From: a phage
Length of the DNA: 64,000 nt
Sequence record: PZ386953.1
Reading direction: 5' to 3' (one strand)
A program made the translations under genes and the position numbers. The notes below the pieces were generated by a model. That model ran no database searches and was not told the DNA's origin. It saw only the letters and a list, made by a program, of their open reading frames with translations. How positions within the stretch are numbered: position 1 is the stretch's first letter; each line of letters starts with the position of its first letter. This document shows positions 1 through 64,000 of this stretch, one piece after another.

Positions 1-1
1 T

Positions 2-226
2 AACGGTAACGGTGATGTAACAATCACTATCCCGCAGACAGGTGTGCAAGACATCAGAATCGGTGCAAGACTTGTTGACGGCGTTTCTGAATCTCCAATT
101 CGCAACGGCTACGTTGTCACAGGCTGGCATTTCGGTGACAAAAAAGAGATGCGTGGTTCAACCTACTGGGCAGGACCTTTACAAAAACTTGTAAATGGTC
201 AATGGATCACTGTTAATTATGCATAG
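2..226 (+). CDS. 3' end of tail-fibre-like gene (partial, starts upstream of window)
   Basis: Open frame from window edge to TAG 224-226; last 30 nt (about 182-211) identical to 2240-2269, giving shared C-terminus QKLVNGQWIT; NGNGDVTI motif also recurs in the giant fibre gene. Confidence 0.5.
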   Translation, partial: NGNGDVTITIPQTGVQDIRIGARLVDGVSESPIRNGYVVTGWHFGDKKEMRGSTYWAGPLQKLVNGQWITVNYA

Positions 227-240
227 ATCGGAGGACTAGC

Positions 241-825
241 ATGAAAATACTTCAAGAGTTTAAACTTTACCAACCGGGATCTGGCGAATACCACCCTAAC
301 AAGGGAACCAAGGAGCTGACCCCTCAAGAGGTTGAGGATTACACCGCATACACTGGGTATTTTTTACGTAATGATGATGGCGATTGGTATGTGCAGTCAC
401 GAACATTACGACAAGAAAATCCGGGTTGTATCTTCCTACTTGTTGACGAGAAGGGAATTCTTAAGACATCTACAGAAGAACCTGATGCCCTATGGCCTGC
501 TCCAGGTCTTCGTGTGGTTATCGCCAAAAAAGAAGAGGTACCAGAAAACATTATGCTTCACCACGACGCTTTGCGTTTAGTTGGTGATGAATTTGTCACA
601 GACAATGAATTCTTTGTTCAACAGGCAGAGGGTGTCATAGAGACAGAACTTGCTTGGGCTACTGCTAGAATTGGTGCCTATCAAGACATGATTGACCTTG
701 AATATGATCTTACTGATGACCAGAAACGTAACATCAGAGATTTGAAAATGTACAGGGTAAAACTTCTTGAAATAGATACATCTAAAGCCCCTGACATTTT
801 CTTCCCGGAGCGACCTACCCTCTAA
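241..825 (+). CDS. hypothetical protein (tail module)
   Basis: 194-aa ORF with GGAGGA SD upstream; no recognisable motif. Confidence 0.5.
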   Translation: MKILQEFKLYQPGSGEYHPNKGTKELTPQEVEDYTAYTGYFLRNDDGDWYVQSRTLRQENPGCIFLLVDEKGILKTSTEEPDALWPAPGLRVVIAKKEEVPENIMLHHDALRLVGDEFVTDNEFFVQQAEGVIETELAWATARIGAYQDMIDLEYDLTDDQKRNIRDLKMYRVKLLEIDTSKAPDIFFPERPTL

Positions 826-836
826 GAGGAGGTGTT

Positions 837-1151
837 GTGGAGTTGGATTTGGCGGCATTGTACGGTATCTGCATGGGTACCGTTGTCCCGATCTGTGTAT
901 GGGCTTTCAACCAGTGGCACACCAAATGGAAAGGCATTTCCAAGAGGTTGGATGAACTGGAGAAAGACCTCATCTTAGTGAAAAACAGTATGGTTACAAA
1001 AGATAAACTTGATTCTATTATCGAGACCCGGTTAAGCAAGCTAGAGGCCGATATTAACGACCTTAAGCAGGATGTTAGGACAGATGTCTCCGGCATCAGA
1101 GCTGATGTACAAAAGATTTTGCACATGCTTGTAGAGCATAGTAAAAGGTAA
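837..1151 (+). CDS. small membrane protein with N-terminal TM helix and coiled coil (spanin/holin-like topology)
   Basis: GTG start after AAGAGGAGG SD; hydrophobic segment LAALYGICMGTVVPICVWAF then heptad-rich C-terminus. Confidence 0.4.
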   Translation: MELDLAALYGICMGTVVPICVWAFNQWHTKWKGISKRLDELEKDLILVKNSMVTKDKLDSIIETRLSKLEADINDLKQDVRTDVSGIRADVQKILHMLVEHSKR

Positions 1152-1237
1152 ACAAAGGTCAGGACGGAAAGGACTCCGTTCTTGCATTTTGTTCACTAAA
1201 GTGTTAAAATAGTCCTAAGGAATTTTCTCAGGAGAAC

Positions 1238-2284
1238 GTGATGACTAAACCAGTTATCCCTCTTGATATTTGGGCCAATCAGGATGTTGTGCTTGAAAAT
1301 ACGGGAGAATTGAATAAGTCCCAACCAAAAAAAGAAGAGAGACTGAAAGGTTGGGATATGACACAAAGAGTGGCATGTGAAGTTGTTAACTTTGAACTTC
1401 ACATGCTTTCTGCGTGGTTAAAGCATTTAACAGAAGATGTTGTCCCAGGATGGGATAATAGATTCTTAAGGGTCACTAATAATCTGGCAGACGTTCCAGA
1501 CAAAGCTGCTGCACGTCAAGTTCTCAATGTATACTCGCCTGAAGAAATGGATGACCTTTATGTTGACAAGGCTGGAGACACAATGATCCAGACTCAAACT
1601 TTAGGTCTTCAAAGAATCGAGTTTGCATCCGCGTCAACAGACAATGCGGCGATATACACCACCATAACTTCAGACAAGACGATGATGGATTTCTGGATTA
1701 TGGACAACATCGGTGGTGCTGACGGCACAGACCTTGATGATCCCTCTCACCAAATAGACGGTTTCCGTTGGAGATTTCAACCTTCTGGTGGGCAGCCTGT
1801 GTTTTCAGCTATGAAGCTCAATGCTATAACTGCCAACCGTGCAAGACTGGCTATCCAAGGAAATCTTGAATGCAACGACGCAAAAAGTTCCTCTGCAAAT
1901 GCCAATGCAGCTACGATACCAAGAGCCACTGTTAATGGACAACAATCCTGTGGAAGCGCTCAAATAGGTGGAAGAGTTGATTGTAACGATGAAACCGTCA
2001 GGGGCCAATATGCAACAGTTGGTGGAAGAAACGTGGTCCGCAGGGTAAATGGTAACAGCGCAGACGGTAGTGGTAACCTTACTATCCCTATGCCCAGCAG
2101 AGGGGTTGATGATGTGAGGATAGCAAACCGTTTCAAAACCACCTACAGAGAGTCAAGAGTCTACCCTGGACATGTGATGTGCTCGGGTAACTACGCTTAT
2201 AAACACCCTTATCAAGGTGATTACTGGACAGGTGCTATCCAAAAACTTGTAAATGGTCAATGGATCACTATATCTTATGCTTAA
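1238..2284 (+). CDS. tail-fibre-like protein
   Basis: 348 aa; C-terminal tail identical to that of the upstream partial gene (YWTGAIQKLVNGQWITISYA). Confidence 0.5.
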   Translation: MMTKPVIPLDIWANQDVVLENTGELNKSQPKKEERLKGWDMTQRVACEVVNFELHMLSAWLKHLTEDVVPGWDNRFLRVTNNLADVPDKAAARQVLNVYSPEEMDDLYVDKAGDTMIQTQTLGLQRIEFASASTDNAAIYTTITSDKTMMDFWIMDNIGGADGTDLDDPSHQIDGFRWRFQPSGGQPVFSAMKLNAITANRARLAIQGNLECNDAKSSSANANAATIPRATVNGQQSCGSAQIGGRVDCNDETVRGQYATVGGRNVVRRVNGNSADGSGNLTIPMPSRGVDDVRIANRFKTTYRESRVYPGHVMCSGNYAYKHPYQGDYWTGAIQKLVNGQWITISYA

Positions 2285-2295
2285 AAAGAGGGTAA

Positions 2296-2562
2296 ATGAA
2301 ACTAACTCAGTTTTTATGGGGACTGGTTGCGGCATCTGATGACCCTACGAAAGTGTCCCAATCTAAGCTATGGTCAAACATAGGTATGGCGGTGATGACT
2401 GGGGTGTTTATTCATATGGGGTATAATGATACGCTTCCTGAATGGTATGCGTGGATATATGCGCCTTCGGTAGCTTGCCCCCAGCTTATTAGCAAATTCA
2501 TCTCGCTCCGGTGGGGTTGCCAGCACCCTGACCACGTTAAAAACGAAGAGCAAAAAGCTTAA
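2296..2562 (+). CDS. small membrane protein (two predicted TM segments; holin-like)
   Basis: 88 aa, hydrophobic stretches LWGLVAA and NIGMAVMTGVFIHMGY. Confidence 0.35.
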   Translation: MKLTQFLWGLVAASDDPTKVSQSKLWSNIGMAVMTGVFIHMGYNDTLPEWYAWIYAPSVACPQLISKFISLRWGCQHPDHVKNEEQKA

Positions 2563-2571
2563 GGAGAGATC

Positions 2572-4317
2572 ATGGCGCAAGACATGACAAGCTTTGAGCA
2601 GGCGGTAGATCAAGTAATTGTTGATTCTGAACGTTTGCACCTGATTGTCAACGGTAACGCTGTGGATGAGGTTGTCGTAGAGGATGGGACCACCATCCCT
2701 ACGGTACGAAAAGCCATGCTTGACACCCTTTATTTTAAAACGCCGCCGATCCCTTGGGCGTATGGTGCATCCACAACAGTTTTTAACCAGCTATATGAGT
2801 TTAAAGGGGACACAGGGCCCCAGTGGTGGTACGCTCCCGCAGCATCAAAATCTAACCCGGTTAGAATGCCAGCAGATCCTTCACAATCCCCAAACTGGAG
2901 ATTATATACTGACTCTGCAGTAATGGCAAAATACTATGCAAAACTTAACAGCCCAAGGTTCGAAGGTGACCCGCGAGTACCTACACCTCCAATGGACGAT
3001 AAGTCAGAGTCTATAGCAAACACAGAGTTTGTTGTTGACTATGTTGATAGTATATTTAAAGCCATGGAGGGGATGAAAGTTACTGTAGGATCTTTGGTGG
3101 TGAAAGGTCTTACAGAACTCGCTAACACCATAGTTGGTGGCACCCTTACCTTACATGGACCTGTTAATGGGGCAGATTCTACTGCACGCTTTAGGAATCT
3201 AATCCTCACGGCAAATACTTCTACACTTACTTTTGCGTGGAGCGATCCTAAGCATGCAGACTGGAGAAGTACAGAGCTGCAACCTCATGAAGTGTCCACC
3301 CACAGGGTTATAGCTGACACTATAACTTCTGGGAAACCAGTGGCTAATAATAACGATGTACATTTTGATGGTCTGGGTAATAACTTTTTTGACTACGTGT
3401 ACATTCGTGGTAATGCCATGAAGGCAGCAACCGAACCGACATTGCAGGTCGATGGGACCACCAGGGTTAAGAACCTTGAGGTGACAGGTACCGTTACAGG
3501 GATAACCTACTCTGTTGATGGCACCATGATCTACCCTAGCTATATTGAAAGCACGGGCGATGCATTGATAAACGGCGATTTGGAGGTTGGCGGGTCTGTA
3601 GTTATCCGAGGTACAGCCTCTATCCAAAATATAGCTCTGAATACTTTAAGAGTCAATGAGCGTGCAACTTTTGAAGGAGAAGGGCTTACAGCCAATAAAG
3701 GTACAATTACTGAGCTGACCACCACCACTTTAACTGCAACAACTGCAAACTCTGAAAACTGCAACATTACCAGAAACTTGCAGGTAAATGGAGATGTTAG
3801 TTTAAACGCCGCAGGGACTGGCACCACCTACCTTCACAATCTTGAAATATCCGGCACAGTGACCGGATGGCTGCCAGACTTCTCTAATGTCAACTTTGTC
3901 TGTAATGGTATTAACTCCAGTGGTAAGATAACCACCTCTCAAGAAATTGAGGCTGGTAAAACCATCACTGCCCCTACTTTCCACGCAGGGAAGGTAGATT
4001 TCGATTTAGAGGAGGTTGACGCGTCCAGTGGGACATGGACACCTAACGGGCAGGCCAGTATGTATGTTGTCCACGCTAAAGGGGATTTTACAATAGGGCA
4101 GTGGCCTGGGACATCAGCGGAAGATAAACCTTATCCATTTACTGCGGTTATCTATGTAATTCAGGATGCTGTAGGTCACAACGTGACTTTGCACGATAAG
4201 TATGCTATCCTGTCGGCAACACCTGTTATTAACAACAAGGCTAACAGTGTTACCTTGCTGCAATTAACGTATTGTGGTGTTGGTGATATCGTAGATGTAG
4301 TAATTGCACAACGTTAA
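2572..4317 (+). CDS. tail fibre / structural protein
   Basis: 581 aa, Thr/Gly/Asn/Val-rich repetitive beta-like composition typical of fibre shafts; SD AAGGAGAGA upstream. Confidence 0.5.
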   Translation: MAQDMTSFEQAVDQVIVDSERLHLIVNGNAVDEVVVEDGTTIPTVRKAMLDTLYFKTPPIPWAYGASTTVFNQLYEFKGDTGPQWWYAPAASKSNPVRMPADPSQSPNWRLYTDSAVMAKYYAKLNSPRFEGDPRVPTPPMDDKSESIANTEFVVDYVDSIFKAMEGMKVTVGSLVVKGLTELANTIVGGTLTLHGPVNGADSTARFRNLILTANTSTLTFAWSDPKHADWRSTELQPHEVSTHRVIADTITSGKPVANNNDVHFDGLGNNFFDYVYIRGNAMKAATEPTLQVDGTTRVKNLEVTGTVTGITYSVDGTMIYPSYIESTGDALINGDLEVGGSVVIRGTASIQNIALNTLRVNERATFEGEGLTANKGTITELTTTTLTATTANSENCNITRNLQVNGDVSLNAAGTGTTYLHNLEISGTVTGWLPDFSNVNFVCNGINSSGKITTSQEIEAGKTITAPTFHAGKVDFDLEEVDASSGTWTPNGQASMYVVHAKGDFTIGQWPGTSAEDKPYPFTAVIYVIQDAVGHNVTLHDKYAILSATPVINNKANSVTLLQLTYCGVGDIVDVVIAQR

Positions 4318-4365
4318 TATATCTAACCGCTCCTGACGGGGCGGTTTTCTTATCTGGAGAACACA

Positions 4366-7300
4366 ATGCTTCCAATCCCTTTGCTAAAACTTGGTCGTCA
4401 TTTCCTCGATAAGAGGGGTGGAATTAAGGAACTTGCTGTTCTGTCATACCCAATAGACAACAGTGATGGTACAAGCAATACAGTATCCTATGTAAATAGC
4501 TTAGCTATACTTTTTGATGATGGTCAGCTTAATATTACTGGTTATAATAGGTTCGGAGAGTGTCGGACTGGAGATCTTGATACAATAAACTATCCTAATG
4601 AGGCAGCTTGGAACGTAGACCATGTTTGGAGAGCTGACCGTGCATTTGTAATCCGCACATTCGATAATAAATTTTTCTATATTGGTTGCACAGCTGGTCT
4701 TATCGGATCGGAGGCAGCAGGTGGAAACGATGTTTGTGTCAGAGAGTGGACACCTTTGCCGGAACAGATCGTAACAGGGTTGCATTTGGACACCCATCCT
4801 GAGAGACTTGTTGAAGTAATGGGTGGCGTAAACAATACAGTGTGGGTAATTGCTGCACCAGAGGCTGATGGTATGCTTCACCTGTACGGCTCTGGCAATA
4901 ATACTTACGGCTCTCTTCATGTTGACAAAAATCAACACGCTACTCCAGTTAAGATTGGTGAAACATCTGAAAGTCCAGAGACAGGTCCTTGGAAAAACCC
5001 AAGAATTAATTGTGAAGTTCATGACAACTCGGTTATTTTTGGTGGTCCTAACGGATTCTGGATTGCAGGTTACGATTTCTTAAGAAATAACAGCAAAAAC
5101 ACACTAATTTATCCAGCCGAGCATGCGACTCTTGACCAGTTTAAAGGCATCTCGGTGGGCGAGACATGGAAAGGGTTTATGTGTGGACCTAATGGTGCAA
5201 TTATAGCCACAGAAAGGATGCACAAACCTGATGACCAACAGCTTGTTAATGTGTTTTATGGTCAGGATGTTTGGGGTGACGACACGTGGAGAAGCCTTAA
5301 CATCACCTATACCCATGAAGTAATTATGGCTCGCGGGTACGGGACTAGTGGAATTTTCTTCAATAATGGTACAAAACAGTACCGTGGTTTCTCCAGAAAC
5401 CTGTGTAACGATATTGGTGCTCAATCTGCTAATAATAATCCTAGGGCCAATTTTATTCATTACAGAGCGCTGGCAACAGCTAAGTTTGTTGAACAGACAG
5501 AGCCAGTAAGCTGGACAGAAAGCGTTTATTTTCAAGGGATCCACAGGGAAGGTTTCTTAGGCACATTCTGTGTGGTAAATGGAAAGCTTTGGTGGTCAGG
5601 TATCCCAAGGGGCAGTTTTTCAGGCTCTAATAACCTGTTCGGCGGCAGACTTAACAGCCAAGGGTTCACAGAGATTCCTGAGAATTGGTATAAAAATGTT
5701 CCGGTAGATAGCTGGAGTATCGAAGACATCTTTGATGTCAATGGTGTAAGCAGTGTTAGCAATATATACATTGGCGACACTGTCAAAATGAAGTTGAAAC
5801 CTCAACCGGAGGGTGCTACGTTCATTATTGACAAGATTGAGCTCGTGAACGCTGCAGGTACTGTTGTTACAGATGCAAACTATCAGTTCTCTACTAGCTG
5901 GAACCATGGCGGTGCTAACGAGGTTGTGGTTACCCAGCATAACCGTAACATCAACAGACGCGGTCTGTATTCTGTCAAGATCACCTATCATGATAAACAT
6001 GGCGCTGGAAGAACCCACACCACACGAAACTTAAACTGGAACATTGTAGTTCCTGCATATCCGTCAGACGGCAAATGGCACACTGTTGGCAGGAAGAAAC
6101 AGTTCCATGTAAACGATACTGTATACTTTGGGCTTAACGGCTCTCAGCCTGCTCCAGAAAGCGATACAGCATATATGGTTAGGCTTCACAGGCAAGATGC
6201 CGGATCTACCACGTATGATGTGACCCAGGAGATCTACGACCAGAGACGCAGTATCTATGACAATCTTGTGAAAACACAAGCCTTGTGGGAGTTCAACCCT
6301 AACGGCAAAGGCGGGAAGATGCTGCAGGTTAACGAGCAGAACGGAACATCGTTAACAGTGCACGAGCATGCTGATCCATGGCCTGATCCTGGTAAGCCTA
6401 ACCCAGGTGCTCGCACACTGAAAGTTGTTAGCCACAACGCAGGGTATTTCGGGATACGTTGGGAAGCTACAGTAAAATATGTTGATGGAACAACAAACAA
6501 TATAGGTATTACTCTGGGTGGTACCAGTGAAGATAGTTCTCTGAAAATTGCCTACACCCCTAGAGGCATCTCTATTGACAATATGGATATAGTTCGTAAC
6601 GGTTACGGTGATGTAAACATCAAAGTTACCCTCGGTGAACATCTTGGTGGAGAAAGGATCATCATGTATGCCTTTGACCATGATCCTCGCACCAATGGAA
6701 CCTATGCAAATCAGGCGTGGAGTTACCTGATAAATGCACCTGAGCCAAATACTAAAGAGTTTTATTATGGTATGAAGCGCGATGTGTGCAAGAAAACAGG
6801 AACACATGACTGGATCGCTATCTGCGTTAAAGATGAGCGGACAGCTTGGGACGAGCCTGTTAACAGATGGTTCATAGGAATCCCAACCAGAAGTGATAAA
6901 TATGTCACAGAATATATTGTGTGCATGGGCGGCACCAACCTGAACCTGTGTTGGAACGAAGATGCAAACAAATATTCCGATTATGACTATATGAGAGATA
7001 TCTCTTGTAATCAGTGGTTTAACCAGACTACAGGTTACCCTCCGCGTCAGGCGAGAGTAAACCCTGCAATCTTCACAGATACGCAGGTTTTCTTGACAAA
7101 ACAGGCCAACGAGGTTCAGACCTTCAAGAACAAATACGACCCTAACAAGTGGTTTTATAACTGTTATGGCGCATTTTTCTGGGGTCCGGGGGAACTACCT
7201 AACGGGGGATCTTGCTTCGAGGCTGCAACCTATGGCAGCGACTATATTATGGGGCAAGTCAAGAAATACAAAATGATCCCTGGTCCTGAAACCCTGGGTA

Positions 7301-10002
7301 ATGCTGTTGACCCGTATATAGTCTTCTCGTCTGTCCATGCAAATATGAACGGAGAGAAGTATCCGTTCGACGTTCCGGTAGCCAATGGATACAGACGTGT
7401 CGTGATGATCATTAAGTGCGACCTGATAGGTAAGCAAGTTCCTGCTGAAAACGGAACATCAACACACCCGTTTGAAATTGCTCTGCACTACCAATTTGCA
7501 GATTCTCCTTTTGCAGGGGATAAGAGAATATCTGATACAGATGCACAGCGTTGTAAGAAGGTATTGTTAGGTGCTGGATGGTGGTGGTATGAGTTTGACT
7601 TGACAGACAAACTCACAGACAACACAAAAACTCTTACAGGTATTCGTCTGGACCTTGGTGAAAACATGCACAAAAGTGTCTGCGATGGCACCTATGGTGA
7701 TCCTACAGTACACTTGAAATATGTTTCTCTTGAGCATCCGGAGGAAACTGTTATTGGCCCCAAACTGAGACTGTTTGGCAGCTGGATTGCTAAAGACAGA
7801 GTAGGAATGGGTAAAAAGGTAAGAGGATTCCTGATGGATGCGGGGACAGAAGACATGCTGGTTAATGCAGTGTGGCCTACTCTAGAGGGAACCGACTACA
7901 ACAATGCTGCAAGATCTGTCAACTGGTTTAACATCCACAGAGCCATGTGGACTACCAACTGCTATTTGTGGAGAGAGCTTAACGATAATGCCTTCGGCTT
8001 CAGCAATGGCAGAAGGATGGCTATCATTTGCTGGACAACACTGCAACGTTGCTATGACCACAACTATGAAATAGGTGGTAGAGCGTGGAAAGACACCAGG
8101 GATAGAATTGTGTACAACTTTGCAGACGACAACGGTGGTGGAGCGTATAACTTCGGCACAAGCAGACTTATCCACTTAAACGGATCCTCGGCCTACAAGA
8201 AAGAAGGTTACTCTGGATCCATGATTGAGTGGGGTCTGGTAAAAGATGCTCGCGTATTGATGGGCCAACAACTTGCTGCTGCAATAGGTCCTAACGCAGT
8301 GCAATCTGTTAAACCAGCGTGGTTCGATATTCCATTGTGGTCATCCGGCACACCAGGGACTGCTGCAATCAATCCTACCACGGGAGATCTGGAAATCTCT
8401 TGGGAAGACTTGAAGCAGGTTGGGGGCTGGGATAAGACAGGGTATCAGGTGCAGTGGTGGAAATCTGACGGATCGTTAGCAGCTGATGAGTTTGTTAAGG
8501 ACAATTTCTACACCATGTCCTCTGCAAAAGCACAGGAATTGTTCGGTCAGGCAACTCCGTCAACGATCACCATGTCCATGTGCTGTAAAGACAACAGGAC
8601 TGGAGCTTTGGGGCCAAGGGTTGCTAAGGTTTTCTCAGGTATTAAATGGAATCCCTCTGTTCAAAGTGTTTCATGGAAGCAAATAGGTGATAACAAGCTG
8701 CTAGTTACCCCCGCCTGTCAGTTCAACGCAACTCTTAACGTTGATCCTGCTGCTGCGGCAAACTCAGCTAAAGCTTCTGACTTCTCTGTGTCTAACACTG
8801 CTATGGCAGATGTGAGGAAGATTGACACACTGAACGCCAGAATTACCTGTAAAAACACTTATGGCACATTCCAAATCATCAACAACTTCACAGATGCTGA
8901 TTCTAAGGTAGTGAGGACAGCAAGCCAGACTCTGAGTTTAGGAACTCTGGCCTATGCGGCCCTGATCACCGAACAGTCGGCAACACTCCAAGGAGGTGGT
9001 GTAGGCAAGTCCATTACAACACCTGTGTGGAAGCCAAATGAGTGGGTTGTGTTTGATTTGACTGTGGACTTCTCCAGCGATAATAACTGGACATGGGTAA
9101 GGAATTGCTTGTCACAACTGATGGGTGGTCCAAGCTCCGTTAGTGATAGCTACGACTCCACTGACCCGAGTGTGTTTCAGGTGGGTAAAACTCACCCGGA
9201 GACTGGAGCAACGTTGCCTGACAGGAAGTATGCTTTGGTTTGCATCTCTTACGGGAAGGCAGATGTCACCTTCTCAGGGACACACACTTATAACGGAACC
9301 TACAACTTCTCAAGGAAGTATAGTCTCAAAGCAGGGAACATTATAGACGAGGTTGGTGTGCTGTATAATCCGGGCAACGGCATAGGGATTGTGGGTGGTA
9401 AACTGCAGATGCAGGAACCTTCTATTACCCCTTCCAACGTATCCGGGATTAGAAAGACTTGGGAAAGTAGTAATACCAACATTGCAACAGTGGATGCCAC
9501 CACAGGACTGGTAACATTTAAAGCTACTGGGAATGTCACCATAAAGTTTGTAGTTACAGATGATGCAGGGCGCAAAACGTCTTCAACATCTTTTACTGTC
9601 AAACAGATGGCACCACAGTGGAGAATGTGGATAGGTACAGCAACAAACGGGGCATACCCTAATCCGGCAGGTACTTCTGGTATGAAGACTTTCTCTACAA
9701 GCAAACCGATGGAGTACGGCAGCGGTCCTAAGGTAGGGCAGATGGTGTACTTTGGTGCGTATATTCCTGAAATTATAGGGCTTCCGAGAAGTCAGCTTCA
9801 GTTGCTGTTTGGGGCTGGTGTTGACGATCTTGCCACTTTCGGGTATAGCGACAACATCGAGGCTGCAAGGAGTTCAGGATGGGTAGGGTTCAGAATGGAG
9901 TCTGGAAAGGAAGGCAGGATTCTAGGGACAGCCTCTATAGGTGTTATGTTCCCTGGTGACCAGCAGTATCGTCTAGAAGCCTACGCAACCTTTTCTCGTT
10001 AA
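4366..10002 (+). CDS. giant tail fibre / adhesin-like protein with Ig-like (Big_2-type) domain
   Basis: 1878-aa uninterrupted ORF; C-terminal region NVSGIRKTWESSNTNIATVDATTGLVTFKATGNVTIKFVVTDDAG resembles bacterial Ig-like group 2 domains; no polymerase motifs. Confidence 0.55.
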   Translation: MLPIPLLKLGRHFLDKRGGIKELAVLSYPIDNSDGTSNTVSYVNSLAILFDDGQLNITGYNRFGECRTGDLDTINYPNEAAWNVDHVWRADRAFVIRTFDNKFFYIGCTAGLIGSEAAGGNDVCVREWTPLPEQIVTGLHLDTHPERLVEVMGGVNNTVWVIAAPEADGMLHLYGSGNNTYGSLHVDKNQHATPVKIGETSESPETGPWKNPRINCEVHDNSVIFGGPNGFWIAGYDFLRNNSKNTLIYPAEHATLDQFKGISVGETWKGFMCGPNGAIIATERMHKPDDQQLVNVFYGQDVWGDDTWRSLNITYTHEVIMARGYGTSGIFFNNGTKQYRGFSRNLCNDIGAQSANNNPRANFIHYRALATAKFVEQTEPVSWTESVYFQGIHREGFLGTFCVVNGKLWWSGIPRGSFSGSNNLFGGRLNSQGFTEIPENWYKNVPVDSWSIEDIFDVNGVSSVSNIYIGDTVKMKLKPQPEGATFIIDKIELVNAAGTVVTDANYQFSTSWNHGGANEVVVTQHNRNINRRGLYSVKITYHDKHGAGRTHTTRNLNWNIVVPAYPSDGKWHTVGRKKQFHVNDTVYFGLNGSQPAPESDTAYMVRLHRQDAGSTTYDVTQEIYDQRRSIYDNLVKTQALWEFNPNGKGGKMLQVNEQNGTSLTVHEHADPWPDPGKPNPGARTLKVVSHNAGYFGIRWEATVKYVDGTTNNIGITLGGTSEDSSLKIAYTPRGISIDNMDIVRNGYGDVNIKVTLGEHLGGERIIMYAFDHDPRTNGTYANQAWSYLINAPEPNTKEFYYGMKRDVCKKTGTHDWIAICVKDERTAWDEPVNRWFIGIPTRSDKYVTEYIVCMGGTNLNLCWNEDANKYSDYDYMRDISCNQWFNQTTGYPPRQARVNPAIFTDTQVFLTKQANEVQTFKNKYDPNKWFYNCYGAFFWGPGELPNGGSCFEAATYGSDYIMGQVKKYKMIPGPETLGNAVDPYIVFSSVHANMNGEKYPFDVPVANGYRRVVMIIKCDLIGKQVPAENGTSTHPFEIALHYQFADSPFAGDKRISDTDAQRCKKVLLGAGWWWYEFDLTDKLTDNTKTLTGIRLDLGENMHKSVCDGTYGDPTVHLKYVSLEHPEETVIGPKLRLFGSWIAKDRVGMGKKVRGFLMDAGTEDMLVNAVWPTLEGTDYNNAARSVNWFNIHRAMWTTNCYLWRELNDNAFGFSNGRRMAIICWTTLQRCYDHNYEIGGRAWKDTRDRIVYNFADDNGGGAYNFGTSRLIHLNGSSAYKKEGYSGSMIEWGLVKDARVLMGQQLAAAIGPNAVQSVKPAWFDIPLWSSGTPGTAAINPTTGDLEISWEDLKQVGGWDKTGYQVQWWKSDGSLAADEFVKDNFYTMSSAKAQELFGQATPSTITMSMCCKDNRTGALGPRVAKVFSGIKWNPSVQSVSWKQIGDNKLLVTPACQFNATLNVDPAAAANSAKASDFSVSNTAMADVRKIDTLNARITCKNTYGTFQIINNFTDADSKVVRTASQTLSLGTLAYAALITEQSATLQGGGVGKSITTPVWKPNEWVVFDLTVDFSSDNNWTWVRNCLSQLMGGPSSVSDSYDSTDPSVFQVGKTHPETGATLPDRKYALVCISYGKADVTFSGTHTYNGTYNFSRKYSLKAGNIIDEVGVLYNPGNGIGIVGGKLQMQEPSITPSNVSGIRKTWESSNTNIATVDATTGLVTFKATGNVTIKFVVTDDAGRKTSSTSFTVKQMAPQWRMWIGTATNGAYPNPAGTSGMKTFSTSKPMEYGSGPKVGQMVYFGAYIPEIIGLPRSQLQLLFGAGVDDLATFGYSDNIEAARSSGWVGFRMESGKEGRILGTASIGVMFPGDQQYRLEAYATFSR

Positions 10003-10015
10003 CAAGGGGGTAAAT

Positions 10016-10046
10016 AAAAAGGGGCCAAACGGCCCCTTTCTTTTTA
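10016..10046. terminator. bidirectional intrinsic terminator between convergent genes
   Basis: A-run, hairpin GGGGCC-AAAC-GGCCCC, T-run; sits between + gene ending 10002 and - gene ending 10050. Confidence 0.8.
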
Positions 10047-10049
10047 TAG

Positions 10050-10250
10050 TTAGTAATACTCCCAACATGCCCCATCTTCAGACGGCTTGACGCGCTTACC
10101 TTTATGGTCAACATAGGTATAGCCACAACCTTCACAAATAACAGGTGCTGCATAGCCTTCCTTCCACTGATCCTCAGTGATCAGACCTTCCAAATCTTTG
10201 CAGTCAAAGCCAAACAACTCTTCAGAGCAATCTTTACAAAAATCAGCCAT
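10050..10250 (-). CDS. small zinc-ribbon protein
   Basis: 66 aa with CxxC...CxxC (CKDC ... CEGC). Confidence 0.45.
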   Translation of the reverse strand: MADFCKDCSEELFGFDCKDLEGLITEDQWKEGYAAPVICEGCGYTYVDHKGKRVKPSEDGACWEYY

Positions 10251-10253
10251 TTC

Positions 10254-10718
10254 TCAGTCCTCGCATTTAACAAATTTTTCTATAGATCCACCAAGCACAG
10301 CTTGTTGTTTGATGGCACTTTCTTCATCATAGTGGATAGACTTATGTTCCGTACCTCCAAACTTACCTGTGTGGAAGGTGTGCACCCAAATCTCTTTAGG
10401 AAGGTATTTATTCTCTTCCTCCACCAACTCCCACATACCCCACAAGTGATCTGTGATATCTCTGATGAAATATCCCTCGCCGAGGTTTGTATTCACACTG
10501 TAAGCTGATTCGTGATCTCCGCAAATATAACGGAAGGCAGTGTACTCTTTACCTGGTGTGAAGTGAGTATCCATTAGTATGGCTGTTAAAGAATAAGGGT
10601 CTCGAAAGCCCAAGAACTTTAGTTTAACAATTTCGACATTTACATCTGCAAGATTATCCATGACGATCTCCTCTGTTTGGTTGGTGAGAATTATATATAG
10701 ATCTGGTGGTGGTGTCAA
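10254..10718 (-). CDS. hypothetical protein
   Basis: 154-aa ORF; true start may be the internal Met (MDNLADV). Confidence 0.45.
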   Translation of the reverse strand: MTPPPDLYIILTNQTEEIVMDNLADVNVEIVKLKFLGFRDPYSLTAILMDTHFTPGKEYTAFRYICGDHESAYSVNTNLGEGYFIRDITDHLWGMWELVEEENKYLPKEIWVHTFHTGKFGGTEHKSIHYDEESAIKQQAVLGGSIEKFVKCED

Positions 10719-10822
10719 GCTTAATTTTAAGAGATCTGAGAGGGTATTTTATTCAGGAAGGCAATCGCACAGGGTGGAGAAATTTATGAAGGAACAGGCC
10801 TCGTTTGAGGCCTTAAATTCTA

Positions 10823-11203
10823 TTATGACACTTTGACATAGCGCTCTGACAAAGCTGGGAAGCCAAAAGTAGTGCCGATACTACCATAGGCTATCCACCA
10901 TTGGAGTTCATCGTGACACCATTTTCCGATCAGGAAGGTGCTGGGATAGCGGGTCAGTATTTTGGCATAAGCTTTAGGATCTACATCTTCTGGGATAATG
11001 ATGCTTGGAATATCTTTGTTATGACCACAGCAGCAGTTTAGCGTTTTCAAACCTGCTGCCCACAAACTCATGATAGGCTTAGCCATACACTTATCAAGGC
11101 ACACACGTTTTTTGCCGTCACGAAGATTTTTAGGCACATCAACGATAACATTTGGATGCTTGGCACCTTTCACTTTCCAATTATAGGATTTACACTTGCA
11201 CAT
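10823..11203 (-). CDS. Cys-rich hypothetical protein
   Basis: 126 aa, CKCKS and NCCCGHNK clusters. Confidence 0.4.
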   Translation of the reverse strand: MCKCKSYNWKVKGAKHPNVIVDVPKNLRDGKKRVCLDKCMAKPIMSLWAAGLKTLNCCCGHNKDIPSIIIPEDVDPKAYAKILTRYPSTFLIGKWCHDELQWWIAYGSIGTTFGFPALSERYVKVS

Positions 11204-11429
11204 TTAATCAGTCTCCGTCTAGAAAGCCGCACTATACGTTTTTGAGGTATACTTTACTTAAAGTCTTTATCACCTGCCACGATTGCATGAATCCACTCAT
11301 TGTGATGCTCAATAGCGGTGAGATGTAACATGATGTAGTGATCGTCATTGCCAAACATGATATGATAGGCTTTGGCAGCATTTTGATATAACTTCCACAT
11401 CAGGTAATGATATCTTCGCCTCATGGCTC

Positions 11430-11900
11430 TTACTCCGGTTCAGGATCTGGGTAATCTTCAATAATAAAGGGCCATCCGTTCCGCTTAGCCTCAGACTTAT
11501 ACTCAATCTCCTTCATTGCAAACTCTAACTGATTCTTAGCCGGAATACATGCCGGAGAATCATCAATCCAGATATCTGGGTAGATATCAAACTGCGCCAG
11601 GTAGGCTGCCTTCTGAACACCACCTGTGTAGAACACACCAACATCGAGCTCCTTGCGCCAATACTCAATGTCTACATTGTCTTGAGTAATGAATCGGAAA
11701 GTCACAAGGTAGACTGTCCACCCCTCCTTCTTCAGATCCCTGATCAGGCTGGAGAAGATGAAAGGGCTCGCATTAAACGTTCCATCAAAGTCGATGGCAA
11801 TGATGTGCGTGCCGTGGCGAGTCTCATATGGATTGCTCGTGGTAAGATTGCTGTAATTAAAAGGGACTTCTTCCCCGCAGTAGCTGTAGTCCATATTCAC
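11430..11900 (-). CDS. HAD-superfamily phosphatase (possible nucleotidase)
   Basis: HAD motif I hhhhDxDGT present as IIAIDFDGT near N-terminus. Confidence 0.5.
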   Translation of the reverse strand: MNMDYSYCGEEVPFNYSNLTTSNPYETRHGTHIIAIDFDGTFNASPFIFSSLIRDLKKEGWTVYLVTFRFITQDNVDIEYWRKELDVGVFYTGGVQKAAYLAQFDIYPDIWIDDSPACIPAKNQLEFAMKEIEYKSEAKRNGWPFIIEDYPDPEPE

Positions 11901-12172
11901 ACCTTCTCGTTGATAAATTTACGGGCGGTTTGGTGAGTTGTTTCTGCTGTCTTCAGAATGATATTAATTTTATCGTCAAGATCATTCATCTCGGCAGTTA
12001 ATTCAGGAATCTCTCCGGCATGCATGGTGAAATCATACATAGACATGCCCAAGATCTCATTGATGCGGCGGTTGCATTCTGCAGCACGCTGGTTCATTTT
12101 CCAAGCTAACACCAAAGCCTCCTGCGTAGCCTCTAGTGCAAAATCTAATACGTCGGCCTCTTCTTTCGTCAT
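11897..12172 (-). CDS. hypothetical protein
   Basis: 91-aa ORF, stop-start overlap with neighbour. Confidence 0.4.
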   Translation of the reverse strand: MTKEEADVLDFALEATQEALVLAWKMNQRAAECNRRINEILGMSMYDFTMHAGEIPELTAEMNDLDDKINIILKTAETTHQTARKFINEKV

Positions 12173-12229
12173 CTTAGTCTCTCCTGTTGTATTGTTGGTA
12201 GGTGTATGAATACCTTATAACTCACCTTT

Positions 12230-12796
12230 TTATTCAAACTGCAATAGTAAGTCCACCACCGCGCTAGGTCTGTCAACAAATTCCCCAGGTCCACATGCCC
12301 ACAGAGGGTATCCGTCTACATACCGCCAAATCCAACCTGCAGTGTGGAGTTCGAGCAGGGCAGTACCGTCCTTACTGTCAACCACTCTTTCCCACAGTGT
12401 CGGGCAGCGAAGCTTGAGGATCGGATCCCCTCCCTTATACCCATCCATGTAGATACCCATTGCAAAGTTCAGCATCATCTTTTTGTGCACTGATCTTTTA
12501 CTGAGGGTACTCATCACTTCCTCTTTGTGAATGTTTGTAAGCTTCTCCTTGGCTACCCGCAGATCGTTGCAACCATTGTTCAGCAGATCTTCCAGACACT
12601 TGATCCGAAGGTCGTGAATGTCTTTGTCGTGTACCGTTGGCACAGGGTCGTAGCGGTATAGCACTGTTGATACAAGGTTGCTCGGGTGTGGGTCTGACAG
12701 CAACCCATAACCCCAATACTCTTCTGTATCTGAAAGGACAAGACACCCAATGTCTCTGTCAAGCTTTCCTGTGTTGTAAGCCACATTGACCGCCAT
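12230..12796 (-). CDS. hypothetical protein
   Basis: 188-aa ORF. Confidence 0.45.
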   Translation of the reverse strand: MAVNVAYNTGKLDRDIGCLVLSDTEEYWGYGLLSDPHPSNLVSTVLYRYDPVPTVHDKDIHDLRIKCLEDLLNNGCNDLRVAKEKLTNIHKEEVMSTLSKRSVHKKMMLNFAMGIYMDGYKGGDPILKLRCPTLWERVVDSKDGTALLELHTAGWIWRYVDGYPLWACGPGEFVDRPSAVVDLLLQFE

Positions 12797-12798
12797 GA

Positions 12799-13044
12799 CT
12801 ATAGCTCCACTAGCAAAGTGCTTTCAAAGTGCCGTTCATGCAAACCGTTGTAAGGGACCACTTCTACAACGCCATCACGGACATATGGGGCCATCATGGT
12901 GGTATAATCTCCAAACGGGTTGGTATTGTCACTAACCACAACCACCTTCTGCCCTTCCTTGGCAGAGTGCCAAATAGATCTGCACTTCATCAGGTGTTCG
13001 AGAGCTCCAGGTAAAATTTTGTTACGTTCTTTACGGGTCTTCAT
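12799..13044 (-). CDS. hypothetical protein
   Basis: 81-aa ORF tightly packed with neighbours. Confidence 0.4.
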   Translation of the reverse strand: MKTRKERNKILPGALEHLMKCRSIWHSAKEGQKVVVVSDNTNPFGDYTTMMAPYVRDGVVEVVPYNGLHERHFESTLLVEL

Positions 13045-13490
13045 AGCAGGTATAGCTCCTTATGAAAGTGATCTTTTAATTTCTCACTGAGAAACCTCTT
13101 GATACCTTCCTCTAAAGTGTTTTCGATGTAGTCCAGCTTAACTGCTTCGATGGACATATCATAGATTGCCAGCTCTAAGCTGTCAAGTCCCATCATAGCA
13201 TGAACCATAAGATTTTCATCTTCAGATACATTCAGGGGACTTCCTATAACATCTGGAGGCAGAATAGTTTCCCAATTATTCTGGGTGGTAGTTCTCCCGC
13301 CATCTACTTTACGGCGCAGTTCGAATGTGTTCTTAGTGTAGAACACTTCATAAGAAACGATACGACTGTCACTCTCATAATAAACGAAGTTCAGGTAGGA
13401 GCCTAGCCGCAGTCGGCAAACTTCCACCCCAAACCATTGTTTCTTATAAGAATTCAGGCTAATGCTGTCGCATTCACGTTTGCTCAACAC
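13041..13490 (-). CDS. hypothetical protein
   Basis: 149-aa ORF. Confidence 0.45.
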   Translation of the reverse strand: MLSKRECDSISLNSYKKQWFGVEVCRLRLGSYLNFVYYESDSRIVSYEVFYTKNTFELRRKVDGGRTTTQNNWETILPPDVIGSPLNVSEDENLMVHAMMGLDSLELAIYDMSIEAVKLDYIENTLEEGIKRFLSEKLKDHFHKELYLL

Positions 13491-13506
13491 GGCTATCTCC
13501 TTTTTG

Positions 13507-13740
13507 TTAATCTTCGTAAATCAGGATTTCTGCTTTAGGTTTTCGTGCTTTCAGGTCCAGCTCTATCCAGTGCACCATAGCTGTTTCAAGAAAAACAGCT
13601 TGGATGCATCCGTCCTCAGCGTGCCCCACCAACATAACGAGATCTTCACCTTCGTCATCTGCATCACGAACATAAAGAATCTCTCCAGATTCGAAGTCTT
13701 TCACAACCTGATTGCTAGATAATTTTCTAATTTTTGCCAT
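13507..13740 (-). CDS. small protein, possible divergent member of the adjacent tandem paralog array
   Basis: 77 aa, acidic; abuts the three 87-aa paralogs. Confidence 0.4.
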   Translation of the reverse strand: MAKIRKLSSNQVVKDFESGEILYVRDADDEGEDLVMLVGHAEDGCIQAVFLETAMVHWIELDLKARKPKAEILIYED

Positions 13741-13741
13741 A

Positions 13742-14005
13742 TCAGAAACCCTCTAAAAAGCTCTTGTAGAAAACAATCTCAGTATCCACACCAGTCACAA
13801 TCTTGTCGTTCCTGATTTCATCGGTAAGATAGGTGTCAAAACGCAGAACCTGTGTGGTGTTGTCACACATCCACTCAGCTGTGACCATTGCGAAAATCTT
13901 AGCATCTTCATTATCTGGTGTGAATGTTACCACCTCACCGCACTTAAACTTTTCGATAGGCTGAGTGTTAGCTTTCGGTTCTGCGATAGTGATTTTTGTG
14001 GTCAT
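13742..14005 (-). CDS. tandem paralog 1 (87 aa)
   Basis: Same length and shared motifs with the next two genes (CGEVVTF / CGTVVSC / APGTVVMF; all start MTT/MAT). Confidence 0.5.
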   Translation of the reverse strand: MTTKITIAEPKANTQPIEKFKCGEVVTFTPDNEDAKIFAMVTAEWMCDNTTQVLRFDTYLTDEIRNDKIVTGVDTEIVFYKSFLEGF

Positions 14006-14268
14006 TATTCTCCTCCTTCTTTTGAATAGCTTGTCTCTCCAAGGATGGTAATTTTGGTGTCAAGCTCTGTAACTTTCATGTTTGGCGGCAGATCGTACAA
14101 CTCATTATTTTCTAAATCGAACCCCCACACACAATGTTCTCCTGTTTTGACAATCATAACTATGTTTTGAATGCCGTCTCCGTCGCAACTTACCACGGTC
14201 CCACACGGAAAACTGTCTGCACGCTTTTTGTTCTTCACCTTAGAATTGAATACAATGCTGGTAGCCAT
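14005..14268 (-). CDS. tandem paralog 2 (87 aa)
   Basis: See paralog 1; ATGA start-stop overlaps. Confidence 0.5.
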   Translation of the reverse strand: MATSIVFNSKVKNKKRADSFPCGTVVSCDGDGIQNIVMIVKTGEHCVWGFDLENNELYDLPPNMKVTELDTKITILGETSYSKEGGE

Positions 14269-14531
14269 TATTGTTCCTCCACCATAACTTCGCCAAGAAT
14301 TTCTATGCAGGCATCCATTTCTGTAACAACCAAACTGTGAGGCAGTTCTACAAACACCTTTCTGAACAGGTCAAATACCCCAACATATATGTTTGCAGGA
14401 TGTGATTTTACAACAAGTGCTGTATTCACATCCCCAAGTTCATCAACAAACATCACCACAGTGCCTGGAGCTACTGAGGACAGATACTTCTTAGTTTTAC
14501 GGTTTGATGCAAATTTTAACTCTGTTGCCAT
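14268..14531 (-). CDS. tandem paralog 3 (87 aa)
   Basis: See paralog 1. Confidence 0.5.
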   Translation of the reverse strand: MATELKFASNRKTKKYLSSVAPGTVVMFVDELGDVNTALVVKSHPANIYVGVFDLFRKVFVELPHSLVVTEMDACIEILGEVMVEEQ

Positions 14532-14546
14532 AAATAACCTCCTCTC

Positions 14547-16028
14547 TTACTTAGCGTACTCGATTAATTCCACAGTTTTCCCAAAGCTCGGGATATAATT
14601 TTTATTATACCCCTCAGTGAGGACCCATAGAGTATCGTACTTTTTCCACTTGTTGTCAACAACCTTTTGTTCAAAGTTATGCTCAAAGTATAGGTCGGTC
14701 AGGACGATGACATCTTTTGCATTAGGTATGTTGGCATCCAGATACTCGAACACGCAAGCAGCTGTTGTGCCCCATGTTGAGTGGACCTCATAGTTGACCA
14801 TCTCGTCTATGTTGCCGCGAGTGTATACTTTAACCTCTCCAACCTCAGTTGACCAACAGAACATTGTAACCTTAAACTCTTTATACAGATTGCACAATCC
14901 GGTGATTTCATTGAACATTTTCTTTAAAGTTCTTTGAGAGATCGAGCCAGAAACGTCTAAAGCCACCACAATATCTATAGTGTTTTCCGGATTACGACCA
15001 GGAACAATAACGTGCTGGTTCTTGTTTATAGCCCCAACTTTTCGCATTGTGCTGGTCAAAGACCCAGATCGGCGACCAGGTTTTCTGTAGGTCAGTTCGG
15101 CCTTTCTTTTAGACAACATACGTTGCTTAATGATGTCTATATAGTTGATTACAGGCTTACCTCTGTTCTTGACAAACTCACGCACCGCCTCAGGGCAACG
15201 GCCTCCGGACGCTTGCATTGCTGCCTCCAGCATATCACCAGAGTCCTGCATGGCCTGATCTTTATCAGATTGGCTGATTACAGGTTGTGGCTGATCATAC
15301 CCCATAGCCTTTCCAAGATTATCACTGGTGCCACCGTTCCCACTCATGTGATCATCGGTTTGTCGCTTATCACTTTGAGAGTTCTCACCTTTACCGTTCT
15401 TACTTTTACCGTTATTCTGATCTCTTTGCTTATCAAGAACTGCATAAACGTTCTCAGCAATCCATCCATGAAACTTCATGTCGCAGTAGCAGCTGGCTAA
15501 GAAGCCAAAAGGCTTACCTTTCATGAACGTAGTGCTTTTCCCCTTCGGGAAGAAAACACAAGGAGGTTTGCTAAAGTCAACCACAAGGCCTGTGTTGATA
15601 ACGTGATCACAAGCAATATTGAACAGTTCCGGCTCAAAGCTTTTACCACGGACTAGGTGATCACAGATAATATGCCCCACCTCATGTGACAGAAGGAAGG
15701 CCACCTCTTTCACAGATTTTGGGGAATAGAAAACTTCAGCCATCTCAAACTGCTCGTCAGTTAGAGAAGCCTTAAGAATAGCCTTGCGTTCATCAGCCAA
15801 TCCCATAATGAACTCAGGACTGTAATAGATGCGTTTATGGTCGGTTGCCATGGTGGAGCACCATGTGTGGTTTTCTACGAACTGCAACCCTGACAGTAGT
15901 GTGCCATAAAACGGCAACTTTTCAAGGAGATACATACGTGCAGCCTGCAACATTCTCAGGGCATCATCTTTCTGCGAGGCAATGATTTCTGAACTTCTGC
16001 TATCCATTAAAACTCCAGGAGGGGCCAT
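14547..16028 (-). CDS. HExxH metallopeptidase-like + von Willebrand factor A (VWA) domain protein
   Basis: LLSHEVGHIICDH (HExxH) in N-terminal half; VWA MIDAS motif DxSxS as VVALDVSGSIS in C-terminal half; domain pairing typical of MoxR-associated VWA proteins. Confidence 0.65.
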   Translation of the reverse strand: MAPPGVLMDSRSSEIIASQKDDALRMLQAARMYLLEKLPFYGTLLSGLQFVENHTWCSTMATDHKRIYYSPEFIMGLADERKAILKASLTDEQFEMAEVFYSPKSVKEVAFLLSHEVGHIICDHLVRGKSFEPELFNIACDHVINTGLVVDFSKPPCVFFPKGKSTTFMKGKPFGFLASCYCDMKFHGWIAENVYAVLDKQRDQNNGKSKNGKGENSQSDKRQTDDHMSGNGGTSDNLGKAMGYDQPQPVISQSDKDQAMQDSGDMLEAAMQASGGRCPEAVREFVKNRGKPVINYIDIIKQRMLSKRKAELTYRKPGRRSGSLTSTMRKVGAINKNQHVIVPGRNPENTIDIVVALDVSGSISQRTLKKMFNEITGLCNLYKEFKVTMFCWSTEVGEVKVYTRGNIDEMVNYEVHSTWGTTAACVFEYLDANIPNAKDVIVLTDLYFEHNFEQKVVDNKWKKYDTLWVLTEGYNKNYIPSFGKTVELIEYAK

Positions 16029-16040
16029 TGGCCCCTGTCA

Positions 16041-17081
16041 TTATTTAACGTGTTTGAAAATACCTGCCAACTCGGTCATTGTCATGCGGGTGGTCTTCAT
16101 AAGATCTGTCATAGCTTTCTCCATAATTGGAGATACTACCATAAAGTTTCCTTTAGTGAAACCTTTATTCCAGTCGGTCACCAACAGGGGTTTAAGTCCA
16201 GCTCCAAGACGTTCACCAGTTAAAGCACAGCATTTGCGAATATACGAACTCTTAAATTGGCTGAACGACAGATCAACTTTCATACCTACATCGTAGAACG
16301 TTTGACAATAGAAAGTGTAAGCTTTGGCAATCTCAACATCATCAGGTAGTGCAGGAACCTCTTCTGTAAGCCCCTCTTCGACCTCCTGAGTCTCTTTTTC
16401 CTCTTCATGCACCTGTTGCGTCATTTCTTCAATCTCTTCTGTGATAGGCTCGTTTACAATGTCGGAAATGTGCTTCTTGGGTGCACGATAAGTAACTTTA
16501 GACATCGGTAGCATATCTTCCTCCTCTTCTTCGTCAAAGAGTGCTAGTTTATCCTCTTCCGTTCCATATTGCAAGATGAAATCTTCAAAAGTATAATCAC
16601 CTTTCAATTTCTCCATACGCTCTTCGCTCAGGTGGAGCATCATCTGCTGGACAATTTTTCGATCAGTTTCGTCTTTAATCAAGACTGCAGTCTTTTTATC
16701 TACCAGACAGTCCTTTAGAGAGTTGCATCTCAATCCCACCACACAACAGTTATCAACCGCATAAGGACCTTCATCATCTATCCGCTCCAGGGATGGGTAG
16801 AAAGGATTCCCCAGCCCGTTTTCATCTGTGTGCATGTCAAAAGGTATAAGGGTATAGTCGCATACTCCATCTCCTAAAAGTTTTTTACCAAATAGGAGGT
16901 ATTCTTCCCATGACAGGTCGAACTCTATATCTCGTTTCCGTGCGTTATTCTGTTTGCGTCTATATTTTTTGAGCAAGCGCTCTAACTCTTCTGGTGTATA
17001 ATATTTTTCAAGATTCATGAGTCGTCTCTCGTGCTCTGTAAGTGAAGAAATCGTATCAATTGTCTCAACAGATGTCAACAT
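16041..17081 (-). CDS. acidic hypothetical protein (possible degenerate HNH-like region; internal SD+ATG)
   Basis: 347-codon ORF from TTG at 17084, ATG one codon later; poly-acidic stretches; internal GAGGAGG+ATG at the MSKVTYRA motif. Confidence 0.45.
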   Translation of the reverse strand: MLTSVETIDTISSLTEHERRLMNLEKYYTPEELERLLKKYRRKQNNARKRDIEFDLSWEEYLLFGKKLLGDGVCDYTLIPFDMHTDENGLGNPFYPSLERIDDEGPYAVDNCCVVGLRCNSLKDCLVDKKTAVLIKDETDRKIVQQMMLHLSEERMEKLKGDYTFEDFILQYGTEEDKLALFDEEEEEDMLPMSKVTYRAPKKHISDIVNEPITEEIEEMTQQVHEEEKETQEVEEGLTEEVPALPDDVEIAKAYTFYCQTFYDVGMKVDLSFSQFKSSYIRKCCALTGERLGAGLKPLLVTDWNKGFTKGNFMVVSPIMEKAMTDLMKTTRMTMTELAGIFKHVK

Positions 17082-17091
17082 CAAAAACGTG

Positions 17092-17120
17092 TTGACTTTA
17101 CTCTAACTCCACAATATAGT
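17092..17120 (+). promoter_or_regulatory. sigma70-like promoter in divergent intergenic region
   Basis: TTGACT - 17 bp - TATAGT about 40 bp upstream of gene at 17161. Confidence 0.5.
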
Positions 17121-17160
17121 GCACCCATTCGAAAGAAAACTAACATAGGAGCACTTACTT

Positions 17161-18060
17161 ATGGCAAATCTTAACAGTTTTAGTACGCGGTGGAAACAGG
17201 ACATAACAACCAATCTTTCAGCTGGGGACATCCTTTCTGCAATTTACGAGGCTTTAGATGATAAAGCTACTTCAAAAGCGGTTTGTACCAACCCATTAAT
17301 TCCTATAGTGATGAAGGTTATTGAGCGTAGATTGGTATCTGGGTCTGATAAGTGGACATATTTAGATAATGAAGGACACACCTATTCCAATGGGTATGTC
17401 GATATAAAAGTAGAATACGCGGTATCATACCGCCGGAGCGGTTCTGTAACTTTCAACTTCTCTGGAGGTTTTCGATCTCTGGCTACCTCACCTTTTGTTT
17501 CCTCGGAGGAGAAGTATGAGCTGCCATTTCTTTGGATGATGGCTAACGCGACAGGAAAAACCCCCGTTAGCATCCGAGTAAAATACAACTACAACGGATC
17601 TAGTAAGATCTATGCCGAAAGTGTCTCAGCAAGTTTTTATTTTGTGATGGGGGATGGAATCCTCAAACATATAAAGATGTGCGATATGCATGATGTTATA
17701 AATGAAGTGACTGATAAGAATGTTCTAGTGAAAGACCTCAACAATTTTTATACACCTGGAGACTATTACGTCAGCCGTCCACTGTGCATCTTTAATGCCG
17801 CACACCCTCTAGGTGAGTATTTGATCGCCAATAGCGATATTGCCAATAACCGCTTCGAGGTAGCAAGAGTTCAGAATGAGGTATTGACATCTTGCAAGAG
17901 CGGTGATAAGTTTACCGAAGAAGAGATGGGTGTTTTAGAAATGATGGGATATAAGTGTAGCCTTTGGGTAGATGAGGTGTTTAATGATTGCATCTATGGA
18001 CAGGATATTTACCCATTAAAGAAGTATACTGATACAAGTTTAATTTATGCGAGGGTTTGA
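17161..18060 (+). CDS. hypothetical protein
   Basis: 299-aa ORF with AGGAG SD. Confidence 0.5.
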   Translation: MANLNSFSTRWKQDITTNLSAGDILSAIYEALDDKATSKAVCTNPLIPIVMKVIERRLVSGSDKWTYLDNEGHTYSNGYVDIKVEYAVSYRRSGSVTFNFSGGFRSLATSPFVSSEEKYELPFLWMMANATGKTPVSIRVKYNYNGSSKIYAESVSASFYFVMGDGILKHIKMCDMHDVINEVTDKNVLVKDLNNFYTPGDYYVSRPLCIFNAAHPLGEYLIANSDIANNRFEVARVQNEVLTSCKSGDKFTEEEMGVLEMMGYKCSLWVDEVFNDCIYGQDIYPLKKYTDTSLIYARV

Positions 18061-18335
18061 CTATGATGAAGGCATGTGGTAATGTATATTACGTCGGTGA
18101 ACATGTTCAGGCAGACAGTGTGTGGAAATCTATTAAGTCCACCACTGACGATGCCTTTCTGAGTGGACTATGTTTCCCCAATCCGGGAGACATCCTCCCT
18201 CATCCTGGAGATTTTGTTGTCAACAAGATGGACGGTTATACCGTGTGCCTGATGGTTGAAAAAATCTTTTTAGACACTAGACACAATCACCGTCTTGTGT
18301 TAAAATTTCAAGAATGTAAAATGACAATTGCCTAA
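18057..18335 (+). CDS. hypothetical protein
   Basis: 92-aa ORF, ATGA overlap with upstream gene. Confidence 0.4.
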   Translation: MTMMKACGNVYYVGEHVQADSVWKSIKSTTDDAFLSGLCFPNPGDILPHPGDFVVNKMDGYTVCLMVEKIFLDTRHNHRLVLKFQECKMTIA

Positions 18336-18348
18336 GGAGACCTTACCG

Positions 18349-18705
18349 ATGTCTAAAGTTACTTATCGTGCAGCTATTTACTGCAATGAACACCCAATCA
18401 ATAATGATGGTCACTGCCTTTTTAAAGAAAATCAATTGGGCTGTATTGTCCTCCCCGATGAAGGGGAAGGTTATCTGATTGCATTGACAGGGTTTGAACC
18501 TGAGGCTCTGGAAGCCAATCTGGACTACCTGGTAGAAGAGGGTGCTGCAGACCTGGTTGCCAATGGCCTCTCCATAAGCCTTGACGAAGTAGAGCGCTTC
18601 ATGGGCAATTACCGTGTAGTGCGTGAGTTTACTATCGAGGTGGAAACTCCCGAGTGGGGTAGCCATGAAACTAATGCCGAAGAAAAAGAAGAGGAGGTAG
18701 AATAA
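18349..18705 (+). CDS. acidic hypothetical protein
   Basis: AAGGAGA SD 8 nt before ATG at 18349; first 8 codons MSKVTYRA lie in the 29-bp inverted repeat shared with gene 16041-17081. Confidence 0.5.
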   Translation: MSKVTYRAAIYCNEHPINNDGHCLFKENQLGCIVLPDEGEGYLIALTGFEPEALEANLDYLVEEGAADLVANGLSISLDEVERFMGNYRVVREFTIEVETPEWGSHETNAEEKEEEVE

Positions 18706-18962
18706 TGAAAGTGCAGATCTTGACTAATGCTGAGAAGATGTTTATTGAAGATACACCTTTTGAAGCTGGTGAGCTACAGTTCGTTTATTTTGTTGACTTA
18801 GATAAGGTGTTTCCTGCACTGAATCTAGGTTTGGATGAAGTTCCTCATAAGGTTTTGTGCCGAGTTGTTCGTGCCTTAGCGGCAGAGGGGGAGTTCCACA
18901 CCCTTCAAGATGTCCAGACCTACGGGTATCTTGAACTACAACGAGAAGAAGAGGTGGACTGA
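18705..18962 (+). CDS. hypothetical protein
   Basis: 85-aa ORF, SD GAGGAGG, start overlaps upstream stop. Confidence 0.45.
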   Translation: MKVQILTNAEKMFIEDTPFEAGELQFVYFVDLDKVFPALNLGLDEVPHKVLCRVVRALAAEGEFHTLQDVQTYGYLELQREEEVD

Positions 18963-18964
18963 TA

Positions 18965-19345
18965 ATGGCTCAGTGGAAGACAACAGTTGACCTTCATGAT
19001 CAGTGGTTAGGACGCATCACTGAAGACGGGAAGCTAGTGGAGTGGGACAATAAGCATGTTAGCGAGTTGGCAAGTATTGTGGCTGGCAAGTTACGCTCCA
19101 AGTTCCCTGAACAACTGGATCCTGATAGTTCAAAGTTCGATCCTGAGTTAGAGGATGTTGTATACTACTTCGACACCGTTGATGACTACGACGCGTGGTT
19201 TGCAGCACGGGAGCTTTACCCACAAGGCTCTGCTATGCGCCAGATGGAAGAAGATTATCCTCCGTGTGAGCAATTCAATAGTGCAATGACTTGCCTCTAT
19301 GATTGGGCAGATAAGAACCTTGTCTGGATTCGGACTGCATTTTAG
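18965..19345 (+). CDS. hypothetical protein
   Basis: 126-aa ORF. Confidence 0.45.
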   Translation: MAQWKTTVDLHDQWLGRITEDGKLVEWDNKHVSELASIVAGKLRSKFPEQLDPDSSKFDPELEDVVYYFDTVDDYDAWFAARELYPQGSAMRQMEEDYPPCEQFNSAMTCLYDWADKNLVWIRTAF

Positions 19346-19389
19346 TGGGCAGGAATGGCGGCAAGGATGCTGCTTAAGGAGTAGTAGAG

Positions 19390-19659
19390 ATGTTATACCA
19401 GCAATATGAACTTCGTGCAGAAAAAGAGTTAAATTTTGACAAAGATATTCACAGATATTATTATGGGAAAGTTAGAGGGCAAGCAAGAAAGTGTACTCCA
19501 ACACTCTTTTATGCCAGCAGACGACTAGCGCCAGAAGAGGCAACAGCAGAAAGGGTTGCGTACAACTGGAGAGTCACGTATGATATTGACAGATTCGATG
19601 TGATATCTGTTTTGGAAAACTTTGAAAACACTTACACACAAGTAGAGGACTTTTACTAA
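19390..19659 (+). CDS. hypothetical protein
   Basis: 89-aa ORF with AAGGAG SD. Confidence 0.45.
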   Translation: MLYQQYELRAEKELNFDKDIHRYYYGKVRGQARKCTPTLFYASRRLAPEEATAERVAYNWRVTYDIDRFDVISVLENFENTYTQVEDFY

Positions 19660-20843
19660 TGTCAAGAAACGTATTCGAAAGTGGTCAAATCACTGTCCGT
19701 GAGTTGCCAGCTATTATTCAGTTTGCCCAACGTCATAGCCGATCTGTCCTAATTTTGGGACCAATGGGTGTGGGTAAAAGCCAGGTGATGAAGCAGATCG
19801 CTGATAATATGTTCGGTGAGCGAGATGACAACCTTGTTGACGTGCGACTGTCAGATAAAGATCCTGCCGACTTATCTGGGCTACCTATCCCTGTAGAAGC
19901 GGATGGAACTACACGTACAGTGTTTGCAATTCCAGAATTTTGGCCTGCGAATCCTGACTGGAGCGGAATTATCTTTCTGGATGAGCTCACTCATGCAGAT
20001 AACTACCTGCAAAAGGTTGCAATGCAAATTATGCTTGACCACAAGTGCGGCACCTATGCATTCCCTAAGGGCTCTGTTTTTGTGGCTGCGGGTAACCGTT
20101 CTACAGATGGTGCGGTTCTTTCGGCGCTCGAAGCCCCTCTGGCTAACCGTTTTATCATTGTAGAGGTTACAAGCAATGCAGAGGTGTTTATTGAGGACTA
20201 CGCATTCCTCAACGGGGTTCACTCCTCTGTAATTGGGTATCTGAAAAGAGTTCCATCAGCTATTGATAATTATGAGGCTATGGCTGAGATTAATTGTCCA
20301 TCTTTTGCCACACCACGATCTTGGGTTGCTGCATCTGACATCTTGCACGATTTTGACAGCGGTATTATTTCTGACGCTATGGCCCGTGTTCTTCTGCAAG
20401 GTGCTATTGGTCACACTGCAGCGGTAGAGATCTGGACTTACCACACCAAGAAACGTAATTTACCGGAAATCGGTCGGATTATGGCAGGTGGCTGCAAAGA
20501 ATATGTAGGTCCTAAGCAGCCAGACATTTTGTGGATTCTTGGATCTGAAGGTTGTATCGCTATTCGCAATATGATGGAAAATGCAAGTATCTCAGACGAA
20601 GATCTTGTCAGCTGCGTGGCAAACTTCCTCGATTTCCTTTGGGAAAACTTCAAGGACGAGAACCGAGATTTTGTATTCTCAGTCTTTATGGCGATGATGA
20701 AACCTAATGCCTTAGGAAATGCCTTGCTTATCGGTAAAGGGCGTGACAAGATTGTTGCTCAGCTGATCAAAGCATACCCAAACCTGATGAAGATTGTAAA
20801 AGAGTTTGGTGAAGAGTTTAGCGCCATTTTGGCTAAAGCTTAA
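19659..20843 (+). CDS. MoxR-like AAA+ ATPase (AAA_5 type)
   Basis: Walker A LILGPMGVGKSQV, Walker B IIFLDELTHAD, sensor region VFVAAGNRS. Confidence 0.75.
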   Translation: MSRNVFESGQITVRELPAIIQFAQRHSRSVLILGPMGVGKSQVMKQIADNMFGERDDNLVDVRLSDKDPADLSGLPIPVEADGTTRTVFAIPEFWPANPDWSGIIFLDELTHADNYLQKVAMQIMLDHKCGTYAFPKGSVFVAAGNRSTDGAVLSALEAPLANRFIIVEVTSNAEVFIEDYAFLNGVHSSVIGYLKRVPSAIDNYEAMAEINCPSFATPRSWVAASDILHDFDSGIISDAMARVLLQGAIGHTAAVEIWTYHTKKRNLPEIGRIMAGGCKEYVGPKQPDILWILGSEGCIAIRNMMENASISDEDLVSCVANFLDFLWENFKDENRDFVFSVFMAMMKPNALGNALLIGKGRDKIVAQLIKAYPNLMKIVKEFGEEFSAILAKA

Positions 20844-20853
20844 GGGGGGTTGT

Positions 20854-21234
20854 ATGGCTAAAGTAGGTAAGCGGGGAAACTACCTGGTGGTATTGACCGA
20901 GGAGCCGGAGAAGGAGTACGAATGCAGCTCCACTTGCGTGATCGATATCCGAGAAAAAGATGTAGATGAAGTCTGGTTTAAAATATTGGACGCTTGCGAT
21001 AGCAGTGATTATTTCTTCATTTATGTCAACGATAAGGCTGGATTCTTCCATGACGACGGAGAGTTGCCGTATGAAATCTATGAACTTGTAGAGGCTTGCC
21101 ATCGTGGAGATGCGGAGTTGTTTGGCCTACGGCTGAAAAGCGGTAAATTCTTCTATCAAGATGAGTGCATGAATCTTCATAACTTTGTAGAGGGAACTTG
21201 CAACGATGGAGAGATTTTGGCACACTACGATTAA
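20854..21234 (+). CDS. hypothetical protein
   Basis: ATG at 20854 preceded by AAGGGGGG SD; Cys/acidic-rich. Confidence 0.45.
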   Translation: MAKVGKRGNYLVVLTEEPEKEYECSSTCVIDIREKDVDEVWFKILDACDSSDYFFIYVNDKAGFFHDDGELPYEIYELVEACHRGDAELFGLRLKSGKFFYQDECMNLHNFVEGTCNDGEILAHYD

Positions 21235-21246
21235 TTTCTAAGACCT

Positions 21247-21273
21247 CCCCCGCTTCGGCGGGGATTTTCTATT
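21247..21273 (+). terminator. intrinsic terminator
   Basis: Hairpin CCCCGC-TTCG-GCGGGG followed by ATTTTCTATTT. Confidence 0.7.
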
Positions 21274-21283
21274 TGGAGTCATT

Positions 21284-21784
21284 GTGAAAATTAAGATCTT
21301 TGCTATTATTTTGAGCGCACTTTTATCGCTGCCTGTTGTTGCAGCACCAAAACAAAAAGTATATCATACTTGCAAGCCATCAGATACTAAGGAAAACATT
21401 CTGGCATGCAATATCTACAGGGAAGCTAGAGGAGATGGCACGATGGGTATGCTGGCATCTGGGTTTGCCACACTAAACAGGAAATCCCACCCTAAATACC
21501 CAGACACTATAAGAAAGATTGTCTACCAACCTAACCAGTTTTCGTGGACAAACCACGGCAAAACTTTTAAGGTGACAGAAAAAGATTCATGGGATCACGC
21601 TAAAAGTCTTGCAAAGATGCTTCTAAAGGTCTATAATAACAACCATGTTGCATACATGGCTATGGACATAACAGGTGGAGCAACACACTACCATACAACC
21701 AAAGTACGACCGAAATGGGCAAAAAAGATGCAGAGGACAGCTCAATTCGGGAGCCATATCTACTACAAGGAGCGCAATAAATGA
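21284..21784 (+). CDS. secreted SleB-like cell wall hydrolase (candidate signal-peptide endolysin)
   Basis: N-terminal signal peptide MKIKIFAIILSALLSLPVVAAP; SleB/Hydrolase_2-like motifs CNIYREARGD ... LNR ... QFSW. Confidence 0.6.
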   Translation: MKIKIFAIILSALLSLPVVAAPKQKVYHTCKPSDTKENILACNIYREARGDGTMGMLASGFATLNRKSHPKYPDTIRKIVYQPNQFSWTNHGKTFKVTEKDSWDHAKSLAKMLLKVYNNNHVAYMAMDITGGATHYHTTKVRPKWAKKMQRTAQFGSHIYYKERNK

Positions 21785-23763
21785 TTGTAAACAGTAATGA
21801 AACTAAAGCAGTGCTGACCGGAAATATGGAGGTCACCAGGGGCTCAATTTCTCTGAACAAAGAGACTTTTGGGCTAATCATTAAAGGGATTTACGAAGAT
21901 AAGGTGCTGGCAAGCTGCCGTGAACCAATCTTCAATGCTGTGGACTCCCATGTTGAGTCTGGACGGGGTGATGTACCGATCATCATTCACTCTCCTACAG
22001 ACCTTGAACCATACTTCTTTGTGCAGGACGTTGGATTGGGCATGTCAGAAGAGATGGTCCGCAACACTTTCATGAATCTCGGGGAGTCAACCAAGCGCAA
22101 CAGCAACGCTCTGGTAGGTAATAAAGGTGTTGGTTCAAAGGCTCCGTTCAGTATGGTGGACACTTTCGATGTTATCAGTGTGCACAATGGTGTTGAAAGC
22201 ACATATCTATTGTTCTTGGATCAGGGTATCCCAAACGTTACCAAGATCCGTGAGCGGAAGACTGAAGAGCACAACGGGGTAAAAGTTCAGTTCCATGTTA
22301 AGAAAGAGCATGTCCTGAAATATCGCACTGCTATTGCATCGTGCTTACGCTATGCGAAGTTTCCGTTCATCGTCACCGATCCTATGACCAGTAAGATGTT
22401 AGAAGGTGACAAGGTTGAGGCACAGTATCATTACGAGAAGGATGGCTGGAAAATGACCATCCTGAAAGGTTATACCAGTTCTGATGAGAGCCGTGTTGTG
22501 ATGGGTCACCAACCTTACCGCTCCAAGTTCCTGGAGACATTGACCGATTACCCTGCAATCTGCGTGGAAATTCCTATTGGGGATTGCAATATTAACCCTG
22601 GGCGTGAATGGACCATAGAGGGCCATGACGACGGTGGATTCCAGGATCGCCTGGAGGCCTTTGTCAAAGAAGGTATACGTCTTCGCGGGGCAGAAGTTAT
22701 TGCAGAACTGGAGACGGCAAAAACCTCCGCAGAAGCACGTGAAATGATGAAGAATAGTGGAGTGTTCGGACACATCTTCGGCAAAAACTTTATGTGGAAC
22801 CGTTGGGAAGAAACAGGGCTTGGCGACTTAGGCGATTGTGAAATTTTCGCTGGCGGCTTAAATAAAGGCCGCATAGGCTATGCTCGTTACGGAAAGTCGG
22901 AGTTCTTACGAGGTGTATACCTTGTATTTAACGACGGAGATGGTAAATATAACCGAAATAAGTGTAACTACTTAAGCGAAATCACCGGACGCAACGTTTT
23001 CTATTGCCGGAACACGGATCTGGTGAAAGAGTTTAAAGAGGCGGCACACCATCCGTTCTTTGCAGATACTGTCAAATTGTTATCAGAGCTCCCTCGCCGA
23101 CCTGCGAAGAAAGGTGAAACAAAAACTCATTACGAGCCAGGTTATTGGGTTAAAAAGCTTGAGAAGGATGGTTACTTCCGTCGTGAACGTATTACTAAGG
23201 CAGAGTTCAAGAAGATTAAGCACTGCATTCCTTATGAGGGTGATATCCAACGTGGAAGTTGTTGGCTGGGACAGCTGAGTAACATCTACCAGCAAAATTA
23301 TGACCGTGTGCGTGCTGCACTCCAGATTCCTGAAGGTGAAGATCTGTACTTGGTATCAGAATCTCGTCTGCTTTGGACTGATCCTGATTGCCAGTATGTT
23401 ACAGAGAAGAATGTGGAACACTTGTTGAAAGAGGATGCTTGGAAATTCTTACTGACTCGCGCAGCAAATGAAACTTCATATGACAGCTTGTATAGACAAT
23501 TAGGGAAAATTATCCCCATGCAGGATTTTGGAAATTATCGGCCACATTTCCACAAGTGGGAAGGTAACACCGCGTGGAAGCACAGTGAGCTAAATCATCG
23601 TGCCAAAATCTTAATCGCCAACCGGGTTAAGTGCGGGAAGGCCTATATTGCAAGATTGGAAAAGAAATATCCACTTTTGAAGCATGTGGGCTTGAAATAT
23701 TGGGACACCCCTGCTATGATTGAATACCGTGAGCTGATCGATACAAAGAATAACATCAAATAA
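21781..23763 (+). CDS. rIIA: rIIA-like protein with N-terminal GHKL ATPase domain
   Basis: GHKL N-box EPIFNAVDSH, G1 box QDVGLGMS, G2 box GNKGVGSKAPF; size and position before an rIIB-sized gene. Confidence 0.55.
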   Translation: MIVNSNETKAVLTGNMEVTRGSISLNKETFGLIIKGIYEDKVLASCREPIFNAVDSHVESGRGDVPIIIHSPTDLEPYFFVQDVGLGMSEEMVRNTFMNLGESTKRNSNALVGNKGVGSKAPFSMVDTFDVISVHNGVESTYLLFLDQGIPNVTKIRERKTEEHNGVKVQFHVKKEHVLKYRTAIASCLRYAKFPFIVTDPMTSKMLEGDKVEAQYHYEKDGWKMTILKGYTSSDESRVVMGHQPYRSKFLETLTDYPAICVEIPIGDCNINPGREWTIEGHDDGGFQDRLEAFVKEGIRLRGAEVIAELETAKTSAEAREMMKNSGVFGHIFGKNFMWNRWEETGLGDLGDCEIFAGGLNKGRIGYARYGKSEFLRGVYLVFNDGDGKYNRNKCNYLSEITGRNVFYCRNTDLVKEFKEAAHHPFFADTVKLLSELPRRPAKKGETKTHYEPGYWVKKLEKDGYFRRERITKAEFKKIKHCIPYEGDIQRGSCWLGQLSNIYQQNYDRVRAALQIPEGEDLYLVSESRLLWTDPDCQYVTEKNVEHLLKEDAWKFLLTRAANETSYDSLYRQLGKIIPMQDFGNYRPHFHKWEGNTAWKHSELNHRAKILIANRVKCGKAYIARLEKKYPLLKHVGLKYWDTPAMIEYRELIDTKNNIK

Positions 23764-23773
23764 GGAGACCAAG

Positions 23774-24979
23774 ATGATTTTCATCTACGAACATTTCAAA
23801 ACCCGTAAAGAAGCACGAGACCGCCGTGCAGAACTTGAGAAGAAGGGTTTCACATGTGCCGTTGAGAAAGGCGACACAACCTGGACACTGGCAGTTGGTG
23901 CCCCAGAGTTGTTCGATCCTGACCGTGACAGCGTCTGCTACACCCGTGAGGATTTTGAAACCCGCGAAGAGGCCCGTTTATTTCGATACGGTCTGGAAGA
24001 TAACGGTAAGTACGCTATGATCTTAGATTTAGGCGAAGGTTCCGTTAAACGTTGGGGCGTGGTATACCCACTGTGTGTTGTTCACGGTGTGGGGTTCACT
24101 GGGGTGGCAATCAAGTCAGAAGAACCTTTAGTAGAAGTCAAAGATCCGGTGCTGGAGGTGGTGAGCAGTGTGTCTCAGCAACAGACTCGAAACATCGAGC
24201 CTTTGGTGGTTATTTGTGGGGAACTCCTCCAGATCACCTGCAACGAAGGCATTTTTGAAATTCGCCGCAGCGAAAGTGAGGAAGTTTACCAGAAAGTCTT
24301 CGACCATATCTCTGTTCAGGAATATGACGAGGCAATTGGTGAAATCCTTGTCTGGTTGGAACGCAAGAATGAGTTCACTACACTTGCAGACAACCTGATT
24401 ATGAAAGATGGTAAGCTCTATTACTACGGTGTAGAGATGCAATCTACCATTGCAAAGAAAATTGAGGAAGATTATATAGATGGAACACTGGACGACCGAT
24501 ATGTTAAATTCCTTGTCCGTCTGCTACGCAACCCGTCTGCAAAATCTGTGAACATGCTCTACGATTTCATGCAGGCTAATGACATCCAGGTTGCAGAAGA
24601 TGGTCGAATCATTTGCTATAAGGGGGTTCAGTTTAACGGAAGCAAGTGGGTGGATTGGCACAGCGGTAAAGTTCCACAATACCAGGGTGCTTTTGTATCC
24701 ATGCCTCGTAACTTTGTAGAAGATGATCCGGAAGCTGCGTGTTCTTATGGCCTGCACTGCGCCAGCAAAGAGTATGCAGCGGGCTATGGCACCGTAATGA
24801 TGGTTATGGTTGACCCTGCGGATGTGGTTAGTGTGCCATACCAACACAACAGTGCTAAGTGCCGTGCATGCCGCTACGAAATCGTAGCAGCACCGGAATC
24901 ACGCAAAGATGGCGATCCGATTGAATACGTGGTTGACCGTGATGGTAACACTATCGACATTCTTTACGAGGAGGCGTAA
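23774..24979 (+). CDS. rIIB: rIIB-like protein (putative)
   Basis: 401-aa ORF immediately downstream of the rIIA-like gene; assignment by synteny only. Confidence 0.3.
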   Translation: MIFIYEHFKTRKEARDRRAELEKKGFTCAVEKGDTTWTLAVGAPELFDPDRDSVCYTREDFETREEARLFRYGLEDNGKYAMILDLGEGSVKRWGVVYPLCVVHGVGFTGVAIKSEEPLVEVKDPVLEVVSSVSQQQTRNIEPLVVICGELLQITCNEGIFEIRRSESEEVYQKVFDHISVQEYDEAIGEILVWLERKNEFTTLADNLIMKDGKLYYYGVEMQSTIAKKIEEDYIDGTLDDRYVKFLVRLLRNPSAKSVNMLYDFMQANDIQVAEDGRIICYKGVQFNGSKWVDWHSGKVPQYQGAFVSMPRNFVEDDPEAACSYGLHCASKEYAAGYGTVMMVMVDPADVVSVPYQHNSAKCRACRYEIVAAPESRKDGDPIEYVVDRDGNTIDILYEEA

Positions 24980-26349
24980 TGGAAAAAGGGCAGTATGATG
25001 TAGGCACAGATGCTGCCCTCGTTGCAATCATGAGCGGTGAGAATGTCTTCGTTTCAGGACCCGCAGGTTGTGGGAAGACGTACCTCATCAACATGATCCA
25101 GTCAATGTATGGAGACTCTTGCATAACGGTTGCCCCGACAGGGGTAGCCGCTTTAAACGTTAATGGAGCAACAGCACACCGAACCTTCGATCTTGCAGCA
25201 GGTGTGAGCATGGAGTCAGACTGGACCGCAATAAGGGCAAAAACAGCAAAGCCTTTGAAGAGCAAGGCATTTACCATCCTAATTATCGATGAAATCTCTA
25301 TGATCCGTGCTGATAAGTTTATAGAGATGGATAGGAAACTCCGCTTCCTTCGAAAAAATGACAAACCTTTCGGAGGCATACAGGTCATATTGTTTGGCGA
25401 TTTTTACCAGGCACCTCCTGTTGTCTCTTCTATGGAGAAGGAAGCCTACTTCAACTTCTACCATACGGACTTGTGTTGCTATACCGAATCTTGGAAAGAG
25501 CTTGACCTCCACAACATAGCCCTAATAGATCAGTTCCGACAGGAGTCTATTCGATTTGCTACAATGCTCAACTGTGTTCGTGAGGGTCGTCGTATAAAAG
25601 AGGTTGTAGCAGAACTTAATGCTCGCTGTTACAAAGGAGGTGTACCAACAGACGCTCTCACAATTTGCGCCACCAACAAACAAGCAGAGGAAGTGAACAG
25701 AAGGTTCTATGATGCCATCAACGCCCCAGAGAAGGTATACACTGGTGAAATGAAGGGTAAGTTTCCCTCTACCTTGCCAGTTGAGCAGGAGATGAAGTTG
25801 AAAATTGGCATGAAAGTTATGATAACCGCCAACGATGTTGACCCGACGCACAAAGTACCTTATTATGTTAACGGAACACGTGCCACAATTGTTAAATTTA
25901 AGAACAAGGCGGTGGTGGTGGAGCTTGAAGATGGAACACAGGTTGACATAGAACAAAGGTTGTGGGAGAATAACGAGTATAAGCCATCTCAAAGATACAA
26001 CATTGCAGAAAGGAAGATGGAGAAGTTTATAGAGAGGGTAGTGATTGGATCATACAAGCAACTCCCTCTGAAATCTGGGTACGCCGTAACATCTCATAAA
26101 AGTCAAGGACTTACGCTAGATTGTTACAACCTGGACCTTGGAAAGAACGGAGCTTTCTCTCCTGGGATGACGTATGTTGCTTTGAGTCGAGTTAAGACAA
26201 TACAAGGAATAAACTTGTTGCGTCCACTAAGAGAAGTTGACATTATTGTTGACCCGCGAGTAGTAGAGTTTTACAATACAACCTTTCCTGACTTAGACAA
26301 AATTGTCAGGAAAGATTTTGAAACCAGAGCAGAAGAGGGGGACGTATGA
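24979..26349 (+). CDS. dda: Dda/RecD/Pif1-like SF1B DNA helicase
   Basis: Walker A VSGPAGCGKTY, motif II ILIIDEISMI, motif III ILFGDFYQAPPV, motif V YAVTSHKSQGLT, motif VI YVALSRVK. Confidence 0.75.
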   Translation: MEKGQYDVGTDAALVAIMSGENVFVSGPAGCGKTYLINMIQSMYGDSCITVAPTGVAALNVNGATAHRTFDLAAGVSMESDWTAIRAKTAKPLKSKAFTILIIDEISMIRADKFIEMDRKLRFLRKNDKPFGGIQVILFGDFYQAPPVVSSMEKEAYFNFYHTDLCCYTESWKELDLHNIALIDQFRQESIRFATMLNCVREGRRIKEVVAELNARCYKGGVPTDALTICATNKQAEEVNRRFYDAINAPEKVYTGEMKGKFPSTLPVEQEMKLKIGMKVMITANDVDPTHKVPYYVNGTRATIVKFKNKAVVVELEDGTQVDIEQRLWENNEYKPSQRYNIAERKMEKFIERVVIGSYKQLPLKSGYAVTSHKSQGLTLDCYNLDLGKNGAFSPGMTYVALSRVKTIQGINLLRPLREVDIIVDPRVVEFYNTTFPDLDKIVRKDFETRAEEGDV

Positions 26350-26687
26350 GTTTGTGGAGAAATATAGTTAACTACGTGTGTGGCAATCCAACTCCTGAAG
26401 AGAAGGATGTTGTGATTCACGATTTTACTAAAAGATCTCGTGAAAAAGATCTACTGCTGACAAAGGTGACTGATAAAGATCCTGCAGTAGGGGACTGGGC
26501 AGGTTTTGCGTTTACATCGGACAAATACACCTTTAACAAAGGTGACTATCTTGTTGTGGATTTTAACGAAGACATCGAGGGTGCTGAACCTTACTATCAA
26601 ACCCTTATTGTTGCAGGGTGTGTTAATCTCTCTGCAGGTATGCACAGTTTGATTCTTTTTGAGCTTGACTCTGAAGACCTTGAGTAG
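26346..26687 (+). CDS. hypothetical protein
   Basis: 113-aa ORF. Confidence 0.45.
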   Translation: MSLWRNIVNYVCGNPTPEEKDVVIHDFTKRSREKDLLLTKVTDKDPAVGDWAGFAFTSDKYTFNKGDYLVVDFNEDIEGAEPYYQTLIVAGCVNLSAGMHSLILFELDSEDLE

Positions 26688-26748
26688 TAAGATGTGAGTA
26701 TAAAGGGGAGGCACTCCTCCCCACAAAAACTAAGGAGAGCACCAAACG

Positions 26749-28074
26749 ATGAGTAAAACCAAATTAGAACTAACCTGGATAGGTAAAAACGAGCGCAAAA
26801 AGTTAGAGCCGCACATTTTGTTAGAAGATTCTAGCAAGTCTTACCACAGCCAGAAAGTGACTGAAAACGATATTTTTGATAATAAACTGATTTTTGGAGA
26901 TAACTTATTAGCATTGAAGGCGCTAGAGCAAGAGTATGCAGGCAAAGTGAAGTGTGTTTACATAGACCCACCATTCAATACTGGAAGGGCTTTTGAGCAC
27001 TACGATGATAGCCTTGAGCATTCCATTTGGCTGGGCTTAATGAGGGATAGGTTAGAAATAATTCGTAATCTTCTAAGTGATGATGGGGTAATATTCGTTC
27101 ACTTAGATGATTGCGAAATGGCGTATTTAAAAGTTTTGATGGACGAGATTTTTGGTCGTGCAAATCAGTTAAATACCATATCGATGACCACAAATTCCCC
27201 TTCGGGATTTAAGGCAATAGGAGCCACAGTTTTCTCCACAGCAAACTTTTTGCTTGTATATGCAAAAGATCGCACCCAGAAACCGCTTAACAAAATCTAT
27301 ATACCTAAAGGGTATGATACAGGATATAACAAATACCTATTAAACCCGGATGACCATTATAAAAATTGGACGTGGTGCGGTATTGCCGATGCGTTTGCAA
27401 AGGCCAATGGCTATAAAGATGCAAAAGAGGCCAAGAAAAAACTGCCTGATACATTCGATGATGAATTAGCACAATTCGCAATTGATAATGCAGAACGTGT
27501 ATTTCAATCTGTTGCAATCGGCGGTGGTGCTAAAATAAAGAGAAAAGAAACTATCGAGAAGTCAAAGAAAGATAGGGATAAGGTTTATGTACATCCAAAT
27601 GAAGATGTTGAAGGATTTTATATCGTAAATGGTAGGCAAATGGTCTTTTACTCCAACAGGCTTTTGGAAATTGACGGTGATATGCAACCTGCGGAACTAA
27701 TAACTGATGTTTGGACAGACATTAGTTGGAATGGAATAGCAAATGAAGGCGGCGTTAGTTTCAAAAATGGGAAAAAACCAGAAGCGCTTTTGAAGCGAAT
27801 TTTCGAAATGTGTACGCGAGAAGGCGATTTGGTATTGGATTCATTCGGTGGTTCGGGAACTACTGCTGCTGTAGCTCACAAGATGAAAAGACGTTGGATC
27901 TCAATCGAGCTGGGTGATCATTGTCATACCCATATTATTCCGCGCTTGGAAAAAGTGATCGATGGTGAAGATCAAGGTGGTATTTCTAAGTCTGTAAACT
28001 GGCAAGGTGGTGGTGGCTTCAGTTATTACAAACTTGCCCCGACCTTAATTGCGAAAGATAAGTCTGATCAATAA
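26749..28074 (+). CDS. DNA methyltransferase (beta-class N6-adenine/N4-cytosine, type III Mod-like)
   Basis: Motif IV DPPF (VYIDPPFNT) N-terminal to motif I FxGxG (LDSFGGSGTT): circularly permuted beta-class order. Confidence 0.7.
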   Translation: MSKTKLELTWIGKNERKKLEPHILLEDSSKSYHSQKVTENDIFDNKLIFGDNLLALKALEQEYAGKVKCVYIDPPFNTGRAFEHYDDSLEHSIWLGLMRDRLEIIRNLLSDDGVIFVHLDDCEMAYLKVLMDEIFGRANQLNTISMTTNSPSGFKAIGATVFSTANFLLVYAKDRTQKPLNKIYIPKGYDTGYNKYLLNPDDHYKNWTWCGIADAFAKANGYKDAKEAKKKLPDTFDDELAQFAIDNAERVFQSVAIGGGAKIKRKETIEKSKKDRDKVYVHPNEDVEGFYIVNGRQMVFYSNRLLEIDGDMQPAELITDVWTDISWNGIANEGGVSFKNGKKPEALLKRIFEMCTREGDLVLDSFGGSGTTAAVAHKMKRRWISIELGDHCHTHIIPRLEKVIDGEDQGGISKSVNWQGGGGFSYYKLAPTLIAKDKSDQ

Positions 28075-28087
28075 AGAGTACAATCAA

Positions 28088-28393
28088 ATGATGAAATGTT
28101 ATAAACCATACACTTTTGAAATCGATTTCGAACTTGACGATATGTTCACTGTGGAAGCTCAGGCAGTTGTCCAGTTGCCAGACCCAGAGTGCCGTGATTC
28201 TGATGTTGACTATTACGGATTTAGACAAATTACCGATGTGCATGTTTACCACAACGGTGAAGAGGTGGACTTCCACCAATTGCCAAACGATATGCGCCAC
28301 TCAATTTACAAACGTGCAGCCCGTGAACTAGAGTCCTATCTGGATGCAGCGACGACAGCAGCTGCATTTGCTGAAGAAGTGGGAGGTTTCTGA
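28088..28393 (+). CDS. hypothetical protein
   Basis: ORF trimmed to first ATG after the methyltransferase stop. Confidence 0.4.
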   Translation: MMKCYKPYTFEIDFELDDMFTVEAQAVVQLPDPECRDSDVDYYGFRQITDVHVYHNGEEVDFHQLPNDMRHSIYKRAARELESYLDAATTAAAFAEEVGGF

Positions 28394-28788
28394 TGATTAC
28401 AGGTGTGAAGATTATCCAATACCACTTAACCAAATTGGAAGATGCTGAAAAAGAGCTTGCAGAAGTTCTAAATAGTGGATATACTTTGCTATCATGCGCC
28501 TGCTCAGACACCTACGCTGTGTGGACACTTATCCGGAAGGAGGAGCCTGCAGGGATCTTGGTGCCAAACCCTAAGATTATCAGTGAAGTGGATGACTGCT
28601 CTCAGGACGGCCTGTCAGAAGACTGGGAAGCATGGGAAGGTGGTGAAAACCCTGCACCAGGTAAGTGGGTAAAATACAAACTACGTAGCGGTGCACAGCA
28701 CGCTGGATACTCTGATAACCTGGACTGGAGTCATTCTTCACCGGAATCATTGGTAAGTGCATATGATATCGTTGCTTTTCAGGAATAA
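28393..28788 (+). CDS. hypothetical protein
   Basis: 131-aa ORF, ATGA overlap. Confidence 0.45.
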   Translation: MITGVKIIQYHLTKLEDAEKELAEVLNSGYTLLSCACSDTYAVWTLIRKEEPAGILVPNPKIISEVDDCSQDGLSEDWEAWEGGENPAPGKWVKYKLRSGAQHAGYSDNLDWSHSSPESLVSAYDIVAFQE

Positions 28789-28800
28789 GGAGAGAGTGTT

Positions 28801-29283
28801 ATGTCAGATTTTATGTGGAAAGTAGGTTATGCCTCTCCTGAAATGTGCGAGGCTTGCTTTGTAAAAATAGGCCGCGAGGATATTGACAAAGTGATCTTTA
28901 AGTTTCGTGATGTATCTGTGATCGGCAACCGAGTGCTTAAGCACTTAAAGAATCTGAAGCTCACCAAAAAGAAGTTCTTCGGACTTTTCGAAGAGAAAGT
29001 TGATGCTTGGACCCATTGCATTCAGGAAGCTAAATCTCACTACAGTGCTATCGTTACCCCAGAACGGGTAGCCAAGATGGAAGGATTCATCAACAGCACA
29101 GAGTTTGAGTGCCTAAAGGCTGCCCTTAATAGTTATCCAAAGTGCCTCAAACACCTTGACAAGTATGTAGAAAAGGATGGGGAAATGTATCTCACCCTGG
29201 ATGCATACTATGAGATGCAAGAAATTTTAAATTTAGATTTGACATTGGTATCCACCGAGTATACAATAGGTATCCGGGTTTAA
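28801..29283 (+). CDS. hypothetical protein
   Basis: 160-aa ORF with AAGGAGAGAG SD. Confidence 0.45.
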   Translation: MSDFMWKVGYASPEMCEACFVKIGREDIDKVIFKFRDVSVIGNRVLKHLKNLKLTKKKFFGLFEEKVDAWTHCIQEAKSHYSAIVTPERVAKMEGFINSTEFECLKAALNSYPKCLKHLDKYVEKDGEMYLTLDAYYEMQEILNLDLTLVSTEYTIGIRV

Positions 29284-29289
29284 CACTAG

Positions 29290-29316
29290 GCCCTGCCCGA
29301 AAGGGTGGGGCTTTTT
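29290..29316 (+). terminator. intrinsic terminator (hairpin identical to the one at 39424)
   Basis: GCCCTGCCC-GAAA-GGGTGGGGC then TTTTT; two G-U wobbles make it strand-specific. Confidence 0.75.
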
Positions 29317-29334
29317 GCATTAGGAGACAGCAAA

Positions 29335-30099
29335 TTGAAATTTATCTATAAAGAACACTACCACAAAGGTGTTGTGTGGAGTCTATTTGACGGATCTGGC
29401 GGTGCAGTCATTGACTGGGCAAAAGCTGGATATCTGTGCCTGTGCTTTAACGCAGAAGGTGCTGACCACGGCAGTTATGCAGAGGTGATCACCGATCATC
29501 CCAACATTCACTATGTGGACTATTGGATTGACCCGTGGTTCCCTCAGGAAACTTTTTGCATGTATCCGGCTCCAGATTTTATTCTTGCATTTCCTCCGTG
29601 CACGCATTTAGCGGTATCAGGTGCTGCACATTTTAAGAAAAAGCTGGCTAAGGACCCCATGATCCAAATTAATGCTGTAAAGGATGCTCGGGTTGCGGAA
29701 GAGCTGGGAGAGATTTACGATTGCCCGTGGCATGTAGAGAATCCTGTGGGTGTTATGTCCACACTGTGGCGCAAACCTGATTACCGTTTTCACCCTTCGG
29801 ATTATGGCGGGTATTTACCGGAAGATGATGTAAACCCATGGTTTCCTGAATTTATAGCTCCACGTGATGCCTATCCAAAAATAACTTGCGGCTGGATAGG
29901 TAATGGATTTATAATCCCAGCCACAAAACCTGTCCCGCAAATAGTTGACGCGGTTAGCGGGTATTCCATGCAACACGCCAAGCTGGGTGGAAAGAGTGCA
30001 AGAACGAAGATGATTCGAAGCCTCACACCACGTGGCTGGGCAAAAGCCGTATTCCTAGCAAACGAGCCTGTAGTAAGGAGCAGAATTAATGGGAAGTAA
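29335..30099 (+). CDS. C5-cytosine methyltransferase-like protein (divergent, short)
   Basis: TTG start 7 nt after AGGAGA SD; motif I FDGSGG, motif IV-like FPPCTHLAVSG (Cys retained, Gln replaced by Thr), motif VI-like VENPVG; no obvious target-recognition domain. Confidence 0.45.
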   Translation: MKFIYKEHYHKGVVWSLFDGSGGAVIDWAKAGYLCLCFNAEGADHGSYAEVITDHPNIHYVDYWIDPWFPQETFCMYPAPDFILAFPPCTHLAVSGAAHFKKKLAKDPMIQINAVKDARVAEELGEIYDCPWHVENPVGVMSTLWRKPDYRFHPSDYGGYLPEDDVNPWFPEFIAPRDAYPKITCGWIGNGFIIPATKPVPQIVDAVSGYSMQHAKLGGKSARTKMIRSLTPRGWAKAVFLANEPVVRSRINGK

Positions 30100-32167
30100 A
30101 TTTATGGCATCTGCATACAACCGTTTCGGTGAGCCAAACCCGAAAGCAACTAAGTATAAAAGTGGGGGAAGTGTGAAACGAGACTATCGTGATGAAAAAG
30201 AAGTTGAAACTGTAGAGACTGTTTTAGAAAATACTAAAATTGTCCCTGTCCCACAACAAAATATCGGTCTGATGGCTGCACAATATTTTGGTGTGCGATC
30301 AGCATTGTCCCAAGAAGACGGTGTGACAGTCACTGCAACATATTTCCCATATTACGACCGCTACGGAAATCTGTCTGGTTTCAAAAAGCGTGACTGGACT
30401 ATTCCTAAAGAGCAAAGGGGCCATTTCTCCGTTGTTGGCATCGTAAAGGCCAACTCCCAGATGTTTGGTCAAAAGCTGTGTGCATCTTCCAACAACCGTA
30501 AGCAGATTAACGTTTGTGAGGGAGAAGGTGATGTTATTGCAGCATGGCAGGCTGCATATCAGATACAAGTAAAAGGGATTCTCACCAACGCTAAAGCCCC
30601 GGCAAAGGTGAAGCAGTGGGCTAAAGAGGTCCAGGACGGGATCGACGCAGTTATCAACGGTGGTGATCTGGCAGGAAAACCCTGCCTGCCTTTTGTTGGA
30701 ATTAACTGTGGATGTGCAAACGCAGTAGATACTTTTGCAAACAATGAGAAGTTTATCCGTAGCTATGGAACAGTTGTGCTGGCAATGGATAACGATGCAG
30801 CTAACGAGGTAGAGAAGCAAAAACACGTCATTAAAGGTGTTGAGGCCACGCACAATATCGCAGCATTTTTGATGGCTGATAACGTTTACCACGTAGAATA
30901 CCCTGGTGAAGTAAATGACCCTGACGGTGTAAAAGATATCCGAGACATGCTGAAGGCTAAAAAGCTGGAAGATATTGTCAACATGTTCCGGCACCCTGTT
31001 AAATATGTGCCTGATGCTGTGTCGGATTTAGAAGACTTCTCTATCGAGTCTTTGCGGAAAAAGACTTCCAACGGGGTAGATATCAGTGCAGAGTTCCCAA
31101 AACTGCAAAAAATGCTAAAAGGCTTGCACAAAGGGACACTTGTAATGCTTACAGGTCCATCAGGCGGCGGTAAAACAACCGTGGCTAAAAAACTGGAACA
31201 CTGTATTGCAAGATACCTAATGGACCCGACATGCCCGAAGGCCGATGACTATGAAGAGGATGATCGTCTATGCATGATTCATCTTGAGGAGGACCCAGAG
31301 GAAGCAATTAACTCCTTGTATGCAAACCAGTTAGGGTTTGATGTTAAAGAGTTTGTTGAAGATCCTAGCCAGTTTTTAACTGATCAAGAACACGCAGAGA
31401 TTCACCAATCATGGGCAAAAGCTGGAAAAATCAAAGTGTTCAAACATTTCGGGTCTATTCCAGTGGACGAGTTGATTACCAAGCTTAAGCAAATGGTTTG
31501 CCTGTACCATTGTCGTTATATTGTGCTGGATCACCTGTCCATGGTAATTTCAGGGCTTAATGTTAAGGATGAGCGAAAAGAACTGGACATGGCTATGACC
31601 CAACTGGCTGCGTTTTGTAAGCAGTTTAACGTGTTTATCTTGGTGATCGCTCACCTCAAACGTACAGAGATTGTGCCCCCTAAGGACAAGGATGGTAACC
31701 CATTACCTTTCTGGTATCCTGTGCGAAAAGAGAATTTGCGAGGATCGGCTGGGCTTGAACAGTTGAGTTGGGTAGTCATAGGTGTCGAGGCCGAAGAAAT
31801 GGTGGATCGTTCTCGTGGACGTGTCCGTCTGGTAGGTCTTAAAAACCGTCCAGCAAAAACTTTAGGTATTGCTGACACTTTAGTTATGGATCCGCATACA
31901 GGTAAGTTCCATGATGCCAGTAATTGGTACTGGGACAAAGAAATGCAGATGTTTACAGACGGAGAAGGTGGGGAGGTTGTTTGGAGACCTCAGGCTATGT
32001 TTGAGGATCAGGAGCATGCAGTTGTAGAAACACCTATGGGCAAGGTTGTGGCTGATAAGGTTGTAACACCCACTGTCAAGCCTATTGACACGCAGGAAGA
32101 CCTCCAATACGATGATCCATCCTCTGATCCGGTCCCTGGTTTTGAGGATGATGAAACACCTTTTTAA
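30089..32167 (+). CDS. primase-helicase (TOPRIM primase + SF4 DnaB-like helicase, T7 gp4-like)
   Basis: TOPRIM Glu (VCEGEGD) and DxD (LAMDNDAANE); Walker A LTGPSGGGKTT; Walker B IVLDHLSMV; acidic C-terminus ...FEDDETPF. Confidence 0.7.
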   Translation: MGSKFMASAYNRFGEPNPKATKYKSGGSVKRDYRDEKEVETVETVLENTKIVPVPQQNIGLMAAQYFGVRSALSQEDGVTVTATYFPYYDRYGNLSGFKKRDWTIPKEQRGHFSVVGIVKANSQMFGQKLCASSNNRKQINVCEGEGDVIAAWQAAYQIQVKGILTNAKAPAKVKQWAKEVQDGIDAVINGGDLAGKPCLPFVGINCGCANAVDTFANNEKFIRSYGTVVLAMDNDAANEVEKQKHVIKGVEATHNIAAFLMADNVYHVEYPGEVNDPDGVKDIRDMLKAKKLEDIVNMFRHPVKYVPDAVSDLEDFSIESLRKKTSNGVDISAEFPKLQKMLKGLHKGTLVMLTGPSGGGKTTVAKKLEHCIARYLMDPTCPKADDYEEDDRLCMIHLEEDPEEAINSLYANQLGFDVKEFVEDPSQFLTDQEHAEIHQSWAKAGKIKVFKHFGSIPVDELITKLKQMVCLYHCRYIVLDHLSMVISGLNVKDERKELDMAMTQLAAFCKQFNVFILVIAHLKRTEIVPPKDKDGNPLPFWYPVRKENLRGSAGLEQLSWVVIGVEAEEMVDRSRGRVRLVGLKNRPAKTLGIADTLVMDPHTGKFHDASNWYWDKEMQMFTDGEGGEVVWRPQAMFEDQEHAVVETPMGKVVADKVVTPTVKPIDTQEDLQYDDPSSDPVPGFEDDETPF

Positions 32168-32225
32168 TGTTTAACAAAGAGTGGGAGGGGTAGTACAACC
32201 GCCTCCCCTTTAAGGAGAACTGTAT

Positions 32226-35003
32226 ATGAGCATGTGGTCGTTCGACTTTGAGTCATCCGGTTTGCTGGAAGATCCAGATCTTTATTATCACTGCGGCCTG
32301 TTTAAAGAGCTGAATAAGAACCGTTTTATGCTGTTCCTTCCTCTAAATGACCGCACACACTACTCCGAAGAGGATATAGAGAAGGCTAAGAACTTTATTC
32401 TGGCAAAGAAAACTCTTCATAAAGATTTTGAAGTTCGCATAGCAGATTTTTCGGAGTTGGAAGGTTGGCTTACAGGCAATTCCGACTGGTCACCAACAGC
32501 TTTGAACTGCCATAACTGCTACAGTTATGACTTTATGCTGATGGAAAGATTATCCGGTATTCATTTTGATATGTTCCGTGATCCTAAATGCATGGGGACT
32601 ATCAACGACCACCAGGTTAACCTGTTTGATACGTTGGCGATGAGCAGAATCTTGTGGCCTGATCGCCCTTTACCAAAAGGTTGTCCGGACTCTGTATTCA
32701 ACCCGGTTACTAAGAAAATGCAGCCTGTTGGTCCTCACGGCCTTATGGCATGGGGCTACGCCCTTGGTAACCAGAAAGTTCAAATTGATGACTGGCGCGA
32801 TCTTCCGTTGTGGAAGTATGTGGATCGTGTATTCGAGGACGTTATCATCCAGGAGCTGCTCTGGAAAGAGCTGGTAGCGGAATCAAAAGGTGTATTCTAC
32901 GGCAAATCTGACATGCAGAACTTTATGTACGATCCAGCCAAAGAGAAGCCGAAAGGGTTCAAGAAAATCACCTGGAAGAACGCATTACGCCGAGGCATGC
33001 TGCAGCACTTCCTGATGGAGCTGCAGGCCCGTCAGGGTGTATACTTCGACATAGATGGAGCTATTGCTTTACGTGACCGTTGTGATGCGTGGATGAAAGA
33101 AATCGCTGATCGTGTTGAACCTCAACTTCCTTTAAAAGAGCTGTCAATGTCTCAGCGGCCCAAGTTCCCTGAAAAGCCGTTTAACCAAGATGGGACAATC
33201 TCCAACAATGGTTGGAAATGGTTAAAAGATAAGCTTGGCTATCCTGTGGACATGAGTGCTTTGGAGTTCAAAGCCCCGCCTAAGCGAGCATTTACCTCCA
33301 CAGGAGATGTCAGCAAGATGGGGATAAAATGGTGTGAAGAGATGGGCTGCAAAGACCCTGATAAGATGGCTGATTTCTTGAGAGGCTATATTAAGGGCAC
33401 TTCCACACCACAACCTTTACCTAAAGAGCTGATGGATCAGGCAATAAGTGATCTACAGCAGAAGCGAATGCCGGACTGCAAGATACCTATGAAAATCAGC
33501 AATCAGGACGACATTAAGCGATACCTGATCAGTGCTGGTTGGCTTCCGACAATGTGGAGAACTAAGGATGTAACTAAAGACAGCAAGAAGAAAGCTCTAC
33601 CTGATGCAGATGTTGATGCACGAGTATATGCATACATGGACGAGCTTTTAGAGTCAGAGTATTGTGACCTGATTATCAACTTCTGGAACAAAACTGATGC
33701 TAAGTTTCAGACAACCGTGCACAAGTTCCGAAGCTTTCCTAACTCCGAAAGGATTAAAAAGGAAGTATTCGGGAAAATACGTAGAAAAGCCAGAGCACTT
33801 ATTACTTCTCCGCAGCTGAAAGATACGTTTGGACACCTATGCCCAAATCTTGAAAAATTGAACGGAGAGATGGCTAAAGATATCGTCTTGTGGTTATCAT
33901 TGCGAAACCGCAGATCGGTCCTTGATCCAATCAAGGAGGATAAGGTTGATACTGGTCTTCTTAATCACCCACGTTTGAAGATTGACCATAAGCTTCCTGC
34001 TAAAAGTTCTGGATTAACAAACACTTCCCGACAGAAACACAGTATTTGTGCAAACATGCCTAAACCATCTCCTAAAGTGGTTATGGGTAAAGAGATGCGC
34101 AGTCTGTGGGGTGTTCCTCCAGGATACTTTGAGATCGGTATTGACGGGTCCAACTTAGAGCAGCTTATCGGGGCTTGGGGTGCCTTTGAGTTCGACAACG
34201 GCCTGTATTACGATGTTGTAAGTAACGGGGATGCCCACCAAAACAATGCTGAGGCATATACGAAAGTAGCAGGTAGAGAGGTGTCTCGTAACGACGGTAA
34301 ACCTATCACGTACGGGGTTATGTATGGGGCACAAAAAGATAAAGTTGCAGACATGCTGGATATCTCCCCAGAGTTGGGGCAAAGGGTAATCGATGCGCTT
34401 TGGGATGCCAACCCTGGTCTTAAAGGGCGTAAAGAGGATCTGGAGAAATTCTGGGAAGCAACGGGTAAGAAGTTTATCTACTCTTTTGATGGTCATGCTA
34501 TCTGGACCCGATCTAAACACTCTTTACTTAATGCATACCAACAAAATGGTGGTGCATCGTTGTGTGACTTAGTTGGGATACTCATGCACCACCAAATGGT
34601 GAAGCGTGGGTGGTACGATGAAGGTGTTCGTCGTATTATTTATTACCATGATGAGTACCAACTTCAGGTCCCTGACACGCCTAAGTATAAGACTGTGTAC
34701 ACCTTCGACACAATTGAAGAATTGGAAGCATTTAAGGCAGAGCAGGAGGCCAAACTTCATGTGTTTGACGGTCATAAGTACAAAAAGGCACGCAAGGATG
34801 AAAACGGAAACGAAGTGGTTGACAGAGACGGAAACACGGTGTACGATCCTATCCTGAACGATGACGGAAAGCTTGAACTTATCTGGAGCCCTGTGGGTGA
34901 AATGGTGGTGCATTGCTTCTGGCAAGCTTCTAAAATGATGGGCGTTCCATTCCAGATCACAGGTGAATACTTGTGTGGTCGGAACTGGGGTGATTGTCAC
35001 TAA
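32226..35003 (+). CDS. family A DNA polymerase with 3'-5' exonuclease domain
   Basis: Exo I FDFESSGL, Exo II NCYSYDF, pol motif B K..YGVMYG, motif C YYHDEYQL. Confidence 0.8.
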   Translation: MSMWSFDFESSGLLEDPDLYYHCGLFKELNKNRFMLFLPLNDRTHYSEEDIEKAKNFILAKKTLHKDFEVRIADFSELEGWLTGNSDWSPTALNCHNCYSYDFMLMERLSGIHFDMFRDPKCMGTINDHQVNLFDTLAMSRILWPDRPLPKGCPDSVFNPVTKKMQPVGPHGLMAWGYALGNQKVQIDDWRDLPLWKYVDRVFEDVIIQELLWKELVAESKGVFYGKSDMQNFMYDPAKEKPKGFKKITWKNALRRGMLQHFLMELQARQGVYFDIDGAIALRDRCDAWMKEIADRVEPQLPLKELSMSQRPKFPEKPFNQDGTISNNGWKWLKDKLGYPVDMSALEFKAPPKRAFTSTGDVSKMGIKWCEEMGCKDPDKMADFLRGYIKGTSTPQPLPKELMDQAISDLQQKRMPDCKIPMKISNQDDIKRYLISAGWLPTMWRTKDVTKDSKKKALPDADVDARVYAYMDELLESEYCDLIINFWNKTDAKFQTTVHKFRSFPNSERIKKEVFGKIRRKARALITSPQLKDTFGHLCPNLEKLNGEMAKDIVLWLSLRNRRSVLDPIKEDKVDTGLLNHPRLKIDHKLPAKSSGLTNTSRQKHSICANMPKPSPKVVMGKEMRSLWGVPPGYFEIGIDGSNLEQLIGAWGAFEFDNGLYYDVVSNGDAHQNNAEAYTKVAGREVSRNDGKPITYGVMYGAQKDKVADMLDISPELGQRVIDALWDANPGLKGRKEDLEKFWEATGKKFIYSFDGHAIWTRSKHSLLNAYQQNGGASLCDLVGILMHHQMVKRGWYDEGVRRIIYYHDEYQLQVPDTPKYKTVYTFDTIEELEAFKAEQEAKLHVFDGHKYKKARKDENGNEVVDRDGNTVYDPILNDDGKLELIWSPVGEMVVHCFWQASKMMGVPFQITGEYLCGRNWGDCH

Positions 35004-35052
35004 TGTAAACTATCAGCACAGGGAGGTGCTGTTGAGCAAAGAGGGGATTTTT

Positions 35053-35337
35053 ATGGTAGTAGAACCAACAAAAACATTTACATCTATGACTATCCCTGTT
35101 ATTATGCAGGTGGAGTGTGTTCAGGTATCTCAAGTGTGGCCTGGCACCAAAATCCCAACAGGGCCTGATTTCTTTCAGGTTGGGAAAGTGTACAATGTCT
35201 GGAAGGCACCAGATTGTTACCCTTTCATTAAAGATGACCGTGGAATGTTGTGGTATCTTGGAAATGATTTGACACTGCACCTTGGGAATGCTATTATTGC
35301 AGTATTCAGACTTAACAAGAAGGAGACCGATCAATGA
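35053..35337 (+). CDS. small protein, paralog family P1
   Basis: ATG at 35053 after GAGGGG SD; shares G-K-Y-V ... D..G..WY core with the next two genes. Confidence 0.4.
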   Translation: MVVEPTKTFTSMTIPVIMQVECVQVSQVWPGTKIPTGPDFFQVGKVYNVWKAPDCYPFIKDDRGMLWYLGNDLTLHLGNAIIAVFRLNKKETDQ

Positions 35338-35561
35338 CAACTTTGGTTAAAGCTACTTTTGTAGAAGAAAAGATGACAGACCTGTCCTTCTTTAAAGAAG
35401 GAAAGACCTACGAGGTTTATTACGATAAAGCTCGTGCAAACAAAATGATTAAAGACGAGGAAGGGGTTGCCTGGTATATCTCTCACCTGGCAAACGGTGA
35501 GTATCATATCTACGGAACCACTTTGCTTGCCAAGTTTGTAGTTGTTGAAGAGGACCTATGA
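35334..35561 (+). CDS. small protein, paralog family P1
   Basis: 75 aa; FKEGKTYEVYYD ... EEGVAWY. Confidence 0.45.
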   Translation: MTTLVKATFVEEKMTDLSFFKEGKTYEVYYDKARANKMIKDEEGVAWYISHLANGEYHIYGTTLLAKFVVVEEDL

Positions 35562-35752
35562 AAGTAAAGTATCTTGCTGAAGGTATGAATAGGTATTTTA
35601 CCCTTGGGGAAGAATATTGGCCCTTTACAAACAACGGTGATGTCTACGTGAAAGATAATTTCGGCACGCCGTGGTTTCTGCACTCTAATGGGCTGGGATA
35701 CTCCATTTACTGCGGTGCAGTGAACAACACAACTCTTGCAGAGTTCGTTTAG
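35558..35752 (+). CDS. small protein, paralog family P1
   Basis: 64 aa; FTLGEEYWPF ... FGTPWF. Confidence 0.45.
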   Translation: MKVKYLAEGMNRYFTLGEEYWPFTNNGDVYVKDNFGTPWFLHSNGLGYSIYCGAVNNTTLAEFV

Positions 35753-35762
35753 AGGAGGTAGG

Positions 35763-36134
35763 ATGTTAGTAAAAGGTACCCACACAGTCAAACAACGTAT
35801 TGAAGTTGAGATTGATGATTGTGAGCTGAAGCATATTTTACGGTCATGCTCCAACGTTTTGCTCCTTAGTATTCTTCAGGAGCGAGCGGAGAACGAGTTC
35901 TTAAATGCATTGGCAGGCCGTCCCGGTGACTTCTGTGTGCGTAAGCGTGGTGACAACAAGTCATGGTTGTGGGAAATCGATGCCGACTGGGATTACCACA
36001 AAAATGAGGGTATAGATGAGCCTATTCGTGAACTGACTGACAAAGAGATTCAGATGTACAATGAAGTTTGTCATTGGGCAACACGCCAACAAATTTACCT
36101 AGACCCTGTGTGGCTGATTGAAAATAGCCATTGA
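35763..36134 (+). CDS. hypothetical protein
   Basis: ATG at 35763 after AGAGGAGG SD. Confidence 0.45.
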   Translation: MLVKGTHTVKQRIEVEIDDCELKHILRSCSNVLLLSILQERAENEFLNALAGRPGDFCVRKRGDNKSWLWEIDADWDYHKNEGIDEPIRELTDKEIQMYNEVCHWATRQQIYLDPVWLIENSH

Positions 36135-36210
36135 CAAGAAGTAAGATTAGATATAAGATGCTTCGCACAAACAGAGTGTTGATTTTTAAATAACTAAGGA
36201 GACTGCTAAG

Positions 36211-36465
36211 ATGAAAATTACTTTGAAGTCAGAATGCGTTGCAAATGACCGAGCTTTTAAAGATTGCACAGTCGGTGCAATTTATGAAGCAGAGTTTTGT
36301 GAGAACCCTCTGGTAAAAGCCCTCCTGGAAGAAGGGGCCCCTTTATCACAAGAAGAGATCGATGAGCTGGAAAACTCAGCACAGTGCCTTACCTTTAAAG
36401 ATGATGAAGGAGACTCTGTCTGGTGCACTGTTAATGAAGTAGTTTTTGTAAAACCTGAACATTAA
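36211..36465 (+). CDS. small Cys-containing protein, paralog family P2
   Basis: RAFKDCTVGAIYEA ... DDEGDSVWCTVNEV; paralogous to next gene. Confidence 0.5.
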   Translation: MKITLKSECVANDRAFKDCTVGAIYEAEFCENPLVKALLEEGAPLSQEEIDELENSAQCLTFKDDEGDSVWCTVNEVVFVKPEH

Positions 36466-36468
36466 TAC

Positions 36469-36497
36469 TTGACAACAGTGATGGAGCCTAATATAAT
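36469..36497 (+). promoter_or_regulatory. sigma70 consensus promoter
   Basis: TTGACA - 17 bp - TATAAT between the two P2 paralogs. Confidence 0.55.
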
Positions 36498-36528
36498 GGC
36501 CCTATCAAAACGAAAGGGGACCACAGCA

Positions 36529-36789
36529 ATGACCAAACAATACCAACGAATTAAAGCCAAGGTTAAGCCAGACTATCTGGAGAAAGACTCTGCTTTTCGG
36601 GACTGCACAGCCGACAAAGTTTACACAGGGGCTGTCCTGTTGAACGATAAACTTGAAGTAGATGTGCTGGGTAAAGAGGCCGTTATCGAGGATGACAACG
36701 GTGACTGTGTTTTCTGCACCACACGGGAGCTAGAAGTCTTAGAATACTTCGGTGAAATCTTCAACTCTTTAGACGACGAGGAAGCGTGA
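36529..36789 (+). CDS. small Cys-containing protein, paralog family P2
   Basis: Start placed at first ATG downstream of promoter (MTKQYQR); SAFRDCTADKVYTG ... DDNGDCVFCTTREL. Confidence 0.45.
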   Translation: MTKQYQRIKAKVKPDYLEKDSAFRDCTADKVYTGAVLLNDKLEVDVLGKEAVIEDDNGDCVFCTTRELEVLEYFGEIFNSLDDEEA

Positions 36790-37178
36790 TGAAAAATATT
36801 TGGGATATTGATATCTTTGAAGCCTCTAAGCTTGACGGTGCTGATGGAGTTATTATGGTGTCTGATGGCAAGGCAACACTAACTTCCGGAGATATCATCT
36901 ATGCCTTGGACGAGCTGGCGCTTCTGAAATCTACCGGTAACACTTTAGAGGAGCGTCTTCAAGGCTTCGCCTTCAAAGAAGGCACAAATACCGCCATGAT
37001 GTGCACCACACGGACAGTTCAGGTTGGTAACGGTGTCTATATGATCATTGCGGTGTGTCCTAAATTCAGCAACGTCAATAAAGATGATGCTGACGCTGTC
37101 AACGATGTGGTTGTTCTCTTCGGAGGTGACGCTATGGCAGACCTGATGAATGCAGGAGAAGCGGCAAATGAAGACTGA
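36786..37178 (+). CDS. hypothetical protein
   Basis: 130-aa ORF. Confidence 0.45.
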   Translation: MMKNIWDIDIFEASKLDGADGVIMVSDGKATLTSGDIIYALDELALLKSTGNTLEERLQGFAFKEGTNTAMMCTTRTVQVGNGVYMIIAVCPKFSNVNKDDADAVNDVVVLFGGDAMADLMNAGEAANED

Positions 37179-37470
37179 AAACATTACCCCAGCAGGGTTC
37201 TTAAAAGTATACCGTGAACTGCTATATACTACAGAGGACAGTGTTCTAGAGTATCCAGAATATCTTTTGCTGTATAAGTATCTGCAGGAGGCTGGTGAAA
37301 ATCTGCCAGTTAGTGCAGAAGGTGGTCCGAACTGGATATACAGCGCATGGAGAAAGGTTGACATTCTCCCAGATCCAGGTAAAGATATGGTAGTTTGGCA
37401 GCTTATCAACAACATTGGGATTCCAATCTTTGATGAAGCTGTTAAAATCTATTTTGAACTTGACGATTAA
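37168..37470 (+). CDS. hypothetical protein
   Basis: ATG at 37168 after GGAGAAG SD. Confidence 0.45.
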   Translation: MKTENITPAGFLKVYRELLYTTEDSVLEYPEYLLLYKYLQEAGENLPVSAEGGPNWIYSAWRKVDILPDPGKDMVVWQLINNIGIPIFDEAVKIYFELDD

Positions 37471-37487
37471 TATCAGGAGACCTTAAG

Positions 37488-37733
37488 ATGACTGAAGTAG
37501 TTGCTCGCGCAGGACAGAAAGTACGTTGTGTTGAAGTAGGTTTTGGTGGCAAAGGGTGTCAAAACTTGACTCAAGGTAAGGAATACGCTGTTATTTCTGG
37601 TGGTGGCGACGAAAGTATTGTGTTCGAGGGCCACATCCTGGATGCTGAAAACTTTGAAATCTTTGACGACGATGGGGATCCGATCACCTGCCTGCTGGAC
37701 GGGAATTGGGGAACTTTCGAAGTGATTGGCTAA
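37488..37733 (+). CDS. small Gly-rich hypothetical protein
   Basis: 81-aa ORF, SD AGGAGA. Confidence 0.45.
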   Translation: MTEVVARAGQKVRCVEVGFGGKGCQNLTQGKEYAVISGGGDESIVFEGHILDAENFEIFDDDGDPITCLLDGNWGTFEVIG

Positions 37734-37816
37734 CAAATACCTATTGTAATTTGCAGAAGGGGATGCTAAAATAGTGTCTCCTTCTATGTTGTTCAAATAA
37801 AATCGGAGATTCCATA

Positions 37817-38182
37817 ATGGAACAAATGAACGATCAAGCGTCGGTTGCGATGAACGAGCAAGAACAACCTCAAGAATTTTTCTTAGGGTTAAGTAAAGAT
37901 CAAGTGTCTCTTCTACTAGTGCTTTCTTCTTTCATGGGAAGACTTCAGGAGCTCACACAACAACCAGAGGCTGAACAATTATTTCAAGCTCTGCGTGAAG
38001 AAGAAAAATATCGTCGTTTGGACTATGCCTTAGGTTGGGTAGCTCAACAACGAGATATGCTGATGGCCCTCTCTGGGACCACAAGTTTTGCAATGGGGCT
38101 GTTGGCTCAAGTTCAGGACAAATTAATTCAAGCAGGGTTTGCACACACGGCAAACACTAACGAAGAACAAGGAGACAAATAA
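37817..38182 (+). CDS. hypothetical protein
   Basis: 121-aa ORF, SD CGGAGA. Confidence 0.45.
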   Translation: MEQMNDQASVAMNEQEQPQEFFLGLSKDQVSLLLVLSSFMGRLQELTQQPEAEQLFQALREEEKYRRLDYALGWVAQQRDMLMALSGTTSFAMGLLAQVQDKLIQAGFAHTANTNEEQGDK

Positions 38183-39408
38183 TGAGCGTTATTCAACAAT
38201 TCGCTAACCCGATGAATCCGCGTGAAACTGTTTTACTGGCTCACGGCATGATTAAACGTGTCAGCATCAAGCCTATCAAAGGTGCTGATCCTACAACAGG
38301 TATTAAAACCACTGTGTGGCAAGGTAAGAAAATTGAATCCAGCCACACCATCTCTTTACTGATTTCTGAACTGGATTCCTCTGATAACCTGCTTCAAGGT
38401 GGTGAAGAAGTTTGGATCAGCATGGGTGATAAGCTGCTTAAACCTGGTCATCAAGACTCTGTCTCTGTTAAAATTGATGACAAGTGGGAAACCGTAACGC
38501 CGGGATGGATCGTAAATATTCCTTTGAAGGCAAACGAGCATAACGGTAAGACCTATTACAAAGGCTCACTGGCTAAGATGGTCAAGCTGGGTGCAGGAGA
38601 GGCTCCAGCAGCGACTCAGCAGCAAAAACAGCAACAAGGTGCACAATCACAAGGCCAGAAGCAGAAACCTCAGCAGAATGCCAATCAGGACGTTTTACGC
38701 ATCTATGGTGATGTGACTCAGATTGTTGGCAACGTGGTTACTGTTAATGACCACAAGATTGGCGAAGGTGCTATGGTTGTAACTGATGAGCAGCTTAAAG
38801 ACCTGGTGGTAGGTGGTCGTGTTGCAGCCATTGTTGACAAAGACACCGGAAACATTATCAGTGGTTTCAAGGCCTATCCTCCTAAGGCAGAGAACGGCAC
38901 TCAAGGCTCTGGTGGCAAGCGTAAATCCTCTTACGACCCTATCGGTGTGGAAACGGGGCATAGCATCAATGCGTTGCAGATCATCCTGGATCGCGGGTTT
39001 AAGGTAGACGACCCACTGGGCGTGGCTAAAACACTGCACGTAGTCACCATTGAGCTTAAGAAAGAGTATGCTCAAGCCACCAACCGAACTGAAGATGAAG
39101 TAGGTGCCAGTGTCGGTAATGCGGTGTTGAACGCTTGTCGCCGTATTGACAAGAAAACGAAAGTTGATGATTTTGCAGTGGCAATTACTGCAGAAGCAAA
39201 AGATGTCTTGACTAATCTAGCTGAGCCGTTGTACGATTGGATCAAGAACGGTGCTGAGTCCACTGACCATCAAGAACCTCAGGCTGCCAAACAGGAAGCA
39301 GCTCCACAGCAAAACACTGTAGACGCTCCTCCTGTAAATGATGCGGAAGATGACCCAATGGATCAGAATCCAGCACAGTACGTCTTTGATGATGACATCC
39401 CATTTTAA
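38182..39408 (+). CDS. ssb: single-stranded DNA-binding protein-like (SSB C-terminal tail)
   Basis: C-terminus ...VFDDDIPF matches the conserved acidic SSB-Ct tip (DDDIPF); Gln/Gly-rich linker precedes it; follows polymerase and primase-helicase. Confidence 0.55.
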   Translation: MSVIQQFANPMNPRETVLLAHGMIKRVSIKPIKGADPTTGIKTTVWQGKKIESSHTISLLISELDSSDNLLQGGEEVWISMGDKLLKPGHQDSVSVKIDDKWETVTPGWIVNIPLKANEHNGKTYYKGSLAKMVKLGAGEAPAATQQQKQQQGAQSQGQKQKPQQNANQDVLRIYGDVTQIVGNVVTVNDHKIGEGAMVVTDEQLKDLVVGGRVAAIVDKDTGNIISGFKAYPPKAENGTQGSGGKRKSSYDPIGVETGHSINALQIILDRGFKVDDPLGVAKTLHVVTIELKKEYAQATNRTEDEVGASVGNAVLNACRRIDKKTKVDDFAVAITAEAKDVLTNLAEPLYDWIKNGAESTDHQEPQAAKQEAAPQQNTVDAPPVNDAEDDPMDQNPAQYVFDDDIPF

Positions 39409-39423
39409 CATTTAGTTAACATA

Positions 39424-39451
39424 GCCCTGCCCGAAAGGGTGGGGCATTTTT
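39424..39451 (+). terminator. intrinsic terminator (same hairpin as 29290)
   Basis: GCCCTGCCC-GAAA-GGGTGGGGC then ATTTTTG. Confidence 0.75.
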
Positions 39452-39470
39452 GTATAAGGAGATCTAAAAA

Positions 39471-39887
39471 ATGACATTAGAAGATATCATTGTTAAACCT
39501 GAGAACTATGACCAATACAACCTGTCAACTCAATCTGTAGACCTTGGATGCGCCACGGTCAGTGCGTGGCTGGTTAACGGAAAAGAGCTGGATAAATGCT
39601 TAGAAGCTCACATGTCTATTAACAAGTTTCTGGATGAAAATACTCACTGGCTTGAGGGTGCAGGAGTATATGCTTCATGGTTGGAAAGTATGGGATTCGA
39701 CTACCAATCTGAAGAAGGGTGGTGGAGCTATTTAGCTATCTGCCCAGAGACGCTGCAATGCTTCATGAAATATTCTGAAGATTTGGAGTACCGGGCGGTG
39801 GTTGATAGTGCTATTGCCCGTTATAGCCGTAAACCTTTTTCCCACGACATTAAAACTGTGGAAGAGTTTGTTGAAGTTTTCTGTTGA
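39471..39887 (+). CDS. hypothetical protein
   Basis: 138-aa ORF with AAGGAG SD. Confidence 0.5.
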   Translation: MTLEDIIVKPENYDQYNLSTQSVDLGCATVSAWLVNGKELDKCLEAHMSINKFLDENTHWLEGAGVYASWLESMGFDYQSEEGWWSYLAICPETLQCFMKYSEDLEYRAVVDSAIARYSRKPFSHDIKTVEEFVEVFC

Positions 39888-39983
39888 CACAGGTGGAAAG
39901 GTGTGCAATTATAACTTCATAGAACGGGAGGACGTGATGAACGAAGAAAACTGGGATGTATAACTAACAGGAGGCCACTGCCC

Positions 39984-40181
39984 ATGATTTATCGAATCCG
40001 TGTAAGAGAAGATGCACCAGGCTGTTACTTTGACTGGCGTGGGTGGTGGTTTCTCCACCCAATGGATGGACTCACGGATAGAATGCTGGATGCTGCCCTT
40101 TATACAGATACCGACATAGAATATAATCTCTATCTGAAGGACGGTATAGATAACGGCCTGTTTGAAGCAATTCCTGTGTAA
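39984..40181 (+). CDS. hypothetical protein
   Basis: 65-aa ORF, SD AGGAGG. Confidence 0.4.
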   Translation: MIYRIRVREDAPGCYFDWRGWWFLHPMDGLTDRMLDAALYTDTDIEYNLYLKDGIDNGLFEAIPV

Positions 40182-40246
40182 GAGACTGTGATAGCTATGT
40201 TTTATGATCTTCCTGTAACACCACCTGTTGAACCCGGAGAACTAAG

Positions 40247-40672
40247 ATGATCTATGAAATGCCAAAACTGATTCGTGACGATGCCCAAAACGCCCACACC
40301 TTTATCATGGGCAAGCGCATGGATATTATTTGTCATAAAGATTTCTGGGAAGGTAGTTACTTCACAGAATATTTTGGTAAACTGGATAATGGTCTGCTGA
40401 TCCAGTTCTACACCGATGCGGAAAACAATATCTGCTGGGAGTTCGAAACTGAAGATATCCATAAACTTTTCACCTTCCTAGGTATTAAGGTTGAGGCCAA
40501 GTTTGAAGAAGGCGAGTGCGACGATTGTGGATTCTACGAGGTAACAGATTTCTATCTCCCAAGTGGTGAGAACCTTTACTATGAAAGCCACTTCGGCAAC
40601 TCAAATATGCCACAAGGTTGGGATGAGTTTTTTGAAATTGCGGAAGAGGAGCTGACATACCGTGATTATTGA
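40247..40672 (+). CDS. hypothetical protein
   Basis: 141-aa ORF. Confidence 0.45.
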   Translation: MIYEMPKLIRDDAQNAHTFIMGKRMDIICHKDFWEGSYFTEYFGKLDNGLLIQFYTDAENNICWEFETEDIHKLFTFLGIKVEAKFEEGECDDCGFYEVTDFYLPSGENLYYESHFGNSNMPQGWDEFFEIAEEELTYRDY

Positions 40673-41120
40673 TACTGTAGCGGGAGATTTAATCTCCCTT
40701 TTTAAGAGCGGTGCTGGTCACCTGATCCACGGTTGTAACTGCTTTCATACAATGGGTGCAGGCATAGCGAAAGATATTGCCCGTGAGTTCCCTCAAGCAC
40801 TGGCAGCCGACAAAGAGACTGCCTATGGTAATCTGGACAAGCTGGGTATGTTTTCTTGTTGGGAGCATTTTGCCAAGAACAGGGTCGTATATGGAATCAA
40901 CCTGTATACCCAGTTCTACCCAGGGCCCAATGCTGAATACTTCTCAATAATGAAAGGTTTTGAGCGAGTCAACGAGGTATTCAAAGGTGTGTCATTGCCG
41001 TTCTACATTCCTAAAATTGGATGCGGTATTGGCGGTCTAAAGTGGGAACATGTAGAAGATGTAATTAATCTTGCAACCACAGATATTGATGTGGTTGTAG
41101 TAGAGTACAAAAAGTGTTGA
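40662..41120 (+). CDS. macro domain protein (DarG/TARG1-like ADP-ribosyl hydrolase fold)
   Basis: GTG start; LIHGCNCFHTMGAGIAKDIAREFP matches the NC..MG.GIA...FP signature of DarG/TARG1-type macro domains; C-terminal GCGIGG glycine motif. Confidence 0.55.
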   Translation: MIIDTVAGDLISLFKSGAGHLIHGCNCFHTMGAGIAKDIAREFPQALAADKETAYGNLDKLGMFSCWEHFAKNRVVYGINLYTQFYPGPNAEYFSIMKGFERVNEVFKGVSLPFYIPKIGCGIGGLKWEHVEDVINLATTDIDVVVVEYKKC

Positions 41121-41371
41121 CGACCATCTTCTGAGGTGATATAGTTTCCACAACAACTAAGAGAGGAGAGCACTGTGGAGACTAAAATCTTAATTCTTGC
41201 TGTGGTAGATACAACCGAAGGAGCTATATTCGAATCTGCAGGGGGGTATTTCTACCTACCATACGGAAAAAGAACTTCCGAGCCAAGTAAAGATTCAATC
41301 CTCAAGGTGTTCCCGTGTGCTTTCTGGCTGGAGATTTTGGTATAAGATTGCAGAGGATTTGGGAGAGAATT

Positions 41372-41566
41372 ATGAGAAACAAGAAAGAGCTTTACTCTGG
41401 TGAGTGGATCAACGATCAACAGGTGGGAGAGGTAACCTGCTTCCGATGTTTTACCAGGTACAATCTTAAAACTGCACCAAAAAGTGTTCCAAAGACTGAT
41501 GGTTATTACATAAAAGAACCTCATTGCCCAAAATGTAAATGCCGATTATACTGGAGTAACCTATAA
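41372..41566 (+). CDS. small zinc-ribbon protein
   Basis: CxxC ... CxxC (CFRC ... CPKCKC); start at internal ATG with GGGAGAG SD. Confidence 0.4.
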   Translation: MRNKKELYSGEWINDQQVGEVTCFRCFTRYNLKTAPKSVPKTDGYYIKEPHCPKCKCRLYWSNL

Positions 41567-41629
41567 AAGATTGACATCTGAAAACTGCAGTGTATAATAT
41601 ATGCATAAACTAACAGAGAGTGATGTATT

Positions 41630-41821
41630 ATGGTAATTTTTAACCGGGATGGTATCATAGTTAGACAGCACCCCTTCCTTGAATACTATCAAATTGAGCA
41701 ATGGTGCTACGGGGATTGCAGTCACTCCTACGGGCAAAGTTGGGGATATCGCACAGTTTTTGAATCAACAGATCTTGATAAAGTAAAACAGAAAGTTTTA
41801 GAACTTCTTAACAACAAGTGA
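41630..41821 (+). CDS. hypothetical protein
   Basis: 63-aa ORF. Confidence 0.4.
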   Translation: MVIFNRDGIIVRQHPFLEYYQIEQWCYGDCSHSYGQSWGYRTVFESTDLDKVKQKVLELLNNK

Positions 41822-41831
41822 GTATCGTGCC

Positions 41832-42164
41832 ATGGTAACTTTGGAAAGACGTAAAGCTATCGCCGCCACACTGGCAGACATCTTTTGGGATTGCAACTTA
41901 AAAGATACCCGAAATTGTGGCGCATCTGTAGATGTATTATTCCCACGGCCCACCATTGTTGCAATGGGAAACCTGTTAAACGTAGTGTACGGAGCATGGG
42001 ACAAAGAAGGTGGATTCTATATCTGGCAACCTGACTACGGAGCCTGGAAAGAGGTAAGGGGTGCGGATGACTTTGGGCCTACAGTTGCTAAGATGGATGG
42101 CTGGGAAATTTATGTTGGAAACGACATGAAGCTGAAAGGCGAGATTGTTTACTGGTTACCTTAA
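41832..42164 (+). CDS. hypothetical protein
   Basis: 110-aa ORF. Confidence 0.45.
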   Translation: MVTLERRKAIAATLADIFWDCNLKDTRNCGASVDVLFPRPTIVAMGNLLNVVYGAWDKEGGFYIWQPDYGAWKEVRGADDFGPTVAKMDGWEIYVGNDMKLKGEIVYWLP

Positions 42165-42184
42165 GAAAGTGCAGGAGATAAAGT

Positions 42185-42430
42185 ATGAACAAAGGGTGGA
42201 CATTTGTAGACGGCGTTAAAAACATGCCTCTAGGAAAGTATATCGTAGCCATGGCTGATGAGGATGGCAATGTAGATTTCGGAGCTTGCGAGGTTGTTCT
42301 TGCAGGATCTGGTAACTATGTGAGTAAAACCGGGATAATTAACGGTCAGTTCTACTTTGATCACAACCCTGTTGTAGCGTATATGGCTATGCCAGAGTTC
42401 AAGTTCCCAAAGGAGGGTGCAGATGTTTAA
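42185..42430 (+). CDS. hypothetical protein
   Basis: 81-aa ORF, SD AGGAGA. Confidence 0.45.
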   Translation: MNKGWTFVDGVKNMPLGKYIVAMADEDGNVDFGACEVVLAGSGNYVSKTGIINGQFYFDHNPVVAYMAMPEFKFPKEGADV

Positions 42431-42620
42431 GCTTAAATCTGCATGGAACATCGCTGTGGGGGACGAGATCCGTATCCCAGGTGGAAAGACCATTATGAAG
42501 ATATCTCGTATTGAGTACGAAGGTGACCGTGTATTCCACATCTTCGCAGAAGATGGTCGAGAAATTTATATACAGGCAGGTTCTCACATCTATATCCGTA
42601 AGAAAGGGGACGACAAATGA
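42417..42620 (+). CDS. hypothetical protein
   Basis: 67-aa ORF overlapping neighbours by a few nt. Confidence 0.4.
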   Translation: MQMFKLKSAWNIAVGDEIRIPGGKTIMKISRIEYEGDRVFHIFAEDGREIYIQAGSHIYIRKKGDDK

Positions 42621-42946
42621 CAGAGATCATCATTTCAACTGCAGGGTATGTGTTCCTGACAATCATTGCACTGACTATTTTGGTGACAGTGTATGGGTTT
42701 GTTATCCTTCCTATCCTTGAGACATTTAGTTTGTGTCGGTGTTGGAGAAAAGCTTACGGTCCACAACCATGGAAGGACTGGCCCCACCTGGTGCGCTTAG
42801 CGTTCTCTTATGCTTACGATCACTACAGTAGTGCATGCATAACCGGATACCACGCCCACAACTGGAGCTGGGAAGGGTTGAGGAAATGGAATGTTACAAA
42901 GACCATACCTCTGCGCATGTACAAACCTAAAAACAAAGACAACTGA
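42617..42946 (+). CDS. small membrane protein
   Basis: N-terminal TM helix IIISTAGYVFLTIIALTILVTVYGFVILPIL. Confidence 0.45.
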   Translation: MTEIIISTAGYVFLTIIALTILVTVYGFVILPILETFSLCRCWRKAYGPQPWKDWPHLVRLAFSYAYDHYSSACITGYHAHNWSWEGLRKWNVTKTIPLRMYKPKNKDN

Positions 42947-43254
42947 TACTTGAAAATTCCTGGCATATCAAGTATAAGGGGGATTTCTAAAATGGATTTC
43001 CTCCTTTTGATATTTCACCGGGCTGGATATTTTAAAATTCTTAGAAAATCAGAAAATGGATCGAAAACTAAAATGTATTTTTCAGAGTAGGCGCGACAAG
43101 CTGAATAACTCATCCTATCGTTTGCACCATATTCCAGGCCACCATTATAGATTTTCCCACACATGCTCACATCCTTCTACCAGAACTTTCCCACTCGCCC
43201 TTGGCCTTTTATGGCAATAATCCAGCCACTATCTTGAAGTTGCGGTACAGCTTT

Positions 43255-43345
43255 CCAAGTACTCGATCTGTTTTTCGTTTCAAAGATTGAATTTTCTGAA
43301 AATTTTTCTCGATAAATTTCCAAGTACTCGATCTGTTTTTCGTTT
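43255..43345. repeat. pair of 26-29 bp direct repeats
   Basis: CCAAGTACTCGATCTGTTTTTCGTTT at about 43255 and 43320, with further GAAAATGGAT-like short repeats around them. Confidence 0.6.
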
Positions 43346-43551
43346 TCTGAATCGGATTTTCTGGAAATCGTTCCAGCTCTCTACCTGAAATTTTTGGGGA
43401 CGAAATCGATTTTTCGTTTTCAGAAATGGATTTTTAAAATTTCTATATGGGAATATTTTATGGGATACTGTTTTATAGGAAATTGTTACGGAGGGTAATT
43501 AGCATGCTAATTAAATTTATTAAATGCGAGGAGTTCTCATTTAGAATTTTG

Positions 43552-43765
43552 AATGATAATCATTCTCGTTTGCAGAATAACGGGCAGGCCCGGTGATTGT
43601 CTCCCGGCCCCTGTTGCCCCGGCTTGTTATTATAGTATCACACAGGACAAAGAAGGCAAGGATTTTTTGCATAAATTTTTAAATGATAATGATAACCGTT
43701 CTCATTTTATGCAGCGCCCATCCCCGGTGGTTGTCTCCCCCGTCACCGGTGCCTGCCGTCCTTTC
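43552..43765 (+). repeat. two tandem diverged copies of a GC-rich structured element
   Basis: AATGATAAT ... GCAG ... CCGGTG(A/G)TTGTCTCCC units at about 43552-43640 and 43682-43765; core GGCAGGCCCGGTGATTGTCTCCC recurs inverted at about 53185. Confidence 0.5.
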
Positions 43766-43962
43766 GATAGGTATATTGTGCCCCCCCTGGCGGGGCCGCT
43801 GTCAACACCTTTTCAAAAAATTTTTCTAACCTGATGCGCTAACCGTTGCAACCTGGCGGGGCCAGCCTGGCAGGACCTAACTGACCAGGTGGGAGAGGGT
43901 GAAATCTTGCAAACCTGGTAGGCCCATGCTGTAGGGTAAACAATTGAAGAGGAGGTACAAAA

Positions 43963-44103
43963 ATGAAAGGTAATGCTACTCACCTGGGAAATGTAGTGAT
44001 TAATGATACAGAAGCGCGGGAACATAAAGAAGAGTACGAAAAAATGGTGGTTAACCTGGCGGGGGCGGCAGGTGGATTCTATCATAAAAATAATTTAAAA
44101 TAA
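43963..44103 (+). CDS. small ORF (46 aa), uncertain
   Basis: Strong SD AGAGGAGG before ATG; lies in a repeat-rich region. Confidence 0.3.
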   Translation: MKGNATHLGNVVINDTEAREHKEEYEKMVVNLAGAAGGFYHKNNLK

Positions 44104-44106
44104 TCG

Positions 44107-44135
44107 TTGACAACAAGGTTAATCATGGTATTATT
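44107..44135 (+). promoter_or_regulatory. sigma70-like promoter
   Basis: TTGACA - 16 bp - TATTAT. Confidence 0.5.
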
Positions 44136-44184
44136 ACCCTACAAGGTGAACAACACCGCACTAACCAGTAAAGAGGATAAAATC

Positions 44185-44382
44185 ATGAACGCATACGGGA
44201 TCAAAGTACGTCGCAACACTCGCCAGGTGGTCACCGATCAAATGGTTTGCCAGGTGGACGTAACCATCAACAACGGGCAAGGCCTTTATAAATTCCGTCG
44301 CGGTCAGAGCTATACCCGGCAACAGCTTAATCGTTGCGCCCTGACAAAAGGACAGATCAACCACTGGTTTAATAAAAAATAA
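44185..44382 (+). CDS. small basic early protein
   Basis: ATG preceded by AAGAGGATAAAA SD; 65 aa. Confidence 0.5.
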   Translation: MNAYGIKVRRNTRQVVTDQMVCQVDVTINNGQGLYKFRRGQSYTRQQLNRCALTKGQINHWFNKK

Positions 44383-44385
44383 GTA

Positions 44386-44414
44386 TTGACATATAGTCCG
44401 ACACCAAATACACT
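44386..44414 (+). promoter_or_regulatory. sigma70-like promoter
   Basis: TTGACA - 17 bp - TACACT. Confidence 0.5.
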
Positions 44415-44446
44415 AAAAGCACAAAAGACACTAAGAGGATAAAATC

Positions 44447-44845
44447 ATGAAAACCACCACCTTTAATTTTGATAATGCGGACTTTTCTTTTTCTGATGTC
44501 AAGAACTGCCGCCGTGATCGTGGATTTTACAAGGCTTATAATCTGGTGGGCCTGGACGATGACAATAATTTGCACGAAGTAGCTGAGATCCGGTATTATG
44601 CCGCCGCCAGCGGGAACACTCACTACTGCGTGTTTTGGATTCACGACAACAAGAACAATAAGTACGGTTATACTGGCGGCAAGGCGAGCGGTCACGGTTA
44701 CGATAAAGCTAACGCAGCACTTGAGAGCGCATTAAATGCTATGGGGATCACTGCCGACGGCTGGATCTACGAAGAAGAGTTTTTGTCGGCACTTGCTGAC
44801 CACCTGGGCTATAAAAAACACATTGTAACATGCGCCCACGAATAA
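44447..44845 (+). CDS. hypothetical early protein
   Basis: 132 aa; SD AAGAGGATAAAA. Confidence 0.5.
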   Translation: MKTTTFNFDNADFSFSDVKNCRRDRGFYKAYNLVGLDDDNNLHEVAEIRYYAAASGNTHYCVFWIHDNKNNKYGYTGGKASGHGYDKANAALESALNAMGITADGWIYEEEFLSALADHLGYKKHIVTCAHE

Positions 44846-44927
44846 AAATCATTGACACGCTGCAAAATTTAAGTAAACTAGACACAAAAGGCGGGAATGT
44901 TTCCCGCCAGCACAAAGGAAAAAGATC

Positions 44928-45323
44928 ATGAATAAGAACGTACGCCGCATCATGAACGAACTGGCAAACGATGAAAAAATTATTGATATGCATTTGGTCA
45001 ACATTTGCCGCCGTTGTGTAACATATAACAACCGCGCCGCAAAAGCGCGTGAGATGAACGCAAAAGGCACCTTAAAGCCCTTTCAGGTGGTTGTAAAATC
45101 TATAACTAGCGCAGCAGGCCAGGCGCAGGACCACAACAACGAGAGCGCTAATATTGATCCGTCTTACGTAATGAAACGGATCCGGACTTGCAAGAATAAA
45201 GAGCAGGTATATAACGTCATAGATTGGCTGGACTCCCTGGGCGATGTGGTTTACAATAGGTTTTCTGCAGCTATCGAGATCCAGCTTGACAGATTGGACG
45301 GGAAAGTACTAAAAACTTATTGA
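44928..45323 (+). CDS. hypothetical early protein
   Basis: 131 aa; preceded by promoter TTGACA and 5'UTR hairpin GGCGGGAA-TGTT-TCCCGCC. Confidence 0.5.
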   Translation: MNKNVRRIMNELANDEKIIDMHLVNICRRCVTYNNRAAKAREMNAKGTLKPFQVVVKSITSAAGQAQDHNNESANIDPSYVMKRIRTCKNKEQVYNVIDWLDSLGDVVYNRFSAAIEIQLDRLDGKVLKTY

Positions 45324-45325
45324 GT

Positions 45326-45370
45326 TTATTTTTAGATGGCCTTGACACCAGGGCCATCAATAAAGTAAAC
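45326..45370 (+). promoter_or_regulatory. conserved 45-bp element, copy 1 (TTGACA held in hairpin loop)
   Basis: TTATTTTTAGATGGCCTTGACACCAGGGCCATCAATAAAGTAAAC; identical copy at 45947, near-identical at 49662. Confidence 0.6.
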
Positions 45371-45403
45371 TAACCACAGTTGAGCGGAAAAGGAGGCTTA
45401 AAG

Positions 45404-45523
45404 ATGAGCACTACACGCCAGCACACAAAGGTAACCATCATCGTTTGCATCATTGGGTACATCCTGGCGCAAATGTTGATGGGTAGCGCCAACGGTGTCG
45501 CAAAATTTTTCTTAAACTTTTAA
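45404..45523 (+). CDS. hydrophobic micropeptide (39 aa)
   Basis: AAGGAGG SD then ATG; sequence MSTTRQHTKVTIIVCIIGYILAQMLMGSANGVAKFFLNF; below the 60-aa ORF cutoff. Confidence 0.35.
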   Translation: MSTTRQHTKVTIIVCIIGYILAQMLMGSANGVAKFFLNF

Positions 45524-45602
45524 TTGACAAGCTAACTTAAATCGATATAATAAGCACATAAACGGGAAAACTTCCCAGAACACACAAAAGGAGAAAAACA
45601 CC

Positions 45603-45944
45603 ATGACTACTATGACCGCCTCAGAAAAAGCTATGCAGATCGCTGAACTGAAAAAACAGATCGCAGACCTTGAGAATAAGATCGATAACTTTGAAATCGA
45701 CGAGGACAAGTACGACGAAAACTATGATGAATGGTTAGACGAGATCTACGGCGAAATTATGATCGGAAACATTTCTTTTCTTCCGTCGCGTATCCTCAAG
45801 GAGCTAGATCCTATCGCTTACCGCTGCGGATTTAGCGACTACATCGACAGCCTGGATATTGAGAACGATGAAGAATACCAGGAATTACAGACAGAGTTAG
45901 AAGAAGCAAAAGAAGAGCTTGCGGAGCTGGAAGAAAACGAGTAA
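45603..45944 (+). CDS. acidic coiled-coil early protein
   Basis: Promoter TTGACA/TATAAT, 5'UTR hairpin GGGAAAACTTCCC, SD AAAGGAG; 113 aa. Confidence 0.5.
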   Translation: MTTMTASEKAMQIAELKKQIADLENKIDNFEIDEDKYDENYDEWLDEIYGEIMIGNISFLPSRILKELDPIAYRCGFSDYIDSLDIENDEEYQELQTELEEAKEELAELEENE

Positions 45945-45946
45945 GC

Positions 45947-45991
45947 TTATTTTTAGATGGCCTTGACACCAGGGCCATCAATAAAGTAAAC
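45947..45991 (+). promoter_or_regulatory. conserved 45-bp element, copy 2
   Basis: Identical to copy 1. Confidence 0.6.
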
Positions 45992-46033
45992 TTTATACTG
46001 TTAACACTGAACGAATGCATAGGAGTTAAAACC

Positions 46034-46279
46034 ATGGCAGCACTAATCACCAAATATTATGCCCCTACCAATACCAAAAGCGCCCGTATCATGGTAAAAG
46101 GCTTCGGACGTAAAAAGGTGTACACCTGGGATTATGCCTTAGACACGGAAGACAACTACACCAACGCAATGACCGATTTTATTAATGAACTAAATAAGCA
46201 GATCTTGACAAGTTATAAAGTGACCGATATTGCTTATATAGGTGAAGGCGGGATCTGTTTTGTAGGCATTGTGAAATAG
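46034..46279 (+). CDS. hypothetical early protein
   Basis: 81 aa; translation initiation region ATAGGAGTTAAAACCATGGC shared with gene at 50624. Confidence 0.5.
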   Translation: MAALITKYYAPTNTKSARIMVKGFGRKKVYTWDYALDTEDNYTNAMTDFINELNKQILTSYKVTDIAYIGEGGICFVGIVK

Positions 46280-46353
46280 TTATTTTTTCGGTGGTCCTGG
46301 TTGCAGGGCCATCTATAAAGATAATTTATTAACACCATGAAAGGAGAAAGTAC

Positions 46354-46707
46354 ATGATCAGCGGGGCAAGTTTTATTATTGGCGCTATTGCTACGGCTTT
46401 AATTGTAAATAAGATCCAGGATAAAAAGGAAAGAGGAAGTACCGCCCTTGCAGAATATCCATTTTGGGCATTCAACGATAACGAAGATTATATTATAAAG
46501 TATAAAAATAAAGAAGGTGACCAAGTAACACCGCGACCGATCCCGGCTTACAAAATGCAGGAAACACTATACCGCCTGAAGGCGGGGGGCGCAAAAATTG
46601 TAGACTTTTGGGGATACGACCACACAGATCAGGAAGTTATAAAGCGCCGTATCCGGGCTATTCAGGCCAATATTGAAGTTAGCAAGGGGGGAATATATGA
46701 AAATTAA
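46354..46707 (+). CDS. early protein with N-terminal TM helix
   Basis: MISGASFIIGAIATALIV; SD AAAGGAG. Confidence 0.5.
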   Translation: MISGASFIIGAIATALIVNKIQDKKERGSTALAEYPFWAFNDNEDYIIKYKNKEGDQVTPRPIPAYKMQETLYRLKAGGAKIVDFWGYDHTDQEVIKRRIRAIQANIEVSKGGIYEN

Positions 46708-46894
46708 TTTCGAGAAAATTGTAAAGCGCCCTCATGATTCCGAAGAGCTGCCAGAACGCCGCCAGCGTAACAATAAACTGAATAAGCCAAAAAGGTTTGG
46801 GAAGATCTGGCGTAATCATTATGATCGTAAATTGCCCGGCCTACTTTTGGAACGTGAACGACAGGCAGAACGATACCGCCATAAAGACAAATAA
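46697..46894 (+). CDS. small basic protein
   Basis: In-frame ATG inside track ORF 46673-46894; Arg/Lys-rich. Confidence 0.4.
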   Translation: MKINFEKIVKRPHDSEELPERRQRNNKLNKPKRFGKIWRNHYDRKLPGLLLERERQAERYRHKDK

Positions 46895-46903
46895 CAACCA
46901 ACT

Positions 46904-46930
46904 CCCCGCCATTGTGCGGGGCTTTTTATT
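46904..46930 (+). terminator. intrinsic terminator
   Basis: CCCCGC-CATTGT-GCGGGG then CTTTTTATTT. Confidence 0.7.
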
Positions 46931-47053
46931 TCTATCCTACGAATAGCGCCCCTGGTTGGCCCTGTAAGCGCCAAAAAGGCCCCCACCTATGCAATCGCCC
47001 CCCTTTAACCTGAAAACATCGCCCATGGCCGTTTCATGGCGTTAAAAATATCA

Positions 47054-47081
47054 TTGACATCGTCAACAGGTTAGCTATACT
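47054..47081 (+). promoter_or_regulatory. sigma70-like promoter
   Basis: TTGACA - 16 bp - TATACT. Confidence 0.55.
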
Positions 47082-47113
47082 AACCACATCAAAGAGAGAA
47101 AGGAGTAAACGCC

Positions 47114-47374
47114 ATGCGTAAATTAAAAAATTTTGATAAAGTTGATGTTATCCTGAATAATTTTTACTACTGCAACAACAAGGCTATTTGGTGGCGTGAT
47201 AGTTCCACCGATAAAGTTAAGGCGCGCTTTCTTCAAGGGCACTGGCAAGGCCGCCCAGTGATTAAAATCATGGGGCAATTGGTAGCTTTCAAAAATTGCC
47301 GCCGTGCTGATGATATCGAAGATATCTTGAACGTTTTACGCTACAACAATTTTAAAAATAGTGTTGACAAGTAA
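47114..47374 (+). CDS. hypothetical early protein
   Basis: 86 aa; SD AAAGGAG. Confidence 0.5.
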   Translation: MRKLKNFDKVDVILNNFYYCNNKAIWWRDSSTDKVKARFLQGHWQGRPVIKIMGQLVAFKNCRRADDIEDILNVLRYNNFKNSVDK

Positions 47375-47391
47375 GATTAAACAAGTATACT
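47364..47391 (+). promoter_or_regulatory. sigma70-like promoter followed by 5'UTR hairpin
   Basis: TTGACA - 16 bp - TATACT; hairpin GGCGGGAAAAATTCCCGCC at about 47402-47420. Confidence 0.55.
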
Positions 47392-47448
47392 TAATCACAT
47401 AGGCGGGAAAAATTCCCGCCACCGCCGAAGAAAATAGGAGAAAATATC

Positions 47449-48072
47449 ATGACTACCGTTAACATTACCGCAGGTTACAATTTATCTTTCGACGTGCTGA
47501 CCGACGAACAAAAAGAAAAAGCCGTTGAAATGGTCCGCGAAAGAGAGGAAAACAGCGGTGATAACTTTTTCGCAGAAAGCGTAATTGAATACTATAAAGA
47601 ATATGTTTTTCCAGAGTATGGCCTTGAAGATACCGAAGTACATTGGTCAGGCTTTTGGTGCCAGGGTGACGGCGCGTCAATCAGTGCTGAAAACGTGGAT
47701 TTAGAAAAATTTTTGCGTAAAGTAAAGGCCCTGACCAAGTTCCGATCAATTCGTCACTTGTTCGGCACAATGCACGATGGCGAGTTATCAGCCAGTGTTG
47801 AACGCGACAAGTACAGCCATTACAGCCATGAAAACACTGTAAGCGGGTACATTGATACCACTTGGCTAGATCTGACCGCCAAACAAGAAAACAAAGTGGA
47901 AGACCTGGAAGAACTGATCACCGAGACGGTACGGGAGCTATCCCGCAAGGTTTACGTAGACCTGGAGGAGGCCTATCTAGAACAGTTCACCGCAGAAAAC
48001 CTGATCGGCCTTATCGAGGCCAATAACTGGCGGTTTGATGTCGATGAATATGGTGAGATGACTTTTTCATAA
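47449..48072 (+). CDS. hypothetical early protein
   Basis: 207 aa; SD ATAGGAGAAAA. Confidence 0.5.
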   Translation: MTTVNITAGYNLSFDVLTDEQKEKAVEMVREREENSGDNFFAESVIEYYKEYVFPEYGLEDTEVHWSGFWCQGDGASISAENVDLEKFLRKVKALTKFRSIRHLFGTMHDGELSASVERDKYSHYSHENTVSGYIDTTWLDLTAKQENKVEDLEELITETVRELSRKVYVDLEEAYLEQFTAENLIGLIEANNWRFDVDEYGEMTFS

Positions 48073-48080
48073 ATAAAGTG

Positions 48081-48108
48081 TTGCAATAACCTAAAAACCT
48101 GCTATATT
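48081..48108 (+). promoter_or_regulatory. sigma70-like promoter
   Basis: TTGCAA - 16 bp - TATATT; 5'UTR hairpin GGGGGCAAGACGTTTGCCCC follows. Confidence 0.45.
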
Positions 48109-48162
48109 AAAACTCAAGGGGGCAAGACGTTTGCCCCAACACAAAACAAAGAGGATAACATC

Positions 48163-48543
48163 ATGAAAAACACTACCAAGGCTATTGACACCGTTATGTT
48201 TAACCTGGTTACATTCCGTGAAGATATGAAAGATCTTCCTCGTGAAACAGTGTGCGACCATATCGAAAACTATCGCAAACTAATCAAAGAGTTGCCTTTA
48301 AAACGTGATCAATATGCGGCTAACGCCATGCTTAATGCCATGATCAAAAAGATGATCCAGTGTGATTTAACCCTGGCCTATGATTATGCAGGCGGTCGTT
48401 TTGCAGTATACAATCAGCCCGTGCCCGGTATGAGCACCACCGAAGAATTGCACGCGCTCAATCTAAAACAAGACGTGTGGGATAGTATGCCTCGCGTGGT
48501 GGTATGGGTAGAAAGCGGAAAGATTTACGGCGATAATTTTTAA
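48163..48543 (+). CDS. hypothetical early protein
   Basis: 126 aa; SD AAGAGGATAACA. Confidence 0.5.
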   Translation: MKNTTKAIDTVMFNLVTFREDMKDLPRETVCDHIENYRKLIKELPLKRDQYAANAMLNAMIKKMIQCDLTLAYDYAGGRFAVYNQPVPGMSTTEELHALNLKQDVWDSMPRVVVWVESGKIYGDNF

Positions 48544-48552
48544 TCAGGTAGC

Positions 48553-48580
48553 AGGCGGCATATTTGCCGCCTTATTGTTA
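48553..48580 (+). terminator. intrinsic terminator (weak T-tract)
   Basis: AGGCGGCA-TATT-TGCCGCCT then TATTGTT. Confidence 0.5.
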
Positions 48581-48607
48581 ATCAGAACTGTAAAAGAGGT
48601 ACATAGA

Positions 48608-48979
48608 ATGGAATTTATTATTTTGGCTGTATTGGTTGCCTTGTTTAACGCCTGGATCGCTGGCAAGATGGGAAGATCCGCCTTTTTATGGTTTATTATA
48701 TCTATTTTCCTGGGGGTGGTTGCAACTATTGTATTGGTTATCCTTGCAATTGTTGACAAGGGGAATAATAGAAAGGGTAAAGTATTTTCAGACCTGTACG
48801 ACGCTCAAACGTTTGTCAACGCCTATTATAGTGATCTTCCAGTCTCCCTACGCTGCAGCCTGGCACAACAGGTTTTTGATGAGGCTAAAACCAGAGATCA
48901 AGCCCATGAGATATGTTTAACTGAGGCGGATCGCCTATTTGAGAGGAATAGAAAATATGTGGGCCAACCGTTTAAATAA
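48608..48979 (+). CDS. small inner-membrane protein (two TM helices)
   Basis: ATG after AAAGAGG SD; MEFIILAVLVALFNAWIAG ... LWFIISIFLGVVATIVLVILAIV. Confidence 0.5.
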   Translation: MEFIILAVLVALFNAWIAGKMGRSAFLWFIISIFLGVVATIVLVILAIVDKGNNRKGKVFSDLYDAQTFVNAYYSDLPVSLRCSLAQQVFDEAKTRDQAHEICLTEADRLFERNRKYVGQPFK

Positions 48980-49089
48980 TGCCACGTTAATTAATCCCTT
49001 TAGTGAAGATTTGAAGCCAGCCGCCTGGCGTGACGGATTCAATAACGAACGCTTTATTTTCAGGCCTGATCTTGAGGAATTTTATAACA

Positions 49090-49215
49090 ATGGATCGAAC
49101 AACAGCGGAGATAATTTTTCTTGTGGTGTGCGTGGTGATGGTACTCCTGGGGGCCATTGTAAACCACGTCACTACTACCAGAAGGAAAGGGGGAGACGAT
49201 GACAACCAAGGATAA
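49090..49215 (+). CDS. hydrophobic micropeptide (41 aa), uncertain
   Basis: Internal Met of track ORF 49030-49215; TM segment IIFLVVCVVMVLLGAIV. Confidence 0.3.
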   Translation: MDRTTAEIIFLVVCVVMVLLGAIVNHVTTTRRKGGDDDNQG

Positions 49216-49318
49216 GCCATGTACCGATAAGGTGCGCCGCGTTATGGTATGGCTTGAGATTATCGCCCTTGAAATATTGCTAGGCGTAGGGATGTACTTT
49301 ATCGCTGTAAGTAACTAA
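49199..49318 (+). CDS. hydrophobic micropeptide (39 aa)
   Basis: GGGGGAG SD; ATGA overlap with upstream stop; TM segment VMVWLEIIALEILLGVGMYFIAV; terminator immediately downstream. Confidence 0.35.
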   Translation: MTTKDKPCTDKVRRVMVWLEIIALEILLGVGMYFIAVSN

Positions 49319-49322
49319 GAAC

Positions 49323-49350
49323 GGCCCCCGATCATGGGGGCCTATCTTTT
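49323..49350 (+). terminator. intrinsic terminator
   Basis: GGCCCCC-GATCAT-GGGGGCC then TATCTTTT. Confidence 0.7.
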
Positions 49351-49457
49351 AAAAAAATTTTTCTTCCGTGGTGTTGCAATCCGATCCGGAATGTGGATAA
49401 TAACAATCAACGGGGAGCTAATCCCCACCACCACAAAAACCAGAAAGGAGAAACAAA

Positions 49458-49658
49458 ATGAGCAACAATATCCGCGTTATTAACTTCAAAAAAGAAGAAA
49501 AAATTGCCGTGCTGATTGACGGTCAAGAAATCTTCAAGGGCGACTATGAAGATCATCAAACGGCGATTAGTATCACTCGCGTGATTGGTTACCATAATTT
49601 CTACCCCCAAGGCGCTGAGGCAGCAGTTAAACGAATCAAAGAGATTGTAGGCCTGTAA
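49458..49658 (+). CDS. hypothetical early protein
   Basis: 66 aa; SD AAAGGAGAAA. Confidence 0.5.
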   Translation: MSNNIRVINFKKEEKIAVLIDGQEIFKGDYEDHQTAISITRVIGYHNFYPQGAEAAVKRIKEIVGL

Positions 49659-49661
49659 AAT

Positions 49662-49706
49662 TTATTTTTAGATGGCCTTGACTTCAGGGCCATCAATAAA
49701 GTAAAT
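49662..49706 (+). promoter_or_regulatory. conserved 45-bp element, copy 3
   Basis: TTATTTTTAGATGGCCTTGACTTCAGGGCCATCAATAAAGTAAAT (3 mismatches to copy 1). Confidence 0.55.
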
Positions 49707-49749
49707 TTAAACCCTGTTAAAATAATCAGTGCAAAAAGGAGTAATGGTC

Positions 49750-50049
49750 ATGTTTATACCCGCCAATAATCTTTATTTCTTTGATGGTCAGATCGTAGAC
49801 GGTGTGGAAGTGGAGATCACTGGGTGCCCTGGTGGTCAGGCTATGACTTTTCGGAATAATGCCTTTGATGATTCTCGTATCGTTATGAGAATGGAAGTTA
49901 CAAAGCTGGACGACAAGAAAACACTCATTGACTATTCCGTGAAAGATCATCCAGACCACCACATGATCTATGGTGATTTGTGCATTGTTGACCGTGACAA
50001 GGTGAGCGGCATTGTGATCGCTATTGTGAACGATGTTTTCTCAAACTAA
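49750..50049 (+). CDS. hypothetical early protein
   Basis: Start chosen 8 nt after AAGGAG SD inside track ORF 49729-50049. Confidence 0.45.
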   Translation: MFIPANNLYFFDGQIVDGVEVEITGCPGGQAMTFRNNAFDDSRIVMRMEVTKLDDKKTLIDYSVKDHPDHHMIYGDLCIVDRDKVSGIVIAIVNDVFSN

Positions 50050-50066
50050 TTTCAGCAGGTGATTTT

Positions 50067-50417
50067 ATGAAAGTTAAATTATATTACCTCAATGAGCTTA
50101 ACCCGCTTGCACAAGTCCACGCCCTGGATAACGCTGTTTATTGTGAAAAGTCTATATACAGTGTTGAGCTTAACGCTATGCGTGAACGCCTTAAAGGCGG
50201 TTACTTTGACATCCATGCTGCAATCAACGGCCTGAATATAGAATTTATCCGCTTACGTAACAGCCGCCAGAATCTGGCAAGAATGGAACAAGATCCGGCC
50301 CACCTTCGTAAGCTGGTTATTGAAAATCATCTGATGTTTAATGCCGATGGTGATTATTACCATTTTCACCGTAAACGCTGGTACCGTAGCGGCAATATAG
50401 GAAAGAATGCAAAATAA
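50067..50417 (+). CDS. hypothetical early protein
   Basis: 116-aa ORF. Confidence 0.5.
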   Translation: MKVKLYYLNELNPLAQVHALDNAVYCEKSIYSVELNAMRERLKGGYFDIHAAINGLNIEFIRLRNSRQNLARMEQDPAHLRKLVIENHLMFNADGDYYHFHRKRWYRSGNIGKNAK

Positions 50418-50452
50418 GGCCCCTGGCAGGGCCTGCAGCGATATAATCACAT

Positions 50453-50486
50453 AAAGGCTATGCGGTTGCATAGCCTTTATTATTTT
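50453..50486 (+). terminator. intrinsic terminator
   Basis: AAAGGCTATGC-GGTT-GCATAGCCTTT then ATTATTTT. Confidence 0.7.
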
Positions 50487-50623
50487 GGCGTTACAGCGGC
50501 CCCCAAGGCGCTTAAAAAATTTTTAAAGAAGTACTTGCATCAAGTCCTACAATATGGATAATAAAGGGTGTCGGGGGGCGGTGAGGCCTCCAATCATTAA
50601 CCGGATAGATAGGAGTTAAAACC

Positions 50624-50908
50624 ATGGCTATTGTTACCGTTGGCGATGTAGTAGAAATGGAAGCCAAATACTTAAAAGCTGGTATGCATATCATACGGAA
50701 TGATCAAGAATTGTTATTAACCATGGTTGAATATAATCCCGGTCAGGATTATCCAAGCATTGACTACTTTTTCCAGTATGTTGATGAAGAATTAAAAGAG
50801 GATGAGGCTTATCAGGGTGAATTTTGTAATTTCTTTTGCTCTGATGAGGTTGTAAAAGTTATCTATCAACCTGGCGTACCTTTCCCGCTGCACGCTATCA
50901 ATAAATAA
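50624..50908 (+). CDS. hypothetical early protein
   Basis: 94 aa; initiation region identical to that of gene 46034. Confidence 0.5.
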   Translation: MAIVTVGDVVEMEAKYLKAGMHIIRNDQELLLTMVEYNPGQDYPSIDYFFQYVDEELKEDEAYQGEFCNFFCSDEVVKVIYQPGVPFPLHAINK

Positions 50909-50964
50909 ACCTGGCGGGGCCGAAAAGGCCCCCCAATTATGAAAATAAAGAGAGGCAAATCATC

Positions 50965-51198
50965 ATGATGGAACAAATTAAACGCGCCGAGGCTATTAAT
51001 GGCAACGTGATCTATTTTGTCAGCAAAAACGAAAAAGGCGTACCCTATGCGGCGGTAATAGTACAGCCTGACGGCGATTATTGGTGCACTGTGTACGGCG
51101 CTTATTCTTTTGGGCGTCCGGTGCATGATAAAATTTTGAAAGTAGCGAACCCTACCGGGAAAAATATTACAGCAGAAAAATTTTTTGAAAATAGTTGA
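50965..51198 (+). CDS. hypothetical early protein
   Basis: 77 aa; SD AAGAGAGG. Confidence 0.5.
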   Translation: MMEQIKRAEAINGNVIYFVSKNEKGVPYAAVIVQPDGDYWCTVYGAYSFGRPVHDKILKVANPTGKNITAEKFFENS

Positions 51199-51274
51199 CA
51201 TGACTATATAAAACTGTAGTATATAAATCAAAGGGGGCAACAAGCCCCACCAACCACAAAGAGGATAAAAAATC

Positions 51275-51454
51275 ATGGCTATTATTGCAAAGACCGAGAT
51301 CGTAGGCTTAGATTCTATTCTCCTCGCATATGAGGAAGCTATAGAAATGTATGTGGTTTCCTATGGTGAGTATATCCGTGAATATGAATCTATTGATCTA
51401 GCTTTTGAATGTTATATTCGCCAGGTTAATAAAGCGTACGATGATTATCGTTAA
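51275..51454 (+). CDS. small acidic protein (59 aa)
   Basis: Promoter TTGACA at about 51195, 5'UTR hairpin GGGGGCAACAAGCCCC, SD AGAGGATAAAAAA; just below ORF cutoff. Confidence 0.4.
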   Translation: MAIIAKTEIVGLDSILLAYEEAIEMYVVSYGEYIREYESIDLAFECYIRQVNKAYDDYR

Positions 51455-51545
51455 AATAGTTTGACAACAAACAACCATCTAACAAAGCATAATACATAAG
51501 GTGGTAGAATGATCCGCCACCCGGAACAAAGAAGAGGTAAACACC

Positions 51546-51791
51546 ATGAAAAGCAATAAAGGTTATAACGGTTACAAAAACAAAACTCATTGGAATGTAA
51601 GCCTTTGGATTAATAACGATGAGTCATTGTACCGGTTGGCCCAAGGATTTATTAACGCTAATGCTAATCGTAATGATGCGGCGCGGGATATGATGCTTTT
51701 TCTGGAGCTAACCGGACAAGATAAGACCCCGGACGGCTTCAAGTACAGCACTACGGCGATCCGTGCCGCGATGGTTGGAATGAAACACTAA
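51546..51791 (+). CDS. hypothetical early protein
   Basis: 81 aa; 5'UTR hairpin GGTGG...CCACC then SD AGAAGAGG. Confidence 0.5.
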   Translation: MKSNKGYNGYKNKTHWNVSLWINNDESLYRLAQGFINANANRNDAARDMMLFLELTGQDKTPDGFKYSTTAIRAAMVGMKH

Positions 51792-51868
51792 AAGCACATA
51801 GCCGCCTTACCCTGGGGCTGTAGTAGCGGCCCCATGAATAAGGTTACTAACAGAAGAGAATAAACACT

Positions 51869-51973
51869 ATGAAACAGAAATTAATCGATGCAGTGATCTT
51901 GGTTATTGCCCTGGGTATTGGCCTGATTGCAACCATGTCTAATATGATCTTGTCTTCCAACGGTATCGGGTGA
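51869..51973 (+). CDS. hydrophobic micropeptide (34 aa)
   Basis: SD AGAAGAGAA; MKQKLIDAVILVIALGIGLIATMSNMILSSNGIG. Confidence 0.3.
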   Translation: MKQKLIDAVILVIALGIGLIATMSNMILSSNGIG

Positions 51974-51982
51974 GGTTGGCAA

Positions 51983-52198
51983 ATGATCACTAACAAAACA
52001 GGCAAAACAGAATTTTTACGCAACTTACAGATCGGCAAGCCTGAGATCTGGTACTGCACTAAAACACCGCGTGACGAAATGAAAGACTTCACCGCCACGC
52101 TGCAACGGGTAAAGATATCTATCACGCAGAAAAAGGCCTTACTAGTGGTGGAAGGGGAGATCCCCCAAACCGTTGTTATAGTTGAGCGTACAGCATAG
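51983..52198 (+). CDS. hypothetical early protein
   Basis: 71-aa ORF. Confidence 0.45.
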   Translation: MITNKTGKTEFLRNLQIGKPEIWYCTKTPRDEMKDFTATLQRVKISITQKKALLVVEGEIPQTVVIVERTA

Positions 52199-52289
52199 TT
52201 TAATTTATACCGATACCCGAAAATTAACCAACAAAGCATAAACAGGCGGTTACCGCCGCCTTAAACGTAGCAGAAAGAGGATAGACACA

Positions 52290-52580
52290 ATGAAAAAGAT
52301 GATCGCAGTGGTTGCCCTGGTTGTTGGACTTAGTGCGCCTGCAATGGCTAATGAGCTGGCAAAAGAGGTTAATCTAACGGATATTCATGCCGTCAATCGA
52401 ATCGGGGTTACTTATCGCTTATGCCTTGCCACTAAAACTTTTAATGACGGTACAACAGAGTACTACGGGTTTGAGGGTATCCGGTGCGGTGAGCTTGCTC
52501 GCGACCTTAAGGAAGATCCAGACCTGGAAGATCTGCCCATCACCGTAAACGGTAAAGCTTACGTAAACCGCCAACAATAA
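52290..52580 (+). CDS. small secreted/periplasmic protein
   Basis: Signal peptide MKKMIAVVALVVGLSAPAMA; SD AGAAAGAGGA; 5'UTR hairpin GGCGGTTACCGCC. Confidence 0.5.
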   Translation: MKKMIAVVALVVGLSAPAMANELAKEVNLTDIHAVNRIGVTYRLCLATKTFNDGTTEYYGFEGIRCGELARDLKEDPDLEDLPITVNGKAYVNRQQ

Positions 52581-52596
52581 GTAAGGGAGATGTAAA

Positions 52597-52788
52597 ATGA
52601 ATACTGAACAAGTTAGAAAGGTATTGGCGGTACTGCGTTATCATAATCATAGAAAGGTCATAGACGATCCTGATTATGTAGATTCAAGCCTGGAAGAAGA
52701 CACGCTACAAGCTATCAGCCATATGCAAGAATTGCTTAAGCGCATGACAGAGAAAAACCGACCGGACTACATAGGGGGTAAAATATGA
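52597..52788 (+). CDS. hypothetical early protein
   Basis: 63 aa; SD AAGGGAGA. Confidence 0.45.
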   Translation: MNTEQVRKVLAVLRYHNHRKVIDDPDYVDSSLEEDTLQAISHMQELLKRMTEKNRPDYIGGKI

Positions 52789-53096
52789 TCGCTATTACGC
52801 CAACCGTTTTAGATTGGTATCGGCAACGCATAGCTCCTCCGCTGGCTATCTTCAAAGATGCGGAATCAAAACAACGCCGGATCTCAATACATGAGATCAT
52901 CAACCTTAACGCTGGAGGCACACCATACCGCCCAGGGCCTGGCCGTGAGATGGACAATACGTTAGCGATCCTGAAGATACGCCGTAAACGGTCCTCCCTT
53001 ACGCTGGACTCCTTACACACAATGCAGTCTCCGTTCCAGGTGACCGGGAAACGGATCGCCAGGTCCTGGACAAAGGCCAATGATCGGACCGTATAA
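52785..53096 (+). CDS. hypothetical early protein
   Basis: 103 aa, ATGA overlap. Confidence 0.45.
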   Translation: MIAITPTVLDWYRQRIAPPLAIFKDAESKQRRISIHEIINLNAGGTPYRPGPGREMDNTLAILKIRRKRSSLTLDSLHTMQSPFQVTGKRIARSWTKANDRTV

Positions 53097-53184
53097 ATAA
53101 AAAGTGCTTTGGTACTGATTTTGGGGGTTGACTTGTTCGGCCCCTTTTGCTATTCTTATTAAACGGGCGGCACTTGGGAACAGG

Positions 53185-53207
53185 GGGAGACAATCACCGG
53201 GCCTGCC
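53185..53207 (-). repeat. inverted copy of the 43.58-kb structured element core
   Basis: GGGAGACAATCACCGGGCCTGCC is the reverse complement of GGCAGGCCCGGTGATTGTCTCCC at about 43583-43605. Confidence 0.55.
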
Positions 53208-53315
53208 TGTCATATAAGAACTATAAAAACCGTTGACATCTGCCAGGTGGTGGGGTAACATTTATCTTGAAGGGGCAAAAGTGCCCACACAACAACCAGA
53301 AGAGAGGAAAACATT

Positions 53316-53588
53316 ATGTCAAGCTGGATTAATCAAGAAGTCGAATCACGTTTTAATGCTATTTGGGATCTCATCGAAAAAGAGGACGGAACATCAAGCC
53401 CTTATCTCAATAATCTTGAATTCCATTTCGTGGAAGCGATGAACGCAGAACATGATCACGAAGGTGGTGCGGATGAGTTCGCTAAAGGGTATGGCTTCAA
53501 CAATGCCAACGAAATGATCGAGGCGGTTGTACTCCAGGCTGAGGAAGATTATCAATTAAAAACGCTTGAATTCTGCCGCCGTAAGTAA
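53316..53588 (+). CDS. hypothetical early protein
   Basis: 90 aa; promoter TTGACA at about 53233, hairpin GGGCAAAAGTGCCC, SD AGAGAGGAAAA. Confidence 0.5.
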   Translation: MSSWINQEVESRFNAIWDLIEKEDGTSSPYLNNLEFHFVEAMNAEHDHEGGADEFAKGYGFNNANEMIEAVVLQAEEDYQLKTLEFCRRK

Positions 53589-53650
53589 TAAGATAATGAC
53601 ACGGGCCAAAAGGCCCACTAAACAAAAACCACATAAAGAGGAAAAACATC

Positions 53651-53914
53651 ATGAAACGTCTTGACCAGCTCAAACTAGTTCAATATATGGCTTATCGTGT
53701 TCTGGAAGTCCAGAAAGGTAGCAAAAAAGAGGTTTGCGAGAAAGCTTATAAGATCTTTACCCGCAAAAAAGATGACTGGATGCTACGCCAGACCAAAAAG
53801 GCTGACATCTTGGGGTACCTGGAAGAAGAGATCCGACTTGAAGAACAAGAAGAGATCCGCCGTAGTGAGGCAGATTATCAGGCAGCTTGGGAAAACTGGA
53901 TGAGCAACAAATAA
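53651..53914 (+). CDS. hypothetical early protein (charged, coiled-coil-like)
   Basis: 87 aa; hairpin GGGCCAAAAGGCCC then SD AAAGAGGAAAAA. Confidence 0.5.
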   Translation: MKRLDQLKLVQYMAYRVLEVQKGSKKEVCEKAYKIFTRKKDDWMLRQTKKADILGYLEEEIRLEEQEEIRRSEADYQAAWENWMSNK

Positions 53915-53980
53915 TACAACAAGTTACATGGTCAGGGGCAATAAAGCCCCTTGATCACATAAAAATTATGCTATCCTTGG

Positions 53981-54009
53981 TTGACAGGGATCGGCAGTTT
54001 TGCTATATT
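53981..54009 (+). promoter_or_regulatory. sigma70-like promoter
   Basis: TTGACA - 17 bp - TATATT. Confidence 0.55.
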
Positions 54010-54059
54010 CTTTTTTGAAGGGAAGTTGTAAGAAAATTAACTGAGAGGTAAAAAACACC

Positions 54060-54479
54060 ATGAACATTAAATCTGATAATCCGGCATATAGCTTTGATAA
54101 CGCTTTTTGTCACGGTCCGGCGGCGAAAGGATTCGAAATCGATGGTAAACTAATTATTGTCAATGTTGACGGGGAAGAGGTTGCAGTATATCCGGTGGCG
54201 GACGTTAAAAGCCGTCTACAATGCCGCATGGATGTTACCGCCTATCAGCTTGATCCGGTCCGCGTAGTTGCCCTGGTCCTGGAGGAAGAGATCAAAGCCA
54301 TGCATCATAGCAACAAGTTTATCGGTGACGCGCAAGATAATATGAAGGTATGCCGCCATAAAGTTAACGAAGTTCTTAAAGAATACGGCTTCAAAGATCT
54401 GATGATCAAGCGTGATGAAAAATTCCGCTATCGTAATGACCTGGCAAATCGAATCTATCAAATATACGAATCATTATAA
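54060..54479 (+). CDS. hypothetical early protein
   Basis: 139 aa; SD GAGAGG. Confidence 0.5.
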   Translation: MNIKSDNPAYSFDNAFCHGPAAKGFEIDGKLIIVNVDGEEVAVYPVADVKSRLQCRMDVTAYQLDPVRVVALVLEEEIKAMHHSNKFIGDAQDNMKVCRHKVNEVLKEYGFKDLMIKRDEKFRYRNDLANRIYQIYESL

Positions 54480-54497
54480 TTTCTTAACTGAACTATC

Positions 54498-54526
54498 AGG
54501 GGCTTTAAAAGGCCCCTTTCTTTTTG
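54498..54526 (+). terminator. intrinsic terminator closing the + strand early block
   Basis: GGGGCTTT-AAAA-GGCCCC then TTTCTTTTT. Confidence 0.7.
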
Positions 54527-55129
54527 TCTGTATTTCTCCTACCACAAACGGCCCCACCTGGCAAGTGGAATAATTGACTAGCCATCAATCCCACACACTG
54601 TACAAATATACATGTAAAATAGCTATTGCATAATCTTTCATTGTGTGGTAGCAGGGCCATTTTTACACGTTTTTCCTTCCAAAATTGCACGTAATGCCGC
54701 TATTGCACAAAATTTAACCTGATGCATATCTTCAGTGTCTTGTCAACAACTAAAAATCTTTATAAGTCATACACTTACACACTCACAAAAGCGTGTTCTA
54801 CGTGAAAAATCGAGTATAACTATAGCCGCCAGATCTCAGAATTTACGTACGTTCACCATTCTATAGTCTGCTAAGTATTTATTCCAACCATAGAATAATG
54901 GAATAGTCAATACCTGCATAAAATAATTATTCGTGTAAACTGCATAACATAAATCAGCTTAGGTGTCAACATTTTTCGTAAACAGCCTGAAATTATCACG
55001 GTGAGTTATCATAAACAGAGAAATCTTTAGTCGTCTAATGTTTACTGTACATTACTATACTTACTGGAATCATTAGATGACTAAGAGAAAGATAAGAAAT
55101 AATTAACAATACAATTATTTTATCTGTAA

Positions 55130-55570
55130 CAATAAGGCAACTATGCAAACGAATGGCATGGCGCGACGGAGTCGCGACATAATATAAAAGCAGTAACCAT
55201 CACCCCCGTGATAGTTTGTCTGCAAACTATTAATCAGATCATAGTTGCCTTGTATTTAGTTAATCATGACATAACAAGCAAGGCAACTATAGATCTGCTA
55301 ATAGTTGCCCTGCTTTTATATTATGTCATATATTATTAACCTGTTAATTGTCAGCTTATTGGCTGTTAGCTTGTCAATTGTTAACTTGTTAATTGTTATC
55401 ATGCAAACGAATGTCATGGCTTATCATCTTTGTGTAAACAGTCAATCATGTAAATGATAAGTATGTGAACAGTTATCCATGTAAACTATTAGACATGTAA
55501 ACAATCAGGTGTGCAAAAGTGTCATAGTATGTCACTATTGTGTCTAAAGTGTCACCAGTATGTCAGACAA
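55130..55570. repeat. iteron-like repeat array (candidate origin / regulatory hub)
   Basis: GGCAACTAT x4 in both orientations incl. a 29-bp palindrome around AGATCT; 20-mer ATGCAAACGAATG(G/T)CATGGC x2; TTAATTGT x4; ATGTAAAC x4; TGTCA x5 phased at 9-11 bp. Confidence 0.6.
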
Positions 55571-56125
55571 GTTTTTCTCCTCTTTGTCAAGTGCTGCATG
55601 AAAAATTTACAAACTGGTATGGTAGCATTTTTGCGGCCCTGTTTACATTCAGCGATGTATGTATAAACCTTGCTGTGTGGGCGTTTAGACGTCTAGACGG
55701 TTGGAAGTCTGCAGGTCAATATCTAATCTATTGGCTGCTAACCATATCCCACACAAATAGTAATAAATATAATTGTTATATGCGTAAACAGTAACTCATG
55801 TTATCAATCCCTGTATGTATCGCCAGTGGTGCGCATAATGGGTATTATGTTAAATTGCCCGTAATGATAACTATTCTCACAATGATAGGTATTCTCATTC
55901 ACCCCCACAAGATAGGTTGCAAATGTTGTGCCACTGTGTGAACGGCCTAGCCTATTAATTTGCCTCACTGCCTTGATATTTGAGAATTGTTATAAGAATG
56001 AGAAGTATTCCCATTTCGTCCGCTTGGCAGCACTCCAGTCGCTACCGGCTCCTGACAGGGCAGCACTCCTGTCGGTCAGGTCAAAATCGTGGTATAACTG
56101 GACCTGTTCAGATATTTCTGGCTGA

Positions 56126-56664
56126 CTCTTCAGGCCTGTGTGGGAAAAGCCGACCCCTCCGGCGGCGGGGAGGGGGTCAATTAAAAAATTTACGGGGTAT
56201 ATGAAGCGCTCTTCAGGTAAGGCAGGTATTATGGGATGAAACCCTCTTCAGGTAATGATATTTGTGGGTGTGATATTTGCTGGAAAGCCAGATATTACGG
56301 GACTCCCGGCGGGGCAGGGGTGGTACAGACAGGGAAAATATGGGGATGTAGTTGGGTAAATTGATCAGACAGGTAGGGTATAGGATATGTTACAAGTATG
56401 TTAAATATGGAGGTTGAATATCTGTAAGATTTGTGTGTAAAATCAAAGACTTAAGTGGTGTTGTGGTATTTTCTATAAATAATTCAAGTTTAATAGGTGA
56501 TATTTGTCCCTATCTACTTTGTGTGGTAAACAGATTCAGATGAGATTGGTTTACGAGTGTATACATAATATACAAATTAAAGATACAAGAAACCCCCTCC
56601 CCCTTCGGCTACCATTCACCTTTTCCTCTGACTGGTACTTAAACACTTATTCAGACTCTTCAGG
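56126..56664. repeat. CTCTTCAGG motif repeats and GC-rich hairpins in ORF-free region
   Basis: CTCTTCAGG at about 56126, 56209, 56245, 56656; inverted repeat GACCCCTCC-GGCGGC-GGGGAGGGGGTC at about 56152-56178. Confidence 0.5.
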
Positions 56665-57013
56665 TTATCACCCATATATCATATGGCAGTGACTGGTGTC
56701 CTCCGGCCCCTCTTTCGTCACCCGTCCGCTTCGCCATGCTAATGCCATAGCCAAATGTTCGGTTGTTCACCATGTTCACTCAGGTGTATCTCCATACCCC
56801 TTCAAACCGAAGAGAACAGAAAACCCGAATTACTCGGTAAAAGAAAAGAGAAGAACTTAATTTTATCAGGATAGGCAAGAATGTCAAGGCATGACTGCTC
56901 ACTAAACAAGCAAACAGTCATGTGTGGAAGGTAAGTGATTGTGGTGGTGGGAAATTTAGTTGAAAGATGTATTGTAGGTGCTCCAGCACTTTAGCCGGGC
57001 AGCTAATTGTGTG

Positions 57014-57229
57014 TCAGTCCAGCGGTTCATCCTCTACTTCACTGAAATCAATGTTCATGGTCTCTTCCCAACCATCGATCTCAGCACAAGAGTGGAGTTC
57101 TTTAGGGTTTACTCCCAAAGCCTCAGCAACAGAGTCTATATTTAACACCTCTGGCAGGTATGATTCATCGAATTCCAGGTAAATCAGGCCACGAGTGTTG
57201 TCAGCTCCACCAAATATTTCTATCTTCAT
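57014..57229 (-). CDS. small acidic protein
   Basis: 71 aa, Asp/Glu-rich; SD GGAGA. Confidence 0.45.
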   Translation of the reverse strand: MKIEIFGGADNTRGLIYLEFDESYLPEVLNIDSVAEALGVNPKELHSCAEIDGWEETMNIDFSEVEDEPLD

Positions 57230-57349
57230 AAAATCTCCTCTGGAAATGAGAGTGTGAACGGGTTTTATACGTCACAATGCACAGGAATTATGCACGTTTG
57301 CCTCTTCAGGCCATGCTTTAGCATGAGGAACCTGTGTGGGCTCGGTGCT

Positions 57350-57562
57350 TCATAGTCTACCACCTCTGAACTCTTCGTGCTCAGGCATAATAGAGAACCA
57401 GATATCTACGATGTCCTCCCACGTCAGGTCATCAGCCTCAGGATCTGTCTGGGACGAAGATGAAGAGTCCTCAGAATCTAAGTTTTCCTCTTTAACTGGC
57501 TCATCCAAGGGACATATGGTCACTCCTTCGGATGTCTCTTCAGATGCATGTGTGTTGATCAT
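57350..57562 (-). CDS. small acidic Ser-rich protein
   Basis: 70 aa, poly-Ser and acidic stretches. Confidence 0.4.
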   Translation of the reverse strand: MINTHASEETSEGVTICPLDEPVKEENLDSEDSSSSSQTDPEADDLTWEDIVDIWFSIMPEHEEFRGGRL

Positions 57563-57922
57563 GTTCCACCCGTGAGTATTCCGGCAACAGCCGCTATGGA
57601 AGTAATGATCATCAGGATCACCACTAAAACTTCAGACAATGTTCTCATTGTGTATTCCATATTCTCCAAACTGTGTGTGGATACTATCACGGGAGCGGTA
57701 ATGTGTCAACAGCAACGCCGCGAGGGTTTGGTTAAAATCCGAGCGTATGGTGATTTTGGTCAAAACGGACGTGCGTTCTCGCTACGCTCGAAAGAGAGAC
57801 TTGTTTGTAGAAAGCTCTTAAACGCTCTGTAACGAGATTATCTGTCCAAGGTATGCAATCGTGCACCAGATAAAGAAAAGGACGCCACAGAGCGTCCTAG
57901 GTGTCTTAAATTTGATATTTTG

Positions 57923-58234
57923 CTATACCCATGAGGGCTTATCAAGGTTGGAGTAGCTGAAAGGTGTCAAAAGGTGACTGTCAAAATCCCTCAAACTATC
58001 CAAATCTTTTTCCTCGTCCTGACACCATCTGTGCCTACATTTATTGTTGTAGTGCATAGAATGCATAGCGTTCTGCAACTTAACAGGTACAAGTGATTCA
58101 GGAGTAGATAGTATTGTTGGGTATGCCAGAATCACCTCAAACAGTGGAAACACATCGAAACTAAAGTCTACCTCTGCAGAGGTTGATGGCATATAGGAGT
58201 ATTTAGCCGCCTTTGTAGACATAATCCACCTCAC
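57923..58234 (-). CDS. hypothetical protein
   Basis: 103-aa ORF, start overlaps upstream stop. Confidence 0.4.
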   Translation of the reverse strand: MRWIMSTKAAKYSYMPSTSAEVDFSFDVFPLFEVILAYPTILSTPESLVPVKLQNAMHSMHYNNKCRHRWCQDEEKDLDSLRDFDSHLLTPFSYSNLDKPSWV

Positions 58235-58557
58235 ACAGGTTTGATAATACCTTTACCGAATAATTCTTCGTATCTAATCTTATCCGGATCCCACTCTTGG
58301 ATAATTTCGAAGACAATATCCAACCCAGGGATAATCACTTCTCCAGTGTCAAGTTTGGCAAGAACAAAACCAGAAGGCTGAATGGTTTCCCAGTTGCGCC
58401 GATTGGAATAGAAGACCTCGAAAATATCGCCGACCTTTATCTGTTGATCAAGATGTTCAAGATTCTCTTTCATATAGACGCAGCGGATTTTTCGTGCAGG
58501 CCATAGACCACCTGCATCACGTTCATTTAGCTCTTTTACAGTAATCGGTATACCCAT
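58231..58557 (-). CDS. hypothetical protein
   Basis: 108 aa; SD AAGGAG upstream on - strand. Confidence 0.45.
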   Translation of the reverse strand: MGIPITVKELNERDAGGLWPARKIRCVYMKENLEHLDQQIKVGDIFEVFYSNRRNWETIQPSGFVLAKLDTGEVIIPGLDIVFEIIQEWDPDKIRYEELFGKGIIKPV

Positions 58558-58580
58558 CTCAAATCTCCTTCATAGATAGT

Positions 58581-58610
58581 AAAAAGAGGGGCCCAAGCCC
58601 CCCTCTTTGT
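58581..58610 (-). terminator. intrinsic terminator (- strand)
   Basis: Read on - strand: AGAGGGG ... CCCCTCT hairpin followed by TTTTT. Confidence 0.5.
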
Positions 58611-58612
58611 CA

Positions 58613-58918
58613 TTATTCTACAGAGCGTTTGAACAGAATGTCTGCCTCAGACATGTGCTCAACCTCTTCTTCGATTTTAGCGCGACGTTTTTCAGCCTCA
58701 TAGCGAATATCGAACTCGGTAGCCACCAGAGATTTGATGAATTTAGGAGAATACAGGTGATCCTGCTTCTCAACGAGAATGATATCCTTAATGGCATCTT
58801 TCAGATCTTTAATCTGAAGTTGGAGTTCTACCAGTTCTTCGATTGTTTTGCGAAGGCGATCACGCTCTGCAGTGTCAGAAGGAAGAGAGGTGAACAGTTC
58901 AACTTTAGATTTAGCCAT
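58613..58918 (-). CDS. charged coiled-coil protein
   Basis: 101 aa; SD AGGAGA. Confidence 0.5.
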   Translation of the reverse strand: MAKSKVELFTSLPSDTAERDRLRKTIEELVELQLQIKDLKDAIKDIILVEKQDHLYSPKFIKSLVATEFDIRYEAEKRRAKIEEEVEHMSEADILFKRSVE

Positions 58919-58946
58919 AGTGAGAGTCTCCTTATGTTGTTTTAAA

Positions 58947-59198
58947 TTAACGTTCTACAAAAATACCGTTCAGTTCAATAACCAGGAATTTCTGGTCTTC
59001 ACTATCGTCTCGTGCCAGCACCTCACAGACGTATCGGTCATCCACATCATCATCGCAGTCAAATACAAGACTGAGGACTTTATCATGGTAAACCTTCGCC
59101 ACTACCGCCTCGTAAGTATTGCCGATTGTGAATCCAAGATAATCTCCGATGCATTTGACAACAACATGGTCTCCAGCATTTAAGTCAATCTTCGTCAT
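58947..59198 (-). CDS. small acidic protein
   Basis: Start set to internal Met (MTKIDL) preceded by AAGGAG SD; track ORF extends to 59264. Confidence 0.45.
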   Translation of the reverse strand: MTKIDLNAGDHVVVKCIGDYLGFTIGNTYEAVVAKVYHDKVLSLVFDCDDDVDDRYVCEVLARDDSEDQKFLVIELNGIFVER

Positions 59199-59353
59199 TA
59201 CTGCGCTCCTTGGGTAATAATACTGTATGTAAAACTTTAACCAGAGATGTGAATAACGCCCCAAAACACACCGATAGCGCTAAAACAGACAAGGCCATCA
59301 TTAAAGCTTCAGTAAAATCAGTCATTCCTCACCTCTTGTTAGTCACTATACTA

Positions 59354-59617
59354 TCATTTATCCTTGTCGTCAAGAACTTTTTTAAATCTTTCAGGGATAT
59401 CTCCCGTTCTTAGATAGTTCATGACCTCGCAAGGTTCCCACTTGAATTTCTTACAGAGCAGGGCGGCTGAGATTGTTTCATTGCGAAAAGAAAGGATATT
59501 AATATCCCACTCTGAGAACCCCAACTTCCGAAGGGTAGCTACAGAAATCCTCACCGCAACCCAGCAGCAAAAACATGCAACAAACGCCACTGCTACAACC
59601 CACATCAGGATGTTCAT
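59354..59617 (-). CDS. small membrane protein
   Basis: N-terminal TM helix ILMWVVAVAFVACFCCWVAV. Confidence 0.45.
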   Translation of the reverse strand: MNILMWVVAVAFVACFCCWVAVRISVATLRKLGFSEWDINILSFRNETISAALLCKKFKWEPCEVMNYLRTGDIPERFKKVLDDKDK

Positions 59618-59706
59618 ATAAGCACCTTACTGAAATACAAGACACAGTGTTAAGGTTACTGACCAGCAAATAATTAACAGTGCCGTTGCAACCTTGGCAA
59701 GATTTA

Positions 59707-59994
59707 TCATAGTGCCTCTAAGATTTCATATCCTTCGGGTCGGAATACAAGCCACTCCGTGGCTCCGTTTGGTCGATACGCTTTATACAGAACAACCTGG
59801 TCTCGGCACATGCACATGGCTACATAGTTTTCATCCACACCTGCAGCCTGCATTGCATCTTCTTCTCCGGCAACTGCTTTGCTTACAACTTCCTTGGTAG
59901 GCAGGTGTGCGATCAGCTCGTCACCATCATTAATTCCAAAATGGCTGAGTTCGCCGTTGGTATCTTTAATCTTAATCTTAACCAGATCTTTCAT
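59707..59994 (-). CDS. small acidic protein (MK.K family)
   Basis: 95 aa; N-terminus MKDLVKIKIKD, acidic, ends YEILEAL. Confidence 0.5.
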   Translation of the reverse strand: MKDLVKIKIKDTNGELSHFGINDGDELIAHLPTKEVVSKAVAGEEDAMQAAGVDENYVAMCMCRDQVVLYKAYRPNGATEWLVFRPEGYEILEAL

Positions 59995-60323
59995 TAGTCT
60001 TCCCCCAGGTTCAAAGGTCCTAAGATTTCATATGCCAGATTAGAAGTTACAAGAGGGTCTTCTGCGTCTTTAGTATTATACCACCCGTGAATAACCAGAG
60101 TCCCACTTTGTTTCATGTCCAACTGGAACTCTTCTGCCGTTTCCTCATCCAGCTCCAAGATTTCCATAAGGTATTTGATGTTAGGGAGGTATGCAGCTGT
60201 TACAGTCCCCTCTACCAGACCTTCAGGCCAACCTACATCTGGATGACAAGTAGGAACCAGGTTGGTCAGCTTAATGGTGTACGCTTTTTCTGCACGAGCC
60301 TTCAGTAACGGGTCAATCTTCAT
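59994..60323 (-). CDS. small acidic protein (MK.K family)
   Basis: 109 aa; starts MKIDP; ATGA overlap. Confidence 0.5.
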   Translation of the reverse strand: MKIDPLLKARAEKAYTIKLTNLVPTCHPDVGWPEGLVEGTVTAAYLPNIKYLMEILELDEETAEEFQLDMKQSGTLVIHGWYNTKDAEDPLVTSNLAYEILGPLNLGED

Positions 60324-60673
60324 TATTCGTCCTCCTCTTCGGTACCTGCTTCCAGTAATAAGTTAAGAATATCTTCTGCACAAGGTTCATAGAACTCTTG
60401 GCCTTCATTATCGATGATTTTGTAGTCATCTCCACGAATAATCAGGGGATCACTCTCAAAATTATCGAGACCTTTAACAACGACAACACGATCGATTGCC
60501 ATCATTGTAAGAACTTTATCGACATCTTCCTCTGCTACACCATACTGCAGCAGAATGTCTTTGGTAGGAGGAACAGCATCCACCACAACGCCGTTACCAA
60601 AACCTTCTGGAAGTTTAGCTAAAATATCTTCCGGAACCACATTCACATCAAAACCGGTAATTTCTACTTTCAT
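60323..60673 (-). CDS. small acidic protein (MK.K family)
   Basis: 116 aa; starts MKVEITGFDV; very acidic C-terminus. Confidence 0.5.
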   Translation of the reverse strand: MKVEITGFDVNVVPEDILAKLPEGFGNGVVVDAVPPTKDILLQYGVAEEDVDKVLTMMAIDRVVVVKGLDNFESDPLIIRGDDYKIIDNEGQEFYEPCAEDILNLLLEAGTEEEDE

Positions 60674-60934
60674 TTACAGCACCTCTTCGTCAACTACTTC
60701 ATAAAAATGGCCTGGGATTGCAATAGCGTTCTCACCTTCACCTACAAACACAGTTCCGTCAAGAATCAACATCATAAGAATTTCTGTAATATCCTCTTCC
60801 GGAACGTTGCCAAAACCTTTAATCAGCTCGTAGGTTGGAATATTTACCTCTAAGATGTCACCATCTTTAGAACGGAAATCAACACCGTCCTGAATCTCTG
60901 CCGTTTCAAGGTTTTTCAATTTAATCTTCATCAA
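60674..60934 (-). CDS. small acidic protein (MK.K family)
   Basis: 86 aa; starts MMKIKLKNLE; ends YEVVDEEVL. Confidence 0.5.
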   Translation of the reverse strand: MMKIKLKNLETAEIQDGVDFRSKDGDILEVNIPTYELIKGFGNVPEEDITEILMMLILDGTVFVGEGENAIAIPGHFYEVVDEEVL

Positions 60935-61010
60935 TCGGTCCCCTGTCTTGTTAAGATGAAGGTATTATTTCACACAGGGTTGGCGTTGTCAACACCTGTG
61001 TGCAAGAAAA

Positions 61011-61406
61011 TTACTGAAACAGTGCGGATAAATTACCTTCTGGTGGGAACTTATCTGCCAAAAACGGTGTTAGCACAGTAGCCTTCTGAAGATCTGGGGT
61101 CCACTCGTTGTTCAGAACATCCCAGTAGTACGCAATGTTGCTGTGTGGGTGCCGCATTACGAACTTTTTCCCTTCGTAGTCATCTGAAACCTCTACAGAA
61201 GAAATAACAACAGAATCTTCAAGGGTTTCTTCATAGAAAGATCCACCTTCAAATTTCCAACGAGATGCAAGAGCCCCTGCCTTGAACGCTGCAGATAACG
61301 GACTGTCGGCAAGAACATACATTTCTTGCACTCTGTCGCTGCGATCTTTGCTTCTTACGTTGTATACAGTATCTGAGCTATACTCAACACGGTATAGGCT
61401 TACCAT
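61011..61406 (-). CDS. family B paralog (131 aa)
   Basis: HPHSNIAYYWDVLNNEWTP aligns with HPDSRVKHYWNARTKTWTP of gene 63218-63616. Confidence 0.5.
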   Translation of the reverse strand: MVSLYRVEYSSDTVYNVRSKDRSDRVQEMYVLADSPLSAAFKAGALASRWKFEGGSFYEETLEDSVVISSVEVSDDYEGKKFVMRHPHSNIAYYWDVLNNEWTPDLQKATVLTPFLADKFPPEGNLSALFQ

Positions 61407-61765
61407 TACCGCACCTCCTCAATAACTTCCACATCTGAACCTACCACAAATGCAAAAGGACAGGTTTCATGAAAGATATCCGGATCGCCGCCAAGCTTGC
61501 TAACAATTTCTCCACCACTAATAAACACAAGCTCACCGATATTCATCAGATTGCTGAAATAGTACCCATAATGATTAAAGAATGCAGCAGGGTCAGGTAG
61601 ACTAGTAGCCTCAAGCACTACATCGGTTGAGGTTACTTTCTTATCATAACCTCTCGCCTTTTGAGATGCAAGATCTGCAGAATCCTCAGGCGACCGGAGA
61701 TGCACAGGAATTGTTTCACCAATAAAGCGTACTTTCATATTATCACCCAACAACCATAGCTTCAA
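61406..61765 (-). CDS. family A paralog (119 aa)
   Basis: C-terminal PFAFVVGSDVEVIEE aligns with YAFGVGSDADIVEL (63629-63883) and the partial gene at the window edge. Confidence 0.5.
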   Translation of the reverse strand: MKLWLLGDNMKVRFIGETIPVHLRSPEDSADLASQKARGYDKKVTSTDVVLEATSLPDPAAFFNHYGYYFSNLMNIGELVFISGGEIVSKLGGDPDIFHETCPFAFVVGSDVEVIEEVR

Positions 61766-62006
61766 AAGGAGTCATGAACGAATAAACGGCATCATCATCT
61801 GCTTCAGGGAATGCTCCCAAAGACTTCATATCTGAGCCCTTGACAAATACAAGGTTTTGATCAAAGGCTTCTTGGGGGTCAATCCGATACATATTTCGTA
61901 AAATATCGCTTACCTCCTCATCAAGAGGTGAGTATGCTGTGCACGTTTTTCCGATCAAGCTTTGAGAATCAGGGTATCCACCTGAAGTTTTAAAATAAAC
62001 AATCAT
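61743..62006 (-). CDS. hypothetical protein
   Basis: 87-aa ORF. Confidence 0.45.
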   Translation of the reverse strand: MIVYFKTSGGYPDSQSLIGKTCTAYSPLDEEVSDILRNMYRIDPQEAFDQNLVFVKGSDMKSLGAFPEADDDAVYSFMTPFEAMVVG

Positions 62007-62097
62007 ATAGTATCACCTCTGGTAAGAGATTGGGACTCCTTTCCCACAAATAATTACAAATCTTCCTTAGCGAGGAAGTATGCTAATCCAAGCAGGA

Positions 62098-62367
62098 TTA
62101 TTCCTCTACAATCTCATACACATCAGGAGTTACAATCAACTCTTCTCCGTTACCCGGTGCAACAAACACCACCAAACCTTCAGGTGTGTGCTTTTTAGCC
62201 ATCTCGATAACATCTTCTCGCAGAGCTGGCTCCATCAGATCAAAACCTTCACCTAGGGCATCACGAACCACCTTCATATAGTCCACTGGTTGTGCTTCAA
62301 CAATCATGCCTTCAACCAGTCCACAATTTTTGTCTGCCAGCTCAGTTTGGAATAATTTAATTTTCAT
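62098..62367 (-). CDS. small acidic protein (MK.K family)
   Basis: 89 aa; starts MKIKLFQTE; ends VYEIVEE; about 22 percent Asp+Glu. Confidence 0.5.
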   Translation of the reverse strand: MKIKLFQTELADKNCGLVEGMIVEAQPVDYMKVVRDALGEGFDLMEPALREDVIEMAKKHTPEGLVVFVAPGNGEELIVTPDVYEIVEE

Positions 62368-62504
62368 TTAGAGGTCTCCTCAATTATTTGATATTAATAG
62401 CCGTAACCTAACACATTAACTACAACTGCGATTGCAAACATAATTTCAAAGCATGCAATCTCTACATTTGGGACTAATTTCTTAATCACACCCATTGTAG
62501 CACC

Positions 62505-62825
62505 TCATTCTCCAAAGTCAATCTTTACTTTGCCTTTCCCCTTACCTTTCTTTCCACCGCATTTAGCCAGCTGACGTGCTGCAACATCTACCATACGGTC
62601 AGTTGCCTCGTAAGCATCACTGCCTTTAGCCTTGGCAATAACTTCTTTTCCAGAATTGTCAAAAATGAACGCCATAACTTCCTGGTGATCATTTTCAACT
62701 TTTACACTCACACGTGCATAGTTAACAGAGGGATGTAAACGCTCCAGCTTGGACATTTTGCGGGAAATAAAAGATACCATACCTTCTGTGATTTCTACAT
62801 TGTTGCCAGTGATTTCAATTTGCAT
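62505..62825 (-). CDS. hpf: ribosome hibernation promoting factor / RaiA (YfiA) family homolog
   Basis: N-terminus MQIEITGNNVEITEG nearly identical to the start of enterobacterial HPF as I recall it; AARQLAK motif; about 106 aa with basic KKGKGKGK tail. Confidence 0.75.
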   Translation of the reverse strand: MQIEITGNNVEITEGMVSFISRKMSKLERLHPSVNYARVSVKVENDHQEVMAFIFDNSGKEVIAKAKGSDAYEATDRMVDVAARQLAKCGGKKGKGKGKVKIDFGE

Positions 62826-62909
62826 AACGTGTTCCTTTTAAGGAAGAGGGAATAACTATCTCTCTTTGAAAACAATGATACTAAATCTGAAGCGTTGTGT
62901 CAACAGTTT

Positions 62910-63200
62910 TTACAGCTTGTTGTCGATAGTTTTTAAAATATCCACAGCAAGATCTGCCATTTTTCGAACATACTCTGCAAACTCAACAGGATCCTTGATC
63001 AAAGAATTCACAGGGTCGTACCCTAGAGCGTTTAAAATGGCTGCAGCATCTACAACCTTCTCATCATTTGCGAAGATCTCTCCGTCAAACTTGTAGGTCC
63101 ATTTTGAGTCAACCTTAGCAGAGCAGGGTTTGTCCATGCTTGTTACACCATCGTCTTTAAACTCTCCTGCGTTATCAATATTTAGAATTAAATCCATCAT
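62910..63200 (-). CDS. hypothetical protein
   Basis: 96-aa ORF. Confidence 0.45.
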   Translation of the reverse strand: MMDLILNIDNAGEFKDDGVTSMDKPCSAKVDSKWTYKFDGEIFANDEKVVDAAAILNALGYDPVNSLIKDPVEFAEYVRKMADLAVDILKTIDNKL

Positions 63201-63217
63201 GGTGACACCTCACTGTT

Positions 63218-63616
63218 TCAGTTTAGCTTTTCTTCAACAACCCCATAACTTGGGGCAGAGTCAAGAGCTTTCTGGTTTAAAAGTGGCGTAGCAGAATCTG
63301 CAAACGGTGTCCAAGTTTTTGTTCTGGCATTCCAGTAATGCTTCACTCTGGAATCTGGATGCACTATAACAAAAACTTTTTCACTTGTCAACACATTAAT
63401 TTCTTCTACACCCTTGCTGATAATTTCTCCGTCATAGCCCCCAGTCTGGTATCCTTCGTACCAGGTTCTTGCATAGGCATAGCCAGCCTGCCAGCATGCA
63501 GCCTCCTCCGAGGTGGAGACTACGTAGAAGTCTTTCTCAAATTCTGGAATACGCCCTTGCTTTACGCTCCAAGCCCCGCGAATTTTCATTGTAACTTTAA
63601 ACAGTTTATTTTTCAC
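63218..63616 (-). CDS. family B paralog (132 aa)
   Basis: Paralogous to 61011-61406. Confidence 0.5.
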   Translation of the reverse strand: MKNKLFKVTMKIRGAWSVKQGRIPEFEKDFYVVSTSEEAACWQAGYAYARTWYEGYQTGGYDGEIISKGVEEINVLTSEKVFVIVHPDSRVKHYWNARTKTWTPFADSATPLLNQKALDSAPSYGVVEEKLN

Positions 63617-63628
63617 AACGGTTACCCA

Positions 63629-63883
63629 TCACAGCTCTACAATATCTGCATCTGACCCTACCCCAAAGGCATAGTAGGACTCTTCCCCGAAATAATATTC
63701 AGGTGCACCAGCGGTGATCAGGTCTGATCCCAAGATAAACACCACGTTGTGGCCTACATAACTGTGATGTTGCCGCACAGGATCATCCCACGGCAACCCT
63801 TCAAAGTATACCGCAGGAACGACCTTTCCATTCAGGAAGGATTGTCCCAAGTAGACGTTAGAATCAAGAATTTTAACCTTCAT
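63629..63883 (-). CDS. family A paralog (84 aa)
   Basis: Paralogous to 61406-61765. Confidence 0.5.
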   Translation of the reverse strand: MKVKILDSNVYLGQSFLNGKVVPAVYFEGLPWDDPVRQHHSYVGHNVVFILGSDLITAGAPEYYFGEESYYAFGVGSDADIVEL

Positions 63884-64000
63884 GATCGTCCTCCACTACC
63901 TCTACATCCTCACCTAGGGCAAAGTTATAGGTCCACTGACTGTCAAAGCATTCCTGAGATGCACCAGCGGCAATAAGATCTGCTCCTTTTATTTTTAAAA
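63873..64000 (-). CDS. family A paralog, 3' end (partial; start beyond window edge)
   Basis: Frame open to window edge; C-terminus ADLIAAGASQECFDSQWTYNFALGEDVEVVEDDHEG aligns with SDLITAGAPEYYFGEESYYAFGVGSDADIVEL. Confidence 0.4.
   Translation of the reverse strand, partial: LKIKGADLIAAGASQECFDSQWTYNFALGEDVEVVEDDHEG

Follow-up and report, generated by a model that had tools for sequence, protein, structure and literature searches.

Runs of small early accessory genes are familiar in large lytic phages. The arn.1-4, motB.1-2 and nrdC.1-11 clusters and the ipI/ipII/ipIII locus of T4, together with the host-takeover module of SPO1, are runs of small non-essential early ORFs; in such accessory early-gene regions, alleles swap between close relatives and some members act in anti-defence or host shutoff. 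Phage therapy and biocontrol make use of Vequintavirinae, whose early genes are mostly uncharacterised. For rV5, genes 11-26 were proposed by its authors to form one transcriptional unit driven by promoter P11, with the structural genes 27-81 lying apart from it (PMC3606486). Neither gp14-16, which fall within this unit, nor any paralogy are mentioned in the accessible text of that genome paper, where the term 'paralog' occurs 0 times (PMC3606486).

Here, we describe an array of four small genes, A to D, at the corresponding place of an rV5-like phage. It is like the regions of the T4 and SPO1 type in that small, dispensable, fast-turnover ORFs with swapped alleles lie between core genes, but differs from them in consisting of a single paralogous family, in displaying a copy-number series and in that two of its four members are highly conserved.

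Genomic setting and gene order

The DNA analysed, referred to as the window, is a stretch of 64,000 nucleotides (record PZ386953.1). Its positions 13000-16100 showed 99.8% identity to Escherichia phages nimi, CarlMeissner and Murica, and 119 phage records were matched; the source phage is a Vequintavirus, i.e., an rV5-like E. coli myophage. Sixteen GenBank records of the series MG0656xx, entitled 'Campylobacter phage' with Campylobacter jejuni as host, were 97-100% identical to E. coli rV5-like phages at this locus, and probably represent mislabelled hosts or contaminated isolates. The array belongs to a minus-strand gene block at about 17084-10040, across which the GC skew is negative. In the order of transcription, the features are as follows.

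17050-17078, minus strand: candidate sigma-70 promoter, TTGACA-17-TACGAT with TG, a consensus match only, in a place equivalent to rV5 P11
16041-17084, minus strand: first gene of the operon, an Srd-like/HNH-like protein annotated as 'anti-sigma factor' (PHROG 3118, 4592 and 1400; Murica and rV5 annotation)
14547-16028, minus strand: upstream neighbour, a DUF2201 metallopeptidase plus VWA protein of 493 aa, rV5 gp12/13 (Pfam PF13203, 4.4e-28; PF09967, 2.9e-11)
14268-14531, minus strand: gene A, ORF of 87 aa, PHROG 10698 (E 7.6e-43), first slot of the array
14017-14516, unstranded: variable cassette, from codon 6 of A to B without its last three codons (blastn of window against rV5, copy counts, annotation of rV5, FV3 and Pr121LW)
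14266-14280, minus strand: A/B junction GGAGGAACAATAATG, TAATG overlap with the Shine-Dalgarno of B in the final codons of A (direct sequence reading)
14005-14268, minus strand: gene B, ORF of 87 aa, PHROG 10698, paralogue of A
14003-14018, minus strand: B/C junction AAGGAGGAGAATAATG, TAATG overlap with the Shine-Dalgarno of C in the final codons of B, equal to the 3' boundary of the cassette
13742-14005, minus strand: gene C, ORF of 87 aa, PHROG 12861, rV5 gp15, remote paralogue
13507-13740, minus strand: gene D, ORF of 77 aa, PHROG 12046, rV5 gp16, most remote paralogue
13041-13490, minus strand: downstream neighbour, gp17 homologue of 149 aa, PHROG 6790

The real start of the Srd-like gene is probably near 17018, and P11 is annotated in the rV5 record as a sigma-70-type promoter. 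In the rV5 reference, the VWA-metallopeptidase is split into two overlapping CDS, gp012 and gp013 (L002:1257-2718), while the window and most relatives carry a single ORF of 493 aa; the split stems either from a frameshift in rV5 or from an artefact of its annotation. Where the window has A and B, rV5 has one gene, which we call X (gp14), followed by C (gp15) and D (gp16), and the Bas54 equivalents are bas54_0054 (X), bas54_0053 (C) and bas54_0052 (D). The genes have been deposited many times as hypothetical proteins. A-D match their PHROGs directly and at full length (E 1e-41 to 1e-62), and 10698, 12861 and 12046 are kept as separate groups, all annotated as 'hypothetical' or of 'unknown function'.

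The sequence-only reading had described three 87-aa minus-strand ORFs with stop-start overlaps and an abutting acidic ORF of 77 aa. The former proved exact, the stop and start at the A/B and B/C junctions sharing 1 nt as TAATG; the latter is D, which turned out to be a fourth family member by profile, making an array of four consecutive same-strand ORFs of 87, 87, 87 and 77 aa. Between C and D, TGA-T-ATG leaves a spacer of 1 nt. Every gene has a good Shine-Dalgarno, and at A/B and B/C it falls within the final codons of the gene before, an arrangement that, judged from its layout, is the classic one for translational coupling. As a consequence, the E/G-rich protein ends owe part of their sequence to the ribosome-binding site.

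Common N-termini, a shared central motif and acidic C-terminal halves had also been claimed for the three 87-aa proteins, and we found all of these, with D included in the pattern. A, B, C and D start with MAT, MAT, MTT and MAK and contain APGTVV, PCGTVV, KCGEVV and ESGEIL, respectively, giving the common pattern G(T/E)(V/I)(V/L); their C-terminal halves have net charges of -6.1, -7.1, -5.2 and -4.1, and the whole proteins have pI values of 4.5-5.0 and net charges of -4 to -8. No conserved residue set of a catalytic type was visible among the members, the invariant G23, D73 and I76 appearing structural.

Homology among the copies

Sequence similarity between A and B is clear (about 37-39% identity, BLASTP E 1e-12, Smith-Waterman z = 19 with 1000 shuffles). 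The shuffling z-scores were 4.7 for B-C, 3.7 for C-D and 3.1 for B-D, while A-C and A-D reached no significance in this pairwise procedure, and BLASTP in pairwise mode did not connect C or D with any other member. We then used a profile built from A/B/X-type sequences only, C and D being excluded; it included rV5 gp14 (X), the A' and B' of a phage that is more divergent, and the metagenomic P0024 and P0027. With this profile, C scored 23.8 bits and D 14.4 bits, values reached by 0/500 shuffles (maxima 10.0 and 8.3), and D rose to 22.6 bits once C joined the profile. When the profile was run against 2,211 six-frame ORFs of the window and of related loci, A/B/X were found at E < 1e-31, the C orthologues at about 5e-6 and the D orthologues at 3e-4 to 5e-3, the D of the window at 0.0037; past the D orthologues, no further ORF fell below E = 1.5. 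In the remainder of the 64-kb window and at the loci of PVP-SE1, KpS8, W70 and CR8, no extra member was found below E = 0.8. The neighbouring 81-aa ORF at 12799-13044, considered as a fifth member, was rejected, since it obtained -1.3 bits with the same A/B/X profile and an hhalign E of 0.34.

We conclude from these comparisons that A-D are all homologous, with D as the weakest case. With a previous, less rich hhalign profile, C was supported (probability 90.6%, E 1.3e-6) and D was not (E 0.3), and since this profile missed D, the membership of D rests on the richer profile together with adjacency in the array. The paralogy expected by the sequence-only reading is thus better than in shuffled controls, by pairwise alignment for A-B and by profile for C and D.

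Predicted fold and distribution

The structure prediction that had been recommended as a check delivered an all-beta model for A (AF2, pLDDT 80, pTM 0.67), and the predicted fold is an SH3/Tudor-like small barrel of five antiparallel strands; because Z stays below 8, only this general fold class is supported. The model of D, made from a D-only alignment, was weaker (pLDDT 66), showing five strands at equivalent positions, which lends weak support to a common predicted fold. In BFVD, the A and D-only models each retrieved an overlapping set of small phage proteins (70-90 aa, TM 0.5-0.7); the D-only search did not directly retrieve the models of A, X and C, nor did the search with A retrieve that of D. 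These BFVD barrels, including N4 gp21, proteins of N4-like phages and other phage ORFs, are alike in size and fold and all uncharacterised, but with E values of only 1e-3 to 0.2 and identities of 7-22%, homology is not claimed.

From the well-known SH3-like barrels, i.e., Tudor, KOW, the C-terminal domain of ribosomal L2, domain I of EF-P and the C-terminal domain of UvrD/PcrA, the array proteins differ in that they show no membership at the sequence level. In the Pfam search, no family, Tudor, KOW and SH3 included, reached the cut-off; the PDB profile search gave no match below E 0.66, PADLOC returned no defence-system match, and neither an aromatic cage nor a KOW signature was shown for the barrels. 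Tudor/KOW-like modulators of host transcription or translation, binding RNA polymerase or the ribosome and redirecting host gene expression together with the Srd-like protein, would be a specific version of the model that we prefer below, in which the barrels bind host or defence proteins; this version is weakly supported, and we regard it as a long shot.

The family has an exceedingly narrow distribution. A search of 5.8 billion proteins gave 23 clusters, an exhaustive HMM search of 1.84 billion representatives gave six genuine ones, and IMG/VR contributed two loci only; for bacteria and archaea, 185,579 species-representative genomes yielded no match. The barrel family is confined to rV5-like phages, whereas the VWA protein is spread over many groups, with 460 phage records.

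Age of the duplication and copy number

The array had been read as the product of a recent tandem duplication with divergence. Tandem duplication with divergence stands, given four homologous neighbours; 'recent' does not, given saturated synonymous sites and the lack of a long DNA repeat. The copies share 17-39% protein identity, the proportion of synonymous differences (pS) is 0.75-0.85 and thus saturated in all paralogue pairs, and no direct DNA repeat longer than 17 nt was found between them, so that the duplication is old. Since A and B are closer to A' (about 56-57%) and B' (about 62-64%), respectively, than to one another (about 37%), the A/B split predates the divergence from the phage carrying A' and B', whose VWA protein is 82% identical to that of the window. 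A, B and X are roughly equidistant (36-42% identity). An origin of X as an A/B fusion by unequal crossing-over was rejected, as the sites agreeing with A only or B only are interspersed (best breakpoint p = 0.33).

The suggested comparison with related phages revealed zero, one, three or four copies. PVP-SE1 (Seunavirus), KpS8 (Mydovirus), CR8 (Certrevirus) and W70 have none; in PVP-SE1, according to the notes of its record, which name the rV5 homologues, the VWA gene is directly followed by the gp17 homologue without a barrel in between. A divergent rV5-like metagenomic phage (L011) carries one copy, P0027, at the equivalent position. In KpS8, W70, CR8 and L011, a gene of similar size stands in the place of gp17, matched by size and position alone. 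Three copies, X-C-D, are present in rV5, FV3, Pr121LW and Bas54, and four in the window, Murica and others (A-B-C-D) and in three loci of the divergent type (A'-B'-C-D, L016-L018). Across these relatives, the series shows an expansion of the family from one to three or four copies by tandem duplication within the rV5 lineage. Within the divergent promoter region of L011 and also L012, flanked by a 297-aa gene and the gene for the Srd-like protein, we observed an IS605 OrfB/TnpB-type gene (Cas12f1-like_TNB, 379 aa, L011:1119-2258); it has the appearance of a transposon-derived insertion into the early control region of a virulent phage.

Within 118 Vequintavirus records, A+B were found in 44 and a single X of 85 aa in 74. 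A and B always occur together, the A-type records showing exactly two matching places by tblastn, and C and D are present in 118/118, with identities of 93% or higher and of roughly 90% or higher, respectively.

A variable first slot

When compared with rV5 by blastn, the DNA of the window is 94.5% identical as far as 14517, where the first five codons of the first gene have passed, and 97% identical from 14016 on, three codons before the stop of B; between these positions, no similarity was detected by this method. The flanks of the slot are conserved, with a Shine-Dalgarno and a MATE start on one side and a Shine-Dalgarno and TAATG junction on the other. As the identity ends so sharply at 14517 and 14016, close relatives carry deeply diverged alleles of one gene or two, and this pattern points to allelic exchange by recombination rather than to divergence in place. 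The exchangeable forms of the first slot are X, A+B and A'+B'. Compared with rV5, C has a dS of 0.51, with the neighbouring D and gp17 at only 0.03-0.04; because of this difference, the recombination tract of the A+B/X cassette seemingly reaches through C, leaving the protein unchanged.

Selection on the four genes

A dN/dS comparison across the copies had been recommended, and it is uninformative because dS between paralogues is saturated; we used orthologues instead. The window was compared with L016; between the two, identity amounts to 58% for the Srd-like protein, 82% for VWA and 61% for gp17.

C, window versus L016: amino acid identity 98%, dN 0.015, dS 0.62, dN/dS 0.02
D, window versus L016: amino acid identity 95%, dN 0.028, dS 0.64, dN/dS 0.04
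A versus A': amino acid identity 57%, dN 0.304, dS 1.45, dN/dS 0.21
B versus B': amino acid identity 64%, dN 0.285, dS saturated, dN/dS not computable

Overall, dN/dS amounts to 0.01-0.02 for C and 0.04 for D, with dS of 0.5-0.6. A C-like gene, P0025, was detected as the only member of the family in L020 (4001-4279) and also in L021 and L022, being 81% identical to C of the window. The Srd-like and VWA proteins of this distant Vequintavirinae-like phage are only 38% and 46% identical to those of the window, and P0025 is located directly upstream of the Srd-like gene, about 2 kb from the Srd-like/VWA pair. Its similarity would be due either to extreme constraint or to a recent horizontal transfer of C, and its solitary position suggests that C is able to exist and move alone. 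Another single member, the X-like P0024 (L014:1355-1606; 61% identity to X), was found on a short metagenomic contig that has no VWA gene, where it follows a 211-aa gene and precedes a Cys-rich 143-aa gene; based on this different context, family members can relocate singly.

The very low dN/dS values and the retention of C at 81% in a distant phage indicate that C and D are real proteins under unusually strong constraint, and since synonymous sites are free to vary, it is the protein that is constrained, rather than some DNA or RNA element overlapping the gene. These data bear on the view that the ORFs are of no function, being filler, duplicates in decay or artefacts of annotation, to which one could be led by the lack of a known domain, the absence of a phenotype on K-12 and the very narrow taxonomic range. 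The low ratios for C and D, together with that for A versus A', the intact frames in 118 records, a good Shine-Dalgarno for each gene and the confident model of A all speak against it, and with the substitution pattern largely excluding functionless filler, we consider this view very improbable.

Insertion data on the Bas54 orthologues

Transposon insertions in Bas54 (MZ501093), whose C and D proteins are 99% and 100% identical to those of the window, have been mapped by HIDEN-SEQ (10.1101/2025.11.20.689424). On K-12, its X, C and D are non-essential, with 17/17, 13/15 and 12/12 TA sites hit; the remaining genes of the operon are likewise dispensable, and the structural genes are essential (10.1101/2025.11.20.689424). 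Dispensability of the array on E. coli K-12 is thereby shown for the Bas54 orthologues. In the accessible data, a resampling comparison of K-12 with one of two clinical isolates gave the following values (10.1101/2025.11.20.689424).

X (bas54_0054): log2FC +0.46, q 1.0
C (bas54_0053): log2FC +0.33, q 1.0
D (bas54_0052): log2FC -1.32, q 0.68
VWA-metallopeptidase (bas54_0055): log2FC -2.20, q 0.009
gp17 homologue (bas54_0051): log2FC -2.28, q 0.195

Insertions in X, C and D were thus not significantly depleted in this one comparison out of a study with two clinical strains (10.1101/2025.11.20.689424); the paralogues may be redundant. In the same study, the MoxR ATPase bas54_0063 was reported as an anti-defence gene acting against the predicted system DS-28 of strain CFE311 (10.1101/2025.11.20.689424).

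Function of the array

Both receptor- and defence-interacting proteins had been brought up by the sequence-only reading as places where such duplications are often seen. Tandem paralogues are common in tail-fibre and receptor-binding genes, and the PHROG label of the neighbouring gp17 is 'tail protein', which would fit virion-associated or receptor-interacting products. The genes are situated in the P11-driven unit 11-26, among host-takeover and anti-defence genes and away from the structural genes, the virion proteins that the rV5 paper names in its main text do not include gp14-16 (PMC3606486), and in Bas54 insertions were tolerated at nearly every TA site, unlike in essential structural genes (10.1101/2025.11.20.689424). 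With proteins that are, moreover, acidic and only 77-87 aa long, a virion or receptor role is extremely improbable, and the receptor part of the earlier suggestion is unlikely to hold; a defence-interacting role is possible.

The explanation that we prefer starts from four old tandem paralogues, each predicted to be a small (77-87 aa), acidic SH3/Tudor-like barrel, between the VWA-metallopeptidase gene and the gp17 homologue. Lying in a putative sigma-70-driven unit equivalent to genes 11-26 and, by their layout, translated by coupling, they would be made early and remain in the cytoplasm, where they would act by stoichiometric protein binding and not by catalysis. The partner of each barrel would be a protein of the host or of its defences, a conserved one in the case of C and D and a strain-variable one in that of the swappable first slot. 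That the array encodes early cytoplasmic binders of this kind is, in our estimation, an even chance.

The main rival concerns the neighbours of the array. The genes of the window at 13041-13490, 14547-16028 and 19659-20843 suggest a three-part MoxR-VWA-gp17 anti-defence module, and the labels 'HNH endonuclease' for the VWA gene and 'tail protein' for gp17 look wrong. In W70 and CR8, a gene of about 400 aa, annotated as 'putative ATPase' in CR8, was observed directly before the VWA gene. The barrels might be accessory subunits of such a MoxR ATPase/VWA-metallopeptidase/gp17 machine, i.e., adaptors, substrate selectors, decoys or regulators, with different paralogues directing or restraining it toward different targets. 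Typically, the ligand bound at a VWA MIDAS site offers an acidic residue, and the array encodes acidic barrels; on the other hand, their acidic C-termini are partly encoded by the ribosome-binding sites, and P0027 ends in ...YAHR. The array occupies precisely the place separating the VWA gene from gp17, two genes that adjoin each other in PVP-SE1 and probably in further Vequintavirinae, it belongs to the same operon and is coupled in translation, and even the solo C-like copy of the distant phage is still within about 2 kb of the Srd-like/VWA pair. Yet four other Vequintavirinae loci possess a VWA gene and a gp17-like gene but no barrel, so that the family and the machine do not consistently occur together and the machine does not need the barrels; in addition, P0024 stands beside a 211-aa gene on its short contig, with no VWA gene there. 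Although the MoxR and VWA genes of Bas54 matter in clinical strains, insertions in X and C were neutral where those in the VWA gene were depleted (log2FC -2.2; 10.1101/2025.11.20.689424); paralogue redundancy could mask an effect. Altogether, we judge accessory subunits to be rather unlikely.

Related to this is a reading in which the barrels are interchangeable specificity modules or decoys of the MoxR-VWA-metallopeptidase anti-defence machine, C and D addressing conserved targets and X or A+B strain-specific defences. We would call it quite unlikely; if true, it would reveal a new way of retargeting a phage protease/chaperone system via small paralogous adaptors.

Novelty and implications

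The common origin of the three PHROGs is not noted in the records of rV5, FV3, Pr121LW, Murica and Bas54, our literature search with the rV5 locus tags and protein accessions retrieved no paper, and a search on MoxR/VWA anti-defence and small SH3-like early proteins gave nothing specific. This common origin, the copy-number series, the bounded X versus A+B cassette and the exceptional conservation of C and D seem to be recorded here for the first time.

For the annotation of these phages, three 'unknown' PHROGs can be merged into one family with a predicted fold. Two of its members are under exceptional constraint, which implies a conserved target, and the exchange of the cassette among close relatives makes the first slot a candidate determinant of host range or of the tracking of host defences. 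If no partners are found, the array may be an ordinary accessory family; if they are, the locus could show how small barrels are recruited for host takeover.

Follow-up and report, generated by a model that had tools for sequence, protein, structure and literature searches.

This locus raises the question of how a MoxR-type ATPase and its VWA-domain partner, which are normally encoded in one operon, came to lie apart on opposite strands, and whether they still form a working pair. The window (the whole stretch of 64,000 nucleotides analysed here, record PZ386953.1) is ~99.8% identical to Escherichia phage Murica (Vequintavirus), and the setting is that of an rV5-like E. coli phage. The two genes are located on opposite strands, ~3.63–3.65 kb apart, and flank the intergenic region 17019–17160. 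The preliminary description had placed them ~3.6 kb apart across a divergent promoter region, and the open reading frames and sigma70-like sites agree with this. The features of the locus are as follows.

14547..16007, minus strand: partner of the DUF2201 family, 486 aa with the preferred start codon (ORF, Pfam, homologue N-termini)
16020..16036, minus strand: GC-rich hairpin in the gap that separates the DUF2201 gene from the anti-sigma-like gene upstream, immediately ahead of the DUF2201 ribosome-binding site
16041–17018, minus strand: acidic protein, 325 aa (pI 4.76; 65 D+E versus 43 K+R)
17050..17120, no strand assigned: divergent sigma70-like promoter pair (consensus scan, 10/12 matches each)
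17078..17050, minus strand: predicted promoter, -35 TTGACA (17078–17073), 17-nt spacer, extended -10 TG-TACGAT
17092..17120, plus strand: predicted promoter, -35 TTGACT (17092–17097), 17-nt spacer, -10 TATAGT
19659..20843, plus strand: MoxR-class AAA+ ATPase, 394 aa (ORF, homologues, profile search, fold search)
21248..21263, plus strand: intrinsic-terminator-like hairpin CCCCGC-TTCG-GCGGGG followed by a T-run (scan; terminator in the annotation of phage Gotham)

The ATPase is composed of an AAA+ core (residues ~25–265) and a helical C-terminal extension (~265–394). The core carries a helix-2 beta-hairpin insert (75–90) and a pre-sensor-1 hairpin (~129–134); in the AF2 model (pLDDT 84) the strands 75–81 and 84–90 are located between beta2 and beta3, and the short strands 129–134 precede beta4. 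On the basis of this model, both hairpins would assign the protein to the H2-insert clade, with MoxR proteins as its closest folds. Walker A (G34–S41, GPMGVGKS), Walker B (D108-E109), sensor 1 (N146), arginine finger and sensor 2 are all intact, and G37, G39, K40, S41, D108, E109, N146, R147, R164 and R220 are invariant in an alignment of 27 sequences, so the 394-aa AAA+ frame with Walker and sensor motifs was read correctly from the start. The acidic residues D61 and D71 in the H2-insert region are conserved in the same alignment.

A direct Pfam/NCBIfam search with the ATPase returned generic AAA matches, all of them sub-threshold (AAA_5 at 16.8 bits, below the gathering cut-off of 22; AAA_3 not listed), and a single-sequence search of the PDB gave just P-loop-local matches to ClpB/ClpC/p97. 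The MoxR assignment therefore rests on homologues, profile search and fold search, and these identify the protein as a MoxR-class AAA+ ATPase. Several homologues within its clade score above the AAA_5 cut-off (S. fontis 43.9, S-TIM5 25.0 and PA5oct 24.0 bits), and homologues at ~34% identity carry PF07726, PF07728 and PF20030 in precomputed annotation. The protein matches phrog_1297 'ATPase' with E=3.7e-110, and its family profile matches the AAA_5 modules of Midasin from Walker A to beyond sensor 1 (E=6.7e-11). The top 16 Foldseek matches in the PDB are NorQ and CbbQ2; the NorQ/CbbQ matches have E ~1e-7 and TM ~0.6–0.66 of the target at a sequence identity of 16–22%.

The partner is formed by an N-terminal HExxH zincin-like putative metallopeptidase domain, a disordered, acidic/Gly-rich linker (~212–235) and, at the C-terminus, a VWA domain whose MIDAS is complete. 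Pfam places here, in N-to-C order, DUF2201_N (PF13203, residues 96–321; 99.1 bits at a gathering threshold of 23.2) and the VWA-like DUF2201 (PF09967, residues 353–488; 44.0 bits at a threshold of 26.4). The profile check suggested in the preliminary description thus supported both partner domains and left AAA_5 of the ATPase below its cut-off. The VWA domain has a Rossmann-like fold with the full DxSxS...T...D motif, whose residues (D358, S360, S362, T421, D445) do not vary among 34 diverse homologues; the same is true of H115, E116 and H119 of HExxH together with H124 and D141. The earlier reading of a protein with HExxH and a VWA MIDAS is thereby borne out. Both fold searches were filled by VWA matches and left the N-terminal domain without a match. 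A profile search gave a weak match to the minigluzincin MJ1213 (E=0.025), and the PA5oct homologue of the partner gives a weak match to Peptidase_M48 (19.2 bits, cut-off 20.3). Along with the Pfam assignment and the invariant HExxH, these matches suggest a putative metallopeptidase. Upstream of the VWA core, R319 and R320 form a nearly invariant basic motif (consensus 'RPxRR'); with D61/D71 of the ATPase they can be regarded as leads only for a finger-in-pore contact.

The 493-aa frame proposed for the partner (14547–16028, minus strand) exists, but translation probably starts at the ATG at 16007, giving 486 aa. A GGAG ribosome-binding site lies 8 nt ahead of this codon, which agrees with both the GenBank annotation and homologue N-termini. 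The earlier ATG at 16028 falls within the GC-rich hairpin 16020..16036 (RNA fold -18.1 kcal/mol, z = -2.6), which is possibly an attenuator or RNA-stability element.

In the intergenic region the two divergent promoters are predicted from sigma70-like consensus matches, and the same positions carry promoter annotation in phage Gotham. An inverted repeat of 29 bp had been reported here. The repeat is present at 17074–17096, but its core is 23 bp long (GTCAACA-N9-TGTTGAC) and 29 bp are reached just with imperfect flanks. Its 7-nt arm is not significant by itself, and with default-like settings no significant inverted repeat was found at the promoter in a scan of 15900–19700. The repeat is the two -35 hexamers of the predicted promoters placed back to back; a dedicated operator was rejected, since the two -35 boxes explain the 7-nt arms. 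The protein encoded between the pair is indeed acidic, with 325 residues (start 17018) and not 347. Neither it nor the repeat can be retained as a part of the system: the acidic-protein gene is a neighbour confined to the clade with the split arrangement, and the repeat is promoter architecture. On the other side of the locus, the hairpin 21248..21263 probably ends the plus-strand unit whose second-to-last gene is that of the ATPase.

The origin of the split can be seen from gene order. In eight other lineage groups, including Certrevirus of the same subfamily and one bacterium, the ATPase gene is followed by the DUF2201 gene on one strand, and the pair is adjacent except in L090 and PA5oct, which have insertions. 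The adjacent order is found in CR3, G17, S-TIM5, L006 and the chromosome of Sulfurivermis fontis; LIT1 has the same order with one small ORF in between. Among the distant IMG/VR loci with at least ~350 nt downstream of the ATPase, DUF2201 lies directly downstream on the same strand in 68 of 69, the exception (L024) having a radical-SAM gene downstream of the ATPase and then the contig end. The 80 IMG/VR loci were not accepted as broad independent support: they make up one syntenic clade (median ATPase identity 68%), and the independent support for adjacency therefore comes from ~8 lineages, not 80.

The split arrangement is confined to Vequintavirus and its nearer relatives, which agrees with the earlier statement that such pairs normally share an operon and are separated here. 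Ordered by ATPase identity, the genes are adjacent at 35% (L006), on the same strand with four small genes between them at 42% (L090), and split at 49–72% as well as in the window. The identities of ATPase and partner track together along this series (72/62, 54/43, 49/42, 42/38 and 35/34%), and the orientation of SleB relative to the ATPase flips exactly as a single inversion predicts. The synteny fits a single, old inversion of the ATPase segment that would have split the ancestral operon. The neighbourhoods of nine lineage groups have the two module families alone in common, with no third gene conserved with the pair. Thymidylate synthase, considered as a recurrent associate, was lost in the cross-lineage clustering, which keeps just the two module genes.

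By tblastn, 620 phage records contain the partner and 813 the ATPase; carriers of the pair are podoviruses, myoviruses, jumbo phages and some bacteria. Apparent ATPase-only phages in this search were not taken at face value, since tblastn is not sensitive enough here and overlooked the DUF2201 partner present in S-TIM5. Co-occurrence in related phages, a check set beforehand, was found: both genes are present in ~118–119 rV5-like records at ≥95% identity, and the counts per genus are nearly equal across phages. Domain identities and conserved gene linkage thus establish a genuine pair of MoxR-type ATPase and VWA-peptidase partner; from the linkage alone we infer that the two proteins would interact physically.

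The pair itself is not new, contrary to what the preliminary description implied. Near-identical GenBank records already name the genes "MoxR ATPase" and "putative metallopeptidase / VWA-like domain protein", the combination of MoxR and peptidase-VWA in jumbo phages was described by Iyer et al. 2021 (Viruses 13:63, PMC7824862), and gp24 (AAA) and gp25 (vWFA) of N4 are the same pair (PMC2784036). The two-gene module is ordinary and already known, and its gene order is a minor new detail. The pairs of jumbo group 2.2 and of N4 belong to the same two families as those of the window (reciprocal tblastn, Pfam) and have partners of the same DUF2201_N + DUF2201 architecture. Their genes are on one strand, adjacent or nearly so, whereas those of the window are on opposite strands 3.6 kb apart, and the Vequintavirinae proteins differ by lineage-specific insertions, e.g. 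of ~38 residues before HExxH.

Among characterised systems, the best structural matches to the phage ATPase are NorQ-NorD (iron insertion into nitric oxide reductase) and CbbQ-CbbO (Rubisco activase), which resemble the phage pair in their helix-2 hairpin inserts and in having a partner with a MIDAS; fold searches with the phage partner list the VWA domain of NorD among their matches. Unlike the phage partner, neither NorD nor CbbO contains a peptidase domain. The phage ATPase has ~130 further C-terminal helical residues without a counterpart in the matched NorQ/CbbQ2 chains (~241–267 residues), and the target differs. In sequence-profile comparison the ATPase family matches Midasin/Rea1 best, a eukaryotic AAA_5 ring that includes a MIDAS domain of its own; this domain also appears among the fold matches of the partner. 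Midasin differs in that its six AAA modules are fused in one giant polypeptide, which acts in ribosome biogenesis and has no peptidase. A viral pair, p618 (MoxR) and p892 (VWA) of Acidianus two-tailed virus, is reported to act in virion (tail) morphogenesis (PMC7824862). This is an archaeal virus whose VWA protein lacks a peptidase domain, and the likeness is drawn from that description alone.

The pair is probably a widespread self-contained remodel-and-cleave module of a MoxR ATPase and a zinc-metallopeptidase-VWA protein, the operon of which was broken here by one inversion. ATP-driven remodelling is proposed by comparison with NorQ-NorD and CbbQ-CbbO, two systems that have been solved; for NorQD a finger-in-pore and MIDAS model has been presented (PMC13036017). 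The ATPase would assemble as a hexameric ring on which the VWA domain of the partner docks, a finger-like element probably entering the pore and touching the helix-2 inserts. The MIDAS metal site would hold an acidic residue of the target protein, and ATP-driven twisting or pulling could remodel the target and hand it to the fused peptidase for cleavage. No candidate target is encoded beside the pair. In this phage the separated genes would be served by opposite arms of a bidirectional sigma70-type promoter region, in an early-type gene neighbourhood, and both could still be expressed at the same stage.

Several readings can be considered for the role of the module. That it is a protease of early host takeover or counter-defence, with the MIDAS recognising a host protein or complex which is extracted or unfolded and cleaved soon after infection, is a tentative possibility. 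It draws on the early-type location with predicted sigma70-type promoters, on the early, middle or replication genes that surround the pair in N4-likes as well as in the IMG/VR clade, and on the split-clade DUF2201 gene directly following a gene related to the T4 Srd / sigma70-decoy families; the lack of a phage neighbour conserved with the pair fits a target common to many hosts. This reading comes without a target candidate, however, and the PADLOC defence models gave no meaningful match (no similarity for the DUF2201 partner; marginal P-loop-region matches for the ATPase, E=0.003–0.007). The jumbo-phage context is structural in G17, and on bacterial chromosomes the pair stands beside housekeeping-type genes, so it is not conflict-specific. 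A virion-assembly chaperone or protease that folds, assembles and trims structural proteins is somewhat more doubtful. It was proposed for jumbo phages by Iyer et al. 2021 with the p618/p892 analogy (PMC7824862), and in G17 terminators bracket the pair as a two-gene unit amid head, tail and structural genes. A 49.5-kDa ATPase that agrees with the homologue in size and gene position was detected by mass spectrometry of phAPEC6 virion preparations (PMC7247149), and the PA5oct ATPase bears an 'ESI-MS/MS' note. Yet these proteomes also list non-structural enzymes (phAPEC6 thymidylate synthase, PA5oct exonuclease), and detection argues only weakly for a role in the virion; the part of the phAPEC6 list examined does not include the DUF2201 partner (PMC7247149). 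The rV5-like genes are in an early-type region beside rIIA/rIIB, a PIF1 helicase and an anti-sigma-like gene and stand behind sigma70-type promoters, the LIT1 (N4-like) pair is directly upstream of helicase and DNA polymerase, and the same pair occurs on a bacterial chromosome.

It is unlikely that N4, rV5 and the jumbo myoviruses share a novel targeted protease for early/middle takeover or counter-defence, in which a MoxR ring catches a particular host or phage protein with a MIDAS 'hook' and passes it to a fused zincin; if they did, the split of the rV5 clade and a possible private ATPase promoter would allow the halves to be dosed separately. A chaperone for metal or cofactor insertion (as NorQD, CoxDE, CobST), in which HExxH handles metal and is no protease, appears improbable. 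NorQ/NorD and CbbQ are the closest solved structures, metal-centre assembly is the role of many MoxR-VWA pairs that have been characterised (PMC13036017), and in S. fontis a ferrochelatase gene is two genes downstream of the pair; against this, the invariant HExxH with the extra His and Asp is the classic zincin catalytic signature, Pfam puts the domain with putative metallopeptidases, and no metalloenzyme neighbour is conserved across lineages. Least credible is that the rV5-like proteins have acted independently since the inversion. Their genes do belong to different transcription units, and a near-consensus sigma70 site (19436–19464) inside the gene upstream of the ATPase, kept at the homologous position in the 72%-identity relative, could regulate the ATPase separately. 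But the split clade keeps both genes with intact catalytic residues down to 49% ATPase / 42% partner identity, their divergence tracks closely across the series, and the rV5-like records number 118 versus 119.

The module is carried by hundreds of sequenced phages, and the window adds no system of a new kind. In the Vequintavirus lineage an inversion has disrupted the operon while both of its genes persist, a natural example that supports continued joint function of genes no longer adjacent. Searches for MoxR-VWA pairs that depend on a shared operon will overlook split cases such as this one. The earlier statement that the function of these pairs in phages is unknown is still correct on the experimental side, within the reach of the searchable literature: it contains no biochemical, genetic or transcript evidence on the pair in any phage, and neither a paper linking rV5 with MoxR nor a Vequintavirus transcriptome was found there. 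On function, essentiality and timing it was uninformative, the CRISPRi-ART screens being without genome-wide coverage of EdH4 or N4. Two minor observations concern the records themselves. The gp numbering of PA5oct in the paper differs from that in RefSeq, and in many records the partner is mislabelled as "HNH endonuclease", "anti-sigma factor" or "DNA repair ATPase".

The region 14000-21500 of the window matched 122 phage records by megablast, 115 of them over at least 80% of the query. The best match is Escherichia phage Murica, with 99.8% identity over 100% of the query, which by sequence places the window among the rV5-like coliphages (Vequintavirinae, Vequintavirus murica). Both ORFs of the pair, the MoxR-class AAA+ ATPase and its DUF2201 partner, are present where the preliminary description had located them, on opposite strands with a spacing of 3.63-3.65 kb. 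The locus is organized as follows:

14547-16007, minus strand: DUF2201 gene (HExxH peptidase-like region and VWA/MIDAS domain)
16020-16036: GC-rich hairpin AGGGGCCA-A-TGGCCCCT in the gap separating the DUF2201 gene from its anti-sigma-like neighbour, immediately 5' of the DUF2201 ribosome-binding site
16041-17018, minus strand: gene between the pair, 325 aa, pI 4.76 (anti-sigma-like, acidic)
17019-17160: intergenic region with two sigma70-like sites, 10/12 matches each
17078..17050, minus strand: sigma70-like site, TTGACA, 17-nt spacer, TACGAT, upstream TG
17092..17120, plus strand: sigma70-like site, TTGACT, 17-nt spacer, TATAGT
19659-20843, plus strand: ATPase gene, 394 aa
21248-21263: terminator-like hairpin

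The DUF2201 gene probably starts at 16007 (486 aa) rather than at 16028, the start chosen originally. A GGAG ribosome-binding site precedes the ATG at 16007 by 8 nt, GenBank gives the gene with this start and 486 aa, and homologues of the protein begin at the equivalent Met (minus-strand sequence of this stretch: ...TAA-ataatgac-AGGGGCCAATGGCCCCT-cctGGAGttttaATG). The ATG at 16028 sits within the 7-bp GC hairpin at 16020-16036 (RNA fold -18.1 kcal/mol, z = -2.6), which may be an attenuator or stabiliser.

Both sigma70-like sites coincide in position with promoters annotated in phage Gotham. The inverted repeat reported between the two genes is present as GTCAACA-N9-TGTTGAC (17074-17096), but it measures 23 bp, the earlier figure of 29 bp being reached only if imperfect flanks are counted. 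Its 7-nt arms, unremarkable alone, are the -35 hexamers of the two sites, facing away from each other, and it was not reported by an inverted-repeat scan with stricter settings. The terminator-like hairpin suggests a plus-strand unit of 17161-21234 with the ATPase gene as the second-to-last one. A near-consensus sigma70 site (19436-19464, plus strand; TTGACA, 17-nt spacer, TATTAT; 11/12) lies within an 89-aa ORF ~195 nt upstream of the ATPase start, and the homologous position of the relative with 72% ATPase identity (L087, 9778-9806) carries TTGACA, 17-nt spacer, TATCAT (11/12). The site may act as an internal promoter from which the ATPase is transcribed separately; alternatively, the match could stem from conservation of the codons F-D-K and Y-Y.

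The assignment of the ATPase to AAA_5/MoxR was not obtained by direct Pfam search, where every match stayed under the gathering threshold (AAA_5 16.8 vs 22 bits), and a single-sequence PDB search matched ClpB, ClpC and p97 only locally, at the P-loop. Four other lines of evidence, from sequence and from a predicted fold, nevertheless assign it to the MoxR/AAA_5 class. Its homologues (30-36% identity, E about 1e-43) contain PF07726 (AAA_3), PF07728 (AAA_5) and, in some cases, PF20030 (bpMoxR); scores above the AAA_5 cut-off were obtained for clade members from Sulfurivermis fontis, S-TIM5 and PA5oct. An alignment of 27 ATPase sequences shows Walker A, Walker B, sensor 1 and the arginines to be invariant, and the profile built from it matches the Midasin AAA modules from Walker A to beyond sensor 1 (E=6.7e-11). 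In the AF2 model (pLDDT 84, pTM 0.75) beta2 is followed by an inserted beta-hairpin (residues 75-90) and beta4 is preceded by short strands; the top 16 Foldseek matches of this model in the PDB are NorQ, by itself or complexed with NorD, and CbbQ2 (E 6.5e-8 to 2e-6). In contrast to these chains of about 241-267 residues, the phage ATPase is predicted to have an extra helical region (~265-394) with no counterpart there.

The domains proposed for the partner are borne out by HMM search: both PF13203 (DUF2201_N, putative metallopeptidase; E=4.4e-28) and PF09967 (DUF2201, VWA-like; E=2.9e-11) pass the threshold. Among 34 homologues with identities down to 19%, H115, E116, H119, H124 and D141 (HExxHxxxxH...D) are invariant, as is the full MIDAS (D358, S360, S362, G420, T421, T444 and D445); R319 and R320 are nearly invariant.

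Conserved linkage across lineages supports the reading of the two proteins as a genuine pair. Around ATPase relatives 80 IMG/VR loci were taken, 69 of them with at least about 350 nt downstream, and by tblastn the DUF2201 gene lies directly 3' of the ATPase on the same strand in 68 of the 69. In L024, the remaining locus, a radical-SAM gene takes this position and the contig then ends. The loci belong to a single broad syntenic clade with a median ATPase identity of 68%, and therefore carry about the weight of one lineage. The ATPase gene also precedes DUF2201 in Cronobacter phage CR3 (Certrevirus, same subfamily) and its relative L006, in jumbo phage G17 (Asteriusvirus; a two-gene unit bracketed by terminators), in cyanophage S-TIM5 (overlapping genes), in N4-like phage LIT1 ("N4 gp24-like" then "N4 gp25-like", one small ORF between) and on the S. 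fontis chromosome. In PA5oct the genes share a strand, with three small genes and a homing endonuclease (locus L093, 8406-9902) inserted between them. S-TIM5 was rejected as an ATPase-only case, its partner being present; at least this one such case was owed to tblastn sensitivity. The expected co-occurrence in related genomes is seen in per-genus counts of DUF2201 and ATPase records, which agree across the phage collection: Escherichia 211 and 214, Pectobacterium 26 and 26, Cronobacter 17 and 17, and Campylobacter (as labelled) 16 and 16. In ORF clustering of nine lineage groups, only the ATPase and DUF2201 families are common to more than three; the module thus consists of two genes, and neither a third gene nor a neighbouring substrate is conserved with them.

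The division of the pair between opposite strands, as originally described, is confirmed for the window; the pair is unsplit in CR3, G17, S-TIM5, LIT1 and S. fontis.

Arrangement of the pair by ATPase identity (partner identity in brackets)
L006: 35% (34%), adjacent
L090: 42% (38%), same strand, four small genes between
L089: 49% (42%), split
L088: 54% (43%), split
L087: 72% (62%), split
Window: 100%, split

In unsplit genomes the genes for a SleB-type hydrolase and a PIF1 helicase run divergently from the ATPase-DUF2201 pair. In split genomes both point in the same direction as the ATPase, and it is DUF2201 that is divergent. On these gene orders, one inversion explains both orientation changes, with predicted breakpoints on the upstream side of the ATPase arm and in the interval separating the ATPase from DUF2201. 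No mention of the split arrangement in Vequintavirus was found in the literature. Mobile elements have entered the module or its flank in relatives: besides the PA5oct homing endonuclease, the 49%-identity relative (L089, 8081-9178) has an IS605 OrfB/TnpB-like gene of 365 aa on the stretch from the divergent promoter region to the ATPase. Functional uncoupling of the two proteins is the less likely consequence of the split: the identities of ATPase and partner track each other across the series and the catalytic residues are intact throughout, which argues that they still function together in the split clade.

The analysis establishes the domains of both proteins, the conservation of residues and of gene linkage, and the rearrangement; the mechanism is drawn from NorQD cryo-EM work (PMC13036017). 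By this analogy a hexameric MoxR ring would hold the VWA domain through a finger inserted into its pore plus one further contact, the MIDAS would engage acidic residues of the target, and ATP hydrolysis would twist or stretch the partner. The engaged protein would then be cleaved by the fused, invariant HExxH domain. The target protein cannot be deduced because the genomic context differs by lineage: the pair is in an early-type setting beside rIIA/B, PIF1 and an Srd-like gene in rV5-likes, adjoins replication genes in N4-likes and lies among structural genes in Asteriusvirus. Mass spectrometry detected the jumbo-phage ATPase in virion preparations, together with plainly non-structural enzymes. 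Because of this and of the differing context, a putative machine that remodels and cleaves its target is ranked first. Metal insertion is less likely. Within the remodel-and-cleave reading, a role in virion assembly (Iyer et al. 2021) and one in early host takeover or counter-defence carry comparable weight.

The novelty of the pair had been overstated. It is the same DUF2201/MoxR-like module already noted in jumbo phages (PMC7824862) and on record as N4 gp24/gp25 from 2009 or earlier (PMC2784036), and both genes are annotated in near-identical public genomes. The ATPase is named "MoxR ATPase" or "ATPase" in matching records ("MoxR ATPase" in the rV5 record DQ832317 itself) and its partner "putative metallopeptidase", "VWA-like domain containing protein" or "metal-dependent peptidase". 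The split rearranges a module that was known before and does not amount to a new kind of system; the observation itself is real, with small corrections to coordinates and repeat. The relevance to the pair ascribed to the intervening acidic gene and the repeat was mistaken: the gene occurs in the split clade only (always directly upstream of the DUF2201 gene) and the repeat consists of putative promoter elements. The role of this very common phage module is a worthwhile question, for which the window is no more tractable than N4 or other carriers.

Annotation is inconsistent for 14547-16007 and 16041-17018 and in GenBank relatives. PHROG families 1314 (DUF2201 protein) and 3118 (acidic neighbour) are both labelled 'HNH endonuclease', and the name given to the DUF2201 gene varies by record among HNH endonuclease, anti-sigma factor, DNA repair ATPase, protease and Zn-dependent hydrolase. 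Among the matches to 14000-21500 are sixteen 'Campylobacter phage' records listing C. jejuni as host (e.g. MG065635, unannotated); they are ~99.5% identical to the window's E. coli rV5-like phage, which suggests a mis-assigned host or contaminating coliphage.

The N-terminal region of the acidic 325-aa protein matches PHROGs for sigma70 decoy, Srd anti-sigma factor and endonuclease VII (E 5.6e-15 to 4.5e-10); a Pfam search of this protein gave no match. Directly downstream of the DUF2201 gene (13507-14531, minus strand) are four consecutive small ORFs (77, 87, 87 and 87 aa). They look like weak paralogues: identity is 15-22%, they are equal in length, and a 'G-x-V-V' element recurs around residue 23. 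Many records call the first gene of the plus-strand arm (17161-18060, 299 aa) a 'putative alpha 1-3 fucosyltransferase', a name that finds no support in Pfam or NCBIfam; the sole match of this gene is phrog_12338 (function unknown). Just downstream of the ATPase arm are rIIA (HATPase_c_3; phrog_612) and rIIB homologues (21781-24979, plus strand); divergent rII genes like these counter lambda RexAB (CRISPRi-ART work, rV5-like phage EdH4).

Follow-up and report, generated by a model that had tools for sequence, protein, structure and literature searches.

The window, the whole 64,000-nt stretch of phage DNA analyzed here, covers 64 kb of a ~136-kb genome. Its identity to Escherichia phage Murica is 99.1%, related records number 118, and its sequence places it in Vequintavirus, among the rV5-like coliphages. 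The region of interest carries the following features:

26749..28074, + strand: orphan Mod-like (type III-like, beta-class) DNA methyltransferase, 441 aa (PF01555, phrog_67, PDB matches)
26965-26976, + strand: DPPF, motif IV of the Mod-like gene (aa 73)
27844-27858, + strand: FGGSG, motif I of the Mod-like gene (aa 366)
28091..28393, + strand: small acidic ORF, 100 aa, pI 4.4 (phrog_4240, E 6e-33, a PHROG without assigned function)
28393..28788, + strand: small acidic ORF, 131 aa, pI 4.5 (phrog_11995, E 2e-86, a PHROG without assigned function)
28801..29283, + strand: ORF, 160 aa (phrog_12900, E 3e-112, a PHROG without assigned function)
29239..29267, + strand: near-consensus sigma-70-like candidate promoter, TTGACA-17-TACAAT, 11/12, lying in the 3´-terminal part of the ORF before it, ahead of the terminator
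29288..29313, + strand: intrinsic-terminator-like hairpin, 11 pairs (7 G-C), then a T run, between the upstream ORFs and the short gene
29322..29327, + strand: ribosome-binding site AGGAGA, 7 nt upstream of the TTG (read from the sequence)
29335..30099, + strand: short orphan C5-cytosine DNA methyltransferase ('Dcm-like', phrog_757), 254 aa, TTG start
29386-29403, + strand: FDGSGG, motif I of the short gene (aa 18-23)
29593-29604, + strand: PPCT, motif IV of the short gene (aa 87, with Cys89)
29737-29751, + strand: ENPVG, motif VI of the short gene (aa 135, Glu135)
30031-30033, + strand: Arg233, putative motif X of the short gene
30089..32167, + strand: DNA primase/helicase (context; phrog_239, E 6e-160; DnaB_C/AAA_25)

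Both methyltransferase ORFs, as well as the three ORFs between them, lie on the + strand where the initial annotation had placed them. The TTG start given for the short gene is credible, with a ribosome-binding site 7 nt upstream and the same start in the curated record of phage WalterGehring. An alternative GTG start at 29305 falls within the terminator-like hairpin, and the Murica record carries a 'terminator' feature at the position matching this hairpin. The sigma-70-like site is only a lead as a candidate promoter, because promoter-like sites are, in total, as numerous in the region as expected from shuffling. At the downstream end, the ATG of the primase/helicase gene overlaps the final 11 nt of the short methyltransferase gene, and this overlap, read from the sequence, suggests that the two are probably translationally coupled. 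The gene pair is already known: GenBank annotates both genes (in the BASEL record of phage WalterGehring, the short one is a 'Dcm-like C5 cytosine methyltransferase' and the other a 'putative N6 adenine methyltransferase'), and the equivalent methylase pair in other Vequintavirinae genera has been discussed (PMC7344957, PMC11370258).

The first gene had been read as a beta-class Mod-like DNA methyltransferase, and this was borne out by the order of its motifs, with DPPF ahead of FGGSG, and by profile and PDB matches. The protein matched PF01555 (N6_N4_Mtase) with an E-value of 5.9e-42 (144.5 bits, gathering cut-off 26.7) and phrog_67 with 1.7e-63, and PDB sequence matches were found to H. pylori Mod (6k0w, 3e-29) and EcoP15I Mod (4zcf, 4e-24). 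These type III Mod subunits have the same beta-class order and PF01555 domain and are significantly similar to the 441-aa protein in its N-terminal/DPPF part and its FxGxG part; the phage protein, however, is about 200 aa shorter. No Res-like gene was detected near the Mod-like gene among the window ORFs, the profile matches or the annotation of relatives, and the gene is therefore an orphan methyltransferase rather than part of a restriction-modification system. The enzyme probably modifies N6-adenine. Its gene, surrounded by a PIF1/Dda-type helicase, small ORFs and the primase/helicase, is present in 187 phage records essentially confined to Vequintavirus, with relatives at about 37-41% identity in Campylobacter phages.

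The two methyltransferase genes had been proposed to form a DNA-modification island. For the three intervening ORFs, no match to a Pfam or NCBIfam model was found. The first of them begins at TTG 28049 in the program's ORF list and at ATG 28091 in the annotation of its relatives, and just two protein clusters were found for it. The N-terminal ~50 aa of the second are weakly similar to two N-terminal repeats of the rIIB-like protein encoded at 23774-24979 (E ~1e-3 by local BLAST, against a tiny database). The intervening ORFs are lineage-restricted, and profile searches gave them no detectable link to modification. The two enzymes also differ in distribution (1,504 records for the short enzyme versus 187 for the Mod-like one), and the related phage SSBI34 has the short enzyme after the primase, at another place in the replication cluster, without a Mod-like gene in its vicinity. 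These results argue against an island. A single DNA-modification/anti-restriction module, with the acidic proteins as partners or DNA mimics, would account for the adjacency of the genes on one strand, for the acidity (pI 4.4-4.5) of two of the three intervening ORFs and of the upstream ORF 26346-26687, and for the weak matches of ORF 28091-28393 to two short PHROGs labelled 'DNA methyltransferase' (E 2e-5 and 8e-3). We nevertheless consider it highly unlikely given the unequal record counts, the arrangement in SSBI34, the terminator between the ORFs and the short gene, and the restricted distribution of ORFs that match neither Pfam nor NCBIfam; moreover, acidity is common in small phage proteins, and the methylases of Certrevirus CB7 are reported as genes 63 and 183.

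The short protein matched phrog_757 over its full length (E 3.4e-87); in the 264-aa ORF translation, which begins at the upstream GTG, the match spans residues 10-261. Enzymes of this type were found in phages of many genera and fall into 1,025 clusters at 50% identity, the best 150 of the 1,025 being nearly all <300 aa. For the window's short protein, no Pfam or NCBIfam model reached threshold, PF00145 gave no match even at E<=1, and neither E. coli Dcm nor any PDB sequence gave a significant match in profile searches; among the 44 close relatives, 26 did match PF00145 below threshold, with E 1.3e-6 at best. Structure comparison upheld the proposed C5-cytosine methyltransferase fold: the protein has the catalytic-domain 3D fold of C5-cytosine DNA methyltransferases, with the catalytic domain of DNMT3A/B as the best structural match. 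The assignment is thus based mainly on fold, motifs and homologues.

The motifs first noted in the 254-aa ORF, FDGSGG, PPCT and ENPVG, are there and are not chance occurrences, as all or nearly all of the 44 close relatives share C89, E135-N136-P137 and most of motif I, and the same catalytic motifs are largely retained across 73 diverse relatives. In motif I, F18, G20, S21 and G22 are retained in at least 40 of the 44, and the wider family has F/Y-D-x-T/S-G. Cys89 (PPC) is present in all 44 close and in 70 of 73 diverse relatives, its PC aligning with the PC of DNMT3B, M.HaeIII, Dcm and SpCmoX, while Glu135 (ENP; 44/44 close, 71/73 diverse) aligns with the ENV of SpCmoX. The acidic residue of motif II is Asp in 67 of 73 diverse relatives and Asn39 in the window's clade. 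This Asn and the failure of curated models to detect the protein would fit a catalytically dead or repurposed methyltransferase fold, such as a DNA-binding regulator. Such a role is barely credible, however, given that there is no variation within the clade at the catalytic Cys, at ENP, in motif I and at many residues of the pocket, and that a homologue from phage K42 with the same Asn39 and PPCT is active, with an activity dependent on the mutated catalytic residues.

The replacement of the canonical Gln after the catalytic Cys (PCQ) by Thr90, together with the short length, had been taken as a hint of non-canonical base modification. Thr occupies this position in 64 of 73 family members, and Gln is not strictly required there, being absent both from DNMT3B (PCN), a methyltransferase, and from the carboxymethyltransferase SpCmoX (PCS). 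Comparison across the family indicates that the short length, the Thr after Cys and the compact conserved recognition region are family-wide traits, common to about 1,000 clusters at 50% identity, rather than signs of unusual chemistry. With the family's K42/KarlJaspers Dcm reported to raise 5mC, the non-canonical reading finds no support.

One form of such chemistry would be a CmoX-like reaction, in which the short enzyme moves a carboxymethyl group from carboxy-SAM (Cx-SAM; the product of E. coli CmoA), instead of or beside a methyl group, to give 5-carboxymethylcytosine. P232-R233-G234-W235 precedes the last helix (233-251) and resembles the G-R-S-W of the DNMT3A motif X region. Arg233 might correspond to R350, the carboxymethyl-binding motif X Arg of CmoX, though this equivalence is inferred rather than measured. 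Arg233 is invariant in the Vequintavirus clade but retained in only 52 of 73 diverse relatives, and DNMT3A/B, which are SAM-dependent methyltransferases, have a conserved Arg at the same motif X position (PMC13594970). The profile alignment to SpCmoX spans motifs I-VI only (E 3.4e-4), and phmmer searches with SpCmoA and SpCmoY against the window ORFs of >=50 aa found nothing at E<=10; these covered the 64 kb of the ~136-kb genome, and the host has its own CmoA. Furthermore, wild-type SpCmoX uses Cx-SAM exclusively, whereas in E. coli, where Cx-SAM is present, 5mC rises with the 54%-identical K42 Dcm. Carboxymethylation by the short enzyme is therefore unlikely, and we give the CmoX-like reaction very little credence.

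The recognition region, about aa 150-232, is indeed compact, with ~80 residues from the motif VIII region to the C-terminal helix, but the claim that it leaves no room for a normal target-recognition domain held only in part, as we judge it similar in size to that of the DNMT3A/B catalytic domain. It is near-invariant across the family (P154, Y180, K182, T184, W187, P195) apart from one loop, which reads 'GYSxQH' in the window protein and SSBI34 and 'NPGW' in K42 and Pantoea phage AAS23. By analogy with the K42 homologue, for which it is assumed, the target is probably the Dcm-type CCWGG. This assignment may not transfer from K42 and AAS23 to the window protein because their loop differs. An active C5-methyltransferase with a target other than CCWGG, where the 'GYSxQH' loop would select a motif that is shorter or otherwise different, is possible, though on the whole unlikely. 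The sole variable recognition segment does differ between the two clades, the ~80-aa region is like that of DNMT3, an enzyme that reads 2 bp, and the K42 specificity was assumed rather than mapped. Additionally, the host Dcm of MG1655 alone does not trigger the retron that senses K42 Dcm, and the listed Ec86-sensitive phages are Drexlerviridae, Siphoviridae and Demerecviridae rather than Vequintavirinae, although the collection does include a Vequintavirinae phage. Against this, the near-invariance of the remaining recognition region points to one shared target, and near-identical phages were isolated on E. coli K-12 MG1655, whose McrBC and McrA restrict many 5mC patterns other than that of Dcm, though this second argument is weak. 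It is improbable, in our estimate, that the Vequintavirus clade, with its 'GYSxQH' loop, Asn39, FPPC-Thr and Arg233, either recognizes a different short motif or makes some 5-carboxymethylcytosine via host carboxy-SAM.

Neither CCWGG (133 sites observed versus 155 expected) nor GATC (314 versus 321) is depleted in the window, which fits methylation protection rather than site avoidance. Collectively, we conclude with good confidence that this region is part of a replication gene cluster and that its two DNA methyltransferases are orphans, independent of each other and lacking a restriction partner. The 254-aa protein belongs to the widespread phage 'Dcm-like' family (phrog_757) as a compact C5-cytosine methyltransferase that uses SAM, and the 441-aa protein, judged from its sequence, is a type III Mod-like beta-class enzyme probably forming N6-methyladenine. 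The analysis establishes how the short gene is built, the family and fold of its product and the conservation of the catalytic residues, and the literature reports 5mC formation by the 54%-identical homologue; the activity, target site and protective role of the short protein itself are predictions. The target cytosine would be flipped out and attacked at C6 by Cys89, with Glu135 protonating N3; the methyl group would then move from the SAM held at the FDGSGG loop, and beta-elimination would free 5-methylcytosine. Target reading would fall to the short, strongly conserved recognition region, which is like the minimal one of DNMT3A/B. Both methyltransferases would be expressed with the replication genes and presumably methylate replicating phage DNA, allowing escape from host restriction enzymes; for both, modifying the DNA of the phage itself is the standard role and also the likeliest. 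By analogy with K42, the cost would be that retron Ec86 can sense such a Dcm.

The finding is real but ordinary, as both genes are annotated already and the short family has a published functional study. What the locus illustrates is a phage enzyme family that is very common, with 1,504 phage records and ~1,000 clusters at 50% identity, and that Pfam and NCBIfam models miss; it has two distinct loop variants and a target sequence never mapped directly. Its specificity would tell which restriction systems are overcome by the short enzymes and which sensors of the retron type respond to them. Carboxymethylation, if true, would mean that CmoX-type chemistry is open to coliphages without a phage CmoA.

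Among known systems, E. coli Dcm and other M.EcoRII-type enzymes (PF00145) share the fold and motifs I, IV and VI with the short enzyme, presumably its product and possibly its CCWGG target; Dcm, however, is 472 aa long with a large recognition domain, and profile comparison aligns motif IV only (E 0.2). The DNMT3A/B catalytic domain, although the best structural match, is only 13-16% identical (sequence E 0.4), and the short enzyme, unlike DNMT3A/B, has no regulatory domains and no DNMT3L-type partner; the DNMT3 target is CpG. SpCmoX of Synechococcus phage S-B43 (PDB 8YF3), a DNA cytosine C5-carboxymethyltransferase, is longer (372 versus 254 aa), and its gene adjoins those for CmoA and the ligase CmoY, both absent from the window. 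Its motif IV is SPPC, described as a defining trait of CmoX (PMC12783734), versus FPPC here, with F86 in 41 of 44 close and 63 of 73 diverse relatives. Searches of the literature found no experiment on any Vequintavirus enzyme of this kind or on Vequintavirus virion DNA. In the same family, AAS23 gp52 (53% identical to the short protein) gave an HHpred match of 99.7% to a Shigella C5-MTase, and AAS23 restriction digests were interpreted as Dcm-methylated DNA (PMC8004638). The closest experimental parallel is the Dcm of K42 (KarlJaspers strain Hzau42; KarlJaspers is Bas06), encoded by a 711-bp orphan gene near helicase genes, as here, though K42 is a Drexlerviridae siphovirus and the window a Vequintavirus myovirus. 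The two proteins (236 versus 254 aa) are 54% identical over 235 aa (E 2e-86) and share PPCT, ENPVG and FDGSG; C82, E128 and K175 of KarlJaspers Dcm are C89, E135 and K182 here, while K176 is Ile183 (Lys in 38 of 44 close relatives). K42 Dcm was reported to trigger retron Ec86 (Eco1), with escape mutants mapping to dcm; 5mC on Ec86 msDNA, measured by LC-MS in E. coli, rose with the wild-type enzyme but not with C82A/E128A/K175A/K176A, and the assumed CCWGG target was tested only via msDNA site mutation in a host with its own Dcm (bioRxiv 10.1101/2023.08.16.553469).

Over the 3.35-kb region from the Mod-like gene to the short gene, identity was 99.1% with Escherichia phage Murica and 97-99% with the other rV5-like Vequintavirus phages listed. 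The genes and signals in this region are:

26749-28074 (+), Mod-like gene, encoding a 441-aa beta-class DNA methyltransferase
28091-28393, 28393-28788 and 28801-29283, three intervening ORFs
29239-29335, stretch with a near-consensus sigma-70 promoter
29288-29313, strong terminator hairpin
29335-30099 (+), short gene, encoding a 254-aa C5-cytosine methyltransferase

The gene order matches that annotated in the curated BASEL genome of WalterGehring: rIIA, rIIB, DNA helicase, a hypothetical protein, "putative N6 adenine methyltransferase", three hypothetical proteins, "Dcm-like C5 cytosine methyltransferase", DNA primase/helicase and DNA polymerase. Both methyltransferases therefore sit in the replication gene cluster of a well-sampled lytic coliphage; both genes are already annotated in relatives, and the family of the short enzyme has already been studied. 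We also noted that the DNA polymerase I gene (32226-35003) is a single unbroken 925-aa ORF, whereas in WalterGehring the polymerase CDS consists of two joined pieces and has one homing endonuclease inside it and a second just upstream, and thus intron and homing-endonuclease content differs among near-identical phages. GC skew is negative at 10000-18000 and 58000-64000 and positive elsewhere in the window, consistent with minus-strand gene blocks, as in the annotated relative.

The Mod-like protein has the beta-class motif order initially described for it, with DPPF (aa 73), a motif typical of adenine enzymes, preceding FGGSG (aa 366). The protein matched PF01555 (N6_N4_Mtase) in Pfam (E 5.9e-42), phrog_67 in PHROGs (E 1.7e-63) and, in the PDB, the type III Mod subunits 6k0w (3e-29) and EcoP15I Mod (4e-24). 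We rejected a type III restriction-modification system because the Res gene is absent. The Mod-like enzyme probably makes 6mA in newly made phage DNA. At 90% identity or more the gene was found only in rV5-like records; identity was only about 37-41% in genuine Campylobacter phages (CPX, F379), and matches elsewhere were weak or partial. Separately, 16 records named "Campylobacter phage" (host Campylobacter jejuni) showed >90% DNA identity to 26749-30099, with C12, C5, C9, A141 and D1 among them at 98-99%. The host labels of these MG0656xx records look doubtful, and the sequences might come from contaminating coliphages.

The short protein contains FDGSGG (aa 18), PPCT (aa 87, with Cys89) and ENPVG (aa 135), as first reported. 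It matched no Pfam or NCBIfam model but aligned over its full length with phrog_757, "DNA methyltransferase" (E 3.4e-87). By tblastn, the family was present in 1,504 phage records, most of them from phages of Escherichia, Klebsiella and Salmonella; a word-indexed search gave 3,555 clusters at 90% identity and an exhaustive HMMER scan 1,025 clusters at 50% identity. Nearly all of the best 150 of these 1,025 clusters are <300 aa, and, judged from these sequences, shortness is a family trait. Sub-threshold matches to PF00145 were obtained for 26 of 44 close relatives (best E 1.3e-6). Searches of PDB sequences by phmmer and hmmsearch with the protein, a close-family profile and a diverse-family profile likewise gave sub-threshold matches only. 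For the first two these were C5-methyltransferases (E 0.4-1), including DNMT3B and M.HaeIII, which the close-family profile aligned from motif I through the motif IV Pro-Cys; for the third, unrelated proteins came out on top and DNMT2 scored E 0.59. No match was obtained with the C-terminal 39 aa on their own, and hhalign of the family with E. coli Dcm gave an alignment of motif IV only (E 0.2). The structure comparison with C5-methyltransferases proposed earlier gave DNMT3A/B as the best matches. With the PF01555 and Mod matches for one protein and the fold, motifs and family membership established here for the other, the initial annotation was right in calling two DNA methyltransferases. In C5-methyltransferases, strand 2 usually ends in an acidic residue that binds the SAM ribose; at this position the short enzyme has Asn39 (29449-29451) and 67 of 73 diverse relatives have Asp. 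The Asn is invariant in the enterobacterial-phage clade, which includes an active enzyme (K42 Dcm), and precedes a "DHG" motif specific to the clade, which may bind the cofactor in a subtly different way.

The TTG start proposed for the short gene held up: an AGGAGA site lies 7 nt upstream, and the WalterGehring annotation uses this start too. An alternative GTG start at 29305 falls within the terminator hairpin, and the last 11 nt of the gene overlap the start of the primase/helicase gene. The sigma-70 promoter (TTGACA-17-TACAAT, 11/12) is located upstream, not downstream, of the hairpin, which is followed by the RBS and then the weak TTG start. This layout could hold down the expression of a methyltransferase that may be toxic, in an attenuator-like manner, or could be coincidence, since promoter-like sites occur at chance frequency in the region.

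A homologue of the short protein has been characterized. K42, a strain of phage KarlJaspers, escaped retron Ec86 through mutations disrupting its 711-bp dcm gene; Dcm expression was toxic only with the retron present, msDNA 5mC measured by LC-MS was high with wild-type Dcm and not with a C82A/E128A/K175A/K176A mutant, and 34 of 35 sequenced Ec86-sensitive phages encode dcm (Wang et al., bioRxiv 10.1101/2023.08.16.553469). The product of the 711-bp "Dcm-like" gene of KarlJaspers (MZ501090) is 54% identical to the short protein (E 2e-86), and in the alignment its C82, E128 and K175 fall exactly on C89, E135 and K182. By analogy with K42 Dcm, for which 5mC formation was shown, the short enzyme would form 5mC.

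The earlier suggestion of a non-canonical base modification is not supported. Shortness is the family norm, and so is Thr next to the catalytic Cys, which 42 of 44 close and 64 of 73 diverse members have; the K42 homologue makes 5mC. Gln is also absent from this position in other enzymes of the C5-methyltransferase fold, namely DNMT3B (PCN) and SpCmoX (PCS), the cytosine C5-carboxymethyltransferase of Synechococcus phage S-B43. We considered whether the short enzyme, like CmoX, adds a carboxymethyl group from carboxy-SAM (Cx-SAM), given a putative equivalence of Arg233 with CmoX R350 in motif X and HhaI N304. This is unlikely: the hhalign alignments with SpCmoX (E 3.4e-4 to 8.5e-4) covered motifs I-VI and never reached motif X, of 73 diverse relatives only 52 keep Arg233, and DNMT3A/B have a conserved Arg at the same position yet depend on SAM (PMC13594970). 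Moreover, wild-type SpCmoX takes only Cx-SAM while in E. coli the product of the K42 homologue is 5mC, and a search of the 64-kb window gave no CmoA- or CmoY-like gene.

The two genes had been taken to form a modification island; we rejected a conserved island because their distribution and synteny differ. The Mod-like gene was found in 187 records versus 1,504 for the short enzyme. SSBI34 has the order helicase, small ORFs, primase/helicase, small ORFs, short methyltransferase, polymerase, with no Mod-like gene, and the two methylases of Certrevirus CB7 are genes 63 and 183 (PMC7344957). The terminator separates the intervening ORFs from the short gene. These ORFs, initially listed as unknown, matched only PHROGs of unknown function (phrog_4240, 11995 and 12900) and nothing in Pfam or NCBIfam; for 28091-28393 the homologue search gave only two clusters, with almost no relatives outside the lineage. 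ORFs 26346-26687, 28091-28393 and 28393-28788, which flank or follow the Mod-like gene, are strongly acidic (pI 4.4-4.5), as are many phage early proteins and also DNA-mimic anti-restriction proteins; acidity is the one property here that would fit a DNA-mimic role. The rIIB-like protein (23774-24979) carries two N-terminal copies of a ~45-aa repeat with a sub-threshold resemblance to the Pfam SPOR domain (E 1.4e-3, 19.4 bits against a cut-off of 21). The N-terminus of ORF 28393-28788 weakly resembles this repeat (BLAST E ~1e-3, tiny database) and is tied by PHROGs to a small family with the label "DNA ligase"; the window yielded no additional copies.

From the motif VIII area (R146-F152) to the last helix (from aa 233), the short enzyme has about 80 residues. 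This recognition region is short, as initially noted, yet we judged its scale similar to that of DNMT3A/B; the claim that a normal target-recognition domain has no room is partly right. Across the family this region hardly varies (P154, Y180, K182, T184, W187, P195), which is unusual for a recognition region and suggests one shared or very similar target. The exception is one loop, "NPGW" in K42/KarlJaspers, AAS23 and BubbaBully and "GYSxQH" in the window protein and SSBI34. For K42 Dcm, CCWGG is an assumed target, not a mapped one, and the host used has a Dcm of its own (bioRxiv 10.1101/2023.08.16.553469). Given the two forms of the loop, CCWGG is a candidate target for the window enzyme, if a plausible one. 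Site counts in the window gave no avoidance of GATC or CCWGG (133 CCWGG observed versus 155 expected from a maximal-order Markov estimate), which is compatible with methylation but not proof of it.

We propose that both proteins are orphan methyltransferases, produced with the replication proteins, that would methylate newly made phage DNA. The short enzyme would use the standard C5 mechanism, with Cys89 adding to C6 and Glu135 acting on N3, and transfer methyl from SAM to give 5mC, probably at Dcm-type sites. This could protect against EcoRII-type enzymes, above all where the host is dcm-negative or its Dcm cannot keep pace with replication; we infer the target, this protective role and any triggering of a retron. 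A literature search for the methylation state of rV5-like virion DNA gave no direct evidence. The pairing of an N6-adenine methylase with an HHpred-detected cytosine methylase has been noted in other Vequintavirinae (PMC7344957; PMC11370258). Gp52 of Pantoea phage AAS23 belongs to the same family as the short protein (53% identity); its authors reported a 99.7% HHpred match to a Shigella C5-methyltransferase and read their restriction digests as indicating that AAS23 DNA is Dcm-methylated (PMC8004638).
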